Assembly: GCF_000341895.1 (NCBI RefSeq)
Contig: NC_020409.1
Location: 3,242,411 to 3,274,410 of the forward strand
Source of the DNA: Pseudodesulfovibrio piezophilus C1TLV30
Lineage (GTDB): Bacteria > Desulfobacterota > Desulfovibrionia > Desulfovibrionales > Desulfovibrionaceae
Length of the DNA stretch: 32,000 nt
Reading direction: 5' to 3'
Shown: positions 1-32,000 of the stretch, in pieces
Position numbering within the stretch: the first letter of the stretch is position 1
Layout: each line of letters starts with the position of its first letter
Program-made: the position numbers and the translations under genes
Notes under the pieces: model-generated
What the model was told of the DNA's origin: nothing
The model's input: the letters and a program-made list of their open reading frames with translations, nothing else
Databases searched by the model: none

Positions 1-1083
1 TATGCTCCTCTTGATGAGAGTGGTTTGGCTCTCATGTTGATCGTTCCTAAGGAGGATGTTGTCAGGGAAGCTGAAGTCGCACGACAGTTCATAGGGGATC
101 AAGTCGCGCACCACGATACATCCATGGGGATTGTCGTCCTTGTTGTCGCGGGATTGGCCCTGATTTTCGCTTTGGTTCTTTCCCGGTTGTTTACGCGAAA
201 TATCCGTGAACTGGCTGATGCGGTGAGAAGTGTGGCCAAGGGGAATTTCTCGGTCCGTGCGCCGATTCGCTCCAAGGATGAAGTCGGTCAACTCAGCCAT
301 GCTTTCAACAAGATGGTCCCGGCTCTGAAGGAACGTGTTTCCATGAAAAATTCTCTGGAAATGGCTCAGGAGGTACAGCAAAGTCTTTTGCCTTCGGTGG
401 ATCCTGAATTGCCTTGGGTCGATGTTGCTGCCGCCAGCATGTATTGCGATGAAACCGGGGGCGATTATTACGGATTTGTGGAGCGCCGAACCGGTTCTCA
501 ACGGAGTTTGGTCGTCGCAGTTGGTGATGTGAGCGGGCACGGGGTTCAGGCCGCACTCATGATGGCGTCCGCCAGAGCATATCTTCGAGGGGAGCTCCTT
601 GGGGGAGCGTCGTTGGTCAGTGCCATGGAAACCGTCAATCGCCGAGTTTTCGAGGACGTGGATGGTTCCGGTCGGTTCATGACTCTTTTCCTCATGGAAC
701 TTTTCGAAGACGGCGCTGTGCAGTGGGTGCGGGCCGGGCATGATCCTGCGTTGGTCTATGACGTCGAGACCGGGGTTTTCGAGGAATTGGCAGGTTCCGG
801 TCTGCCTCTTGGCGTGATTGAGGATGCTGCATTTGAAGTGTGCTCCCGTGTGGATTTCAATACGGGTCAGATCGTGCTTATCGGGACTGACGGTATTTGG
901 GAGATGCGGTCGAAAGTCGGTGAAATGTTCGGTAAGGAGCGACTCAAACGGATTATTCGCGACAATGCCTCGGGGACATCCGGTCAACTCAATACGGCTT
1001 TGGAGCAGGCGTTGACCGAGTTCCGGGGGGAGTGTGTGCCAGTTGACGACATAACCGTCGCAACTCTCAAGCTCCTTCGATAA
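1..1083 (+). CDS. HAMP domain-containing PP2C/SpoIIE-family serine phosphatase (RsbU-like); 5' end probably outside the window
   Basis: Frame 1 is open from nt 1, with no stop before the listed ATG at 25. A TM helix (IVVLVVAGLALIFALVL) is followed by a HAMP-like segment (RNIRELADAVRSVAKGNF...DEVGQLSHAFNKM) and PP2C motifs VAVGDVSGHGVQAALMMA and IGTDGIWE. Confidence 0.8.
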   Translation, partial: YAPLDESGLALMLIVPKEDVVREAEVARQFIGDQVAHHDTSMGIVVLVVAGLALIFALVLSRLFTRNIRELADAVRSVAKGNFSVRAPIRSKDEVGQLSHAFNKMVPALKERVSMKNSLEMAQEVQQSLLPSVDPELPWVDVAAASMYCDETGGDYYGFVERRTGSQRSLVVAVGDVSGHGVQAALMMASARAYLRGELLGGASLVSAMETVNRRVFEDVDGSGRFMTLFLMELFEDGAVQWVRAGHDPALVYDVETGVFEELAGSGLPLGVIEDAAFEVCSRVDFNTGQIVLIGTDGIWEMRSKVGEMFGKERLKRIIRDNASGTSGQLNTALEQALTEFRGECVPVDDITVATLKLLR

Positions 1084-1335
1084 TTTGAAAGAATTATGTG
1101 GAGAGTCCTTTTTTCTCGATTTTTGCTTTTCCCTTTTGTGAATGAAATGAGCAGGATCAGAAAATACAGGATTGATGTGTTTGAAATTATTTTTCTTAAG
1201 AAGCCGAGAAGAAAGAATATTTTTCTCTCTTTGGTGTCAAATCTTGATTAAGTCGAATAGTATTGTGTGAGGGGTCATCTTTCCAATAGTTCTTTATTGT
1301 GTCTATTTGGGCATAATGAAATTATTGGAAGTGAA

Positions 1336-3000
1336 ATGAGTAACACCGTTATCGACCCCACGACTGTTGAAGTTTCGGAAGGAGAGTCCTTTTCCTTCTA
1401 TTCGTTCATGGAGCTTGCCACCTGGTTCCATAACTATCCTGCCCCTGGTTTGCTGCTGGGTGGCTTCATGGTTGAAGAGGCCAAACGGTATATTCCGGAT
1501 GGGGTTTTGTATGATGCCGTGTCCGAAACGACATGGTGTCTTCCCGATGCCATTCAGCTCCTGACGCCCTGTACATTGGGCAACGGCTGGTTACGGGTTC
1601 GCAATAACGCCGTATATGCTCTCTCTCTTTTTGATAAACACAGTGGTGAAGGAGTTCGGGTTCGCCTCGACCCTGAAAAACTTGACGCCTTTCCGCATAC
1701 CCTCTGTTGGTTGATGAAAACCAAGCCGAAGAATCAGCAGGATTCCGAAGCACTACGTCATGAGATTCGTGACCATTCTTTGGAGATGCTCTCGGTGGAG
1801 ACTATTACGGTCAAGCCGGAAGTGGTGATGAAACGCAGCAAGGGAGCCATTGTCATATGCCCTCTCTGTGGGGATGCCTATCCTGAATTTCATGGAGCCA
1901 TCTGTCGTGGGTGTAGTGGTGATTCTCCTTATATGAATGACCGCTCTACATGTGCTGTCGCTGACATTGGAAATTCCATTCCTTCGACTCCCCTGGAACT
2001 GAGTATCGGCAAGAAGATTGTCCATGACATGACTCGTATAGTTCCCGGTGAATCCAAGGATGTGGAATTCAGCCGAGGCCATGTGGTCACGGCTGGTGAT
2101 GTCTGCCGGCTTCAGCAGATGGGGCGGTTCAATTTGTATGTCGATCAGGAAGCGCCGCACGGGTTCATTCATGAGGATGACGCGGCTCGCGCCTTTTCTC
2201 AGGGAATGTGTGGTGAGGGCGTGGTTGTGGAATCCGAGCCTCGTGAAGGCAAGGTCAACCTGCTGGCTGAAAGAGATGGTATCATGGTGGTTGATGAACC
2301 CATGGTGCAGGCATTCAATTCTCTGCCCAATGTTATTGCAGCCTGTCGGCAAGGATACAGCCTGGTCCGCAAGGGGCGGCGTATCGCTGCCACACGGGCC
2401 ATTCCGCTTTTTCTGGAACAGGCCGCCTTTGGACGAGCCTTGGCCATTGTCAACAACAAGCCATTCTTTTCCGTTATGCCGTTGCGCAGTGCCCGGGTCG
2501 GTTTGTTGATAACCGGCAACGAAGTTTTCAAGGGATTGATCAAGGATCGTTTTGCTGATGTTATCGAAGCCAAAGTGACGAGCCTTGGCAGTACTGTCGT
2601 TGCCAGTCATATCCGGCCTGATGATTCGTCAGCCATTGCCGATGCGGCCCGGTCGTTGGAAGGAGCGGGGTGCGACCTGATTGTAACGACAGCCGGGTTG
2701 TCAGTGGATCCGGATGACGTGACCCGGCAGGGACTGATGGAAGCGGGGCTGACTGATGCGTTATACGGTTTCCCTGTTTTACCGGGAGCCATGACGCTGA
2801 TCGGTCGAATAGGTCAGGCCCGTGTCCTCGGTGTGCCAGCGTGTGCGCTCTTCCACAAGACAACCAGTCTTGATCTTCTTTTACCGAGATTGTTGGCAGA
2901 CCTGCCCATCACCAGGGCGGATGCGGCAAAGCTCGGAAATGGCGGGATGTGTATGGAATGCACGTCTTGCACGTTCCCCAAATGTCCATTCGGGAGGTAG
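1336..3000 (+). CDS. FmdE-family domain plus zinc ribbon, fused to a molybdopterin-binding (MoCF_biosynth/MoeA-like) domain
   Basis: The N-terminal ~200 aa are FmdE-like (PAPGLLLGGFMVEEA, then CPLCGDAYPEFHGAICRGCSG). The C-terminal ~330 aa carry molybdopterin-binding-fold motifs (VGLLITGNEV, DLIVTTAGLSVDPDDVT, PGAMTLIGRIG). ATG 1336 with GGAAG upstream is preferred over the track's GTG 1267. Confidence 0.7.
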   Translation: MSNTVIDPTTVEVSEGESFSFYSFMELATWFHNYPAPGLLLGGFMVEEAKRYIPDGVLYDAVSETTWCLPDAIQLLTPCTLGNGWLRVRNNAVYALSLFDKHSGEGVRVRLDPEKLDAFPHTLCWLMKTKPKNQQDSEALRHEIRDHSLEMLSVETITVKPEVVMKRSKGAIVICPLCGDAYPEFHGAICRGCSGDSPYMNDRSTCAVADIGNSIPSTPLELSIGKKIVHDMTRIVPGESKDVEFSRGHVVTAGDVCRLQQMGRFNLYVDQEAPHGFIHEDDAARAFSQGMCGEGVVVESEPREGKVNLLAERDGIMVVDEPMVQAFNSLPNVIAACRQGYSLVRKGRRIAATRAIPLFLEQAAFGRALAIVNNKPFFSVMPLRSARVGLLITGNEVFKGLIKDRFADVIEAKVTSLGSTVVASHIRPDDSSAIADAARSLEGAGCDLIVTTAGLSVDPDDVTRQGLMEAGLTDALYGFPVLPGAMTLIGRIGQARVLGVPACALFHKTTSLDLLLPRLLADLPITRADAAKLGNGGMCMECTSCTFPKCPFGR

Positions 3001-3004
3001 TCCC

Positions 3005-3397
3005 ATGCTCAAAGTCAAAGAACCTCCGGCGACAAGTATCGCCATGACCAACCCTACCATGCGGGTGCATCTCTGGCTTGAAAATGAAGAGGGGGTGCTT
3101 TTCGGATTAGGGCGACTGCAATTGCTCCGTCAGGTCGAGCAGTGTGGCTCCCTCAAGGCCGCAGCCGAATCTCTGGGGATGTCCTACCGGGGGGCTTGGG
3201 GGAAGATCAAAACAACAGAGGAGTTACTGGGGCAGAAATTGATCGAAAGAGCTGCCAGCAGGAGGAAGGGGTATCACTTGACTCCCTTTGGTCTGGGGAT
3301 CGCGGAAAGCTTCGACAAATGGTATCGGGAGGTTGAACGATTCGCTTTTGCCAAGAGCGAGGAATTCCTACCTTTTTCACTCAAAAAATATAAGTGA
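3005..3397 (+). CDS. Stand-alone ModE N-terminal-like winged-helix regulator (no Mop/TOBE domain)
   Basis: LRQVEQCGSLKAAAESLGMSYRGAWGKIKTTEELLGQKLIER...GYHLTPFG resembles the ModE/LysR-type HTH domain. GGGAGG lies 7 nt upstream of ATG 3005 and overlaps the stop of the upstream gene. The track ORF starting at 2822 overlaps the previous CDS and was trimmed. Confidence 0.7.
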   Translation: MLKVKEPPATSIAMTNPTMRVHLWLENEEGVLFGLGRLQLLRQVEQCGSLKAAAESLGMSYRGAWGKIKTTEELLGQKLIERAASRRKGYHLTPFGLGIAESFDKWYREVERFAFAKSEEFLPFSLKKYK

Positions 3398-3420
3398 TAC
3401 GAGTCGTGCGACTTCCAATG

Positions 3421-3434
3421 TGTTAAATTTAACA
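3421..3434. promoter_or_regulatory. Perfect 14-bp AT-rich palindrome TGTTAAATTTAACA; candidate operator upstream of fdhA
   Basis: The sequence is self-complementary and lies between the ModE-N-like gene and fdhA, ~110 nt upstream of the fdhA ATG. A second inverted repeat, CGGACA-N5-TGTCCG, lies at about 3475-3491. Confidence 0.35.
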
Positions 3435-3546
3435 TTTTGTAATAATTGTATTTTATGTCACTGTTTTACTAATTCGGACACCGTTTGTCCGATTTGTGAA
3501 ACTGCCGGGCACTTACTGCGCGGCATAGACCCAGGAGGACACTGGT

Positions 3547-6500
3547 ATGAAGCTCGACCGTCGTAGCTTTATGAAGCTCGCAGGTTCTGGAGCGGCGTGT
3601 CTCACCTTAGGGCAGCTCGGAGTGAATCTTTCACCGGTCAAGGCTTATGCAGCGGATATCAAGATATCCGGAGCAAAAGAAGTCGTGACTGTTTGTCCGT
3701 TCTGTTCGGTGAGTTGTCACGTCATTGGTCACGTGAAGGGGGGGGAACTCGTCAATACCGAGGGTGATCCCGATTTTCCGGTTAACGAAGGTGCCTTGTG
3801 TGCAAAGGGTGCGGCCATGTTTAGCATGACCACCAGTCACCACAGGCTTCAGAAACCGCTTTACCGCGCTCCCTATAGCGACAAGTGGGAAGAGAAGAGC
3901 TGGGAGTGGATGCTGGACCGTATGGCTCGGCGCATCAAGGACACTCGTGACAAGGATATTATCCTCAAAAACGAGAAAGGCGACACTGTCAACAGGCTCG
4001 AATCCATGTTCCTGCTGGGAACTTCCCACGCCGGGAACGAGGAATGTGCCATCATTCACCAAGCAATGCGAGGCCTGGGCGTCGTCCACATGGACCACCA
4101 GGCCAGGATCTGACACAGCGCAACTGTTGCGGCTCTGGGAGAGTCGTTCGGACGCGGTGCGATGACCAACCACTGGATTGACATCAAGAATGCCGATTCA
4201 GTCCTTATAATGGGCAGTAATGCTGCCGAACATCATCCGATCTCATTCAAATGGGTCTTGCGGGCCAAGGACAAGGGCGCCACTGTTATGCATGTGGACC
4301 CGAAGTTCTCTCGTACATCCGCACGGTCGGATTTCCATGTTCCCTTGCGGTCCGGTACGGATATCGCTTTCCTCGGGGGCATGATCAAGTACATTCTCGA
4401 AAATGAGAAATTCTTCCACGAATATGTTGTCGAATACACCAATGCCGCGCTCATCGTGGGCAAGGACTATGGTTTCAAGGACGGCCTTTTCACCGGTTAC
4501 GATGCAAAGACCCGTTCCTACGACAAAAGCAAGTGGGGCTTTGAGATGGACTCGAAGGGGGTACCCAAGAGAGACAAGAGTCTCAAACACCCCCGGTGCG
4601 TTTATCAACTGATGAAGGCTCACTATTCGCGCTACAATATCGAGGCGGTTTCAGCCACGACTGGTGTCTCTGCGGAAAACCTGATGAAGGTCTATGAGAA
4701 CTTCGCTGCAACCGGTGTCAAGGACAAGGCCGGGACCATCATGTACGCTCTCGGCTGGACTCAGCATACTGTGGGTGTGCAGAATATTCGCTCCGCCGCC
4801 ATTATTCAGCTTTTGCTGGGCAATATCGGTGTTGCCGGTGGCGGTATCAACGCCCTGCGTGGTGAGCCGAATGTTCAGGGGTCCACAGACCATACCCTGC
4901 TGTACCACATTATCCCCGGCTATATGGCCATGCCGCATAACGGGTGGCAGACCTACGACGAATACGTCAAGGCCAACACCCCGGTGAGCAATGATCCCAT
5001 GTCGGCGAACTGGTGGCAGCACAAGCCCAAGTACTTTGCCAGCCTGCTGAAGGCTTGGTACGGTGAAAAAGCCACCAGAGAAAACGGCTTCTGCTATGAA
5101 CTGCTTCCCAAGATTGAAAAGGGCGAGGATTATTCCTACATGTTCCTGTTCGATCGCATGTATAACAAGCAGATTCGTGGCGGATTCATTATCGGGCTGA
5201 ACCCGATGAACAGTGTCCCGAATACGAATAAGGTCAGAAAGGCCTTGGATAATCTGGACTGGCTGATTACCTCTGAACTGCATCATTCCGAAACTACGGA
5301 CAACTGGCAGCGCCCCGGCGTTGATCCCAAGAAGATCAAGACCGAGGTGTTCCTGTTACCTTCGGCTCACCGTCTGGAGAAGGAAGGGTCCACCACCAAC
5401 TCCGGTCGCTGGTTGCTTTGGCATAATCAGGCTACCAAGCCTGCATACGAGGCCAAGCCGTTTGGTGATCTGTTCTGTGGCGTCATGAACCATGTGAAGG
5501 CTTTGTATGCCAAGGAAGGGGGAACTCTTCCCGAAGCCGTGACCTGGCTTGATTACCCTGAAAAGTATGATCCCGAAGACCTGTGCGCCCGTATCAACGG
5601 TCGTTTCCTCGAAGACACGGAATTCAAGGGCAAGAAATACAAGAAAGGGCAGCAACTGCCGTCCTTTACTGCGCTCAAGGATGACGGCTCCACCATGAGT
5701 CTGAACTGGCTTTATGCCGGGAGTTATACCGAAGAGGGTGGCAACAAGGCCAAACGTCGTGAGACGACACAGACCGAAATGCAGAAGACTATCGGTTTGT
5801 ATCCGAAATGGTCATGGTGCTGGCCGGTCAATCGTCGTATTCTGTACAACCGTGCCTCTGTCGACTTTGACGGCAAGCCATACAATCCGGCCAAGGCCGT
5901 CATTGAATGGAAGGACGGCAAGTGGGTTGGTGATGTGCCTGATGGAGGCTGGCCACCGATTGCCACCGGTAAAGGTCGCTATCCGTTCATCATGTCCAAG
6001 AATGGTTTCGGGCAGATATTCGGTCCGGGACGTCAGGACGGACCGTTCTCCGAACATTACGAACCGGTGGAAACACCAGTTGATTCGAATATGTTCTCCA
6101 AGCAGCTCAGCAGTCCTGTTTACAAGTCCGTGAACAGTGATATGGACAAGCTTGCACAACCCAATAGTCCCGACTATCCCATTGTTCTGACGACTTATAG
6201 TCTGACAGAGCACTGGTGCGGCGGTGGTGAAACAAGAAACGTTCCCAACCTGCTGGAAACCGAGCCTCAACTCTATGTCGAGATGAGCCCGGAACTGGCT
6301 CAGGAAAAAGGTATCGTCAATGGTGATGGTGTGATCGTCGAGAGTATCCGCGGACGGGTCGAGGCCATAGCCATGGTCACGGTTCGCATGCGTCCTCTCA
6401 AGGTCCATGGTCGAATTGTTCACGAAATCGGCATGCCGTTCTGCTTCGGCTGGACAACGCCAGGGACGGGTGATGCCACCAACAGGCTGACGCCTTCGGT

Positions 6501-6588
6501 TGGTGATCCCAATACAACCATCCCTGAGTACAAGGCCTGCTGTGTGAATATTCGTAAGGCAGACAAGCTCACTGAGCTGGCAACCTAA
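3547..6588 (+). CDS. fdhA: Periplasmic formate dehydrogenase catalytic subunit, selenocysteine-containing (TGA at 4111-4113 read as Sec)
   Basis: Track ORFs 3547..4113 and 4162..6588 share one frame. Translating through the TGA gives VVHMDHQARI-U-HSATVAALGESFGRGAMTNHWIDIKNAD, the canonical FDH active-site context. A twin-arginine signal is present (MKLDRRSFMKLAGSGAA...AYA), as is the N-terminal Fe-S Cys motif (VCPFCSVSCH...C). AGGAGG RBS upstream. Confidence 0.93.
4111..4140 (+). promoter_or_regulatory. UGA(Sec) recoding site with candidate SECIS hairpin immediately downstream
   Basis: After the UGA comes CACAGCGCAACUGUUGCGGCUCUGGG. AGCGCAA (4117-4123) can pair with UUGCG(G)CU (4127-4134), with one bulged G. 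The fold was done by eye only. Confidence 0.5.
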
Positions 6589-6605
6589 CGAAAAAGGAGA
6601 CCGTC

Positions 6606-7343
6606 ATGACTAAGACGTTTTTGATAGATACCTCCCGTTGCACAGCGTGCCGCGGATGTCAGATAGCCTGCAAGGAATGGCACGAACTGCCAGCCAATAA
6701 AACCACCCAGTATCACTGGGGCAGTCATCAGAATCCGCCGGACCTGAATCCGTTCAACTATAAACTCGTCCGTTTCAGCGAGCACCTGGAAGATGGCGTG
6801 GTTCGGTGGAATTTCTTCCCCGAACAATGCCGCCACTGCGAGCTGGCTCCCTGCAAGGAGATGGGCGATCTGTATATTGAAGAGGCCATCACCCAGGACG
6901 AATCGACCGGGGCCGTCATCTTCACGGAAAAAACCAAGCAGTTCGACGATGAACAGTTTGAAGAAATTCGTGATGCATGTCCCTATAATGTCCCCAGACG
7001 TGATGAAAAAACCAAACTGATGGCCAAGTGCACCATGTGCAATGAAAGGCTTCAGCATGGTATGGTTCCGGCCTGTGTCAAGGTATGTCCGACCGGCACC
7101 ATGCAATTTGGTGAACGCGAGGATATGCTCAAACTGGCGGAAGAGCGCCTTGCCATAGTTAAGAAGAAATGGCCCAAGGCAATGTTGGCAGACCCGGATG
7201 ATGTCAATGTGATCTACCTGATCATCGATGACCCGGAGAACTACCATGAGTTCGTGGTCGCCGATGCCCGTCCGGTCGGTCCCATGTCAAAGAAGCAATT
7301 CCTGGCAACCCTGGCCAGACCCTTCAAAGCAATGAAGGCATAA
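6606..7343 (+). CDS. fdhB: Formate dehydrogenase iron-sulfur (4Fe-4S ferredoxin-type) beta subunit
   Basis: Multiple CxxCxxCxxxC(P) clusters are present (CTACRGCQIACKE, CRHCELAPC, CTMCNERL...CVKVCP). AAGGAG RBS; starts 17 nt after fdhA. Confidence 0.9.
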   Translation: MTKTFLIDTSRCTACRGCQIACKEWHELPANKTTQYHWGSHQNPPDLNPFNYKLVRFSEHLEDGVVRWNFFPEQCRHCELAPCKEMGDLYIEEAITQDESTGAVIFTEKTKQFDDEQFEEIRDACPYNVPRRDEKTKLMAKCTMCNERLQHGMVPACVKVCPTGTMQFGEREDMLKLAEERLAIVKKKWPKAMLADPDDVNVIYLIIDDPENYHEFVVADARPVGPMSKKQFLATLARPFKAMKA

Positions 7344-7416
7344 CACGATAAACGTCTCTCCCTCGGGGATCGGGCCGGAATGGTCGCGGTCCCCGCCGGA
7401 GGGATTGGAGCGCTTC

Positions 7417-8331
7417 ATGAAATCTGTATCTGCTCTCAAGGCTGTCGAATCGACATTGATGACCATCAACGGAAGAACTCCTGCATACGTGGAGTTGACT
7501 GAGCGTTTTGGTCCTGTGTTCATTTCCTCAGCCCGGCTGCGCGATGAATTGGTGGCGGAAGGCGTGGCCTCTCTAGAAATTGATCCTGTCCGGTTGGCGG
7601 CCGGGGTTCCGGTTCTCGTTGGTTCCGATTTTTCACAGTGGACTGATTTGTTGAGTTCCTCTGTCAAACGCCTTCTCCCCGAACTTCTTGAAGTGCTCGA
7701 ACTCGAAGACGATGCATGTGAAGCTCTTCGCGTCTTTTTCGATGATTCCGATACTCTCTTGGCGCTCGTTCAGGCTCGGACTGAAGGCGATTGGAAACAC
7801 TTTGAGAACACCTCCGTACAGTTGGAAACCGTATCAGCAACAACCTTGCTGTATATTTCAGAGATTGTTTTCTCTCCTGTCCTTTGTGCTATAGCCGAGA
7901 CTCTGGGCGAGCGCCTTGAATCCCATTCCTGGGAACATGGTCATTGCCCTGTTTGCGGCTCTTCTCCTTCCATCTCCCAGCTTTCGCCCAAGGAAATCAC
8001 CGATCTTGATCAATTGGTCGGTGGCGGAGGGAAAAAATATCTTCACTGTTCTCTTTGCGGTCATGACTGGCGCTACAAAAGGAATGCCTGTCCATCCTGC
8101 GGAAATGATGACAGTGAATCCCGTGAAGTTTTTTACGCGGATGACACCCGGTTTGAACGGGTGGAGGCGTGCCATAAATGCGGCACCTACTGTCTGAATG
8201 TTGATCTGCGTGAATGTGAACCTCTGCCGCATCTCGACGCCATTCAGATGGGGCTTATTCATCTCGATATCTATGCGCAAAAAAAGAAATTGACCCCTTT
8301 GGTTTCCACTCTGTGGAATTCCCTGGATTAG
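7417..8331 (+). CDS. fdhE: Formate dehydrogenase accessory protein FdhE
   Basis: Paired CxxC motifs are typical of FdhE (CPVCGSSP, CSLCGHDW, CPSCGN, CHKCGTYC). ATG 7417 (TGGAG 6 nt upstream) is preferred over the TTG at 7405 used in the track. Confidence 0.85.
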   Translation: MKSVSALKAVESTLMTINGRTPAYVELTERFGPVFISSARLRDELVAEGVASLEIDPVRLAAGVPVLVGSDFSQWTDLLSSSVKRLLPELLEVLELEDDACEALRVFFDDSDTLLALVQARTEGDWKHFENTSVQLETVSATTLLYISEIVFSPVLCAIAETLGERLESHSWEHGHCPVCGSSPSISQLSPKEITDLDQLVGGGGKKYLHCSLCGHDWRYKRNACPSCGNDDSESREVFYADDTRFERVEACHKCGTYCLNVDLRECEPLPHLDAIQMGLIHLDIYAQKKKLTPLVSTLWNSLD

Positions 8332-8334
8332 CTT

Positions 8335-9156
8335 ATGGAGACGGGAATGCAGACAACCCGGTTGCGGGATGCCGCGCGAAAAGCCGCGTCTCATGACGAG
8401 AAAACCCAGCCGCAGCCAGACGGAGTGCGGCTGGCCTGTCCCATGACCCTGCAATGTTACAAGGACGGCCAACTCTCATTCAGAGAGGATATGGTCGCTG
8501 TCGAGTCGGATATTCGGCTTCAAATCAATGGGCTGGATCATGCCGTGCTTACCAGAACTCCTGGTGATGATTTGACGCTTATTGCCGGATACCTCTTCTC
8601 CTGTTCCATGATCCGGGACGCCGAAGATCTTCTGGATGTCTCCTTTGGATATAGTGGCGCATCCAAGGCACGGGTCACTCTCAAGGCTCCGAGTGTGATC
8701 AGGCGGCTTTTCCCGTCACCTCGCCCTGTAGTCTTGGACCCGGAAAGGCTTTTTGATTTCAAGAAGACCTTTGAAAGGCGGCAGAATCTCTACAGGAATA
8801 CAGGGTCAACCCATGCGGCTGCCCTGTTCAGCATGGATGGAGAGTTGATCGCTTTCGGGGAGGATGTTGGGCGACACAATGCCTTTGACAAGGCTATTGG
8901 GCGCGCATTACTTGAGGGCTCGCTGGAGAGAGTTGGTATCGCGATGCTCTCCTCCCGGCTGGCCTTGGAGCTGACAATCAAAGCTTCCAATGCCAATATT
9001 CCTATTTTATGTGGGTTTTCTGCGGCGACCAGTTCGGGCATCAATTTTGCCGAGCGCAACAATATTACTTTGGTAGGGCGAATTCGCGAGGACTCTTTCA
9101 ATGTCTACGCCAATAGCTGGCGGCTCAAGGGCAGCAAAGGGCATCAGTCCGAATAA
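8335..9156 (+). CDS. fdhD: Formate dehydrogenase accessory sulfurtransferase FdhD
   Basis: Contains the FdhD signature GRHNAFDKAIG and the motif CGFSAATSSG. ATG 8347 is an alternative start with a better GGAG spacing. Confidence 0.85.
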   Translation: METGMQTTRLRDAARKAASHDEKTQPQPDGVRLACPMTLQCYKDGQLSFREDMVAVESDIRLQINGLDHAVLTRTPGDDLTLIAGYLFSCSMIRDAEDLLDVSFGYSGASKARVTLKAPSVIRRLFPSPRPVVLDPERLFDFKKTFERRQNLYRNTGSTHAAALFSMDGELIAFGEDVGRHNAFDKAIGRALLEGSLERVGIAMLSSRLALELTIKASNANIPILCGFSAATSSGINFAERNNITLVGRIREDSFNVYANSWRLKGSKGHQSE

Positions 9157-9206
9157 GACGAATTCCGGATGGAATATGATCGGCCTCGCAAGAGTGGGGT
9201 GGGTTC

Positions 9207-9245
9207 AGGAAGCACAACCATGGCGGTGGTGCTTCCTTTTTTATT
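9207..9245 (+). terminator. Rho-independent terminator after fdhD
   Basis: A 9-bp perfect stem, AGGAAGCAC (9207-9215) / GTGCTTCCT (9229-9237), is followed by TTTTTTATT. Confidence 0.75.
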
Positions 9246-9279
9246 GGTGTTTTTCTTCAGGGCGAGCAATGAAGACCGG

Positions 9280-10374
9280 TCATGACGGTATGGCTTGCTG
9301 CCCAGGGGAAGGGACAGGGCGTGTCTGCTTTATTCGTCGTTTGAAATCCGCGATGCCAGGGGCGAAGAGGGTATGCATCAGCATGGCTCCCATAAGTGTT
9401 ATTATCAGCAGTACGCAACCGTTTGGTTCATCCTGGTAGGTCTCGAAAATGGCAATGACAATAAAATGAATCAGATAGAAAGGGTAGCTGATTTGCCCAA
9501 GTACTTTGTCCAGGCGCGAGCGTCGGAATGCACGAAAAATACATGGCATTGTGAAGAGGACCAGCATGGGGAGAAAAAAAGGTTCCAGGTACTCATCAAC
9601 ATCGTTGGCAACGCAGATAAGACCCACAAGGAGTAGGAAGGCGAACGAGTCAAGACCGCTTTGTCTGTCAGGCAGTGATTTGTGAACTCGATAGGCAAGG
9701 ATGCCTCCGCCGAAAAGCCAGAATTCGAGAGGGAAAAAACGGAGAAAGAATTTCATGCTTACAAAAGGAGACATCACAATCAGTATTTTGGCACATAGAC
9801 TGGCTGCGATCAAAAGCAGGAGGGTCTTCGTTTTGAATCTCACGAGGATTGGAACCATGGCATAGAAGATAACTTCCAGTGAGAGCGACCACGCTTGAAG
9901 GACAGGAGCTAGTCGCCAGAGAGCATGCCTGCTGTATTCGACAAAATGTATGCTCCCATCAGGGAGTCGGACCAGGCTGAAAAGGAGTTCCTGCCCCACA
10001 ATGAAGAGTGAAGTAAATGACACGAGCAGGAAGCCTGCTGGATCAGTCAGGAACTTTTTGAGTTCCTGAGCACAGTTCATCGGATGTACATCGAGACTGA
10101 CGATAAGAGCCACGCTGAGTGTCAAAGTGAAAAGGTACATGGGATAAAGTGCCATGAAGCGACTTGCATAAAACGAGCGCGTTGTTTCGTAGGACGTGTC
10201 GAGGATTAGCGCCATGTAAAAACCCGAGATAGCGAAAAAAGACAGTACAGCTTCATGACCATCCACTATCGGGAGATCGAAAGTAGGGAAATGAGAGTTG
10301 AAGACAGCTATGGCCAGGATTATTCGTATAATGCCCATGGAGTATCTCGTTGTCTGTCCCGCCAAAAGAAGCAT
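9280..10374 (-). CDS. Acyltransferase family 3 integral membrane protein (OafA/YrhL-like)
   Basis: Polytopic hydrophobic protein with an N-terminal IILAIAVFNSHF...FFAISGFYMALIL pattern typical of acyltransferase_3. The start is uncertain (11 codons downstream there is an alternative ATG at 10338). Confidence 0.7.
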   Translation of the reverse strand: MLLLAGQTTRYSMGIIRIILAIAVFNSHFPTFDLPIVDGHEAVLSFFAISGFYMALILDTSYETTRSFYASRFMALYPMYLFTLTLSVALIVSLDVHPMNCAQELKKFLTDPAGFLLVSFTSLFIVGQELLFSLVRLPDGSIHFVEYSRHALWRLAPVLQAWSLSLEVIFYAMVPILVRFKTKTLLLLIAASLCAKILIVMSPFVSMKFFLRFFPLEFWLFGGGILAYRVHKSLPDRQSGLDSFAFLLLVGLICVANDVDEYLEPFFLPMLVLFTMPCIFRAFRRSRLDKVLGQISYPFYLIHFIVIAIFETYQDEPNGCVLLIITLMGAMLMHTLFAPGIADFKRRIKQTRPVPSPGQQAIPS

Positions 10375-10442
10375 CCTGCTGTGGTTGGGGCAGCATCGTG
10401 CATGGGCTTTGGGGGATGCTTTGGCATGATGCGGTTTTCGTG

Positions 10443-10484
10443 AAAAAGAGAATAGGCAGGCAGCAAGAAAGTTTTGCTGCCTGC
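10443..10484 (-). terminator. Stem-loop terminator downstream of the SET-domain gene
   Basis: An 11-bp perfect stem, GCAGGCAGCAA (10456-10466) / TTGCTGCCTGC (10474-10484), is followed on the minus strand by CTATTCTCTTTTTCA. Confidence 0.6.
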
Positions 10485-10551
10485 GAGTTATTCTTTCAAA
10501 TTATTTCTTAGCCATTAAAGCCCAAGGGCGAGCGCGGTACGGAGTCTGCGG

Positions 10552-11160
10552 TCATGTAGACTGTCGGTATCGGCTTTCGTTGGTATTGCAAGGCCAGAAC
10601 TGAGGTATAGGGTTCCTCGCCGCAGAGATATGCCCGTAATTTTTTTTCGTCTCACCTTCCATATACTTCATGAGGGGCTGGTGAACTGCTGTGACTTTGT
10701 TTAGGGCACTGATGATTTTGACATCCCAAACTTCGTGGTAGCGTTCCAGGTCATCCGGACGGAGAGCTTTTCGACAGTTGGGACAATTGCATTCCAGAGG
10801 GATGATCTCTTCCAGGTTGAAAAGACCATAATCGTCACATATCTCTTCACCTTCGTGGATATCCCTGAGAGCTATTTCAAATCCGTACCCGGTACTGATG
10901 GTATTGCAGTCACATTTATGATTGACGAATTTGGCATGATCCCAACTCAGGATGCGTATTCCTTTTTCATCAATATAGGAAAATTTGTCCGCGATGGTTT
11001 TATGGTCATCATCCAGCTCATTGAAATCTTTTTCCGAGAGCTCTATTTCGAGTTGATCTTTGACATAAACTATGGTGCCACGGGGGATGTCGGCAGTGGC
11101 AAAAACGCCGTAACCGATGGATGCATTGACAAATCGTACTTCTGTTTTCGGATGAATCAT
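10552..11160 (-). CDS. SET-domain protein lysine methyltransferase with post-SET Cys cluster
   Basis: GYGVFATADIPRGTIVY, FVNHKCDCN (the NHSC-type motif), EEICDDYG (the ELxxDY-type motif) and post-SET CNCPNC are present. The start is set at ATG 11160 (MIHPKTEV) because the 11280 start would overlap the upstream gene by 80 nt. Confidence 0.8.
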   Translation of the reverse strand: MIHPKTEVRFVNASIGYGVFATADIPRGTIVYVKDQLEIELSEKDFNELDDDHKTIADKFSYIDEKGIRILSWDHAKFVNHKCDCNTISTGYGFEIALRDIHEGEEICDDYGLFNLEEIIPLECNCPNCRKALRPDDLERYHEVWDVKIISALNKVTAVHQPLMKYMEGETKKNYGHISAARNPIPQFWPCNTNESRYRQST

Positions 11161-11200
11161 GGTGAAAATCTCTTCGTTTGGGTGGATGTATGAGAAGAGG

Positions 11201-11473
11201 CTACCAGTCGTCGTCGCTCTGGTAATCCATTTCGTCTTCAAGTTTGTAGTTGCGAATCTTGATGCGGTATTCATCTTCACTTTCCGTGATAATGCCCTGT
11301 GCGGTCACCCAGCGGTCTATGTGATCTATCAATTGTTCGCCATTCTCATTGTTTTCGACAAGAAATTCCTCTTCACCATCCACCAGAATGACGATTCCGG
11401 AGACGGCATCGTCGTCCCAGTCCAAAGGCAGGACTTGTCCATACAAAGAATCTTCATATATCTCCAAGGCCAT
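11201..11473 (-). CDS. Small acidic protein of unknown function (90 aa), paralog of 12467..12739
   Basis: A strong RBS (AAAGGAGGTAAATT-ATG) lies 17 nt after the GNAT stop. It shares the pattern G.V.P..WDD...V.G......GE.E..V.N...........GII with the other 90-aa ORF. Confidence 0.7.
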   Translation of the reverse strand: MALEIYEDSLYGQVLPLDWDDDAVSGIVILVDGEEEFLVENNENGEQLIDHIDRWVTAQGIITESEDEYRIKIRNYKLEDEMDYQSDDDW

Positions 11474-11490
11474 AATTTACCTCCTTTTTC

Positions 11491-12054
11491 TTACTGATAT
11501 TGCAGATCACTCTCTTGAGATTCAAGAATGAGGCGATAGACGATGCCCCCATCCGATGGGACAAAGTGTTTATGGAAACGATTTTCGAGTTGAAATTCAT
11601 TTGCCTCATAGAAAAGTCGGGCGTTTTCGTAGGCGCGAGATGCTCCGGTCTCCAGGAATATCCGCTTGCCGGTGCCTGCCGTTACCTGTCGCTTCATCTC
11701 GGAGATGAGGGCTGAACCGATCCCAAGGCGTTGAAATTCAGGGTCAACAGCAATCCCATATAGTTCATACGTCTCGGTCCAATGTGGAATACGGCCGTAG
11801 CAAATGAACCCCACCGTTTTTTCCGTGCCGGATTCGTTGACAGTCGCCTGAAGGAACGTGTGCGTTTCAGAACCATCTCCATATGCACTGTCCCAAGCCA
11901 TGTCTTCGGCAGACATCATGGCGTCGGATGAGAAAAGGCCACTTGCCGCCGCCATGTTCAAGATGTTTTCGACATCTGCGGGTGCGACACCGGAAATGAT
12001 GTGAATTTCACGAACGTCACATGGGCGGATTTCTTCATTGATGATCATGTCCAT
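11491..12054 (-). CDS. GNAT-family N-acetyltransferase
   Basis: Contains the acetyl-CoA-binding motif region LYGIAVDPEFQRLGIGSALISEMKRQV and a GNAT-type C-terminal beta strand. The ATG is 2 nt after the stop of the upstream ORF (GGAGCTAACAATG). Confidence 0.85.
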   Translation of the reverse strand: MDMIINEEIRPCDVREIHIISGVAPADVENILNMAAASGLFSSDAMMSAEDMAWDSAYGDGSETHTFLQATVNESGTEKTVGFICYGRIPHWTETYELYGIAVDPEFQRLGIGSALISEMKRQVTAGTGKRIFLETGASRAYENARLFYEANEFQLENRFHKHFVPSDGGIVYRLILESQESDLQYQ

Positions 12055-12056
12055 TG

Positions 12057-12464
12057 TTAGCTCCGAGTTGCTTCTACCGTCTGTTTGCAGGACGGTATGA
12101 AGGCAATGACCCTGTTGCTGAGAACCCTGTCTTTCATGATGGGCCGTTCATGAGGAAGGGAGCAGACGGCGCAGGCCCGGCATGGGAGCGTCGGGGGATT
12201 CCATGCCGTTCCCTTGAATACCGAGCCTGTGCTGTCGTGTAACAAAGCCCCGGAAACATTCCGGGTGCCCTGAAAAGAGTGCGAGAATTGTCTGTTTATA
12301 AACTCAGCAGATGCGTGCATCTGCGAGGGATTGAGTACTTTGAACCGTTGACCAGGAGTGTGCATCTGGGCGCAGTGCGATCTGCGGTGCTCAAACACCA
12401 GATGAAGACAGAGCACCAGGAACAAAGTCGCACAGGGACAAAAATAATCTGGGAAGAATGACAT
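12057..12464 (-). CDS. Hypothetical Cys/His-rich protein (135 aa) with one N-terminal hydrophobic helix
   Basis: The ORF exactly fills the gap between two supported genes. Its ATG is 2 nt after the upstream stop, with AAAGGAG inside the upstream gene's end, and its stop is 2 nt before the GNAT ATG. A CRACAVC motif is present. There is no recognisable family, it uses several rare codons (AGA, AGG, ATA), and the region is dense in hairpins, so coding status is not certain. Confidence 0.45.
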   Translation of the reverse strand: MSFFPDYFCPCATLFLVLCLHLVFEHRRSHCAQMHTPGQRFKVLNPSQMHASAEFINRQFSHSFQGTRNVSGALLHDSTGSVFKGTAWNPPTLPCRACAVCSLPHERPIMKDRVLSNRVIAFIPSCKQTVEATRS

Positions 12465-12466
12465 GT

Positions 12467-12739
12467 TTAGTCTTCTCCTTTTTCAAGGAGTGTGAAACTT
12501 TCAAGTTGAATAGTTTCCAATAGCCCGGATTTTTTTATTATCCCCGTGAAGATGGCTTCTGATTGCGCCAAGGATTTCAGTGCAGGAAAACTTGTCAAAT
12601 TCACAATTCGAACTTCTCGTTCACCAGGGCATGCCACATGGACTCCGGTCACCTTGAAGTGATCATCCCACTGTTCCGGGACTATCACTCCACGGATAAC
12701 TCCCTTGTGACTTTGTTTGGTGCTTGTTGAGTGTGCCAT
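12467..12739 (-). CDS. Small protein of unknown function (90 aa), paralog of 11201..11473; first gene of the cassette
   Basis: It is the first ORF downstream of the -24/-12 promoter and shares the WDD / GE.E / GII pattern with the second 90-aa ORF. Confidence 0.65.
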   Translation of the reverse strand: MAHSTSTKQSHKGVIRGVIVPEQWDDHFKVTGVHVACPGEREVRIVNLTSFPALKSLAQSEAIFTGIIKKSGLLETIQLESFTLLEKGED

Positions 12740-12774
12740 TTTGTTTCCATCCCCAAAAAAGGGTGACTTCTCTT

Positions 12775-12791
12775 AAGCAGAGGCTGTGCCA
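12775..12791 (-). promoter_or_regulatory. Sigma-54 (-24/-12) promoter TGGCAC-AGCCT-CTGCTT
   Basis: The minus strand reads TGGCACAGCCTCTGCTT with exact GG-N10-GC spacing. The GC lies 38 nt upstream of ATG 12739. A sigma-54 activator gene is directly upstream. Confidence 0.8.
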
Positions 12792-12844
12792 ACATAGATT
12801 TGCTTGAAATGTATGGATTATTTTAGAAACAAAAGCACAAAACA

Positions 12845-12859
12845 AGAACTCTCAGTTCT
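12845..12859. promoter_or_regulatory. Candidate enhancer (UAS) site 1: palindrome AGAACT-CTC-AGTTCT
   Basis: Perfect 6-3-6 inverted repeat ~60 bp upstream of the -24 element. The same motif recurs at 12972 and 13003. Confidence 0.55.
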
Positions 12860-12971
12860 CTCAAAATGGAGGGGAAGGAGGAGGAAAAGACTTTTTCGAG
12901 CTGGAAAGGGAGTGATCTTTAAGAGTGTCTTTTGTAGAAAATCTTTATTTACAAGATGTTACATTCAAATA

Positions 12972-12986
12972 GGAATTCTGAGTTCC
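12972..12986. promoter_or_regulatory. Candidate UAS site 2: GGAATT-CTG-AGTTCC
   Basis: Matches the GAAyTCTsAGTTC motif (5 of 6 bp in the inverted repeat), ~190 bp upstream of the promoter. Confidence 0.5.
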
Positions 12987-13002
12987 TGTTTTGTTGCTTG
13001 AG

Positions 13003-13017
13003 AGACTTCTCAGTTCT
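13003..13017. promoter_or_regulatory. Candidate UAS site 3: AGACTT-CTC-AGTTCT
   Basis: Third copy of the TTCTCAGTTCT core. Its centre is 31 bp from site 2, and it overlaps the stop codon of the activator gene. Confidence 0.45.
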
Positions 13018-14407
13018 TGTTTTTGAAATCAGCCCGATAAAGAGAATGCCGATTCATGAGTTTATTTAACTGCCGAGTTGTCACTCCTGCCCTCTGTGCG
13101 GCGTCTTTCATGATGCCATTACATTGTTCCAGCAGGCTTGTGAGATATTGTTTTTCGAATTTATCCACAGTAATCTGTCTCGCCATTTTGAGCGGAAGGT
13201 CTGTTTTGACGGGTGAGGTGACCACTTCGCCTTGGGTATCAAGAAGGTCGGGAGGGAAGCTTTCGGGATGGAGGATTTCACCTGTTTCGAGAATACAGGC
13301 CCGTTCGATGACATTTTCCAACTCTCGGACATTGCCCGGCCAGTCATACTCCAAGAGAGTGTCGAGTACATGGGGATGCATCCCCTTCAATTCCGTGTTG
13401 AGTTGCCCATTGAATTGCCTGATAAAATATTCTGAAAGTCTTGGGATATCTTCTCGGCGTTCCCGCAAAGACGGGATACGGATTGGGAAAACATTCAGTC
13501 TGTAAAAGAGGTCACGGCGAAATTTGCCATCTTCACAAAGTTTTCCCATGTCTTCGTTGGTCGCAGCGATAATGCGGACATCCACGGGAATATCATGCTC
13601 GCCACCGACACGCTGAATCCGCCTTTCCTGGATGACATTGAGCAGTTTAACTTGCACAGATTGGCTGACAGTTCCTATCTCATCAAGAAAAATGGTGCCG
13701 CCTTGAGCCAGTTCAAATTTTCCGAGTTTGCGGCGAACGGCCCCGGTAAAGGCACCTTTTTCGTGGCCGAAAAGCTCACTTTCAACGAGTGTGTCCGGGA
13801 TTGCCCCGCAGTGAATGCTGATGAATGGTTTCTCTTTACGATTGCTATGGGCGTGAAGGAGTTTGGCTATAAGGCTTTTCCCTGTGCCTGTTTCTCCTGT
13901 GAGAAGAACAGTGGTCCGGGTGCCTGCCACCTGTCTGATTTTGACAAAGACAGCGCGCATGGCTTTGCTGTTGGTATCCACATAATCGAGGAAATCTTCA
14001 TTCCAAAATTGATCTCGCAAATAATCCAGTTCTGATTGGAGGACATCGGATTCCCGGACTTTTTTAACAACCAGTCCCAGTTCCTCTTTCTCTATGGGGT
14101 GCGTCAGGTAATCAAACGCCCCGGCGTTGACTGCGTCCACGGCAAATCCGGTTTGCTCTTCATCTGCCATGACTACAATGGCTGCCGACGGGTAGTGCGT
14201 CCAGAAGCTTTCAAGCGCCTTGTTGATGGATTTATTCGACTCAAGCAGGGACTCCACATCGACGAATACTGTATCGACTTCCCTATCCGGGGGCTGCTCT
14301 CCGGATTCAGTTGCTGTTTCCGTGTGGATTTTTGTATCCTGAAAGAGCAGGCTGCCAATTTCTTCGGAACGATTTCCATCGCGCGTGATGACAAGCATTT
14401 TTCTCAT
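13010..14407 (-). CDS. Sigma-54-dependent transcriptional activator (bEBP) with atypical receiver-like N domain, AAA+ domain and Fis-type HTH
   Basis: [15 protein letters not shown] (Walker A), [15 protein letters not shown] (GAFTGA loop), and a C-terminal HTH ([18 protein letters not shown]). In the N domain the acidic pair is replaced (VITRDG) and the conserved Lys is replaced by His (YLTHP). AGGAGG RBS. Confidence 0.9.
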
Positions 14408-14492
14408 GTTTGCACGCCTCCTGAAATCCTTTTACTGCCATTGGGACAAACCGACAATGGAAATGTGGAGACTTTGCAGCCGGTTCTTGTTT

Positions 14493-14531
14493 AAAAAAAA
14501 GGGCCTCCGAAATCCTCGGAAGCCCTTTTTT
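14493..14531 (-). terminator. Rho-independent terminator after nhaB (bidirectional shape)
   Basis: GGGCCTCCGA (14501-14510) / TCGGAAGCCC (14516-14525) forms a 10-bp stem with one mismatch. It is flanked by A8 and T6 runs and lies 25 nt downstream of the nhaB stop. Confidence 0.8.
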
Positions 14532-14549
14532 GTGTCTTGATGTGATCTG

Positions 14550-16172
14550 CTACAGAAACAGGTAGACCGCAGCCAGACCTGTGAGAGACATGGTGATAGT
14601 ATAAGGCAATGCCAATGTAACCATTCTGCCGTACGAAAGGCGGATAACCGGAGCCAGTGCACTGGTCAGCAGAAAGAGGAATGCTGCCTGACCATTGGGA
14701 GTTGCCACAGAGGGAATATTCGTCCCTGTGTTAATGGCAACGGCCAGTTTGTCGAAATGCTCCATTGTCTCTTTGACCTGTGTTGCGACATTGGCAGGCA
14801 GAGTTGCGAGCACGTCGGCACGGGCAACGTGGGCGTTGGTCAATTTATCCATCAGCTCCTGTCCGGTCATGCCGATGCCAGGGATGGCGTTCAGCACATG
14901 GACAAAGTGCAGTTTGGTTTCGGATATGTAGACTGTGGCTACGAAGACGTTATCCGAAATTGAGGAGAGCAGGCCGTTGGCAGCATAATAGGCGACAAGC
15001 TGAGTTTGTCCTTTGAGTCTGAGAACGTGGTCGATGATCGGTGTGAAGAGTTCCTGGGAGTGGATGACCGCCACGATGGAGAAAAAGACCACCAGGAGCG
15101 CTGTAAAAGGCAACGCTTCTTCAAAGGCATGTCCAAGCTGGTGCTCTTCCACAATACCGGTAAACGAAGTCAGCAGGACAATGACGGAAAGTCCGATGAG
15201 ACCAACTGCTGCGAGGTGAAAGGCGAGTGCGGTCACAAGCCAGATTCCGGTAAGCGCTTGAATGACCAGTTTCAATCGTCCGCGATCACCTTGCTTCTCT
15301 TCCATTTCAACAGCGGTTTCCAGAAGAAACGACCTGATGTTGCCAGGTAATTGGGCTCCGTAGCCAAAAATGTGGAAATGCTCAACCGCCAGGCAGGTGA
15401 GCAGGCCGACACCGAGTACAGGCATGGTGACCGGCATGGCATGCAGGAAGAAGGGGATGAAATGCCACCCCATTTCTTCTCCAACCAGCAGGTTTTGTGG
15501 CTCTCCAACCAGTGTACACACGCCACCCAGTGCCGTTCCGACAGCGCCATGCATCATCAGATTGCGAAGAAAACCACGGAATTGGTACAGTTCCTCTTTA
15601 CTCGTATCAACAACTAAACCATCCGAGCTCAGATCGTGGTCATCGGTGTGACTTTTTCCGGAGGCAAAGCGGTGATATACATTGTAGAAGCCATAAGCCA
15701 CAGCGATGATAACGGCTGTGACGGTCAGGGCATCAAGGAAAGCCGAGAGCACCGCACCCGCAAGACAGAACATCAGTGCAATGGCTTTTTTCGATTTTGT
15801 CCGAACCAGGATGCGTGTAAAGGTGAATTGCAGAAAGTCCTTCATGAAGTAGATACCTGCCACCATGAAGATAAGCAGGAGAATAACCTCAAAGTTCTTC
15901 TGGGCTTCTTCATAGACTGCATTCGCGGAGGTCATCCCCATGATGACAGCTTCGATGGCCAAGAGTCCGCCCGCTGGCAAGGGATAGCACTTGAGCGCCA
16001 TTGCCAGGGTAAAGATGAATTCTGCGATCAACGCCCACCCGGCCACGAATGGTCCGGCCGTTACGATCAGGATGGGGTTGAGGATGAGAAAGCTTACGAT
16101 GACAAGCTTGTACCATCCCGGAGCGTGCCCGAGAAAAGTTTGGGCAAAGGTTTTAGCAAGTGGTGTCTTCAT
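14550..16172 (-). CDS. nhaB: Na+/H+ antiporter NhaB
   Basis: The N-terminus [23 protein letters not shown] matches the conserved NhaB start (E. coli FLGQSPDWYKL, from memory). It is a ~540-aa polytopic protein with an AAGGAG RBS. Confidence 0.85.
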
Positions 16173-16308
16173 TCCGATCTCCTTGAACAGAGCAAAAACG
16201 CCTCAATCGTCACGGGGGACATACTTGGTCACCCGTTTCGAGGCGCTTGTTTCCTGGTAATGCTGTATGGTTGAATGTTTATCGAAGTGGCCGGAGGCCT
16301 TATTCCCT

Positions 16309-16337
16309 GAAAATAAACGCCGGGGATATCCCCGGCG
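16309..16337 (-). terminator. Rho-independent terminator after the SLC13 permease gene
   Basis: Perfect palindrome CGCCGGGGATATCCCCGGCG (16318-16337), 11 nt after the stop, followed on the minus strand by TTTATTTTC. Confidence 0.8.
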
Positions 16338-16347
16338 CTCATTTTGT

Positions 16348-18147
16348 TTAATAAAACATCATCAGCGCTGTGATCATGACTACCATGTAAATGACCGTCA
16401 TACCAGCGCCACTGCGGACGTAGTCAATGGTCCGGTACCCTCCTGGGCGCATGATCAATGCGTTGACCTGGTGAGTGGGCAGTACAAACGTATTCGAAGC
16501 TGCCACAGCGACCGTCAGGGCCGCTACACGAGGATCAACACCTGCGTTGAGAGCCATGTTCATTGACAGTGGAACCAGCAGGACGGTGGCACCGACATTG
16601 GAAGCCACCAAAGTGAAGAAGGATGTCAGGATACCGATGACTGTGAGCAGGACGACTGCGGATGGTGTGCCAAGTGCAGCCATGATGGTGTCGGCTATAT
16701 ACTTTGCCGCGCCGGTATTCTCAAAGGCCATACCCAGAGGAATGAGTCCTCCAAGCAGGAAAACAGTCATCCAGTCAACTGACTGGTAAGCTTCATCAAT
16801 GGTCAGGACTTTTGTCAGAACCATACCCAAGGCTCCTGTGAGGAGTGCGATGGAGAGCTGAACATGGAAGCCCAGAATCATGACAAGGGAAACAGCCAGC
16901 CACATCAAGGCTACTTTTGCCTTATCCGTTCGTAACAGTTCCCCTTTGACGCCTTCGGTAAAGACGAGGTCGGGCAAGCCTTTGAGCATGTGAAAGACTT
17001 CCCAACGTCCATGCAGGAGCAGGGCGTCACCCGACTCAAGTATGATATCACTCAGCCCACTGATAAAAATCTTGTCTCCACGGAAAATAGCCAATGGCGA
17101 AACCTGGAAACGTTCCCTGATGCGCATATCGGCAAATGTGGTTCCCATGAATTCGGACCGAGGGGTGACAAGACCTTCCATGATACCCGCATTGTTCGGA
17201 GACAATTCCTCGGCAAAGGTGGAGAGTTCAACTTGCAATGTCCAGTTCAGGTCATCAGCCATGTGTTCGACAAATTCCTGCGGACCAACGACAACGAGGT
17301 GGTCGCCGGGGCGAACCTCTTCCTGTGGTGTCGGGGCAAAGATGTGCGTCTTGCCTCCGTCTCGGGCAATGGCGACCAATGTGCAGAAATAGATGGGGCG
17401 AAGATCCAGGGATTTCAATGACTGATCTGATTCCCAGTCCTCCGGCACATGCAGCTCGAAAAGAGAGCCGACATTATTGTAGGTGTTAGAAAGAACGGTC
17501 GACATGGGGCCGGAGTTCTCTTCATCAGCCCTGGTAGGCAAAATGAATCTGCCGAAAAGGATGAAGTAGACAAGGGCCGCTGCTATCAGCAACAGCCCAA
17601 CGGGGGTGACGCTGAATAGCCCGAATGATTCATATTTGGTGCCACCTACAACCATCAGGTCATTGAGAAGAATCAAAGGGCTGGAACCGACAAGGGTCAA
17701 ACAGCCTCCGATGATGGCGCAGAAACCCATGGGCATGAGCAGGCGACCCACGGGGACTCCTGTCTGGTTGCCGATCCGTTTTGCAGCGGGCAAAAAGAGT
17801 GCTGCTGCGCCAATATTCTGCATGAAGCCGGATATGAAAGCCACGGTTCCTGATATGAGAGTCATAATGCGCGATTCGCTTTTTCCGGCGAAGCGCAAAA
17901 TTATTCGGGCCATGGAATTCATGACGCCAGTCTTGTCCAGACCGGCGCCAATGATGATAACTGCTATGATGGAAACAACGGCATTACTGCTCAGTCCGCT
18001 GATGGCTTGTTGAGGGGTTACCAGGCCAAGAAGAGGAAGAAGTACCATCATGATGATACCGACTACGTCGACTCGAACCCATTCGAAGATGAAAAGAAGT
18101 ACAGCAAAAGCGAGTACGGCCATAACCGTAATGATCTCAGGGGTCAT
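16348..18147 (-). CDS. SLC13/DASS-family anion permease with two central TrkA-C (RCK_C) domains
   Basis: Two hydrophobic halves flank two soluble repeats of ~70 aa (…RPGDHLVVVGPQEFVEHM and …ESGDALLLHGRWEVFHML), typical of TrkA-C inserts in YbiR/CitT-like permeases. Confidence 0.8.
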   Translation of the reverse strand: MTPEIITVMAVLAFAVLLFIFEWVRVDVVGIIMMVLLPLLGLVTPQQAISGLSSNAVVSIIAVIIIGAGLDKTGVMNSMARIILRFAGKSESRIMTLISGTVAFISGFMQNIGAAALFLPAAKRIGNQTGVPVGRLLMPMGFCAIIGGCLTLVGSSPLILLNDLMVVGGTKYESFGLFSVTPVGLLLIAAALVYFILFGRFILPTRADEENSGPMSTVLSNTYNNVGSLFELHVPEDWESDQSLKSLDLRPIYFCTLVAIARDGGKTHIFAPTPQEEVRPGDHLVVVGPQEFVEHMADDLNWTLQVELSTFAEELSPNNAGIMEGLVTPRSEFMGTTFADMRIRERFQVSPLAIFRGDKIFISGLSDIILESGDALLLHGRWEVFHMLKGLPDLVFTEGVKGELLRTDKAKVALMWLAVSLVMILGFHVQLSIALLTGALGMVLTKVLTIDEAYQSVDWMTVFLLGGLIPLGMAFENTGAAKYIADTIMAALGTPSAVVLLTVIGILTSFFTLVASNVGATVLLVPLSMNMALNAGVDPRVAALTVAVAASNTFVLPTHQVNALIMRPGGYRTIDYVRSGAGMTVIYMVVMITALMMFY

Positions 18148-18193
18148 GTGAAGTCCTTGGGAATCGTGAAATTCAATCGTTGCGGGTTACGTG

Positions 18194-18790
18194 CTATTTT
18201 GCCCGCAATGTTGCCCGGGTGTATACGGGGATAGTCGTCTTGTTTTTGCATATGACAACGGAATCATCCATTACGTATCTGAATTGAGGGTCAGTCTTGT
18301 GCATTTGGCTGACGACGGAATCCTCGTCTCCCTGGCGGACTTCATGCTCAAAGGCGAGGCCTGCATTGGATGCCATTGTCGAAAAATTCGCGATGTTGCG
18401 TTCCGCCTGGGCGCGGAATCCGGCAAAGTCGCGACCGGTTTCATCGAGGTTGAGGGCGACCAGTGAAGTACGGGTTTTCTTGGCCATGGTGATAGCATAG
18501 TCTGCGATTCCTTGTGAAAAGGAGTTTCCTTTGCAGACAATGAGTATCTTGCATTGTTCTTGTTCACACTGACAGGGGTCTTGCATGGGGGGGATGTCGG
18601 TAGCAGCCGCTTCACGGGTGCGTGAAAATCTCTTGAAAAAAGCCTTCATCGAAGATCCTCCGGATGTTTCCATAAGGTGGTGTTCACGACAGACTACCCA
18701 TGCGCCAACGTGACAGGTGTTGCAGTTTGTGTCGGCCATGGTTTTATAATGCCTGTCCACTAAACTTTTCATACTCTTGAAGAGAGCCAT
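18194..18790 (-). CDS. Hypothetical protein with a Cys/His-rich N-terminus and a USP-like (adenine nucleotide alpha-hydrolase-like) C-terminal domain
   Basis: Strong RBS (AAGGAGTGAAAC-ATG). KILIVCKGNSFSQGIADYAITMAKK...LVALNL resembles a universal-stress-protein fold. It lies 46 nt upstream of the SLC13 gene and is probably co-transcribed with it. Confidence 0.5.
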   Translation of the reverse strand: MALFKSMKSLVDRHYKTMADTNCNTCHVGAWVVCREHHLMETSGGSSMKAFFKRFSRTREAAATDIPPMQDPCQCEQEQCKILIVCKGNSFSQGIADYAITMAKKTRTSLVALNLDETGRDFAGFRAQAERNIANFSTMASNAGLAFEHEVRQGDEDSVVSQMHKTDPQFRYVMDDSVVICKNKTTIPVYTRATLRAK

Positions 18791-19242
18791 GTTTCACTCC
18801 TTGTCTAACGTTTCGAGGGTACGGATCTGCCTCTCAATCGCTTGGATAAGATCAAAACACATGCCAAAATTATTTTTCTGTATAACTAGCTGATATTACT
18901 CATTAAGAGTTTTTTTGCCACTTTTCCTGGAATTTAATGCGATGCAACTTGCAACGATTCTATTTAGAAAAAAAGTTACATTGCTTGGTAAGAGGGCGTT
19001 TATGGGAAAAATGTATGATTCATAATGCAACGTTTTTTGGTCCAAAACCAAAAGGGTTCATCCTGACTCTGAGTCCGAGCTGAAAAAAAGTTTATAGGGC
19101 TTATATTGGTAACCAGAATAACAGGCAGTAAAAATTGCATTATCAGGTGGTTGTGTGCGTTTTTTCACAAATGTTACCCCTTCTGAGGAACTCTTTTGCC
19201 AATGGTTGGGCCAAAGTGAACCTGTTGTTGCGAATTGCAATC

Positions 19243-19271
19243 TTAACAAGCCTTTTACTGCATGATATATA
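19243..19271 (+). promoter_or_regulatory. Possible sigma-70 promoter TTAACA-N17-TATATA upstream of the REC-Lon gene
   Basis: Hexamer match and 17-nt spacing, counted by hand, ~90 nt upstream of ATG 19360. Confidence 0.3.
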
Positions 19272-19359
19272 ATGATTATAGACATGTGCGATTTTTTACG
19301 GCATGCCTGGACTCTGGTCCCTCATCTTTGAATGTGACGACAACGGGAGGATTACGCCC

Positions 19360-21435
19360 ATGAGTTGGTTTGGAATAGGGAAAAAAACAGTGCCCGAAAC
19401 GGTGACTCCTGAATCGGTTGCAACACCGACACCTCCCCCCTCTTTCCCGGTTTCGTCACACCATAGGGAACTCCGTGACAGAATCGAATCAGCGGGATTG
19501 CCAGACGAGATTCTCGACGCTGCCCGATCCGAATTTGAACGTGCTGACAGCATTGATCCCTCTTCGCCGGAATATGCCATCGGTTTGAATTATCTTGATT
19601 TTATTCTTTCCCTCCCCTGGAAAGAACGGACCAAGGATGATCTCGATATTCATCGGGCTGATGAAGTCCTGAATGCACGGCATTTTGGGTTACGGCAAGT
19701 CAAGGATCGGATTTTGGAATTTCTCGCGGTAAAAAACCTTCGAGGCCGCTATTCCCCACGTATTCTGCTGGTTGATGACGAAGCCATCGCACGGGAAAAT
19801 CTGTCAATCGTCTTTGAAATGGACGGGTTTGATGTTGTTGCCGTTGGCAACGGTCTTGAGGCAGTGGCTGCCATGGAAGAGGAGCCTGCCGATGTCGTGG
19901 TATCTGATTTGAAAATGGACGGCATGGATGGGATGGAACTCTTGCAGGTCCTCAGGCAACGGTGGCCTGATACCAAAGTTGTCATGTTGACAGGGTATGC
20001 AACAGTCAAGTCGGCTGTCGAAGCCATGCAACAAGGGGCGGATCAGTACCTTGGCAAACCTGTCAATCTGACAAAACTTCGAAAATATGTGGCCGATCTG
20101 TATGAACAGAGTCTTCGTGTCGAACACTTGCGCGGTCCTGTGCTGTGTTTCTCCGGGCCTCCCGGAATGGGCAAGACCTCCATTGGGAAGGGGATAGCCG
20201 AAGCTCTGGGGAGAAAGTTCATTCGACTTTCTCTTGCTGGGTTGCATGATGAAGCTGAATTGCGCGGTCATCGGCGGACCTATGTGGGGGCCATGCCCGG
20301 TCGTATCTTGCAGGGAATTCAGAAAGCCGGGTCCATGAACCCCGTTATCATGCTGGATGAGGTGGATAAGGCGGTTCAGAATTTTCAGGGCGATGCCACG
20401 TCTGTCTTATTGGAGATGCTTGATCCCGAACAGAACAATGCCTTTGTGGATCATTATCTTGGTCTTCCCTTTGATCTTTCGGGAGCCTTGTTTCTTTGCA
20501 CGGCAAATGCCGTTGAGAGGCTTCCTGCCCCGCTTCTGGATCGGCTTGAGGTCATCCATTTCCCAAGTTACACTCGGCAGGAAAAACTCCATATAGCCAC
20601 ACAGCATTTGGTACCCGAGCAACTGCGGATGCATGGTCTGGATGAGCGCTTGGTATCCTTGACCCCGGAAGCTGTTGCCCAAATCATACGGGAATACACA
20701 CGCGAGGCCGGACTGCGTGGCTTACGGATGCAGGTGGCGTCGCTGTGCCGAAAACTGGCCAAGGAAGTTCTGGCGGATGGGGACGGGCCAAGAGTTGTGG
20801 GGCCGGAAAGAGTGCTTTTTCTTTTGGGACCACCTCCCTTTGCAACGACGGAAGCACAGGGGGCTCCGAAGGTCGGCTTGGCGACAAGTCTGGTCTGGAC
20901 TGAAAATGGTGGTGAGATCATTTTTGTGGAAGCCGCACGAATGCGTGGCAACAAGCACCTTCTGCTTACGGGATCTTTGGGAGAAGTCCTGCGGGAATCC
21001 GCGCATACCGCCTTGAGCTATATCCGCAGCCATGCGGACGAGTTTAGCATAGCGCAGGATTTCTTTGAGAGCAGCGACATTCATGTCCATATTCCCGCCG
21101 GTGCCATTTCCAAGGAAGGCCCATCGGCCGGTGTTTCCATTGCTCTGGCGTTGTTGTCTTTGCTGACAGGGCGACCTGTGCGCCAGGATGTGGCCCTGAC
21201 AGGCGAGTTGTCACTTCTTGGCGACGTTTTGCCGGTCGGTGGAGTTCGGGAAAAGCTGATGGCCGCTCAACAGGCGGGAATCGCAATGGTCATTTTGCCC
21301 AAGGGGTGTGAACGACGTTTGGAGACTATTGAGGAAGAAGTGCTGCATGAGCTTGACATTCGCCTTGTCTCAACGATGGACGAAGCTGCGGCGTTAGCTC
21401 TGTGCGATCCTCCTAGGTCAAATGATATTTCTTAA
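19360..21435 (+). CDS. Lon-family ATP-dependent protease lacking the N-terminal LON domain and carrying an inserted CheY-like receiver (REC) domain
   Basis: Lon helical segment (LPWKERT...HFGLRQVKDRILEFLAV). REC (RILLVDDE...VVVSDLKMDGMDG...VVMLTGY...YLGKP) at about nt 19759-20103. AAA+ (GPPGMGKT, VIMLDEVDK). Lon_C with catalytic Ser (KEGPSAGVS) and Lys (GGVREKLMAA). GGGAGG lies 9 nt upstream of ATG 19360; the track start at 19303 has no RBS. Confidence 0.9.
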   Translation: MSWFGIGKKTVPETVTPESVATPTPPPSFPVSSHHRELRDRIESAGLPDEILDAARSEFERADSIDPSSPEYAIGLNYLDFILSLPWKERTKDDLDIHRADEVLNARHFGLRQVKDRILEFLAVKNLRGRYSPRILLVDDEAIARENLSIVFEMDGFDVVAVGNGLEAVAAMEEEPADVVVSDLKMDGMDGMELLQVLRQRWPDTKVVMLTGYATVKSAVEAMQQGADQYLGKPVNLTKLRKYVADLYEQSLRVEHLRGPVLCFSGPPGMGKTSIGKGIAEALGRKFIRLSLAGLHDEAELRGHRRTYVGAMPGRILQGIQKAGSMNPVIMLDEVDKAVQNFQGDATSVLLEMLDPEQNNAFVDHYLGLPFDLSGALFLCTANAVERLPAPLLDRLEVIHFPSYTRQEKLHIATQHLVPEQLRMHGLDERLVSLTPEAVAQIIREYTREAGLRGLRMQVASLCRKLAKEVLADGDGPRVVGPERVLFLLGPPPFATTEAQGAPKVGLATSLVWTENGGEIIFVEAARMRGNKHLLLTGSLGEVLRESAHTALSYIRSHADEFSIAQDFFESSDIHVHIPAGAISKEGPSAGVSIALALLSLLTGRPVRQDVALTGELSLLGDVLPVGGVREKLMAAQQAGIAMVILPKGCERRLETIEEEVLHELDIRLVSTMDEAAALALCDPPRSNDIS

Positions 21436-22744
21436 TTTTTCGCCACAGGGAAACCCTGTCTATGCCAAGGATTCGTGCTGCTTGTGTCTTGTTCCCACTT
21501 GAGGCGGTCAGGACTTTTCTGATGTGTGCCTTTTCCACGTCTTCCAGTGAAGGGAGAGGGGCTTCGGCTGGCATGTTCCCTACTTCAACGGGAAGCAGGT
21601 CCGGGGTGAAGGATGGTCCCTGTCCCAGAGCCAGTGCTCGCTGGACGATATTTTCCAGCTCACGCGCATTGCCGGGAAACGGGTATCGCATCAGGATGTC
21701 CAGTGTATCTTGCGAGATGGAGTTGATGGTCTGTTCCGCGTGGCGGTGCTTTTCCAAAAAATGTCCCATAAGAATCGGAATGTCCTCGCGGTGCTCCCGT
21801 AAGGGAGGAGCCTGGACAGTAACCACATTGAGTCGATAGTAGAGATCCTGCCTGAATTCTCCCTGCTTGACCAACTCGCGCAAGTCACAGTTTGTCGCCG
21901 CAACGACTCGGATGTCCACGGGTATTTCCCGCGTGCCGCCGACTCGCAGGAAGGTTCGCTCTTGAAGTACCCGCAGGAGCTTGACCTGCATGTTCAGCGG
22001 CAGTTCTCCTATTTCATCAAAGAAGACCGTGCCGCCGTCAGCGACTTCCAGGATACCTTTTTGCCCCCGGTTAGCCCCTGTGAACGCTTCCTTTTCATGG
22101 CCGAATAATTCCTTGTCCATCAGTTCCGCGGTGAAGGTCCCGCAGTTGATAGCCATGAAACGTTCCTCTGAGCGTTGGCTGAGTTGGTGGATGCCTTGGG
22201 CGACCAGTTCCTTGCCTGTCCCGGTTTCTCCCTGGATCAGTACGTTGCAGTTCATCTGGGCCAACTGCTTTACAGTATTCTTGAGTTGAGTGAAGACATC
22301 ACTTTGTCCGACAAGGGGGAAATCACTCTTGCCCTGTGCGATGATCTTTCGAAGTCTGAGGACCTCTACGGACAGGGCATGTTGTTCCAATGCCCGCTCG
22401 ACTTGAAGACGAAGTTCATCGAGTTTCAGTGGCTTGGCGATATACGAATGGGCACCCTTCTGCATTGCCTTGACAGCATTGGCCACAGTCGCATGTCCCG
22501 TGACAACGATGACCATGGTCGAAGGGTGTTGGGCACGGGTGTGCTCCAACATTTGAATACCATCCATGCCGGGAAGCATCAGGTCGGTGATGACGAGGTC
22601 GTATTCCCGTTTTTCCAATTGTCGCAGGCCCTCTTCGGCAGAGACCAGTGCGGTGACTGTATGTCCCGCATTGGTCAGGACATGAGTCAGGTTTTCGCGT
22701 GCGATCTGTTCGTCTTCGACGACCAGAATGGATGCAGCTGTCAT
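21413..22744 (-). CDS. Sigma-54-dependent response regulator (NtrC/AtoC family: REC-AAA+-Fis HTH)
   Basis: Canonical REC (ILVVEDE, LVITDLMLPGMDG, VVTGH, YIAKP), GETGTGKELVA, GHEKEAFTGA, and C-terminal QAARILGIDRVSLWRKI. Its ATG overlaps the kinase stop (ATGA). Confidence 0.92.
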   Translation of the reverse strand: MTAASILVVEDEQIARENLTHVLTNAGHTVTALVSAEEGLRQLEKREYDLVITDLMLPGMDGIQMLEHTRAQHPSTMVIVVTGHATVANAVKAMQKGAHSYIAKPLKLDELRLQVERALEQHALSVEVLRLRKIIAQGKSDFPLVGQSDVFTQLKNTVKQLAQMNCNVLIQGETGTGKELVAQGIHQLSQRSEERFMAINCGTFTAELMDKELFGHEKEAFTGANRGQKGILEVADGGTVFFDEIGELPLNMQVKLLRVLQERTFLRVGGTREIPVDIRVVAATNCDLRELVKQGEFRQDLYYRLNVVTVQAPPLREHREDIPILMGHFLEKHRHAEQTINSISQDTLDILMRYPFPGNARELENIVQRALALGQGPSFTPDLLPVEVGNMPAEAPLPSLEDVEKAHIRKVLTASSGNKTQAARILGIDRVSLWRKIKKYHLT

Positions 22745-24153
22745 GCTGAAACCTCCTGTGAAAGCGGGAGTCTGATATAAAAGGTGGTTCCTTCGCCCGG
22801 AGTGCTCTCGGCGCGGATGGTTCCCCTGTGTTTTTCAATGATGCCATAGACGATGTAGAGGCCGAGTCCGGTTCCCTGTCCTACTTCCTTGGTCGAGAAG
22901 AATGGGTCGAAGATGCGTTGCAGTGTGTCTGCCGACATGCCTTCACCCGTGTCGGATATGGAAATGACCTCGAATCCGTCTTCCTGCCCCATCCGTATAT
23001 CAATGGAGCCTTCCTCGAGGCCAATGGCCTGGATGGCGTTGATGATCAGGTTGATGAACGCCTCCTGAAGCCGTTGTCGGTCCAGTGGCAGCGTGAGGTC
23101 TTCGGGCACACTTATGTTGAGCGCTATGCGTGGTCCGAGTTGGCTGGAGACAAGACGGGCTGCGCTCTCCAGGATCGATTTGAGTTGACAGGGGGCGGGG
23201 GAAAAGTCCTTGTGACGGGAGAATTCGAGTAACCCTTTGACTATGTCTCTGGCCCGGAGTGTTTCCTGATTGATATTTTGCATCATCTTGTCGGCGAATT
23301 CACTCTGTCCCGCAGTTTCTTCAGCCAGAATCTGTGCCGAAGTCGAAATATTATTGAGCGGGTTGTTCAACTGGTGTGCTATCCCCGAAGCAAGGGTTCC
23401 GATGGAAGAGAGTTTTTGGGCCTGAACCAGTTGCAGCTGCCGTTTCTTGAGTTCTTCAACCATGGAATTCAGCGCGACGAAGACCTGTTGGATTTCATCA
23501 TCGGTGTTTTTCACTTCAAGGGGAACAAAAGTCCCCTGAGCTATCTTGCGTGTCGCTTCCTGTACTTCTCGCAAGGGGCGCAGGATGCTTTTTATGATGA
23601 AGACGACAATCGCGCAGACCACCAGGGCAACTATCGCCATGGAAGTGATCAGGGTCATACGAAGCTTTTCATTGATGACAAGAATGCTTTCGCGTTCAAA
23701 TTCAGCAATGGCACGAGAGTGTTCCACAAGGCTCTGCCCGGTTTCCCGGAGGTTCTGGGCCTTGGGCGAGTCTCCTGTCTTATTGGGTGACGCCGCATTG
23801 AACTGGGCAAGCAGGTCGCCATATCGCTGCAATCCTTGCTTGAGGGCGGCTCCATGCTCTCCGCTTCTAGGCTTGGCAAGTTCGACGGACAGGACTTCAA
23901 GGGCTGCTGTTGCTTGTTCCAGGTACTTTGGGCCGATGGAAAAAAGAGCCGTGTTCTGGTAGAGGAAAAAGTTTTTTTCTTCACGGCGAATTTCCAGAAT
24001 CAGGTTGCGGAGGTCGTCCGCGCGTTCGACCAGTAGAACTTCCTGCTGCAGTTGATTGATATTGGAAAGGGACAGCAAGGCTATTCCCCCAAAAGCGAGA
24101 GAAAAAATTGCAATTCCAAATATGATGGTTTGTCTGAGATTCGGTTTGACCAT
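22741..24153 (-). CDS. Sensor histidine kinase (TM - ~150-aa periplasmic helical domain - TM - HAMP - HisKA - HATPase_c)
   Basis: Two TM helices, a HAMP-like segment (ILRPLREVQEATRKIAQGTF...DEIQQVFVALNSM), an H-box (ASGIAHQLNNPLNNI) and G-boxes (DTGEGM, GTGLGLYIV). Confidence 0.9.
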   Translation of the reverse strand: MVKPNLRQTIIFGIAIFSLAFGGIALLSLSNINQLQQEVLLVERADDLRNLILEIRREEKNFFLYQNTALFSIGPKYLEQATAALEVLSVELAKPRSGEHGAALKQGLQRYGDLLAQFNAASPNKTGDSPKAQNLRETGQSLVEHSRAIAEFERESILVINEKLRMTLITSMAIVALVVCAIVVFIIKSILRPLREVQEATRKIAQGTFVPLEVKNTDDEIQQVFVALNSMVEELKKRQLQLVQAQKLSSIGTLASGIAHQLNNPLNNISTSAQILAEETAGQSEFADKMMQNINQETLRARDIVKGLLEFSRHKDFSPAPCQLKSILESAARLVSSQLGPRIALNISVPEDLTLPLDRQRLQEAFINLIINAIQAIGLEEGSIDIRMGQEDGFEVISISDTGEGMSADTLQRIFDPFFSTKEVGQGTGLGLYIVYGIIEKHRGTIRAESTPGEGTTFYIRLPLSQEVSA

Positions 24154-24310
24154 GGGCGACCTCTCCCCTTTGATTTCGGGAAGGCACGAACCTATGCTTC
24201 ACAGAGAAAAAAGGCAAGGAAGTGGATTATCATCGCTCCTGTCTCGTCCCGTTCTTCTCATGGTCAGGTGTGAAGATTGGAGAGAGTGTCCGCTCAATGA
24301 GGCCCATGGC

Positions 24311-24364
24311 TGGATACGGTCACCTGCTTCGATAGGAGAGCATGGGGTGTTGTGACCGTATCCA
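24311..24364. repeat. 13-bp perfect inverted repeat TGGATACGGTCAC ... GTGACCGTATCCA with a 28-nt loop
   Basis: Arms at 24311-24323 and 24352-24364, between the TrmO-like stop and the kinase start. No flanking T-run on either strand. Confidence 0.7.
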
Positions 24365-24406
24365 GTTCATGAGGGGGAGCCGGGATGAACCCCTCAATGG
24401 GGCGGG

Positions 24407-24913
24407 TCACCCTTCGGTGAACGCGGGAGTCTGGTCGGCAAACCTGTTGTCACTGCGATGTGTCTTCGCATTGCCGGATTTGCCTTCAAACCATCCTATG
24501 CGCCTTGCGGGCCATACGTCGAAGTCGGGAACGTATGGCTTGATATCGATGACCGGGGTTTCATCCAGCACGTCGACATTCTCTACCAGCAGCGCTCCGT
24601 TGCGAACTTCCAGTAATGTCATGACAGACAGCCCTAACGGGTTTGGCCGCTTGGGTGAACGGGTCGCAAAGATACCGTGTGTGTCAGTGTCAAGAAATGG
24701 TGTGACTGTCAGGTCGTACCCGGAAACCCTGTGCAGGTGGTAGAGAACGATGATGTGTGAAAAATCTTCAAGATCGACAAGGCCTTCCCGAAATTTTTTA
24801 TGGATGGCAATGGAGCCGAACATGCCGTGCGCTCCAGAAGGCTGAATAGGCATGTCACTGAGGTCTGTGTGCATTGTTCTGAAATGTCCGATCGGAGTAT
24901 ATGCAATAGTCAT
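24407..24913 (-). CDS. TsaA/TrmO-family (YaeB, UPF0066) SAM-dependent methyltransferase-like protein
   Basis: HGIFATRSPKRPNPLGLSV and DVLDETPVIDIKPYVP match the conserved TrmO core (E. coli GVFATRS..RPNPIG and LDGTPVVDIKPY, from memory). Confidence 0.8.
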   Translation of the reverse strand: MTIAYTPIGHFRTMHTDLSDMPIQPSGAHGMFGSIAIHKKFREGLVDLEDFSHIIVLYHLHRVSGYDLTVTPFLDTDTHGIFATRSPKRPNPLGLSVMTLLEVRNGALLVENVDVLDETPVIDIKPYVPDFDVWPARRIGWFEGKSGNAKTHRSDNRFADQTPAFTEG

Positions 24914-24951
24914 ATTATCTCTCTGTGTATAAGGATTGCTTTGTTTTTTAA

Positions 24952-24968
24952 AAGCAGGAATCGTGCCC
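24952..24968 (-). promoter_or_regulatory. Candidate sigma-54 promoter GGGCAC-GATTC-CTGCTT
   Basis: The minus strand has exact GG-N10-GC spacing and the same CTGCTT -12 region as the promoter at 12775-12791. The GC lies 41 nt upstream of the TrmO-like ATG. Confidence 0.55.
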
Positions 24969-25195
24969 CAATAAAAAAATCTTTAAATACAGGTCTTTGG
25001 GTTTGTAGAGAACTGTCTGATAATACAAAGATGTAGTGTGTAGCTTGTTGTAGGTTACACTATTGTATCTTCAAAGCAAGAGTGAAGCATAAGATCACTA
25101 ATCGGTTTCTTTTCGTGATAAACTATAGTAAAAATGTATGTGAAATTTAAAATAGTGCATTGGTTCTGTTTCATACTCGTTCAGTCTAGATAGCG

Positions 25196-25225
25196 TTGTC
25201 ACGCTTTCTGGTGTATTCGTGACAA
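25196..25225. promoter_or_regulatory. 30-bp inverted repeat TTGTCACG-N14-CGTGACAA; candidate TunR operator
   Basis: Perfect 8-bp arms at 25196-25203 and 25218-25225, ~60 bp upstream of the tunR-like ATG. Confidence 0.4.
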
Positions 25226-25283
25226 TAAATATAGACTTTACAACATTTTTTTTGTGTGCATAATGCCTCAAGGAAGGAATGCT

Positions 25284-26477
25284 ATGAGAGAGTCTTTGCA
25301 GGTTGAGAAATTTGAAAAAATGAGTGACGGGCAGCTTCTGGCCTTGCGGAACTGTCTTGATACAGTCATTTCCGCAAGGGATGGGCTGGTGGGTCAACCC
25401 GATTTCACAATGGCATCCGGCTCGCAAGCCTGTCGTTTTTTTACCGTGCCGGACGGTGTGCGACGGCTGGATAAACATCAGGTTGAACAGCTGACCAGAG
25501 CTTTTGAAGAATGGGTTGGTGAATCTCGTGATGCCCGTACCCTCAGGTCAAGAGAACGTGTTTTTATAACATTTCTTGTTCTTCGGTACACAGGAGCGCG
25601 ATTGGGCGAGGTCCAGTCTTTGGACGAGACTCGAGATATAGATTTTCAGCACTGTTTTGTCCGCCTTCCTCTGGGGACTGGTGTGCATGGGAAAAGTGGG
25701 GTGCGGGAAGTCCCCATTCCAGCGGAAGTCATGGCTCGGATCAGTGAATGGTGTGAGCGAAATGCGAGTGCCAAGTCCAACCGGAACTCCCGTGAGACCC
25801 TGTTCCATTTCGATCAGGGATTCTTGCGCCGTAAATTTCACGAACAGGAAAAGCGGTCAGGGCTGCCCCGCGAATTATTGAATCCGAGCGGTTTGCGGAA
25901 TTCCCGCGCCATTGAATTGATGCAGGGCGGTATGCCAATGCGTGCAGTACAAGCTTTGCTCGGGTATTCCAAATCGGATTTTATTTCATCATTTGTCACT
26001 CTTGCTGACAATGACTTGAAATGTGTTGTTCAGCATTATTGCAAAAAGGAATTCGGAATGGAAACAAGTGCCAGAAATACATTCAAGGGACAGGTTGTTC
26101 GCGTTCTGGCCAATCCTGTAATGTGCGAGATCGTCCTGCGCACAGAATCGGGGTATGAGGTCGCGGCCACGGTGACTAACCAGAGCCGGGAGAAGCTTGG
26201 ACTTGAAGAAGGCCGACCTGCTTCTGCCTTGATCAAAGCGACATGGGTGATCCTTGAAAAAGGTGATACGAAGCCAGAGACCAGCGCCCGGAATGCTTTC
26301 CCCGGAACCATCACCAAGGTGACCAGTGATGGTATCACTGCGGAGGTGGACGGCAGTCTGGACGATGGCACCCCCGTGTGTGCTCTGGTCACCGCAGGCA
26401 GTTTCGAAAAACTCGGTATCGGTGAAGGTGATCGGTTCATTTTCATGTTCAAGGCTATGTCTGTCATTATCAGCTAA
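25284..26477 (+). CDS. tunR: TunR-family Mo/W-responsive regulator: degenerate tyrosine-recombinase-like DNA-binding domain fused to two Mop/TOBE domains
   Basis: Integrase-like box I (LVLRYTGARLGEV) and box II (LRNSRAIELMQGGMPMRAVQALLGYS). The C-terminus has two repeats of TSARN.F.G.(V/I) Mop motifs (TSARNTFKGQVV..., TSARNAFPGTIT...). AGGAAGG RBS before ATG 25284. It lies next to modBAC. Confidence 0.75.
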   Translation: MRESLQVEKFEKMSDGQLLALRNCLDTVISARDGLVGQPDFTMASGSQACRFFTVPDGVRRLDKHQVEQLTRAFEEWVGESRDARTLRSRERVFITFLVLRYTGARLGEVQSLDETRDIDFQHCFVRLPLGTGVHGKSGVREVPIPAEVMARISEWCERNASAKSNRNSRETLFHFDQGFLRRKFHEQEKRSGLPRELLNPSGLRNSRAIELMQGGMPMRAVQALLGYSKSDFISSFVTLADNDLKCVVQHYCKKEFGMETSARNTFKGQVVRVLANPVMCEIVLRTESGYEVAATVTNQSREKLGLEEGRPASALIKATWVILEKGDTKPETSARNAFPGTITKVTSDGITAEVDGSLDDGTPVCALVTAGSFEKLGIGEGDRFIFMFKAMSVIIS

Positions 26478-26531
26478 TCGTATGGTCTGGTCCTGTCGAG
26501 CTTGATACTGTCTTAATCATTTGGGAAAAAT

Positions 26532-27221
26532 ATGAATATTGTATGGATTGATCTGACGGATTCGGCTTTTTCCGGCCCCTTACTTCTGACTCTCAAAGTG
26601 GCCGGGTTGGCGACGATTTGGTCATTGATTCTGGGAGTGGCAGCAGCGTACGCCCTGTCTCGTTGGCGTTTTTTCGGGCGTGATTTTGCGGATGCTGTCT
26701 TTACCTTGCCCATGGTCATGCCGCCGACCGTGCTCGGGTATTACCTGCTGGTGCTCATTGGTCGCAGGGGTGTCTTGGGTGAATGGCTTCAGGCGAATTT
26801 CGGCATCAGTCTCATGTTTACCTGGCAGGGAGCAGTCATCGCGGCCACGGTGGTTGCCTTTCCGCTGGTGTTCAAATCGGCGCGCGCAGCCCTGGAAGGC
26901 GTGGGGAAGCAGTACGAAAACGCCGCGCGCACCTTGGGCCAGGGGGAACTCTCGGTATTCCTCCGGGTTTCGTTGCCTCTGGCCTTTCGCGGCGTGCTGT
27001 CCGGCGGTATGCTCGCTTTTGCCCGTGCCATGGGCGAGTTCGGTGCCACCCTTATGGTGGCGGGAAATCTTCCAGGTAAGACCCAGACACTCTCTCTCGC
27101 TGTCTACTCTGCCGTTCAAGCCGGAAATGATGGGCTGGCGAACACATTGGTTTTGATTATCAGTGTGGTCTGCGTACTCATCCTCATGGCTACCAGTAAA
27201 CTCTTGCAACCTCGTTTTTAA
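26532..27221 (+). CDS. modB: Molybdate/tungstate ABC transporter permease
   Basis: 229-aa, ~5-TM protein with LPMVMPPTVLGYYLL and the EAA-like loop ENAARTLGQGELSVFLRVSLPLA, typical of ModB/CysTW permeases. Confidence 0.85.
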   Translation: MNIVWIDLTDSAFSGPLLLTLKVAGLATIWSLILGVAAAYALSRWRFFGRDFADAVFTLPMVMPPTVLGYYLLVLIGRRGVLGEWLQANFGISLMFTWQGAVIAATVVAFPLVFKSARAALEGVGKQYENAARTLGQGELSVFLRVSLPLAFRGVLSGGMLAFARAMGEFGATLMVAGNLPGKTQTLSLAVYSAVQAGNDGLANTLVLIISVVCVLILMATSKLLQPRF

Positions 27222-27242
27222 CCACCATTCAAGGAGTTCCCA

Positions 27243-28007
27243 ATGAAACGTTGTCATGTCTTTGTCTTGTGCCTGTTCTCGCTGACTCTTGTTTTCGGAA
27301 GTTCTCAGGCTGCTCAGGCTCAGGAGTTGATTGTGTCGGCTGCGGCCAGTCTTACCGATGCCTTCAGCGATATTGAACCAGCTTTTGAAAAAGCGCACCC
27401 TGGTGTTGATGTCATCATGAATTTTGCTTCATCCGGGGCTTTGTTTCGTCAGATAGAACAGGGCGCACCGGCTGATGTTTATGCTTCTGCCAACCCCAAA
27501 TGGATGCGCAAAGCCGTGGAAAAAGGCTTTGTCGCTCAGGATGACGTCCAGGTCTTTGCCCGTAATTCACTGGTTTTGGCTACTCCTTCGGATAATCCGG
27601 CCGGTGTGAAAACGTTGGCTGACCTGACCGGTCCGTCAGTGAAATCCATTGGTATCGGTACACCTGAGACCGTCCCTGCCGGGCAGTATGCCAAGGGTGC
27701 ATTGACAGCCAAGTCCCTGTACGCCACATTGACTCCGAAGATGATTTTCGGTGAATCTGTTCGTCAGGTTCTGGACTACTTATCCCGTGGCGAAGTCGAT
27801 TGTGGTTTCGTCTACGGCACTGATGCTGTCAAAGCTGGAAAAAGTGTCCGTATTATCGAGGAAGTTCCTCTGGAGAAGCCTGTGACCTATCCCATCTCAG
27901 TGCTCAAGAATTCCGGTGTTTCAGATATGGCCAAGGCATTCGTGGACTTTGTCCGCAGTGATGCTGGTGCTTCCTTGTTGGAAGGCCGTGGTTTCAAGCG
28001 TCCTTAA
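27243..28007 (+). CDS. modA: Molybdate/tungstate ABC transporter periplasmic binding protein
   Basis: Signal peptide (...SSQAAQA), then LIVSAAASLTDAF...NFASSGALFRQIEQGAPADVYASAN, the ModA signature region. AAGGAG RBS. Confidence 0.85.
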   Translation: MKRCHVFVLCLFSLTLVFGSSQAAQAQELIVSAAASLTDAFSDIEPAFEKAHPGVDVIMNFASSGALFRQIEQGAPADVYASANPKWMRKAVEKGFVAQDDVQVFARNSLVLATPSDNPAGVKTLADLTGPSVKSIGIGTPETVPAGQYAKGALTAKSLYATLTPKMIFGESVRQVLDYLSRGEVDCGFVYGTDAVKAGKSVRIIEEVPLEKPVTYPISVLKNSGVSDMAKAFVDFVRSDAGASLLEGRGFKRP

Positions 28008-28025
28008 GAGGAAATCCGAGTCTTC

Positions 28026-28769
28026 ATGAAATTTGAACTTGATATATCAAAACGACTGAACGGCGGAGGAGACGAATTTCTCCTCCGCTCCCGGTTTTCG
28101 ACCACTGATCGGGCCTTGGTGCTTTTCGGGCCGTCCGGGTCGGGAAAAACACTGACGCTTCGTTCCATTGCCGGATTGCTTACGCCGGATGACGGCTACA
28201 TAAAGGTCAATGGCGAAGTGATCTTTGATGCCAAAGCCGGGATCAATGTGCCGACGCGTGAGCGAAATGTCGGCTATGTCTTTCAGGATTATGCGCTTTT
28301 TCCCCATCTGACGGTGCGGGAGAATATAGCCTTTGGGCTTAAGCCTCTTTTCGGCAGGTTGAGCGGGAAGAAGCAACGGCATGTGGAAGATCTCATTGCG
28401 GTTTTTGGATTGGAGAAGGTCGCCGGGCAAAAGCCCGGTGCGATGTCCGGCGGGCAGCAACAACGGACTGCGCTCGCTCGGGCGTTGGCCACGTCGCCGA
28501 AGCTGCTCTTGCTTGACGAGCCTTTTAGCGCGCTTGATCAGCCTTTACGTTTGCGGATGCGGACCGAGCTTGCAAGAGTTCTGGAAACATTCGATATTCC
28601 AATGATCATGGTCACGCATGATTCTGATGAAGTGGAATCTTTTGCTGAAACCATCGTCGTTTACAGGAATGGAAGCGTGGAAGACGTCCATTCGGCCCGC
28701 AAGTTTATTGATTCCGGTGAGAGCATGACAGAAGCCCTCTGTCGACAGGTTGCCCGCTCCTACGATTAG
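28026..28769 (+). CDS. modC: ABC transporter ATP-binding protein of the mod system (no C-terminal TOBE domain)
   Basis: Walker A (GPSGSGKT), signature (MSGGQQQR), Walker B (LLLLDEPFSALD). The protein ends ~20 aa after the H-loop region. Confidence 0.8.
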   Translation: MKFELDISKRLNGGGDEFLLRSRFSTTDRALVLFGPSGSGKTLTLRSIAGLLTPDDGYIKVNGEVIFDAKAGINVPTRERNVGYVFQDYALFPHLTVRENIAFGLKPLFGRLSGKKQRHVEDLIAVFGLEKVAGQKPGAMSGGQQQRTALARALATSPKLLLLDEPFSALDQPLRLRMRTELARVLETFDIPMIMVTHDSDEVESFAETIVVYRNGSVEDVHSARKFIDSGESMTEALCRQVARSYD

Positions 28770-28790
28770 TTCGGAGCCACGGGTTTTTTA
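28753..28790 (+). terminator. Possible Rho-independent terminator at the end of modC
   Basis: CCCGCTCC (28753-28760) pairs with GGAG-cca-CGGG (28773-28783) and is followed by TTTTTTA. The stem is interrupted by a 3-nt bulge. Confidence 0.45.
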
Positions 28791-28867
28791 TCTTATTCCC
28801 TGAATGAGGGGAGGAGTGTTTCTCTGTGCTTCCCCTTTCGTTTCTTCTTCTTCTTCTTTTTTGGGCA

Positions 28868-29896
28868 TTACCGATGTTTTTCATAGATCATGAGGCCGAT
28901 GAGGGCTGCCAGGAGTGCAGTCCATATGACGGCTGCCCTGACGGTTGCGGCCTTTGCTCGTTCCTTGTCACCCCATGAAAGCGGGCGGATACCTTGAAGA
29001 AGAAAGGTGACCACTCCCGCGAGGTTGAGGCAGATGATATTCGTAGTGAAGAGCATTGCGGCCCCGCCTGCTTCTCCGAGCATCCCAGCGCCCAGGAACA
29101 GACCGCTGGCCGTGAGAGGGGGAAGCAACGCAAGGGCGACCATGACGCCGACCAGTGAAGTCGGGACGCCAAGAGTGAAGGAGATGATGCCTGCCCCCCC
29201 TGAGACGATTGCCAGAATGATGTCGGAGAAAGTGGTGTTGCTTCGGGTCATTAACTCCTCTGTGGGAGATGTGTTGCCGAGAACCAGTCCTGTCAAGAGG
29301 GCGAGTAGGAAACAGAGAGTGATGCCGACTGTCAGGGTCTTGAGCGATTCTTTTGCCAGTTTGGAATCTCCGAGGGTCGTCGCCAGTGACAGGCCGACAT
29401 TAGGACCAAGCAGGGGGGCGAGCACCATGGCCCCGATGATGATTGCCACATTGTCCCTCAGCAGGCCAATTATGGCGACCAGTGAGGAGAAGATGACGAG
29501 CATGACGTAGTTCTTTGAAAGAACCGTGGTGTCCAGTATATCGGTATAGAGCTCCTCTCTGCTGATTCTATTCTGTTTCTTGTCTTCAGACTCTTTGGTT
29601 TCGTTGCTCTTTTCGTCTTTCTCTTTGGAAAGTTGGTCGAGACGAGGGATAGTCGCTTCGGCTGGATAGACGACAATGCGATACTGATCTGTCCAGGCAA
29701 AGAGGTTTTCGAGCTTGTCCATGACATTTTCCGATTCCTGAACATCAAGGATGATTCGAAACGAGAGCGCTTCTTCGTCTTCAAGAGGTGATGCCCAATA
29801 GACATATCCTTGGTCTGTCTGATGTTCCTCCAAAGAGTGAACCACTTGGTCCTTATCAGACCGCGGAGTGACTATTTCAATGACGCGCAATGGCAT
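28868..29896 (-). CDS. DUF389/TIGR00341-like membrane protein (soluble N-terminal domain plus hydrophobic C-terminal domain)
   Basis: The N-terminus (LRVIEIVTPRSDKDQV...) is followed by an acidic/Lys-rich linker and ~6 TM helices. AAGAGG RBS. The family call is from memory of the architecture only. Confidence 0.55.
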   Translation of the reverse strand: MPLRVIEIVTPRSDKDQVVHSLEEHQTDQGYVYWASPLEDEEALSFRIILDVQESENVMDKLENLFAWTDQYRIVVYPAEATIPRLDQLSKEKDEKSNETKESEDKKQNRISREELYTDILDTTVLSKNYVMLVIFSSLVAIIGLLRDNVAIIIGAMVLAPLLGPNVGLSLATTLGDSKLAKESLKTLTVGITLCFLLALLTGLVLGNTSPTEELMTRSNTTFSDIILAIVSGGAGIISFTLGVPTSLVGVMVALALLPPLTASGLFLGAGMLGEAGGAAMLFTTNIICLNLAGVVTFLLQGIRPLSWGDKERAKAATVRAAVIWTALLAALIGLMIYEKHR

Positions 29897-29931
29897 GGGG
29901 CGACCTCTTGGTGAACGTTTTGTAAATGACC

Positions 29932-30147
29932 TCAGAGAGGTAGCATAAAGGAAAGGGCGAGTACATGTGTCCGGCGCACTGTGGCGAGCTCAGGGAAAAG
30001 GTTGTTGGGAAGGGTTTTTGATTCTTTTTTACATTTTTTGTCAATGGAGTTTCCAATATCGGGAAAAATGATTTTCTTAACTTCTTTTAAGGTGTCTTCT
30101 TTTGCAAATTTGATAATAGTCATTCTATTGTGTACTGCTTTCAACAT
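29932..30147 (-). CDS. Small hypothetical ORF (71 aa) in a low-GC patch; possibly a gene remnant
   Basis: The frame stays open 18 codons upstream of the ATG (…LIPLKKLDKEQFQHES-MLKAVHNRMTIIKFAKEDTLKEVKK), with no ATG or clear RBS there. There is no family recognition. Confidence 0.2.
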   Translation of the reverse strand: MLKAVHNRMTIIKFAKEDTLKEVKKIIFPDIGNSIDKKCKKESKTLPNNLFPELATVRRTHVLALSFMLPL

Positions 30148-30265
30148 GCTTTCATGTTGGAATTGTTCTTTATCGAGTTTTTTTAGTGGAATCAGTATGT
30201 GTCAAAATGATGGTGAACAGCCTTTTGGATGGCTTTCTTGATTTGTGTGGGATTGATCGAAGACC

Positions 30266-30395
30266 TCATCGGTATGGTTCTGCCGAGTCTTGGGGCTGGC
30301 CCTTCCTTTTGTTTGGTCCGTAAAATCCGCTGAGCGACATGGTTCTGTAGAGCCTGCTCAGTGACGGTGAAAACTCATGAAAGCCCGGAGGGGAA
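30266..30395 (+). ncRNA. Candidate Moco (molybdenum cofactor) riboswitch in the 5' leader of the molybdopterin oxidoreductase gene
   Basis: Contains CCGAG (30283-30287) and GGUCCGUAAAAUCCGCUGAGCGAC (30315-30338). A stem CCGCUGAGC (30327-30335) / GCUCAG-UGA-CGG (30356-30367) is present, and a purine-rich 3' end (GAAAGCCCGGAGGGG) includes the RBS. This resembles my recollection of the Moco RNA motif, and the genomic context fits. Confidence 0.5.
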
Positions 30396-30401
30396 TTCTG
30401 A

Positions 30402-32000
30402 ATGAGCAGGGTTGAAATCAAGACCAGTTGCACCCGTGATTGTCCGAATACCTGCGGACTTGTCGCCACTGTCGCGGATGGGCGGTTAGTCAAGTTGGCG
30501 GGAGATCCTTGCCATCCTTTGACCAAAGGAGTGGCCTGTCACAAAACAGCCAAATACATTCACCGTGTCTACAGCCCGGAGCGGATAGTTCATCCCATGC
30601 TCAAGGAGGGGGGGAGGTGGCGGCAGGCTTCGTGGGATGAAGTGTTTGACTTGATAGCAGATCGCCTGAAGATCACCGTAGCTGAATCGGGGCCGGAGGC
30701 CATCCTGTATTATCAGGGGAATGGTGAGCGGACCGCACTCAAATTGCTCAACAAGTATTTCTTCAACCTCATGGGTGGTGTCACAACCATGCGTGGATCG
30801 CTGTGCGGTGGAGCCGGGCAGGGCGCACAAGAACTTGATTTGGGAAAACGCATATCCCATGACCCGTTAGACCATGGAAACAGTCGATCGATCATTCTCT
30901 GGGCACGCAATCCTGTTTCCACCAATATCAGCCTGGTCCCTCTTGTCCGTACAATCAAAAAGCGGGGTGGCACGGTCATTGTCATTGACCCGGTGCGAAG
31001 CCGGTCTGCGGCCCTTGGAGACCGCCATATTGCTCCCACTCCAGGTGGGGATGGCTATCTTGCCATGGCTGCGGCAAAACTGATTCTGGCTGCCGGTGCC
31101 GAAGATCGGGAGTTCTTGTTCACGTATTCTGTTGGCTTTGAAGCCTATCAGGCGATTTTGAATCGGTTCAGCGTGGAAGAACTGTGTTCTCTCGCTGGAG
31201 TCTCGGTAATGGATGCGACTTTCCTCGCCGATACTTTGGTACGGGAAAAACCCACGGCGACGCTCCTGGGGTGGGGGGTGCATCGTTATGAACATGCGCA
31301 CTATTCGATTCGGCCTATCGATGCACTCGGCGCTCTCAGTGGCAATATCGGTGTCGCGGGCGGTGGAGTCAGTCAGGGATTCGAAGAGTATGCGCCATAT
31401 GATCAGACGTATTGGGGGGATGAACTCAATCCTCCACGTCGGACCTTCCTGCATCCCAAGTTGGGAGAGGAAATTCTCGGTGCGACCAATCCGCCAATTC
31501 GCATGATCTATGTGACTTCCGGTAATCCGGTCTGTATGGCTCCACATTCCTGCAAAGTGCGACAAGCGTTCGGACGTGCTGAATTCATGGTTTATTCCGG
31601 TCATTTCATGGACGATACAGCAAGTTTGGCAGATGTTTTTTTACCGGCGACAACCTTTCTTGAAGAAAACGATATTGTCGCAGGATATGGCCATAATTTT
31701 GTGGGAGCGGTGAATCAGGTTATTCCCCCTGTGGGCGAGTGTCTGTCTGAATTTCACATGTTCCATGCGTTGGCGGAGCGGTTCCCGTTTGCTGGACGTT
31801 TTCAACGCCCGGTCGATGCATGGTTGCAGGATATCTGTGCTCCTCTCTGGGCTCAGGGAACATCACTTGAAGCGGTCAGAGAGGGGGCGTTTCGCATGGA
31901 TGCTCCGATGGTTCCCTATGCGGATAAGACGTTTCCCACAGAATCGGGAAAATTTCAGTTCATGACCGAATTCGATCCCATGGAACAGATTGTTTCGGAT
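30402..32000 (+). CDS. Cytoplasmic molybdopterin (MopB superfamily) oxidoreductase, 3' end outside the window
   Basis: Not in the ORF track because there is no stop in the window. My translation from ATG 30402 (GGAGGGG RBS) stays open for 533 codons: MSRVEIKTSCTRDCPNTCGLVATVADGRLVKLAGDPCHPLTKGVAC (N-terminal 4-Cys Fe-S motif), ...ILWARNP..., ...GNIGVAGGGV..., ...VTSGNPV.... No Tat signal. Confidence 0.85.
   Translation, partial: MSRVEIKTSCTRDCPNTCGLVATVADGRLVKLAGDPCHPLTKGVACHKTAKYIHRVYSPERIVHPMLKEGGRWRQASWDEVFDLIADRLKITVAESGPEAILYYQGNGERTALKLLNKYFFNLMGGVTTMRGSLCGGAGQGAQELDLGKRISHDPLDHGNSRSIILWARNPVSTNISLVPLVRTIKKRGGTVIVIDPVRSRSAALGDRHIAPTPGGDGYLAMAAAKLILAAGAEDREFLFTYSVGFEAYQAILNRFSVEELCSLAGVSVMDATFLADTLVREKPTATLLGWGVHRYEHAHYSIRPIDALGALSGNIGVAGGGVSQGFEEYAPYDQTYWGDELNPPRRTFLHPKLGEEILGATNPPIRMIYVTSGNPVCMAPHSCKVRQAFGRAEFMVYSGHFMDDTASLADVFLPATTFLEENDIVAGYGHNFVGAVNQVIPPVGECLSEFHMFHALAERFPFAGRFQRPVDAWLQDICAPLWAQGTSLEAVREGAFRMDAPMVPYADKTFPTESGKFQFMTEFDPMEQIVSD

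Follow-up and report, generated by a model that had tools for sequence, protein, structure and literature searches.

A putative dedicated sigma-54 module with its own activator, three upstream sites and a lineage-restricted cargo in Pseudodesulfovibrio piezophilus

Do a sigma-54 activator gene, three palindromes, a -24/-12 promoter and a run of closely packed open reading frames (ORFs) form one regulatory unit? This question is raised by a 32-kb stretch of DNA (the window) from Pseudodesulfovibrio piezophilus, a deep-sea sulfate reducer, for which an earlier note had described such elements; its coordinates for the promoter, palindromes, ORFs and terminator agree with the sequence (Table 1). 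The best explanation, which we regard as highly probable, is that the locus represents a dedicated sigma-54 module, in which its own activator, three upstream sites and a -24/-12 promoter would control an operon built on gene A, a GNAT acetyltransferase and gene D. Phylogenetic footprinting across 19 aligned and 4 distant loci strongly supports the core of this reading (i.e., activator, three sites, promoter, and operon up to the terminator). The rpoN gene lies outside the window; that the genome has one is assumed, both because of the lineage and because a second sigma-54 activator gene is located inside the window.

Table 1. Positions of the module's elements and neighboring features in the window
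Feature	Coordinates	Strand	Basis
Sigma-54 promoter TGGCAC-agcct-CTGCTT, TGGCACAGCCTCTGCTT	12775..12791	-	Single perfect match in window
Upstream activator site 1 (proximal), core AGAACTGAGAGTTCT at 12859-12845, centre near -87	12842..12862	.	Matrix, 18.6 bits
Upstream activator site 2, core GGAACTCAGAATTCC at 12986-12972, centre near -214	12969..12989	.	Matrix, 24.7 bits
Upstream activator site 3 (distal), core AGAACTGAGAAGTCT at 13017-13003, centre near -245	13000..13020	.	Matrix, 12.1 bits
Conserved A/T-rich box ATTTCA-N5-TTr, IHF core-like, about -45 to -32	12797..12810	-	19-locus alignment
Sigma-54 enhancer-binding protein, 465 aa	13010..14407	-	Pfam Sigma54_activat (E = 3.5e-69), AAA_lid_14
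Gene A, 90 aa, small uncharacterised family, predicted OB-fold	12467..12739	-	AlphaFold, Foldseek
ORF-B (ORF 2), 135 codons, in variable slot	12057..12464	-	ORF only
GNAT acetyltransferase, 187 aa	11491..12054	-	Acetyltransf_1 (E = 1e-11)
Gene D, 90 aa, very acidic, paralogue of A	11201..11473	-	Profile-profile comparison
SET-domain methyltransferase gene	10508..11160	-	Pfam SET (E = 5.8e-14)
Terminator-like hairpin 3' of SET gene, 11-bp stem, 7-nt loop, weak T tail	10456..10484	-	Consensus scan
Acyl_transf_3 membrane acyltransferase	9280..10374	-	Pfam
Intrinsic terminator of upstream nhaB gene, 10-bp stem + T8	14493..14525	-	Read from sequence

The promoter places GG at 12790/89 (-25/-24) and GC at 12778/77 (-13/-12), in agreement with the GG-N10-GC spacing noted earlier, and the ATG of gene A at 12739 lies 35 nt from the 17-mer, or, as the earlier note had it, 38 nt when counted from the -12 C. 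Promoter scoring, run as a pattern scan of the window, yielded one perfect match to TGGCAC-N6-TGCW, TGGCAC-N5-CTGCTT being the only sequence to match perfectly. Likewise, the ortholog-derived pattern TGGCAY-N6-TGCTT matched once in the window (0.03 expected), and was found exactly once per locus in 22 loci, each time before gene A.

All three palindromes reported upstream were recovered at their positions. The arms of site 1 are indeed perfect (AGAACT-N3-AGTTCT), those of sites 2 and 3 read GGAACT-N3-AATTCC and AGAACT-N3-AAGTCT, respectively, and the consensus across orthologs is ACArGAACt-N3-aGTTCyTgT. The bare 15-mer palindrome with up to three mismatches was not above chance in the window (13 matches versus 11.5 expected). 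The extended half-site AAAACArGAACT occurred exactly three times in the window, always at these sites (0.28 expected), and GAACTSAGA was present three times (0.63 expected). When the 32 kb were searched for further motif copies with a matrix derived from 50 orthologous sites, the window itself being left out, the three sites were the sole matches of at least 8 bits. Site 2 scored above every shuffled sequence (maximum, 17.0 bits), and the score of site 3 falls inside the shuffled-sequence range. In the 19-locus alignment, site arms were 82-94% conserved (site 1, 94%; site 2, 87.5%) versus 51% for the remaining spacer.

The alignment comprised loci from Pseudodesulfovibrio, Maridesulfovibrio and D. 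caledoniensis, to which four distant loci (L027-L030) were added. Conserved intergenic DNA in the 19 loci was limited to the three sites, the IHF-like box and TGGCAy-N6-TGCTT. The box was the sole conserved block from site 1 to the promoter, so that the AT-rich DNA noted there earlier was found, with the correction that it encloses a conserved element, to which IHF would be expected to bind. Spacings among the aligned loci were nearly fixed (30-33 bp between sites 3 and 2, 125-127 bp between sites 2 and 1, 67-70 bp from site 1 to the promoter), and site 1 lay 66-70 bp upstream of TGGCA in 23/23 loci, including the distant ones. In L027-L030 the distal pair was kept 29-31 bp apart; the distance between sites 2 and 1 outside the genus group was 113, 123 or 194 bp (i.e., not conserved), and strict phasing is therefore not universal. 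Comparative sequence analysis demonstrates the promoter and the three sites, the distances between them, and the association of these elements with the activator and with the core of gene A, GNAT and gene D.

The gene directly upstream encodes a sigma-54 activator, as had been proposed, whose N-domain resembles a degenerate receiver and is followed by an AAA+ domain containing GAFTGA and by a Fis-type HTH (HTH_8, 21.9 bits, just below the Pfam cutoff of 22). Its best NCBIfam similarities were to AtoC, a PEP-CTERM regulator, NtrC and similar models, all far below equivalog cutoffs (for AtoC, 359 against 714). From these elements we infer a mechanism in which the 465-aa protein would bind as dimers to the three two-fold symmetric sites, and three dimers would supply the six protomers of an active AAA+ ring. 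Looping DNA would carry the ring to RNA polymerase-sigma-54 at the promoter, the conserved box near -40 probably assisting through an IHF-like bend, and ATP hydrolysis via the GAFTGA loop would open the promoter. Transcription, from a predicted start near 12765, would then proceed through gene A, the ORF-B slot, and the GNAT, D and SET genes to the hairpin at 10484-10456.

The assembly step might instead be driven by phosphorylation from an unlinked histidine kinase, the activator being a true response regulator rather than a signal-autonomous orphan, a reading to which we assign a low probability. The N-domain is receiver-like, all activator orthologs keep an Asp (FVDVE) where the phospho-acceptor would be expected, and many Desulfovibrionaceae kinases are orphans. 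However, the Pfam Response_reg match reached 18 bits (cutoff, 30.2), covering residues 64-111 only; alignment with NtrC1 revealed replacement of Thr by Ala and of Lys by His, and in the orthologs His or Arg stands in place of the conserved Lys, and one Asp of the acidic pocket is Arg in all. The homologue in L027 (322 aa, AAA+ plus HTH) lacks the N-domain entirely. Moreover, the genes on the activator's other side vary between species and therefore include no conserved kinase, and we found no kinase linked to the activator gene at the locus. Since neither the conserved Thr nor the conserved Lys is present in the receiver-like N-domain, and a kinase is not linked, the activator probably does not take its input by classical phosphorylation. 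The earlier view that the complete regulatory logic is visible was accordingly too strong: the parts of the switch can be seen, but the input signal cannot.

Two further readings concern the DNA elements themselves. The palindromes could be operators of another protein, or sites 2 and 3 could mainly act on the activator gene (by autoregulation or as a roadblock at its 3' end), with the activator using other sites; site 3 overlaps the activator stop codon, as it does in most species, and the pairing of activator and sites is drawn from sequence comparison. We nevertheless judge this very unlikely, since the sites accompany the same activator in 23/23 loci, even where the cargo has changed, the HTH segment TRQLNKLM is conserved together with the GGAAC arms, dyad symmetry and the -87, -214 and -245 positions are typical of enhancer-binding-protein sites, and in front of the activator gene the matrix gave no site reaching 8 bits. 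In every complete locus the activator gene is adjacent and syntenic, its product being 70-84% identical, whichever enzymes the cargo includes. That the -24/-12 match arose by chance, with the cassette transcribed either by read-through from the activator gene or by use of a sigma-70 promoter, appears least credible, indeed barely so: a consensus scan detected no terminator separating the activator gene from gene A, as read-through would have it, but neither did it find a sigma-70-like site on the minus strand of the spacer, and the promoter is 99% conserved versus 51% for the remaining spacer, with a single occurrence in each locus at a constant distance from gene A.

Downstream of the promoter, the ORFs are separated by gaps of 2, 2, 17 and 40 nt and followed by an 11-bp-stem terminator, as described earlier. 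The close packing of a five-gene cassette was borne out; four of the genes are credible, and the coding status of the fifth, ORF-B, is doubtful. ORF-B has no homologue in any other locus, lacks GenBank annotation and has an atypical codon usage that resembles non-coding DNA, with a codon log-likelihood of -0.14 versus +0.18 to +0.37 for neighboring genes. In relatives the same slot is empty or holds an unrelated signal-peptide protein; in the window its RNA folds with z = -4.15, and a terminator-like hairpin lies within ORF-B at 12265-12249. The lower bound formerly given for the module (10552) proved to be a frameshifted stop codon, at which the annotated SET product ends. Because the SET gene is frameshifted in this assembly at the A8 run 10647-10640, its true end is at about 10508: metagenome strains (99.87% identical) have A9 and encode a 217-aa SET protein, and homologues are ~217 aa long.

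On the 5' side, the terminator of the upstream gene, identified as nhaB by Pfam, insulates the module, as judged from its sequence. Where the operon ends is uncertain, because the T tail is weak and the same-strand Acyl_transf_3 gene comes next. This gene may be associated with the cassette, given that it often follows the cassette in relatives: an acyltransferase lies 3' of it in 12/19 loci, in L013 just 25 nt beyond gene D.

The invariant cargo consists of gene A, a GNAT and gene D, which were present in all loci. Gene A, the first gene after the promoter in every locus, had no match in Pfam, NCBIfam or PADLOC, and its family is small (just 20 representative clusters in a set of 1.84 billion proteins); gene D yielded 86 clusters, every one from Pseudodesulfovibrio or Maridesulfovibrio. 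The two products are paralogous ~90-aa proteins without family assignment (profile-profile probability, 97.5%; E = 4.9e-12), both with a predicted OB-fold. More specifically, Foldseek related the AlphaFold model of A (pLDDT 86.8) to SSB, RPA and SilF-type barrels (best E = 1.5e-2), and that of D (pLDDT 76) to Stn1/Ten1, RPA, SSB and the LysRS N-domain (best E = 4.7e-3). The tail of D is disordered, carries DYxxDDxW and closes on an invariant Trp. The nearest solved structure to the GNAT is 2r7h (E = 2.3e-15). The other enzymes, which modify proteins or amides, are swappable: SET is optional, RimB and RimK genes (PF05618, PF08443) often close the cassettes of relatives, frequently with an added acyltransferase, and distant cassettes carry lysine-2,3-aminomutase and two ATP-grasp ligases, yet activator, sites and promoter are unchanged in kind.

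Among known systems, NorR requires all three of its enhancer sites (PMC2831303). As in NorR/norVW of E. coli, the activator gene adjoins its target and three dyad-symmetric sites lie upstream, so that three dimers would likewise make one hexamer; the N-domain is, probably, also non-phosphorylated and without a kinase partner. NorR differs in its GAF/iron NO-sensing domain, GT-N7-AC sites and divergently transcribed gene, whereas the present module has a degenerate receiver, GGAAC-N5-GTTCC sites, tandem gene order, and a distal pair ~126 bp from the proximal site. With the NtrC family (NtrC at glnAp2, NtrC1, ZraR, AtoC) it shares the order of receiver-like domain, AAA+ with GAFTGA and Fis-type HTH, and a -24/-12 promoter preceded by tandem dimer sites, but it lacks the receiver Thr and Lys and a cognate kinase, and scores below equivalog cutoffs. 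In the same bacterial family, the orp operons of Desulfovibrio vulgaris depend on sigma-54, IHF and a cognate activator, OrpR (PMC8359166). OrpR thus resembles the present case in having a dedicated activator beside its target operon and IHF-assisted activation (which here would rest on the conserved box), and differs in Fe-S cluster redox sensing and control of two divergent operons. The D. vulgaris sigma-54 regulome paper does not include the present module. Finally, the activator PspF lacks a regulatory domain and is controlled in trans by PspA, the product of the first gene in its operon; the L027 activator is similarly reduced, and a small conserved protein, A, comes first in the operon. 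Unlike PspA, a coiled coil, gene A is a predicted OB-fold, and the P. piezophilus activator has an N-domain.

As to function, the cassettes of relatives ending with a RimB-like protease and RimK recall rimABK (RimK S6 glutamylation), and RimI (S18 acetylation) is the best named model for the GNAT, albeit at 40.7 bits against a cutoff of 86.4, at which the GNAT is not assigned as RimI. In contrast to rimABK, the window contains neither RimB nor RimK, and the likeness is one of gene content. Speculatively, protein modification or the synthesis of a small amide-linked product is the most likely role of the cassette. By sequence comparison, it is restricted to the Pseudodesulfovibrio/Maridesulfovibrio lineage. 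The sigma-54 switch would be of an ordinary kind, and its cargo is undescribed and lineage-restricted.

Between the activator gene and gene A, the first gene of the cassette, the minus strand carries the sigma-54 promoter TGGCACAGCCTCTGCTT (TGGCAC-agcct-CTGCTT), in which GG and GC lie exactly 10 bp apart. An earlier note had placed this promoter together with three upstream palindromes, and all of its coordinates proved correct when checked against the sequence; the palindrome nearest the promoter (site 1) has perfect 6-bp arms around a 3-bp centre. TGGCACAGCCTCTGCTT is the sole perfect match to TGGCAC-N6-TGCW in the 32-kb window, and TGGCAY-N6-TGCTT occurs there once (0.03 expected). Another sigma-54-like promoter, GGGGCAC-gattc-CTGCTT, precedes a TrmO-like gene by 40 nt, and behind that gene lie one for a histidine kinase and one for a canonical, receiver-containing sigma-54 activator; this second promoter and the genes following it may form an autoregulated second sigma-54 module.

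The bare palindrome was rejected as evidence, since AGAACT-N3-AGTTCT with up to 3 mismatches gave 13 matches versus 11.5 expected, which is not significant, and we employed an extended half-site and a leave-window-out matrix in place of the bare 15-mer. A repeat search revealed that the likeness among the three sites reaches into their flanks: the window contains just three copies of AAAACArGAACT, one at each site (0.28 expected; never three in 100 shuffles). The flank of site 1 runs in the opposite direction to those of sites 2 and 3, which fits a dyad-symmetric 21-bp site. A position matrix derived from 50 sites in other species, with the window excluded, gave only three matches of at least 8 bits over the whole window, namely, the three sites (24.7, 18.6, and 12.1 bits; maximum in shuffled windows, 17.0 bits). 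We also considered autoregulation through a site ahead of the activator gene and discarded it, as no match of at least 8 bits lies there.

To assess conservation, we used two sources of orthologous loci. The SET protein encoded by the cassette has many homologues, whose contigs exposed orthologous cassettes; 15 further loci, from Pseudodesulfovibrio, Desulfovibrio caledoniensis, Maridesulfovibrio, and one MAG, came from scanning a genome collection with a gene D alignment. All 19 nonredundant loci share one order: the activator (70-84% identical), then gene A, the GNAT gene, and gene D. Mean column identity across the aligned activator-to-A spacer is 51%, compared with 82%, 87.5%, and 94% for the arms of sites 3, 2, and 1, respectively, and 99% for TGGCA/TGCTT; the 3-bp site centres and the remaining spacer DNA vary freely. 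The sole further conserved block is ATTTCA-N5-TTr, directly 5' of the -24 element, which in the window differs at 2-3 positions from the (E. coli) IHF consensus WATCAANNNNTTR. Both the number and the spacing of the sites are kept across loci: 30-33 bp from site 3 to site 2, 125-127 bp from site 2 to site 1, 67-70 bp from site 1 to TGGCA, and 32-36 nt from the promoter to the ATG of gene A. Likewise, TGGCAY-N6-TGCTT occurs once per locus in 22 loci, every time before gene A. Judged from these sequences, comparison establishes the promoter, the sites, and their linkage to the activator and the cassette. Inside gene A of six relatives (loci L005, L007, L010, L013, L015, and L020), ~70 nt in, we noted an activator-site-like GGGAC-N5-(A/G)TTCC; because it overlaps the codons of a conserved WDxxF motif, it probably reflects coding constraint rather than a fourth site.

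A word-index homologue search with gene A returned the query itself only, and an exhaustive search found more, amounting to only 20 representative clusters among 1.84 billion proteins. We examined contigs of three of the most distant A clusters (29-34% identity to A), as well as one short contig with the same sites and promoter, which was the single product of a metagenome scan for distant A homologues. In these distant loci, the order is activator, a distal GGAAC-N5-GTTCC pair 29-31 bp apart, a proximal site, the promoter, and the A homologue, with the proximal site 66-70 bp from TGGCmC-N6-TGCTT. Because the distal-to-proximal distance differs among them (113, 123, and 194 bp), the 126-bp spacing characterises the lineage and does not hold universally. 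One distant locus, L027, encodes A, a radical-SAM lysine-2,3-aminomutase, two D-Ala-D-Ala-ligase-type ATP-grasp enzymes, a GNAT homologous to that of the window (E = 2e-19), and a D-like protein (E = 3e-4); its activator has only 322 aa and lacks the N-terminal domain. Near that activator, at 2176-3249 of L027, lie the same two families that adjoin each other in our window, i.e., a protein with a tyrosine-recombinase-like domain and TOBE domains, which we take to resemble the tungstate-responsive TunR family, and a molybdate/tungstate-type ABC transporter.

The activator carries a sigma-54 interaction AAA+ domain (PF00158, E = 3.5e-69), and its translation shows Walker motifs, FLDEI, and GAFTGA, together with an AAA lid. 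Its predicted Fis-type HTH (HTH_8) scored 21.9 bits, just below the Pfam cutoff of 22 (E = 1.5e-4), in a segment conserved among orthologs; among NCBIfam models, no equivalog cutoff was approached. The N-terminal 135 residues are receiver-like and degenerate (PF00072, 18 bits versus a cutoff of 30.2). Relative to NtrC1, the conserved Thr is replaced by Ala and the conserved Lys by His; across orthologs, the DD acidic pair reads RD, Thr is Ala, and Lys is His or Arg, such that of the key receiver residues (acidic pocket, phospho-Asp, Thr/Ser, and Lys) only the putative acceptor Asp is retained. We found no conserved cognate histidine kinase nearby, the gene on the other side of the activator differing per species (NhaB, MTHFR, an EF-hand protein, a solute-binding protein, or an unrelated kinase/regulator pair). 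Given the degenerate receiver and the nonconserved neighbours, the label "orphan" in the earlier note is fair, and the receiver substitutions and differing neighbours make classical phosphorylation of the activator unlikely. Elsewhere in the window lies the gene of a 710-aa protein in which a response-regulator receiver is joined to an AAA+ module and a Lon protease domain; the protein looks like a receiver-controlled Lon-type protease.

Coordinates of the cassette, its control region, and other features of the window
Feature	Coordinates	Strand	Remark
nhaB-ending hairpin and T8	14525-14493	minus	strong
Activator gene	14407-13010	minus	
Activator-to-gene A spacer			270 bp
Site 3	13003-13017		distal
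Site 2	12972-12986		
Site 1	12845-12859		proximal
ATTTCA-N5-TTr box	12810-12797		
Sigma-54 promoter	12791-12775	minus	
Gene A	12739-12467	minus	
ORF-B	12464-12057	minus	
Terminator-like hairpin inside ORF-B slot	12265-12249		
GNAT gene	12054-11491	minus	
Gene D	11473-11201	minus	
SET-domain gene	from 11160	minus	
A8 run in SET gene	10647-10640	minus	
Terminator-like hairpin	10484-10456	minus	11-bp stem, 7 GC pairs, weak tail CTATTCTCTT
Acyl_transf_3 gene	10374-9280	minus	
Formate dehydrogenase alpha gene	3547-6588		
In-frame TGA	4111-4113		
Receiver/AAA+/Lon protein gene	19303-21435		
Second sigma-54-like promoter	24953-24968	minus	
TrmO-like gene	24913-24407		
Histidine kinase gene	24153-22741		
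Canonical sigma-54 activator gene	22744-21413		
TunR-like protein and adjoining transporter	25254-26477 and 26532-28769		

The six proteins of the region match P. piezophilus C1TLV30 exactly (CCH50226-50230). The hairpin after the SET gene is GC-rich and followed by a T run, as in an intrinsic terminator, albeit with the weak tail. In 12 of 19 loci, the cassette is succeeded on its own strand by a gene for an Acyl_transf_3 membrane acyltransferase, and in locus L013 only 25 nt separate that gene from gene D; from this position in relatives, the operon may extend past the hairpin. Elsewhere in the window, the formate dehydrogenase alpha gene is split by an in-frame TGA followed by HSATV, a pattern typical of a selenocysteine codon, and genes for FdhB, FdhE, and FdhD come after it.

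Genes A and D gave no Pfam, NCBIfam, or PADLOC match. Their products are homologous to each other (BLAST E = 1e-5; profile-profile probability 97.5%, E = 4.9e-12), and the A-like protein of L027 matches both. AlphaFold models (pLDDT 86.8 for A and 76.3 for D) show a barrel of five strands and a single short helix, in the topology expected for an OB-fold (helix between strands 3 and 4). Foldseek against the PDB placed the OB-folds of SSB/Rim1, RPA, Stn1-Ten1, the LysRS N-domain, and SilF first, at TM-scores of about 0.5-0.6 with no match at E <= 1e-3; we therefore assign to the modelled A and D a generic predicted OB-fold, and nothing more specific. D is extremely acidic, so nucleic-acid binding by D is unlikely. 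Its C-terminus is a disordered tail, DYxxDDxW, whose last residue, Trp, is invariant, and its family comprises 86 clusters, all from Pseudodesulfovibrio or Maridesulfovibrio. The signal-peptide protein B2, which occurs between A and GNAT in some relatives, was rejected as a homologue of A or D (hhalign probability <5%).

The description of the cassette as comprising five genes is weakened at ORF-B, which is absent from the GenBank annotation and lacks homologues in all the other loci. It has a negative codon log-likelihood, against positive values for all neighbouring genes, and a high GC2. In relatives the slot is empty or holds the unrelated, secreted B2; the idea that ORF-B is a diverged copy of B2 was rejected (tblastn best no better than E = 0.3). 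The RNA of the slot (412 nt) has an unusually stable fold (z = -4.15) and contains a terminator-like hairpin; Rfam gave zero RNA family matches in the window. On the side of a real gene, the 135-codon frame fills the A-GNAT slot exactly, for which a rough estimate of the chance is ~(61/64)^135, or ~0.002, making a chance frame unlikely. Near-identical strains differ in ORF-B by one substitution only. The SET gene required a different correction: its annotated stop at 10552, also the lower bound given in the earlier note, is a frameshift stop. The reading frame is not intact in the window because the minus-strand A-run is 1 nt short (A8), which alters the last ~45 residues into a C-terminus differing from all homologues; the conserved LRAYLCGEEPY...NG reappears in the alternative frame of the window. 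A9 is present in two metagenome strains (99.87% identical), whose SET gene encodes a normal 217-aa protein ending at the equivalent of 10508. The A8 may stem from a homopolymer error in sequencing or from genuine slippage.

The GNAT scored 45.6 bits with Acetyltransf_1, above the gathering score (20.7), and its nearest structure is the uncharacterised 2r7h, followed by RimI. Assignment as RimI (S18 alanine acetyltransferase) was not supported (TIGR01575, 40.7 bits versus a cutoff of 86.4). Beta-lysine acetyltransferase (AblB), an idea raised by the L027 aminomutase, was rejected, as no AblB NCBIfam match was found, the best model being RimI below its cutoff. The SET domain scored 52.8 bits (Pfam cutoff 22.4), with the NHxCxPN-like FVNHKCDCN in translation; a PADLOC search for defence systems gave nothing but one weak SET match. 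Additions to the cassette vary by species: SET, a RimB-like protease plus RimK, B2, and Acyl_transf_3. The RimB-like protease and the ATP-grasp ligase RimK follow gene D or SET in L004, L005, L007, L015-L018, and L021; RimK is 88-90% identical across species, and P. piezophilus and P. sediminis lack the pair at this locus. The same SET family also occurs alone, e.g., in Desulfovibrio ferrophilus (L002, 5947-7606; 70% identity to the window SET). There the SET gene adjoins one for a 184-aa HU-like DNA-binding protein, a neighbour that hints at a nucleoid-protein substrate for the family.

The A-GNAT-D core recurs alongside amide-forming and protein-modifying enzymes, suggesting protein modification or a carrier-protein pathway. 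We put forward this reading, with the core as an unrecognised sigma-54-controlled protein-tagging or carrier-protein system, as speculative and rather improbable. Under the tagging or carrier reading, the paralogous mini-proteins A and D may be substrates or carriers, with D acting via its invariant acidic tail, which recalls the SSB C-terminal tip or the LysW handle, and they may be processed by the GNAT together with the lineage-swapped enzymes, i.e., SET, the RimB protease and RimK ligase, or the lysine-2,3-aminomutase and two ATP-grasp ligases. By analogy with the action of PspA on PspF, A or D may also exert feedback on the activator in trans.

For the switch itself, we infer activator binding and oligomerization, a role for IHF, a start site, and co-transcription. 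Three activator dimers would bind the three dyads in a NorR-like manner; for NorR, all three sites are essential for formation of the active oligomer (PMC2831303). As the DNA between the distal pair and the proximal site loops out, possibly helped by an IHF-like bend near -40, a hexamer would then assemble and would remodel the sigma-54 closed complex. The D. vulgaris sigma-54 regulome paper mentions no SET, GNAT, or RimK target and does not describe the module, and targeted literature searches on the gene combination found no description of it.

The regulatory device is of a well-known type, and its interest lies in an unusually clean, conserved architecture joined to an uncharacterised, modular cargo. 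To our knowledge, few physiological targets have been established for bacterial SET proteins. The module offers a clear-cut entry point, validated by sequence comparison, to an undescribed cassette: one activator, three sites, and one promoter. GGAAC-N5-GTTCC would add a recognition motif in sulfate reducers, where many sigma-54 activators are unassigned. Its cargo comprises two unannotated protein families as well as a SET methyltransferase that, in free-living bacteria, would stand under tight transcriptional control, and the exchange of enzymes behind a constant switch suggests a modular system.

Follow-up and report, generated by a model that had tools for sequence, protein, structure and literature searches.

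The locus lies in a 32,000-nucleotide (32-kb) stretch of the genome of Pseudodesulfovibrio piezophilus C1TLV30, a sulfate reducer of the deep sea; the stretch was analyzed as a whole and is called the window here. On its minus strand (positions 10508-12054), the gene of a GNAT acetyltransferase is followed by that of a 90-aa protein and then by that of a SET-domain methyltransferase. They are separated by gaps of 17 nt (GNAT to small protein B) and 40 nt (small protein B to SET), and the small B gene, preceded by a strong AGGAGG ribosome-binding site, keeps the two enzyme genes from being adjacent. These genes and their flanks comprise the following features.

9280-10374, minus strand: membrane acyltransferase (Pfam Acyl_transf_3, 5.5e-20)
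10456-10484, minus strand: hairpin after SET, found by a terminator scan
10508-11160, minus strand: SET-domain methyltransferase; 202 aa in the annotated frame, which stops at 10552, and 217 aa in the restored frame
11201-11473, minus strand: small protein B, 90 aa, pI 4.05, predicted OB fold, conserved acidic tail ending DDDW
11491-12054, minus strand: GNAT N-acetyltransferase, 187 aa (Pfam Acetyltransf_1 1e-11, Acetyltransf_7 2e-11)
12055-12466, minus strand: spacer of 412 nt containing a weak hairpin (12249-12265) and a 135-aa ORF that is not conserved
12467-12739, minus strand: small protein A, 90 aa, pI 6.4, uncharacterized family, predicted OB fold
12776-12791, minus strand: sigma-54 -24/-12 promoter TGGCACagcctCTGCT, ~50 nt upstream of small A, one mismatch to TGGCAC-N5-TTGCW
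12845-12859, minus strand: proximal palindrome AGAACtgagaGTTCT, putative second activator-binding site
12972-12986, minus strand: distal palindrome GGAACtcagaATTCC, putative activator-binding site (UAS)
13010-14407, minus strand: sigma-54 enhancer-binding protein, 465 aa (Pfam Sigma54_activat 3.5e-69, AAA_lid_14 3.2e-27, HTH_8 1.5e-4)

In some relatives (loci L004, L092 and L093), the spacer between small A and GNAT is occupied by a gene for a secreted protein of 116-125 aa. Nothing similar to that protein was found anywhere in the window, and the spacer has no Rfam match. Its 135-aa ORF has neither a homologue in the related loci nor a family match and was, on these grounds, rejected as a genuine gene. 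At the other end of the locus, the hairpin after SET has a G+C-rich stem (13 bp on the plus strand or 11 bp on the minus strand) and a poor minus-strand T-tract (CTATTCTCTT); it is a probable terminator, possibly a leaky one. The acyltransferase gene beyond it, which lies downstream of SET or RimK in L001, L002, L003, L005, L086, L092 and L093, is a possible operon member through read-through.

The SET protein, an uncharacterized one annotated beforehand as SET-domain-containing, carries all four signatures on which the initial annotation based the same assignment (GYGVFA, FVNHKCDCN, EEICDDYG, and CNCPNC, seen when the last gene is translated from the minus strand). Its match to Pfam SET (PF00856) extends over all 105 model positions, at 52.8 bits (cutoff 22.4) and E 5.8e-14. 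Its start is the ATG at 11160 (MIHPKTEV...) and not the GTG at 11280, because all homologues open with MIHP and a start at 11280 would make the ORF run into the gene before it. Alignments of 20 and 30 sequences from several phyla revealed invariant residues at G16, G18, N80, H81, C83, C85, Y111, C124, C126, and C129. The SAM-binding GxG (G16/G18), the NHxC motif (N80/H81/C83) and the catalytic tyrosine (Y111) align with the corresponding residues of MLL3. The post-SET cysteines C124, C126, and C129 are spaced CxCx2C, a non-canonical arrangement relative to CxCx4C plus the NHSC cysteine; the whole pattern, including C83 and C85, is compatible with the Zn site proposed initially.

Profile searches with the SET family retrieved ASH1L (3e-9) and MLL3 (3e-8), and fold comparison agreed. 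The AlphaFold2 model of a homologue (P0014, pLDDT 78.5) matched 155 PDB chains at E ≤ 1e-3, with SET domains throughout the best 50 listed; Foldseek returned MLL3, MLL1, ASH1L, NSD2, and SETD2 at 2e-7 to 1e-5, MLL3 being the best match (2.4e-7, target-normalized TM 0.54). The composition of the PDB may contribute partly to these matches to eukaryotic histone methyltransferases. The MLL/KMT2, ASH1L, SETD2, and NSD enzymes share with the window protein the fold, the GxG, the NHxC, the catalytic Tyr of (E)ExxxDY and a Cys cluster that follows the SET core, at identities of only 20-27%. Unlike them, the bacterial protein is a single-domain enzyme of 215 aa that begins at the SET core, with an invariant IHP after Met1. 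It has CxCx2C plus an extra invariant cysteine (NHxCxC) in place of CxCx4C, and an ~80-residue family-specific helical C-terminal domain instead of reader or partner domains. The SET protein is most likely an active SAM-dependent N-methyltransferase.

In the genome sequence of strain C1TLV30, a run of eight adenines (A8, 10640-10647) puts SET out of frame and off its conserved C-terminus. The alternative frame reads on as KKLRAYLCGEEPYTSVLALQY...GFNG*, in agreement with the conserved C-terminus of every homologue, and the orthologous DNA (n = 7) has one extra base at the position of the A-run; with one more A, an intact SET gene would span 10508-11160 and encode 217 aa. The segment lost through the frameshift holds the nearly invariant Y185, S187, V188, and L191 in a confidently modeled helix, so the enzyme may be impaired here. 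SET could be a decaying or phase-variable pseudogene in this strain, with a real A8 frameshift and an operon that works without it, as in P. profundus, a congener that dispenses with SET. We consider this unlikely, though with appreciable weight: the run is 1 nt short against seven orthologues and conserved C-terminal helices are removed, but there is a single lesion with no further stops, and the downstream frame is perfectly kept through the family-typical stop. One lesion in an otherwise intact frame fits either a change of very recent date or a homopolymer error in sequencing, for which the genome paper names no platform. Transcriptional or ribosomal slippage on such an A-run could give back some full-length product.

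The genes lie downstream of an activator with a degenerate receiver-like N-terminus (Response_reg match 3.3e-3, under the cutoff), an AAA+ sigma-54 interaction domain and a Fis-type HTH. Activator orthologues with 69-83% identity occupy the same position in L001, L003-L005, and L086, and the activator gene adjoins the operon in all related Pseudodesulfovibrio loci. In 8/8 orthologous loci, the promoter is kept as TGGCAC-N5-(C/A)TGCT and lies 49-54 nt before small A begins. An alignment of the intergenic regions between activator and small A from eight Pseudodesulfovibrio loci shows both palindromes preserved as RGAAY-N5-RTTCY, and this pattern occurs just twice in the window, both times in that intergenic region. 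The position of the genes downstream of the activator, the conserved -24/-12 promoter and the two conserved palindromes together make sigma-54 control of the operon, as initially proposed, well supported in silico, with a promoter and an activator gene that lie upstream of the originally described genes. With the 412-nt spacer and its weak hairpin in between, a transcript joining GNAT and SET to small A is putative. Our literature search returned nothing on the Pseudodesulfovibrio operon, on a SET gene under sigma-54 control, or on gene expression in D. piezophilus.

The two small proteins are distantly related to each other (24% identity, E 1e-5) and belong to a family whose profile covers about 660 representative clusters. 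Neither has a Pfam match, and among 50 family members only isolated weak matches of single members were found. The AlphaFold2 model of small B (pLDDT 89.5) resembled Stn1/Ten1, RPA, the LysRS N-domain, PriB, and SSB in Foldseek, weakly yet consistently (E 4e-3 to 6e-2, TM ~0.5). Orthologues of small A occur in all Pseudodesulfovibrio loci; in these, and in the majority of small B orthologues, the residue after the initial Met is a small one (Ala, Ser, or Thr). Eight contexts of the small-protein family elsewhere were inspected, two of them on contigs too short to inform; in 3/6 informative unrelated contexts, the homologue follows a sigma-54 activator, and the enzyme cargo is varied. In operons headed by such homologues it comprises lysine 2,3-aminomutase, ATP-grasp ligases and a GNAT (L087); SAM decarboxylase, ATP-grasp and Acetyltransf_6 (L081); SAM and arginine decarboxylases with CapB/C (L098); or a mechanosensitive channel with an M48 peptidase (L085).

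The assignment of the upstream enzyme to the GNAT fold likewise stood up to profile and structure searches: it scored 45.6 bits against Acetyltransf_1 (cutoff 20.7), contains the acetyl-CoA motif QRLGIG (Q/RxxGxG/A), and has as its best solved relative PDB 2r7h, an uncharacterized Desulfovibrio GNAT (2.3e-15). It shares the fold and the acetyl-CoA motif with RimI-type and 2r7h-type GNATs. Although rimI (TIGR01575) is its best curated match, the score of 40.7 bits is below the cutoff of 86.4, and it was not accepted as an equivalog of RimI, the S18 alanine acetyltransferase. Orthologues of its subfamily were found only in Pseudodesulfovibrio and close relatives (Desulfovibrionaceae).

The SET family of ~215-aa proteins is far more widely distributed, with >1400 proteins from 250 species in at least seven phyla. 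It includes cultivable marine Bacteroidota, Pseudodesulfovibrio and Priestia plasmids; its hosts are free-living sediment and marine bacteria, and many of the named ones are marine. Identities across phyla are 50-75%, and IHP at residues 2-4 is invariant. The view that bacterial SET proteins are uncommon stands as a species fraction (250 of about 185 000), but free-living bacterial ones have already been documented (PMC3980110). Characterized prokaryotic SET proteins comprise Chlamydia NUE/cpnSET, Legionella RomA/LegAS4, Bacillus anthracis BaSET, and Methanosarcina Go1-SET, and the bacterial ones are mostly secreted effectors (PMC3980110). They are also small, and some methylate endogenous histone-like proteins; the window family, judged for NUE, BaSET, and Go1-SET by the descriptions in that review, appears to be a separate and much more conserved clade.

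At least seven further genomes or contigs of Pseudodesulfovibrio have the same gene order (activator, small A, GNAT, small B, SET), with variation at the SET slot. SET occurs alone in the window and in L001-L003, L086, and L093, and together with RimB-RimK in L004 and L005; RimB-RimK only is the state of P. profundus, L092. The P. profundus operon is otherwise whole, with RimB-RimK in the SET slot. In P. profundus and P. indicus, the operon runs on into an ABC importer with PotA/PotD-like domains. Outside the genus, a Desulfobacteraceae MAG (L023) links an activator orthologue, two small OB proteins and SET, whereas the D. ferrophilus SET (70% identical) has neither GNAT nor activator and, like the Priestia plasmid copies, stands alone. 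It adjoins a 184-aa HU-like protein with a Lys-rich tail; this adjacency was seen in D. ferrophilus alone, and the HU-like protein was set aside as a general target.

We sampled the SET neighborhood at 80 loci from 80 species by all-against-all clustering of ORFs within 5 kb and found no conserved SET neighbor. An SDR cluster was discarded as a superfamily-level grouping (28-34% identity). GNATs of the window type occurred in 5/80 loci, all Pseudodesulfovibrio, and 72/80 lacked any adjacent GNAT. At three loci in two gammaproteobacterial MAGs (L010, L012, and L078), a GNAT lies immediately 5' of SET, but phmmer detected no relationship to the window GNAT even at E 10. SET and GNAT thus co-occur beyond this genome, though not across the lineages that carry either gene; their pairing is confined to the genus, can be swapped, and does not amount to a dedicated system of two enzymes. 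Other genes near SET were RimK (3/80), AstE/AspA-like deacylases (8/80), and an adjacent P4H-like 2OG oxygenase (4/80); these sparse signals could equally mean small-molecule metabolism. In a gammaproteobacterial MAG (L009), tandem SET genes and RimB-RimK-AstE are 2.5 kb apart, and LysR regulators flank SET at five gammaproteobacterial loci.

We hypothesize that the locus is a sigma-54-controlled modular cassette in which SET works alone on a conserved endogenous substrate encoded elsewhere, a reading to which we give a little less than an even chance. Its conserved front end, the activator and the small OB-fold proteins, would make expression conditional and stress-inducible, and its back end would hold exchangeable enzymes, namely GNAT, SET and/or the RimB-RimK ribosome-glutamylation pair, followed by the membrane acyltransferase. 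SET would act as a SAM-dependent N-methyltransferase with a complete SAM site, catalytic tyrosine and Cys cluster, for which GNAT would not be an obligate partner. The 50-75% identity across phyla and the invariant N-terminus argue for a conserved substrate, for which a lysine in some abundant conserved protein, for instance one of translation or of the nucleoid, is the most plausible candidate. RimK, which RimB regulates, adds polyglutamate to ribosomal protein S6 (PMC4741518, PMC11957791). Compared with the RimABK ribosome-modification system (PMC4741518, PMC7343187, PMC11957791), a RimB-like protein and RimK fill or follow the SET slot in orthologous operons, which suggests a common theme of conditional post-translational modification; the window itself has neither RimB nor RimK, no RimA was seen, and control would lie with sigma-54 and the activator rather than with c-di-GMP. 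The same protein-modification theme is suggested by the sub-cutoff rimI match of the GNAT, the RimBK pair in the SET slot, the RimB-RimK-AstE genes near SET in L009 and the lysine-methyltransferase relatives of SET taken together; any link of SET to ribosomal proteins would be conjectural.

A different substrate class is conceivable: a free amine such as lysine, beta-lysine, a polyamine, or a solute of that kind, which SET would N-methylate and GNAT would N-acetylate. The cassette would in that case make or alter compatible solutes or polycations when the cell meets osmotic, ionic, or pressure stress. The amine, ATP-grasp and channel cargo of OB-protein operons elsewhere, the PotA/PotD-like importer, the flanking LysR regulators, the AstE/AspA-type N-acyl-amino-acid deacylases and the marine origin of many named hosts all point this way. 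BurB, a bacterial SET-domain methionine S-methyltransferase acting on the free amino acid (PMC12542666; PDB 9l4t), is similar in size (180 aa), works inside the producer cell and shows that SET enzymes can accept small molecules. A further precedent is Rubisco LSMT, which methylates free lysine according to work cited in PMC8085414. However, the likeness to BurB is marginal and partial (E 0.053, residues 79-133 only, 55 residues), the profile search did not retrieve BurB at E ≤ 0.01, and no burI/D/E-like genes lie near the window SET. By sequence and fold alike, SET comes closest to peptide-lysine methyltransferases that have a post-SET cluster. It has no biosynthetic gene as a conserved neighbor, and the cargo evidence concerns the OB-protein module and not SET; we regard the free-amine reading as unlikely. 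In a variant that would carry the BurB precedent over to N-methylation, the pair of activator and small acidic OB-fold protein would form an undescribed widespread regulatory head for interchangeable stress cassettes, and SET, instead of methylating proteins, would N-methylate a free amine (lysine, beta-lysine, or polyamine type) to make or tune a compatible solute or polycation in bacteria of marine and deep-sea habitats; this we hold to be quite unlikely.

The initial annotation had instead proposed a conditional system of a methyl writer and an acetyl writer with an endogenous target, such as a nucleoid protein or the small proteins of the operon; as a dedicated pair, both enzymes would modify that target together. 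The tight and conserved order GNAT, small B, SET would suit such a pair, as would the unrelated gammaproteobacterial GNATs directly upstream of SET, the linkage in L023, the HU-like neighbor in D. ferrophilus, and the first residues of small A and of most small B orthologues, which are like those of proteins that typically become acetylated at the N-terminus. The pairing nevertheless falls on the GNAT being found in so few SET loci, on D. ferrophilus with SET and no GNAT, and on the P. profundus operon, intact except for SET. A genus-restricted GNAT subfamily contrasts with SET in many phyla, the HU adjacency is confined to a single species, and the small proteins find no support as targets, neither having an invariant lysine. 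We therefore judge the dual-writer reading improbable. A host-targeting SET effector, in line with the mostly secreted characterized bacterial SET proteins, or a GNAT toxin-antitoxin or phage-defense module would be extremely improbable. GNAT toxins do pair with antitoxins of ~90 aa, but the small proteins are predicted OB folds and not RHH/DUF1778, and PADLOC returned no match for SET, GNAT, or the small proteins. As initially noted, SET bears no secretion signal: it has no signal peptide, its N-terminus (MIHPKTEV) passing straight into the SET core, and it scored 11.4 bits against the NCBIfam T4SS_AnkI/LegAS4 model (cutoff 550). The family occurs in free-living bacteria, and the locus, with its conserved synteny and sigma-54 drive, is not a mobile one. 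The LegAS4 score and the PADLOC result led us to reject the effector, toxin-antitoxin, and defense readings.

Under the preferred reading of a modular cassette with an autonomous SET enzyme, the evidence so far falls short of a new mechanism. The OB-fold small-protein family tied to sigma-54 activators, with its ~660 clusters outside Pfam, is an unrecognized module that merits description in its own right. Because characterized bacterial SET enzymes are mainly secreted effectors, endogenous roles of such enzymes are almost unknown. This compact and very strongly conserved family, spread over at least seven phyla, offers a tractable entry to a native bacterial SET substrate, and the Pseudodesulfovibrio operon provides a predicted inducing switch together with natural variants (SET only, RimBK only, and both) for genetics.

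In Pseudodesulfovibrio piezophilus, a SET-domain gene closes a predicted minus-strand operon whose SET, small B, and GNAT products are 100% identical to Pseudodesulfovibrio (formerly Desulfovibrio) piezophilus proteins. Small A and small B are two 90-aa proteins. The locus comprises, in minus-strand order:

13010-14407, minus strand: sigma-54 enhancer-binding protein (the activator)
between activator and small A, minus strand: intergenic region, 270 nt
12776-12791, minus strand: sigma-54 -24/-12 element TGGCACagcctCTGCT, ~50 nt upstream of small A
12467-12739, minus strand: small protein A
12055-12466, minus strand: spacer between small A and GNAT, 412 nt
11491-12054, minus strand: GNAT acetyltransferase (45.6 bits vs a Pfam gathering score of 20.7)
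11201-11473, minus strand: small protein B
start ATG at 11160, minus strand: SET gene (52.8 bits vs a Pfam gathering score of 22.4)
10456-10484, minus strand: G+C-rich hairpin after SET
9280-10374, minus strand: Acyl_transf_3 membrane acyltransferase downstream of the hairpin

All motifs quoted in the initial annotation were found in the window, both its SET and GNAT assignments exceed the Pfam gathering scores, and the SET protein indeed lacks a signal peptide. At the domain level this protein is of a known kind, though uncharacterised: it is already annotated as SET-domain-containing, and bacterial SET proteins in free-living species have been documented (PMC3980110). It is a bona fide SET enzyme. 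A profile built from 30 family members matched ASH1L (3e-9) and MLL3/KMT2C (3e-8) in the PDB, and Foldseek with the AlphaFold2 model of an intact P. sediminis homologue (pLDDT 78.5) retrieved the SET domains of MLL3, MLL1, ASH1L, NSD2, and SETD2 (E 2e-7 to 1e-5, probability 1.0). By contrast, BurB, a SET-domain methionine S-methyltransferase (PMC12542666), matched only marginally (E 0.053); a Legionella effector model gave no meaningful match to the protein. In alignments including Desulfobacterota, Gammaproteobacteria, Nitrospinota, and others, the GxG and NHxC motifs for SAM binding are invariant, as are the catalytic tyrosine Y111 and cysteines C83, C85, C124, C126, and C129; at the N-terminus, I2, H3, and P4 are invariant and the preceding Met1 nearly so. 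The post-SET cysteine spacing (CxCx2C) and a well-modelled, helical C-terminal extension of ~80 residues are family-specific. Judged from alignments and models, the enzyme is probably active.

The annotated SET product (202 aa) departs from all homologues past ...GETKKN, and the conserved family C-terminus lies in an alternative frame (KKLRAYLCGEEPYTSVLALQY...GFNG, also written LRAYLCGEEPYTSVLALQY...GFNG, then a stop). The switch occurs at an A8 homopolymer (10640-10647, minus strand), where the window is exactly one base short in an alignment with seven orthologous genes. With one A added, the gene would encode 217 aa, the length typical of the family, and end at 10508, 24 nt ahead of the hairpin. 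A homopolymer sequencing error, a true lesion, or a slippage site could be the cause; the genome paper names no sequencing platform.

Sigma-54 control of the operon is well supported at the sequence level. The -24/-12 element is kept at the same distance from small A in 8/8 aligned Pseudodesulfovibrio loci, and the activator/small A intergenic region of eight loci of the genus shares two conserved RGAAY-N5-RTTCY palindromes. This form occurs just twice in the 32-kb window (12845-12859 and 12972-12986), both times in that region, and the activator probably binds at the two palindromes. Immediately upstream of the -24 element is another conserved motif, ATTTCA (12802-12810), and a near-consensus -24/-12 match occurs elsewhere at 16587-16602 (plus strand). 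The proposal that one sigma-54 switch governs both GNAT and SET is supported by the promoter, the palindromes, and the gaps of only 17 and 40 nt separating GNAT, small B, and SET; its weak point, as regards co-transcription of small A with GNAT, is the 412-nt spacer. This spacer contains a 135-aa ORF that is not conserved and a hairpin (12249-12265) missing a good T-tract. At the spacer position, the SET plus RimB-RimK locus L004, P. profundus, and P. indicus encode a secreted, signal-peptide-bearing protein of 116-125 aa, which the window does not.

The N-terminal 140 aa of the activator form a receiver-like domain scoring below the Pfam threshold. Its acceptor Asp is kept (FVD), but by-eye comparison with NtrC found the conserved Thr, Lys, and one acidic-pocket residue missing. 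No gene for a kinase adjoins the activator. The domain may act as a pseudo-receiver independent of phosphorylation, perhaps under the control of a partner such as small A. The window also encodes a paralogue of the operon's activator (21413-22744, minus strand), a second sigma-54 activator with 38% identity to it over 433 aa.

Over 1,400 proteins of the collection belong to the SET family, which has matches in 250 of ~185,000 species genomes; these come from many phyla and include many marine Bacteroidota. When 80 loci were compared together with their flanks, neither tblastn nor clustering detected a conserved SET neighbour. A GNAT resembling 2r7h, the structure of an uncharacterised Desulfovibrio GNAT, was near SET at 5/80 loci, all Pseudodesulfovibrio; small OB proteins were near it at 6/80, those five plus a Desulfobacteraceae MAG (L023) in which SET is linked to an orthologue of the activator, two small proteins, and a DksA/TraR protein. 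Unrelated GNATs lie directly upstream of SET at 3/80 loci (two gammaproteobacterial MAGs). AstE/AspA-type deacylases occur within 4 kb of SET at 8/80 loci (including L068-L070, L075, and L077) from at least three lineages, and P4H-like 2OG-Fe(II) oxygenases adjoin it in Thiotrichales and Lewinellaceae loci (L025, L065, L069, and L075). Stand-alone homologues with 36-40% identity, C-terminal extension included, are carried by Priestia megaterium plasmids of ~100-140 kb (L101 and L102), one adjoining an IS3 transposase. The D. ferrophilus SET is 70% identical, with GNAT and activator absent and an HU-like gene adjoining. This HU-family protein (L099, 4947-5501; 184 aa) has a Lys-rich helical C-terminal extension, with the SET orthologue 500 nt downstream; it is a candidate nucleoid substrate, found in that species only.

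Within Pseudodesulfovibrio, SET is an exchangeable module. P. indicus carries the complete operon with SET, whereas P. profundus has RimB-like (PF05618) and RimK genes where SET would be (L092, 6963-8344), and two further loci encode SET followed by both (L004, 8647-10031; L005, 8656-10032). In P. profundus and P. indicus the operon continues with an ABC importer with PotA/PotD-like domains. In a gammaproteobacterial MAG (L009, 996-3307 and 5253-6388), a class I methyltransferase follows two tandem SET paralogues, and a cluster of RimB, RimK, and AstE genes is found 2.5 kb away; its RimK, 72% identical to that of Pseudodesulfovibrio, suggests horizontal transfer.

With 24% identity (E 1e-5), small A and small B are paralogous members of a family with ~660 representative clusters. 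Neither has a Pfam match; among 50 members scanned, six Pfam families each weakly matched one member, none recurring, and no solved structural relative was found. The AlphaFold2 model of small B (pLDDT 89.5) is a five-stranded barrel with one helix, for which Foldseek gave weak but consistent OB-fold matches (Stn1/Ten1, RPA, LysRS N-domain, PriB, and SSB); an OB fold is thus predicted. Small B has a pI of only 4.05, and its conserved tail ends in DDDW. Look-ups of distant homologues provided six informative contexts outside the genus. In three (L081/L082, L084/L085, and L087), the small-protein gene directly follows a sigma-54 activator, with a -24/-12-like element upstream. The cargo behind it comprises SAM decarboxylase, ATP-grasp, and Acetyltransf_6 (L081); M48 peptidase and a mechanosensitive channel (L085); or lysine 2,3-aminomutase, two Ddl-like ligases, and a GNAT (L087). 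The other three have no adjacent activator, and one carries CapB/C with SAM and arginine decarboxylases (L098). At L096, small-protein genes adjoin divergently transcribed GroES/EL genes.

We propose that the locus is a modular cassette whose expression is conditional. From the two palindromes, the bound activator would open the sigma-54 promoter, and the small OB proteins would be produced first, followed by the lineage's own set of modification enzymes. SET would act as an autonomous enzyme on a conserved substrate encoded elsewhere, given its strong conservation, sporadic cross-phylum spread, and lack of conserved partners. The initial annotation instead envisaged dedicated SET and GNAT writers, possibly acting on a nucleoid protein or the co-encoded small proteins. 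Their pairing does recur beyond this genome, but within one genus only. Orthologues of the GNAT occur solely in Pseudodesulfovibrio and Desulfovibrionaceae, and the swap for RimB-RimK in P. profundus together with the rarity of the 2r7h-like GNAT at SET loci makes this model quite improbable. The small proteins are weakly disfavoured as obligate substrates because neither has an invariant lysine among orthologues.

As the target we tentatively favour a lysine of some abundant, conserved protein of the translation apparatus or nucleoid. The nearest relatives of SET are peptide-lysine methyltransferases, and the same operon slot can hold RimB-RimK, which is characterised as a system for adaptive modification of the ribosome (PMC4741518, PMC7343187, and PMC11957791). 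A gammaproteobacterium likewise has RimB-RimK-AstE close to its tandem SET genes. Small-molecule amine chemistry, the main rival, appears unlikely. It would accommodate the sister cassettes with polyamine, beta-lysine, or poly-glutamate cargo, the Pot-like importers downstream in two congeners, and LysR and AstE/AspA-type neighbours elsewhere, with BurB as precedent.

What is new here is a SET subfamily, compact and highly conserved, that has a C-terminal domain of its own and in one genus is placed under a predicted sigma-54 switch with natural SET/RimBK swaps, and a family of small OB-fold proteins linked to sigma-54 activators. While a new mechanism is not demonstrated, the subfamily, the operon swaps, and the OB-fold family are useful, experimentally tractable leads.

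Follow-up and report, generated by a model that had tools for sequence, protein, structure and literature searches.

RssB and CpdR are response regulators that steer AAA+ proteolysis as ClpXP adaptors, and in CheB a receiver and a Ser hydrolase are combined in a single polypeptide whose catalytic output is controlled by phosphorylation. In the σ54 activators NtrC1 and DctD the receiver inhibits assembly of the ring until phosphorylation relieves this inhibition, and NtrC-family receivers, including those of these two proteins, dimerise via their α4-β5-α5 face. Branched two-component pathways with receivers that act as phosphate sinks are an established design. On the protease side, truncated LonA constructs keep their ATPase and peptidase activities and lose efficient degradation of protein substrates.

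The closest described system is the DVU3303-3305 'three-component system' of Desulfovibrio (Nitratidesulfovibrio) vulgaris Hildenborough (DvH; Rajeev et al. 2011, PMC3333781; Kazakov 2015, PMC4641369; Trotter 2023, PMC10102598). DVU3303, first annotated by TIGR as 'ATP-dependent protease La, truncation', was described as a response regulator with a Lon protease (Rajeev et al. 2011), and it is genetically tied to the kinase and the regulator, as DVU3303, DVU3304 and DVU3305 have pairwise cofitness values above 0.9 (Trotter 2023). According to the published data, DVU3305, the σ54 enhancer-binding protein (EBP) of this system, gives a chip peak in the intergenic region adjoining DVU3303, and DVU3303-3305 are without a σ54 promoter.

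Here we describe a receiver-containing Lon (REC-Lon) of Pseudodesulfovibrio piezophilus, encoded in a window of 32,000 nucleotides (the whole stretch of DNA that was analysed). The protein belongs to the known DVU3303 kind, which is widespread in sulfate reducers. An earlier note on this DNA, made from the letters of the sequence, knew of no characterised example of such an architecture. This stands insofar as the literature searched holds no biochemistry or structure for any REC-Lon, and neither sequence nor fold searches returned a solved REC-Lon structure; it does not stand for the architecture itself, which was published in 2011 and is annotated automatically. The insertion point of the receiver, the family-wide loss of the N-domain and the paralogy of the two receivers are left undescribed in the earlier papers and are added here.

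The REC-Lon gene and its product

The REC-Lon gene (19360..21435, + strand), defined by its open reading frame, Pfam matches and a database match, encodes 691 amino acids followed by a stop codon. The product is 100% identical to NCBI entry P0001 (Pseudodesulfovibrio piezophilus), which is named only 'S16 family serine protease', while a more specific database name, 'response regulator receiver modulated ATP dependent protease', is already in use for the architecture. The open frame extends over 19303..21435 (+), and translation likely begins at the ATG at 19360: a GGGAGG Shine-Dalgarno sequence lies 9 nt upstream of this codon, and the homologs share this start position, opening with M-x-[W/F]-F. 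The ATG at 19303 was rejected as a start because it has no Shine-Dalgarno sequence and because both the homologs and the database entry begin at 19360. Except for this in-frame extension, the 569-bp region upstream of lon (18791..19359) holds no plus-strand ORF of at least 50 amino acids.

A receiver inserted into a LonA-type protease

The protein consists of a leader, a helical bundle (the 3-helix bundle of LonA), the receiver, the AAA+ module and an S16 protease domain. The leader (residues 1-35; 19360..19464, + strand) is Pro/Thr-rich and disordered (pLDDT <50 for residues 1-30), and opens with MSWFGIGKK; an N-terminal M-x-[W/F]-F-x-[K/R] peptide is conserved in ~38 of 43 homologs. The bundle (residues 36-128; 19465..19743, + strand) is homologous to the pre-AAA+ helices of LonA, as shown by PDB alignments and an AF2 model. 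A phmmer search against the PDB aligned these residues to positions 252-344 of Thermus thermophilus Lon (70 bits), they also align to residues 12-102 of a Bacillus subtilis Lon construct, and the AF2 model places five helices across them. The next aligned segment, residues 259-686, corresponds to T. thermophilus Lon 353-780. Since the ~130 residues in between (129-258) stand in place of an 8-residue linker of canonical LonA, the receiver is inserted into the protease and is no terminal fusion.

The inserted domain (residues 134-256; 19759..20127, + strand) was identified as a receiver by Pfam, AF2 and its invariant signature residues. Pfam matched Response_reg to residues 135-244 (E 3.7e-29, model positions 1-110 of 111), and the AF2 monomer model of REC-Lon (pLDDT 82) shows a canonical (βα)5 receiver with five β-α units at 134-256. 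The predicted phospho-acceptor, D183 (codon 19906..19908, + strand), lies at the end of β3 (residues 179-183). At the other side of the domain, helix α5 (237-256) runs straight into strand β1 of the AAA+ module (261-265), with ~4 residues between the two elements.

The receiver is followed by the Lon AAA+ module, comprising the large subdomain and the lid (residues 259-474; 20134..20781, + strand; Pfam AAA 262-399 and Lon_lid 424-474), and by the S16 Lon protease domain (residues 483-681; 20806..21402, + strand; Lon_C, E 1e-70), which carries a Ser589-Lys632 dyad (codons 21124-21126 and 21253-21255, respectively). REC-Lon scores 666 against TIGR00763 (cut-off 608) and 534 against NF008053 (cut-off 891). 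The Pfam scan gave no match to the LON/PUA-like N-domain (LON_substr_bdg, PF02190) in REC-Lon, and this domain is missing in all 72 of the 72 full family members examined. Judged from its sequence, REC-Lon is an intact ATP-dependent protease, its AAA+ motor and Ser-Lys protease both being complete.

The earlier note had arrived at much of this anatomy. Its assignment of a LonA-type ATPase and protease that keeps the pre-ATPase helices is confirmed by Pfam, PDB alignment and AF2, which also agree on a receiver placed right before the Walker A strand; the absence of a PUA-like N domain is borne out by the Pfam scan and by the mere 35 disordered residues that precede the bundle; and its statement that the 570 bp upstream of lon hold no plus-strand ORF applies apart from the extension described above.

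Comparison with other systems

REC-Lon is ~50% identical to canonical LonA proteins (endopeptidase La, MEROPS S16; Escherichia coli, B. subtilis, T. thermophilus, M. taiwanensis and human LONP1) over the AAA+ and protease domains, and shares with them the pre-ATPase helical bundle and all motor and catalytic residues. In contrast to these proteins, it is devoid of the ~250-residue N-terminal region formed by the PUA-like globular domain and a long helix. Engineered truncated LonA proteins (PDB 3m6a from B. subtilis, 4ypl from M. taiwanensis and 6on2 from Y. pestis) begin near the same helical bundle, and their chains are the best structural matches of REC-Lon, with a TM-score of up to 0.9 (target-normalised). 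However, these are laboratory truncations without a receiver, whereas REC-Lon is natural and has one. The loss of protein degradation in the truncated constructs suggests that the substrate range of REC-Lon may be narrow or adaptor-dependent.

As in the NtrC1/DctD σ54 activators, the receiver is joined to an AAA+ module via an extended α5 and a linker, although in REC-Lon the linker is shorter and the AAA+ module, a member of the Lon (HCLR) clade, powers a protease instead of σ54 remodelling. With RssB and CpdR, REC-Lon shares a coupling of two-component phosphorylation to regulated proteolysis, which for REC-Lon is predicted; those proteins are separate adaptors that act in trans on ClpXP, whereas here the receiver resides in the protease polypeptide itself. 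CheB, by contrast, has no ATPase; its receiver is fused at a terminus via a flexible linker and acts by occluding the active site, while that of REC-Lon is internal and lies beside the nucleotide-binding strand. A role in anti-phage defence was considered and dropped, as PADLOC gives just weak generic matches to the BrxL protease domain.

Conservation and distribution of the family

Conservation was assessed over a set of 43 homologs with 53-77% identity. The receiver signature (D139, D140, D183, T211 and K233, the latter with P234) is invariant in all 43, and the same is true of the Walker A (K272/T273) and Walker B (D333/E334) residues, of the pore-loop residue Y308 and of N383, R395 and R453 (the AAA+ module thus also has its sensor-1, sensor-2 and Arg finger), and of S589 and K632 in the protease. 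Every receiver and Lon signature residue that had been named in the earlier note is thus present and invariant, including the aspartate at nt 19906-19908. In addition, both junctions of the receiver are of constant length, without indels, across the homologs.

Related genomic stretches number at least 537 in GTDB species genomes of Desulfobacterota and Nitrospirota, complete genomes included; 79 loci were kept, from Desulfovibrionales, Desulfobulbales, Desulfobacterales, Syntrophobacterales, Desulfomonile-type groups and Nitrospirota. This recurrence rules out the assembly chimera that had been raised as a possible source of the unusual domain order. Some members appeared to have long N-termini (up to 805 amino acids in ORF calls), but these are over-extended ORFs, with the conserved M-x-F-F-[K/R] start located 25-35 residues before the bundle. 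The best scorers in the 50%-cluster library (889-1379 amino acids), seemingly larger signalling Lons, were discarded as unrelated because they contain two to three tandem AAA+ modules and no receiver.

A histidine kinase and a σ54 regulator accompany REC-Lon

Convergent with lon lies the gene of a σ54 EBP response regulator with REC, AAA+ and HTH_8 domains (21413..22744, - strand; Pfam), co-transcribed with that of a membrane histidine kinase containing two TM segments, HAMP, HisKA and HATPase_c (22741..24153, - strand; Pfam). Of 73 loci, 50 have orthologs of both at no more than 7 kb from REC-Lon, and in almost every locus the EBP comes with a kinase ortholog. The trio occurs in at least four gene arrangements and in several orientations, indicating that the link of the kinase-EBP pair to REC-Lon survives rearrangement. 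From this genomic context the kinase is the candidate for both receivers, that of REC-Lon and that of the EBP, and probably controls REC-Lon.

Compared by description, DVU3303 and the present protein are both Lon-containing response regulators beside a histidine kinase and a σ54 regulator, and same-genus Nitratidesulfovibrio homologs match in sequence architecture and in DvH gene order. Both loci also lie opposite a divergent operon with an anion transporter and hypothetical/Usp-like proteins, and neither lon has a σ54 promoter. They differ in gene order: in DvH, lon, kinase and regulator follow each other on one strand, whereas here the kinase and regulator genes are inverted as a pair and converge with lon, which consequently has its own promoter.

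The divergent operon (16348..18790, - strand; Pfam) encodes a 198-residue protein without a Pfam match (18194..18790) and a CitMHS/TrkA-C anion transporter (16348..18147), the latter linked to REC-Lon in 11 of 73 loci. By the DvH precedent it is likely a target of the regulon and the counterpart of DVU3302-3298. A σ54-like promoter element, TGGCATGTGTTTTGA (18852..18866, - strand), with one mismatch (GC to GA at -12), is located 62 nt upstream of this operon; it was recognised by eye, having been missed by the strict scan, and the block is preserved in three of the four Pseudodesulfovibrio/Maridesulfovibrio loci that were aligned. The alignment of four genomes and pattern matches further revealed three conserved GTTGC-N5-GCAAC-like sites between lon and the transporter operon (18941-18955, 19017-19031 and 19227-19241; span 18941..19241, no strand assigned), which are candidates for EBP binding; the chip peak of the DvH EBP falls in the corresponding intergenic region. 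For lon itself, a strict GG-N10-GC scan of 18780-19370 found no σ54 promoter, in agreement with the published description of DVU3303-3305. A σ70-like TTAACA-N17-TATATA upstream of lon was seen by eye only and is not listed by the consensus scanner.

Relationship between the two receivers

Within a locus, the receiver of REC-Lon is on average 49.9% identical to that of its partner EBP (range 38-60), compared with ~37% for the other receivers of the same loci. The two have in common an α1 motif (DDExIARxNL) and an α4-β5 stretch (TG[YH]ATVxxAVxAMxxGA), and their homology extends past α5 into the linker (45% over 125 amino acids). In database comparisons the inserted domain is closest to NtrC-family receivers, although RssB-type receivers are also among the matches. 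By these criteria of similarity, the inserted receiver, together with part of its linker helix, and the receiver of the neighbouring EBP are close paralogs, which suggests that a single kinase serves two outputs. True within-locus pairs share 58.4 identical positions vs 55.9 for shuffled partners, a small excess that ancestry or composition could confound. A neighbour-joining tree of the receivers, aimed at a single capture event, gave no resolution owing to short columns and to truncated orthologs in the outgroup class, and only the nearest-neighbour result was used.

A model for REC-Lon and its alternatives

We propose, with a probability of roughly 0.55, that REC-Lon is an accessory LonA-derived ATP-dependent protease that provides a branched two-component system with its second output. 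The neighbouring kinase would phosphorylate both D183 of REC-Lon and the EBP. Phosphorylation of D183 would shift the α4-β5-α5 face of the receiver, and this shift would in turn switch ATPase competence or ring assembly, a logic borrowed from REC-linker-AAA+ activators of the NtrC1/DctD type and suggested by the rigid continuity of α5 with the nucleotide-binding strand. One and the same stimulus would thus have the EBP activate transcription of the divergent transporter operon and REC-Lon start (or stop) breaking down a narrow set of substrates. The idea of the earlier note that phosphorylation gates the protease, which would make proteolysis a two-component output, is strengthened by the invariant receiver residues and fixed junctions, by the conserved neighbouring kinase and by the receiver paralogy. 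As for the sign, our guess is that phosphorylation activates REC-Lon, a direction favoured because mutants in DVU3303, DVU3304 and DVU3305 have the same phenotype; this cofitness could also reflect polar effects, since lon leads the lon-kinase-regulator operon in DvH.

The opposite sign, in which unphosphorylated REC-Lon is active and clears a component needed solely under signal, would use the very same anatomy, as the sequence does not set the direction of the switch, and the receivers of NtrC1 and DctD do restrain their rings, though phosphorylation relieves this restraint. We consider it unlikely: in DvH, mutants in lon, the kinase and the regulator have a common phenotype, for which a shared direction of action is the simpler explanation. 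That phenotype, with its caveat of polarity, also weighs on the possibility that the receiver replaces the N-domain as a substrate recruiter, heterodimerising with the EBP receiver via the α4-β5-α5 face, or binding another partner, and delivering the bound protein to the pore, so that the regulator would undergo phosphorylation-dependent feedback turnover: degradation of the EBP would make the lon and regulator phenotypes opposite, and the very short linker at the N-terminus of the ATPase favours allostery over a flexible capture arm. Despite the loss of the substrate-binding N-domain in 72 of 72 full members, the ~50% identity to the partner receiver (α4-β5 stretch included) and the established dimerisation of NtrC1 and DctD receivers through this face, we find recruitment rather unlikely. 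A related proposal merges recruitment with switching. Here the receiver would be a captured copy of the EBP receiver that took the place of the N-domain and, once phosphorylated, pairs with the EBP receiver or recognises the signalling complex, so that a component of its own pathway is degraded and the same event licenses the ATPase ring. This is a speculative and quite improbable scenario, but one that, if true, would amount to a self-contained kinase-to-protease circuit with substrate specificity built in.

Being paralogous and sharing the same α1 face, the receivers of REC-Lon and the EBP would compete for one kinase, and it is conceivable that the former mainly drains or buffers phosphoryl groups of the shared kinase and so tunes the σ54 regulator, with a protease that is constitutive or only sets the abundance of the sink. 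Such sinks are a known design in branched pathways, yet a sink requires no AAA+ protease, and the invariant motor and catalytic residues and fixed junction lengths argue for mechanical coupling; moreover, a mutant lacking the sink should have a phenotype opposite to that of mutants in the kinase or the regulator, but in DvH all three genes give the same one (again with the caveat of polarity), which leaves this explanation distinctly improbable. That the gene is an artefact, through chimeric assembly, a wrong gene call or pseudogene decay, as the 'truncation' in TIGR's early label of DVU3303 might imply, has a negligible likelihood: the uninterrupted architecture recurs, with constant junctions and unchanged catalytic residues, in hundreds of genomes and metagenomes that are independent of each other and include complete chromosomes.

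If phosphorylation of D183 does switch the motor, as our preferred model predicts, a two-component kinase would directly control an AAA+ protease within one polypeptide and with no adaptor, and regulated proteolysis would join the direct outputs of response regulators. The receiver would then also offer a built-in on/off handle for studies of Lon ring assembly and substrate gating. The paralogy of the receivers provides a concrete prediction, namely one kinase and two receivers, for a family that in D. vulgaris is tied to stress responses and chlorate tolerance.

Domain make-up of REC-Lon

REC-Lon, a Lon protease with an inserted receiver (REC), is encoded in an open frame at 19303..21435 on the plus strand. 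The ATG at 19360 is its probable start, since a GGGAGG Shine-Dalgarno sequence lies 9 nt before it, homologs share the same start point, and the resulting 691-residue protein is identical to a Pseudodesulfovibrio piezophilus database entry (P0001), named only 'S16 family serine protease'. Pfam matches were Response_reg (residues 135-244, E 3.7e-29), AAA (262-399), Lon_lid (424-474) and Lon_C (483-681), with none to the LON substrate-binding domain. The NCBIfam model TIGR00763 (endopeptidase La) scored 666 bits (cut-off 608), split over two separate stretches. When all PDB sequences were searched with phmmer, residues 36-128 aligned with residues 252-344 of Thermus thermophilus Lon, the helices right before the ATPase, and residues 259-686 with its residues 353-780, so that ~130 residues of REC-Lon stand in for an 8-residue linker. 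These results bear out the earlier note, which had described a receiver internal to a Lon chain without its N domain; its position for the D183 codon (19906-19908) also agrees, and the 569 bp before lon indeed hold no other plus-strand ORF of at least 50 aa.

An AlphaFold2 monomer model built on an alignment of 43 sequences (mean pLDDT 82) shows disorder at residues 1-30, five helices at 33-127 and a canonical (beta-alpha)5 receiver at 134-256. The last receiver helix (237-256) is unusually long, and AAA+ strand beta1 (261-265) follows four residues on, a gap so short that the alpha4-beta5-alpha5 signalling face is predicted to be joined almost rigidly to the strand bearing the Walker A loop. 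A fold search recovered ordinary LonA structures only, with N-terminally truncated constructs ranking top, and neither this search nor phmmer against all PDB sequences found a solved chain uniting REC and Lon.

A compact and conserved family

The identical Pfam set, PF00072 included, is found in all 120 top database relatives, which are 650-710 aa long and 55-77% identical. When 43 of them were aligned, the complete receiver signature that the earlier note had read from the window (D139, D140, D183, T211 and K233) proved invariant, as did Walker A and Walker B, pore-loop Y308, N383, R395, R453 and the protease dyad S589/K632. The receiver junctions are constant in length on either side, with zero indels, and at least 537 relatives were confirmed when one genome per GTDB species was scanned. 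An assembly chimera, against which the earlier note had cautioned, is thereby excluded. Just a few clusters represent the family in a 50%-identity library, and its 79 kept loci are spread over Desulfovibrionales, Desulfobulbales, Desulfobacterales, Syntrophobacterales, Desulfomonile-type groups and Nitrospirota/Thermodesulfovibrionales, together with one Acidobacteriota MAG. No member has the LonA N-domain; apparent long N-termini proved to be over-extensions upstream of the conserved start.

Nearly all members begin with a conserved peptide, M-x-[W/F]-F-x-[K/R] (19360..19386; MSWFGIGKK in the window, MVFFRK, MIFFKK or MKWFRKK elsewhere), tied to the helical bundle through 15-35 aa of variable, disordered spacer. 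For this peptide a role as pseudo-substrate, degron or docking peptide is conceivable. The representative-library search also returned Lon proteases of 889-1379 aa from outside the window (P0121, P0123-P0129), in which one protease domain follows two or three Lon-type AAA+/lid modules in tandem, with no REC; this layout is unusual and unrelated to REC-Lon.

Relatives in Nitratidesulfovibrio, the genus of Desulfovibrio (Nitratidesulfovibrio) vulgaris Hildenborough, have the same architecture; one database entry is called 'response regulator receiver modulated ATP dependent protease'. DVU3303 of D. vulgaris has been described as a response regulator with a Lon protease in it and grouped with the kinase DVU3304 and the sigma54 regulator DVU3305 as a 'three-component system' (Rajeev et al. 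2011, PMC3333781), and DVU3303-3305 show pairwise cofitness >0.9 under chlorate stress (Trotter et al. 2023, PMC10102598). REC-Lon thus is of an already known, uncharacterised kind; the architecture, of which the earlier note had known no characterised example, is not a novelty, and only mechanistic details are new: the exact insertion point, the family-wide N-domain loss, the receiver paralogy and the N-terminal peptide. The literature searched, which left most subscription journals outside its coverage, held no biochemical or structural study of REC-Lon.

Genomic context

Two minus-strand genes downstream of lon, convergent with it, encode a sigma54 enhancer-binding response regulator (EBP; 21413..22744) and a membrane kinase of HAMP-HisKA-HATPase type (22741..24153). 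An orthologous EBP occurs within 7 kb of REC-Lon in 50 of 73 loci, nearly always with the kinase, in at least four kinds of arrangement: lon followed by the convergent regulator-kinase pair (27 loci, five with the transporter upstream as well), lon-kinase-regulator on a single strand (9 loci), and the pair upstream of lon in either orientation. That the linkage is kept despite rearrangement argues for a functional trio rather than a shared transcript. The EBP of the window has EAFTGA where the canonical loop is GAFTGA; among 55 partner regulators, 20 have EAFTGA, four DAFTGA and five GAFSGA.

Upstream and divergent are a gene for a 198-aa protein (18194..18790, minus strand) and, by Pfam, a CitMHS/TrkA-C anion transporter. 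The 198-aa protein has no Pfam match; its N-terminal part includes a conserved segment with Cys and His (NCNTCHVG), and by eye its C-terminal half resembles Usp. Its MALFKSMK start and internal MKAFFKRF faintly resemble the REC-Lon N-terminal peptide, which may be coincidence. Beyond the transporter lie a second, receiver-less sigma54 activator and an NhaB Na+/H+ antiporter (13010..14407 and 14550..16172, both minus strand), and the order of NhaB, CitMHS and the 198-aa gene is conserved across the three closest genomes.

A strict scan found no sigma54 promoter before lon, in agreement with the D. vulgaris lon-kinase-regulator operon, which is listed without one. When the intergenic region was aligned with those of three related genomes, a near-consensus sigma54 element for the divergent operon proved conserved (TGGCATGTGTTTTGA, minus strand, 18866..18852), as did three GTTGC-N5-GCAAC-like sites (18941, 19017 and 19227). 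The last abuts a sigma70-like TTAACA-N17-TATATA, picked out by eye and unreported by the scanner. In D. vulgaris the regulator's chip peak falls within the equivalent region, agreeing with these sites.

Elsewhere in the window, ORFs 3547..4113 (Molybdop_Fe4S4) and 4162..6588 (Molybdopterin, Molydop_binding) form a single in-frame gene (3547..6588, plus strand) broken by a TGA at 4111-4113 (HQARI*HSATV). It almost certainly encodes the alpha subunit of a formate dehydrogenase that contains selenocysteine, and next come genes for an FdhE-like protein (7405..8331) and FdhD (8335..9156). A 242-aa bacterial SET-domain protein is encoded at 10552..11280 (minus strand), and a 407-aa ORF (25254..26477, plus strand) oddly pairs a phage-integrase-family domain with two TOBE domains of molybdate-binding type.

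Kinship of the two receivers

Judged by sequence, the inserted receiver and that of the partner EBP are paralogs. Within a locus the two average 49.9% identity (range 38-60), near the spread seen inside the two classes (57% and 56%) and well over the ~37% shared with the other receivers of these loci. They have in common the alpha1 motif DDExIARxNL, alpha1 being the kinase-contacting helix in kinase-regulator specificity. In the window they are 45% identical over 125 aa, and the match runs beyond alpha5 into the linker (EQ-SLRVEHLR against EQHALSVEVLR). FleR, NtrC1, DctD and NtrC, of the NtrC family, are among the solved receivers closest to the insert. True partners have 58.4 identical positions against 55.9 for shuffled pairs, and 0 of 2000 shuffles attained the true-partner figure; this small excess could reflect shared ancestry. 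Of the 72 Lon receivers, 71 have their nearest neighbour in their own class, as do 52 of 55 EBP receivers, which suggests an old capture rather than ongoing gene conversion, the receiver tree itself not settling monophyly.

A possible phosphorylation switch

REC-Lon combines an intact Lon motor and protease with a receiver that looks competent and is rigidly joined to the ATPase; the N-domain is gone, the kinase is conserved and a paralogous receiver lies next door. The partner kinase would phosphorylate both receivers, and phosphorylation of D183 would switch ATPase competence or ring assembly, by a logic perhaps inherited from an NtrC-type activator together with the receiver and linker. Activation is our preferred reading, as D. 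vulgaris mutants in all three genes have a common phenotype, and we consider it unlikely that phosphorylation inhibits REC-Lon instead. The common phenotype could be due to polarity, as lon is the first gene of the D. vulgaris operon; in the window lon is transcribed separately, an arrangement that would allow a cleaner test. About equally unlikely are a receiver that acts as bait, recruiting its paralog as a substrate, and one that serves as a phosphate sink.

N-truncated LonA retains peptidase and ATPase activity and degrades proteins poorly; by analogy, the loss of the N-domain probably leaves REC-Lon with a narrow substrate range. Phosphorylation-gated proteolysis, as the earlier note had proposed, is a plausible reading of these sequences, and one that they somewhat strengthen.

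Follow-up and report, generated by a model that had tools for sequence, protein, structure and literature searches.

The locus was analysed within a 32-kb window of the P. piezophilus genome, this being the whole stretch of DNA examined, and the sequence features described for it earlier were all found to be real. A gene for a LonA-type AAA+ serine protease with an embedded receiver domain (REC-Lon) lies on the plus strand at 19360–21435 (ORF 19303/19360–21435); its start was placed at 19360 on the basis of the conserved family N-terminus (MxWFxK), a GGGAGG sequence 8–13 nt upstream and the 691-aa length of the database protein. On the minus strand, ORF and Pfam analysis located an NtrC-type sigma-54-dependent response regulator at 21413–22744 (Pfam REC, Sigma54_activat, AAA_lid_14 and HTH_8, giving a receiver, an AAA+ module and a Fis-type HTH) and a membrane sensor histidine kinase at 22741–24153 (HAMP, HisKA and HATPase_c, with two transmembrane segments predicted by eye). 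The translational coupling of kinase and regulator that an earlier note had described is present as an ATGA overlap at 22741–22744, where the minus strand reads ...tcagcATGAcagct, and coordinates and sequence agree that REC-Lon and the regulator gene converge tail-to-tail, their 3' ends overlapping by 23 bp at 21413–21435. The HAMP kinase is, as had been stated, the only kinase in the window. Three REC-like domains are present there, the third being degenerate and part of a second sigma-54 activator at 13010–14407.

Divergent from REC-Lon, on the minus strand at 18194–18790, lies a gene for a 198-aa universal stress protein (USP)-like protein. A conserved CNTCxVGxW motif marks its N-terminus, together with a second Cys cluster, and a universal-stress-protein fold comes after them; pLDDT is 80–94 over residues 81–170 of the AF2 model, 26 of the first 28 Foldseek matches in the PDB are annotated as universal stress proteins (best E 1e-4), and relatives carry the name 'universal stress protein' at NCBI. 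Downstream on the same strand (16348–18147) is a CitMHS/DASS-type anion transporter with TrkA_C domains (Pfam; NCBIfam DASS), the position of which is conserved in Desulfovibrionales and in loci L001, L046 and L047. It is probably the counterpart of DVU3299, an 'anion transporter' named as a target (PMC10102598). A candidate sigma-54 promoter for this USP-like/transporter operon, TGGCATGTGTTTTGAT, was found at 18851–18866 on the minus strand; its TGGCATG and TTGAT elements are conserved and the spacer is variable, with a -12 element of TTGA instead of TTGC. The distance from promoter to ATG is 46–61 nt in seven of eight loci and 204 nt in L037, and similar sigma-54 elements occur on the divergent strand in 16 of 80 loci versus 1 of 80 pointing towards Lon.

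The 569 bp that separate the divergent USP-like gene and REC-Lon hold three predicted copies of GTTGCR-N3-TGCAAC, the DVU3305 motif that EMSA experiments in D. vulgaris have validated (PMC3333781 Tables S6, S7). Site 1 from the motif scan (GATGCAACTTGCAAC, 18941–18955) precedes the candidate promoter by about 75 bp and is about 150 nt from the ATG of the USP-like gene, a position kept in five other Pseudodesulfovibrio-like loci. Site 2 (GATTCATAATGCAAC, 19017–19031) has two core mismatches and one perfect half-site, and site 3 (GTTGCGAATTGCAAT, 19227–19241) precedes the REC-Lon ATG by 133 nt. The motif was found with no more than one mismatch in the 450 bp before REC-Lon in 69 of 80 loci, some of which have kinase and regulator genes that are not adjacent; its density there is 3.70 per kb against a background of 0.069 per kb, a 54-fold enrichment. 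The USP-like gene is likely a target of the regulator. Both the predicted regulator sites upstream of REC-Lon and the divergent USP-like gene with its sigma-54-type promoter, an equally conserved partner, had been overlooked in the earlier note.

Conservation of the neighbourhood, which that note had suggested checking, was assessed in 76 informative loci from Desulfovibrionales, Desulfobulbales, Syntrophobacterales, Desulfobaccales and Desulfobacterales, and in 66 of them the kinase/regulator pair was found no more than 10 kb from REC-Lon, adjoining it across these five orders of Desulfobacterota. The orthologous regulator (49–86% identity) is adjacent and convergent in 50 loci, nearly all with the kinase beside it, and in another 16 it is not adjacent but lies within about 10 kb; no kinase or regulator was found in the REC-Lon flank in the remaining 10. 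Tight spacing between REC-Lon and regulator also occurs in other Desulfovibrionales loci (alignment-end offsets mostly -10 to +22 bp), with wider spacing in L037 (100 bp) and L011 (217 bp). Linkage to REC-Lon is tightest for the USP-like gene, a fourth conserved partner of the module; a homolog of it is upstream and divergent in 55 of the 76 loci (jackhmmer).

Like E. coli Lon and B. subtilis LonA, the canonical forms, REC-Lon has AAA+, lid and S16 protease domains with all catalytic residues, but the ~250 residues that begin LonA and form its substrate-binding N domain are missing, and a 127-residue receiver-plus-linker insertion precedes Walker A. Pfam returned REC (154–263), AAA, Lon_lid and Lon_C (710-aa numbering) and no match to LON_substr_bdg, and the TIGR00763 lon model scored 666 bits (cut-off 608). 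The receiver (19762–20091, plus strand; Pfam Response_reg, E 3.9e-29) follows the pre-AAA helix (..ILEFLAVKNL) and precedes beta1/Walker A (GPVLCFSGPPGMGKTS). Since REC-Lon residues 37–127 and 255–297 align to consecutive segments of B. subtilis LonA in the PDB alignment (12–102 and 104–146), residues 128–254 constitute a clean insertion. Among 12 diverse members no variation was seen in the catalytic residues (Walker A K272, Walker B D333/E334, S589 and K632), and the phospho-acceptor set of the receiver is complete and invariant family-wide (D139/D140, D183, T211, Y230 and K233; 691-aa numbering). In the AlphaFold model the receiver is a well-folded (beta/alpha)5 domain (pLDDT 82–91) with low-confidence linkers on either side. 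A sequence search of the PDB found no entry with the REC-Lon architecture.

The earlier hand estimate of ~44% identity between the Lon receiver and that of the regulator agrees with BLASTP (56/125 identical, 45%, E 3e-27), whose alignment includes both of the shared stretches noted, DE.IARENL and AV.AMQ.GA..Y..KP, and with 42.5% identity over 120 MAFFT columns. Lon receivers averaged 47.7 ± 3.9% identity to DVU3305-type NtrC receivers, 29.9 ± 6.7% to 22 other receivers of the same loci and 36.3 ± 3.2% to 60 high-scoring receiver domains drawn from the best 150 matches in a 1.8-billion-protein library; by these comparisons the likeness exceeds generic receiver similarity, although 45% identity alone is not unique because single unrelated receivers can reach 44–48%. 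Among the sampled receivers the nearest out-of-family neighbour was always the other family (27/27 and 24/24 cases), and the two formed one clade in a neighbor-joining tree, with a bootstrap of only 26% for the joint clade. Same-genome Lon/NtrC pairs average 46.9% identity versus 46.5% for cross-genome pairs, and own-partner rank in this comparison was uniform; there is therefore no co-evolution signal beyond shared invariant residues, and the few correlated columns between the receivers are confounded by phylogeny. The close paralogy that had been claimed is accordingly that of an ancient and not a recent duplication.

Helix alpha1 reads DE-x-I-A-R-x-N in both receiver families (I 98/98%, A 100/93%, R 98/93% and N 100/100% in the two). 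This motif occurs in 0 of the 22 other receivers in the loci and, besides a REC-Lon fragment, in only one of the best 150 library matches. As Skerker and colleagues in 2008 and Casino and colleagues in 2009 reportedly found, helix alpha1 is the main kinase-docking element of receivers. On the kinase side, 59 orthologs whose overall identity is only 38–73% all share an unchanged DHp helix, AHQLNNPLNNISTS, following the phospho-His.

The P. piezophilus locus is orthologous to DVU3303–DVU3305 of D. vulgaris, the kinase at 22741–24153 corresponding as ortholog to DVU3304 and the regulator at 21413–22744 to DVU3305; the chain of regulator orthology passes through S. magneticus locus L080, which bears the published DMR_10810 binding site (PMC3333781 Table S9). 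Rajeev et al. 2011 (PMC3333781) gave the name three-component system to DVU3303 (Lon-RR), DVU3304 (kinase) and DVU3305 (sigma-54 RR), found DVU3305 to bind between DVU3302 and DVU3303 and proposed the same branched model, so that the branched-pathway idea was already known. The D. vulgaris locus (PMC3333781; Kazakov et al. 2015, PMC4641369; PMC10102598) matches in its three proteins, in its divergent USP-like/membrane-transporter operon, in the GTTGCR-N3-TGCAAC motif of the divergent region and in the mechanistic hypothesis attached to it. Gene order differs: the kinase–regulator operon converges on Lon in P. piezophilus, as in 50 of 76 loci, whereas D. vulgaris appears to have a co-directional Lon-kinase-regulator operon, as judged from published gene numbers and operon calls. 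The GAFTGA loop, variants of which were tabulated among the orthologs, is EAFTGA in P. piezophilus and GAFSGA in DVU3305 (PMC4641369). Pairwise cofitness among DVU3303, DVU3304 and DVU3305 exceeds 0.9 (Trotter et al. 2023, PMC10102598); since these genes appear to form an operon, transposon polarity could explain this cofitness without any role for Lon.

Synteny, receiver relatedness, the alpha1 motif and the kinase helix agree in making the branched pathway put forward in the earlier note, with one kinase feeding a sigma-54 output and a Lon output, the best-supported reading of the locus. That adjacency and likeness are coincidental, reflecting generic receiver similarity in a chance neighbourhood, is scarcely credible: unrelated receivers can attain the identity seen here, but the pair accompanies REC-Lon in 66 of 76 loci from five orders, each receiver family has the other as its nearest neighbour in the sample, and regulator sites are 54-fold enriched upstream of REC-Lon. 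Coincidental adjacency is already contradicted by the conservation data.

An unlikely alternative is that the link is transcriptional only, with the regulator controlling REC-Lon and the USP-like operon and the Lon receiver being phosphorylated by an orphan kinase elsewhere or by acetyl phosphate. Such a link would suit the regulator sites in 69 of 80 loci, some lacking an adjacent kinase, as well as the 10 of 76 loci with no kinase in the flank and the absence of within-genome covariation between the two receivers; the shared, otherwise rare alpha1 docking motif and the invariant DHp helix, however, are hard to explain without a common partner, and no sigma-54 promoter directed towards Lon was recognised, save the similar element in 1 of 80 loci. 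The D. vulgaris Lon operon is likewise marked without a sigma-54 promoter (PMC4641369). It is also doubtful, and more so, that the Lon receiver is no output switch at all, serving instead as a phosphate sink that competes with the regulator or as a recruitment module. In favour of such roles, REC-Lon lacks the normal substrate-binding N domain and has its receiver close to where that domain would be, and both receiver families show strong conservation of the alpha4/beta5 segments (TG[YFH]A[TS]V..AV.A...GA..Y..KP). NtrC1/DctD-type receivers dimerise through the alpha4-beta5-alpha5 face, and in the recruitment version the two receivers would pair through it, delivering the regulator (or the USP-like protein) to Lon, which would then be a dedicated feedback/reset device. 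The AlphaFold model of REC-Lon, with a pTM of 0.50, is uninformative on interfaces. If the receiver were purely a sink, Lon mutants should show phenotypes opposite to those of kinase/regulator mutants, but the published fitness patterns are alike (PMC10102598), subject to the polarity caveat.

In known branched two-component pathways one kinase serves two regulators, as CheA does CheY and CheB, and the same is proposed here with shared docking determinants, although the proposed outputs are transcription and proteolysis, unlike those of the CheA branches. Sequence matches to the Lon receiver include receivers of the RssB (ClpXP/RpoS) and CpdR (ClpXP, Caulobacter) types. These adaptors also couple the phosphorylation state of a receiver to regulated proteolysis, but they are proteins distinct from the protease, delivering substrates to ClpXP or priming it, whereas the Lon receiver is covalently inserted in the Lon polypeptide and is not known to act as an adaptor. 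The closest solved relatives of the Lon receiver include FleR, NtrC1 and DctD; NtrC1 and DctD place the receiver directly N-terminal to an AAA+ module as REC-Lon does, but theirs is a sigma-54 activator and that of REC-Lon a Lon unfoldase-protease.

Gene content, domain integrity, conserved synteny and sites, the binding of the D. vulgaris regulator to DNA and the cofitness of the three genes are established, here or in the literature. One kinase probably drives both the sigma-54 regulator and REC-Lon: the membrane HAMP histidine kinase would autophosphorylate and pass the phosphoryl group to the two paralogous receivers. In the transcriptional branch, the sigma-54 enhancer-binding protein would bind the GTTGCR-N3-TGCAAC sites between the USP-like gene and REC-Lon and drive the sigma-54 promoter of the USP-like/anion-transporter operon, and the Lon-proximal site may in addition influence the expression of Lon. 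In the proteolytic branch, with the second receiver inside a LonA protease devoid of the substrate-binding N domain, we infer phosphorylation of the Lon receiver by the same kinase and, as its effect, activation of proteolysis; phosphorylation of D183 would switch ATPase or protease activity, or hexamer assembly.

The three open reading frames claimed in the earlier note are all present: the REC-Lon gene at 19360-21435 (+), the sigma-54 response regulator at 21413-22744 (-) and the HAMP histidine kinase at 22741-24153 (-). The ATGA start/stop overlap of kinase and regulator was confirmed in the sequence, and the 23 bp convergent overlap of the REC-Lon and regulator genes was confirmed by both ORF coordinates and sequence. 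The REC-Lon product is 691 aa long and matches a P. piezophilus database entry at 100% identity. An in-frame ATG at 19303 was ruled out as its start, since the family N-terminus (MxWFxK) lies at 19360 with GGGAGG just 5' of it. By Pfam analysis the kinase contains HAMP, HisKA and HATPase_c domains and the regulator REC, Sigma54_activat, AAA_lid_14 and HTH_8 domains, giving the latter the receiver, the sigma-54-interaction AAA+ domain with contact loop and the Fis-type HTH of an NtrC-family bacterial enhancer-binding protein. The first Gly of the GAFTGA loop is usually conserved in such proteins; among 63 regulator orthologs, including that of the window, the loop reads EAFTGA in 28 (the window regulator being one of these), GAFTGA in 23, GAFSGA in three and DAFTGA in two.

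REC-Lon contains Pfam domains REC, AAA, Lon_lid and Lon_C and scored 666 bits against the curated LonA model TIGR00763 (cut-off 608). Its Walker A K272, Walker B D333/E334 and Ser-Lys dyad (S589 and K632) are invariant in 12 diverse REC-Lon members. No Pfam match to the LON substrate-binding domain (PF02190) was found in the protein, and its alignment to E. coli Lon begins at E. coli residue 251, so that it lacks roughly the first 250 LonA residues. In alignments to solved Lon structures, REC-Lon residues 37–127 correspond to B. subtilis LonA 12–102 (equivalent to E. coli Lon 251–342) and residues 255–297 to B. subtilis LonA 104–146. Since both flanks match LonA, residues 128–254, comprising the receiver and its linkers, are cleanly inserted, with the LAVxxL helix before them and beta1/Walker A after them. 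No PDB entry with this architecture was found by sequence search. In the AlphaFold model of REC-Lon the individual domains fold, and because of the pTM of 0.50 and low-confidence linkers the model gives no reading of receiver placement relative to the AAA+ ring. The phosphorylation residues of the Lon receiver (acidic pair D139/D140, phospho-Asp D183, T211, switch residue Y230 and K233) have counterparts in the regulator receiver (E10/D11, D54, T82, Y101 and K104), and this phospho-acceptor set is kept across both receiver families and in every REC-Lon member examined.

These two are the sole full receivers in the window. Their identity, put at about 44% by hand alignment in the earlier note, was 56/125 (45%) by BLASTP (E 3e-27), with the stretches quoted there falling inside the aligned region. 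As families, Lon and regulator receivers share 47.7 ± 3.9% identity and are clearly closer to each other than to either of two backgrounds: 22 other receivers of the same loci (29.9 ± 6.7%, maximum 45%) and 60 high-scoring receiver domains from the best 150 matches in a 1.8-billion-protein library (36.3 ± 3.2%, maximum 48%). The best 150 matches to the Lon receiver were mostly multi-receiver proteins with summed scores, which made a ranking of nearest non-Lon relatives useless, and their domains were retained as an outgroup alone. Among 133 sampled receivers, the nearest out-of-family receiver belonged to the other family for 27/27 Lon receivers and for 24/24 regulator receivers of the DVU3305 type, DVU3305 being the sigma-54 regulator of the published D. 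vulgaris system. Neighbor-joining analysis of the 133 placed the Lon receivers in a monophyletic group (85% bootstrap) with the regulator receivers paraphyletic around them; the joint clade appeared in the full-data tree with a bootstrap value of only 26%. Over 63 genomes, Lon receivers averaged 46.9% identity to the receiver of their own neighboring regulator versus 46.5% to those of other genomes, and the rank of the own partner among regulator receivers was uniformly distributed. As own-genome pairs are no closer than cross-genome pairs, the receiver duplication is ancient; neither gene conversion nor partner-specific drift between the two receivers was seen in these 63 genomes. Overall identity carried no signal of within-genome co-evolution of the receivers, and the few correlated columns were confounded by phylogeny.

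Receiver helix alpha1 is the principal kinase-specificity element, as established by covariation and rewiring studies and by the HK853-RR468 complex. In both families this helix reads DE-x-I-A-R-x-N-[LM]-x-[HY]-[VI]-L-x-K, with I, A, R and N each at 93–100%. The motif is absent from the 22 other receivers of the loci, and among the best 150 library proteins (~410 receiver domains) it has one carrier besides a REC-Lon fragment. Among 59 kinase orthologs with overall identities to the window kinase of 38–73%, no variation occurs in AHQLNNPLNNISTS, the DHp helix that follows the phospho-His. This three-way frozen interface of kinase and two receivers is as a shared kinase would predict, and is the strongest, though indirect, sequence argument for a branched model in which one kinase serves both the regulator and Lon. 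A second sigma-54 activator at 13010-14407 (-) was considered as a rival client of the kinase and rejected, as it has only a degenerate REC-like N-terminus (29 bits). This activator has no kinase partner in the window; closely 3' of it, on the same strand, is a near-consensus sigma-54 promoter, TGGCACAGCCTCTGCT, at 12776-12791 (-).

Conservation of the kinase-regulator-Lon neighborhood, which the earlier note proposed as a check on its model, was examined in 80 REC-Lon loci among at least 576 matches to a receiver-specific alignment in one genome per species; the 80 loci are from the Desulfovibrionales, Desulfobulbales, Syntrophobacterales, Desulfobaccales and Desulfobacterales, and exact-protein look-ups supplied 3 extra loci. 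Neighborhoods were tallied by tblastn with the window proteins, and 76 loci were informative. The regulator, usually with the kinase, is adjacent and convergent in 50 (alignment-end offset of -16 to +217 bp), downstream and convergent but shifted by 0.8–7.8 kb in 10, upstream inside the flank in 6 and not found in the flank in 10. The arrangement is thus kept, with the regulator adjacent in 50/76 loci and within 10 kb in 66/76, and regulator orthologs align over their full length at 49–86% identity. Conservation of this kind across orders rules out chance adjacency, and the module is conserved in at least five Desulfobacterota orders. The TrmO-like gene at 24407-24913 was rejected as a part of the module, being found in no other REC-Lon locus. 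Between its stop and the kinase start is a perfect 12-bp inverted repeat, GGATACGGTCAC...GTGACCGTATCC, at approximately 24313-24362 in the (-) reading, with a 26-nt spacer and no T-run after it; the repeat may serve as a regulator site or fold into an RNA hairpin. The TrmO-like gene is preceded, 40 nt away, by a sigma-54-like element, GGGCACGATTCCTGCT, at 24953-24968 (-), with no DVU3305-type site near it.

A further gene, at 18194-18790 (-) and divergent from REC-Lon, belongs to a family found by jackhmmer upstream of REC-Lon in 55/76 loci, including loci with a displaced kinase and regulator or with none in the flank (L001, L004, L035, L036 and L056). The window protein had no match in Pfam or NCBIfam and no significant match in a PDB profile search; NCBI names its relatives 'universal stress protein' (USP). 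Its fold was resolved by predicted structure alone: the C-terminal domain was modeled with pLDDT 80–94 over residues 81–170, and in a Foldseek search of the PDB 26 of the first 28 matches were annotated as USP (best E 1e-4), which supports a USP fold for the modeled protein. The N-terminal 40 residues carry an invariant CNTCxVGxW, with Y15, N24-T25-C26, G29 and W31 invariant, and a second Cys cluster (CxC..C) stands between this motif and the USP fold. This segment may act as a metal or redox site. It is missing from several database entries of 150–159 aa, which begin at an internal Met; members from other orders have an extra two-helix membrane tail. The Cys-rich USP-like protein is a conserved fourth component of the module, and is an obvious candidate for a substrate or co-regulator. 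On the same strand 3' of its gene are a CitMHS/DASS anion transporter with TrkA_C domains and an NhaB antiporter.

The 569 bp divergent region between the USP-like gene and REC-Lon (18791-19359) contains three predicted regulator sites matching the DVU3305 motif GTTGCR-N3-TGCAAC, at 18941-18955, 19017-19031 and 19227-19241, versus ~0.3 expected from the window-wide rate. The positions of the predicted sites are kept in related loci. With one mismatch or fewer allowed, a site is present in the 450 bp ahead of REC-Lon in 69/80 loci, among them loci with non-adjacent kinase and regulator, and site density there is 3.70 per kb versus 0.069 per kb elsewhere. Inside the REC-Lon coding sequence, GTTGCCGTTGGCAAC at 19837-19851 (+) matches the core palindrome perfectly; it has no extended TGCAAC half-sites and probably arose by chance. 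A candidate sigma-54 element, TGGCATG-N4-TTGAT, matches the consensus with a non-canonical -12 element 60 nt 5' of the USP-like ATG; across the eight loci of Desulfovibrionales that were compared, both blocks are conserved and the spacer is variable. Elements of this kind in other orders, at a strict cut-off, lie on the divergent strand in 16/80 loci versus 1/80 towards Lon. No sigma-54 promoter was found ahead of REC-Lon in the window, and one was found there in 1/80 loci; Lon itself was therefore dropped as a sigma-54 target, in agreement with published work (PMC4641369). Given the sigma-54-type elements on the divergent strand, the predicted sites point to sigma-54-dependent activation of the divergent operon as the most likely action of the regulator.

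The same three-component model was proposed for DVU3303 (Lon-RR), DVU3304 (kinase) and DVU3305 of D. vulgaris by Rajeev et al. 2011 (PMC3333781), who used DAP-chip to place DVU3305 binding in the DVU3302–DVU3303 interval, validated the site GTTGCGATATGCAAC by EMSA, and reported that the regulator, its association with the Lon-RR and its motif are conserved in D. salexigens, D. magneticus, Desulfomicrobium, Thermodesulfovibrio, Dechloromonas and Thioalkalivibrio. Kazakov et al. 2015 (PMC4641369) assigned DVU3302-3298 and DVU3303-3305 to the DVU3305 regulon, the latter without a sigma-54 promoter. Like that system, the window has a Lon with a receiver and a neighboring HAMP kinase and sigma-54 regulator, and has predicted motif sites between the Lon gene and a divergent USP-like/membrane operon; the USP-like and transporter genes of P. 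piezophilus fit the 'membrane and UspA-type' targets published for the D. vulgaris system. The Solidesulfovibrio magneticus locus (L080) has, upstream of REC-Lon, the DMR_10810 site GTTGCGAAACGCAAC exactly as published, and it is through this site that the ortholog set used here is tied to the published set.

The branched hypothesis is thus a rediscovery of the 2011 proposal for a system already known, and with the idea in print since then and genetic support behind it, the window adds one more ortholog and no discovery. Pairwise cofitness of DVU3303-3305 exceeds 0.9, mutants in these genes gain fitness on chlorate, and the phenotype of the target transporter DVU3299 is the reverse (Trotter et al. 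2023; PMC10102598). To judge from the published gene numbers and operon calls, D. vulgaris has these genes in a Lon-kinase-regulator operon, in which case polar transposon effects could yield cofitness without any contribution from Lon. In P. piezophilus Lon is transcribed apart from kinase and regulator, so genetics here would escape that polarity problem. Literature searches returned no biochemical study of any REC-Lon protein and no experiment on one kinase phosphorylating both receivers. The branched model, by which the kinase would phosphorylate both the regulator receiver and the Lon receiver, is the best available reading, with comparative results and published genetics in its favor.

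It is conceivable, and rather unlikely, that the inserted receiver replaces the lost substrate-binding domain both functionally and physically, pairing with the regulator receiver or docking the USP-like partner for delivery to the Lon chamber; pairing or docking would occur in the phosphorylated (or the unphosphorylated) state. If that were true, one kinase would govern how active its own transcription factor is and also how long it lasts. In a more modest form, REC-Lon could be the first AAA+ protease with an unfoldase ring gated directly by two-component phosphorylation.

The window is rich in molybdenum/tungsten-related genes, including those for an FmdE/MoCF_biosynth fusion and for a molybdopterin oxidoreductase (1267-6588 (+)). 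The gene at 25254-26477 (+) encodes a fusion protein in which two TOBE (molybdate-binding) domains are joined to a phage-integrase-like N-terminal domain, and adjoins a modA/modB-like ABC transporter (26532-28007). Its product presumably resembles the TunR family of tungstate/molybdate-responsive regulators of sulfate reducers. The screen that gave the chlorate phenotype of the D. vulgaris three-component orthologs also highlighted molybdenum-cofactor genes (PMC10102598), a parallel that may be coincidence.

What is added here to the known system is the breadth and form of its conservation, the frozen docking surfaces of kinase and receivers, and the Cys-rich USP-like component. A module kept across at least five orders, an invariant docking surface and a fourth partner sharpen the experimental case. 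Direct phospho-control of Lon by a kinase of this type would be an uncommon two-component output, in which the proteolytic switch would be built into the protease itself, unlike with RssB and CpdR, which are separate adaptors.
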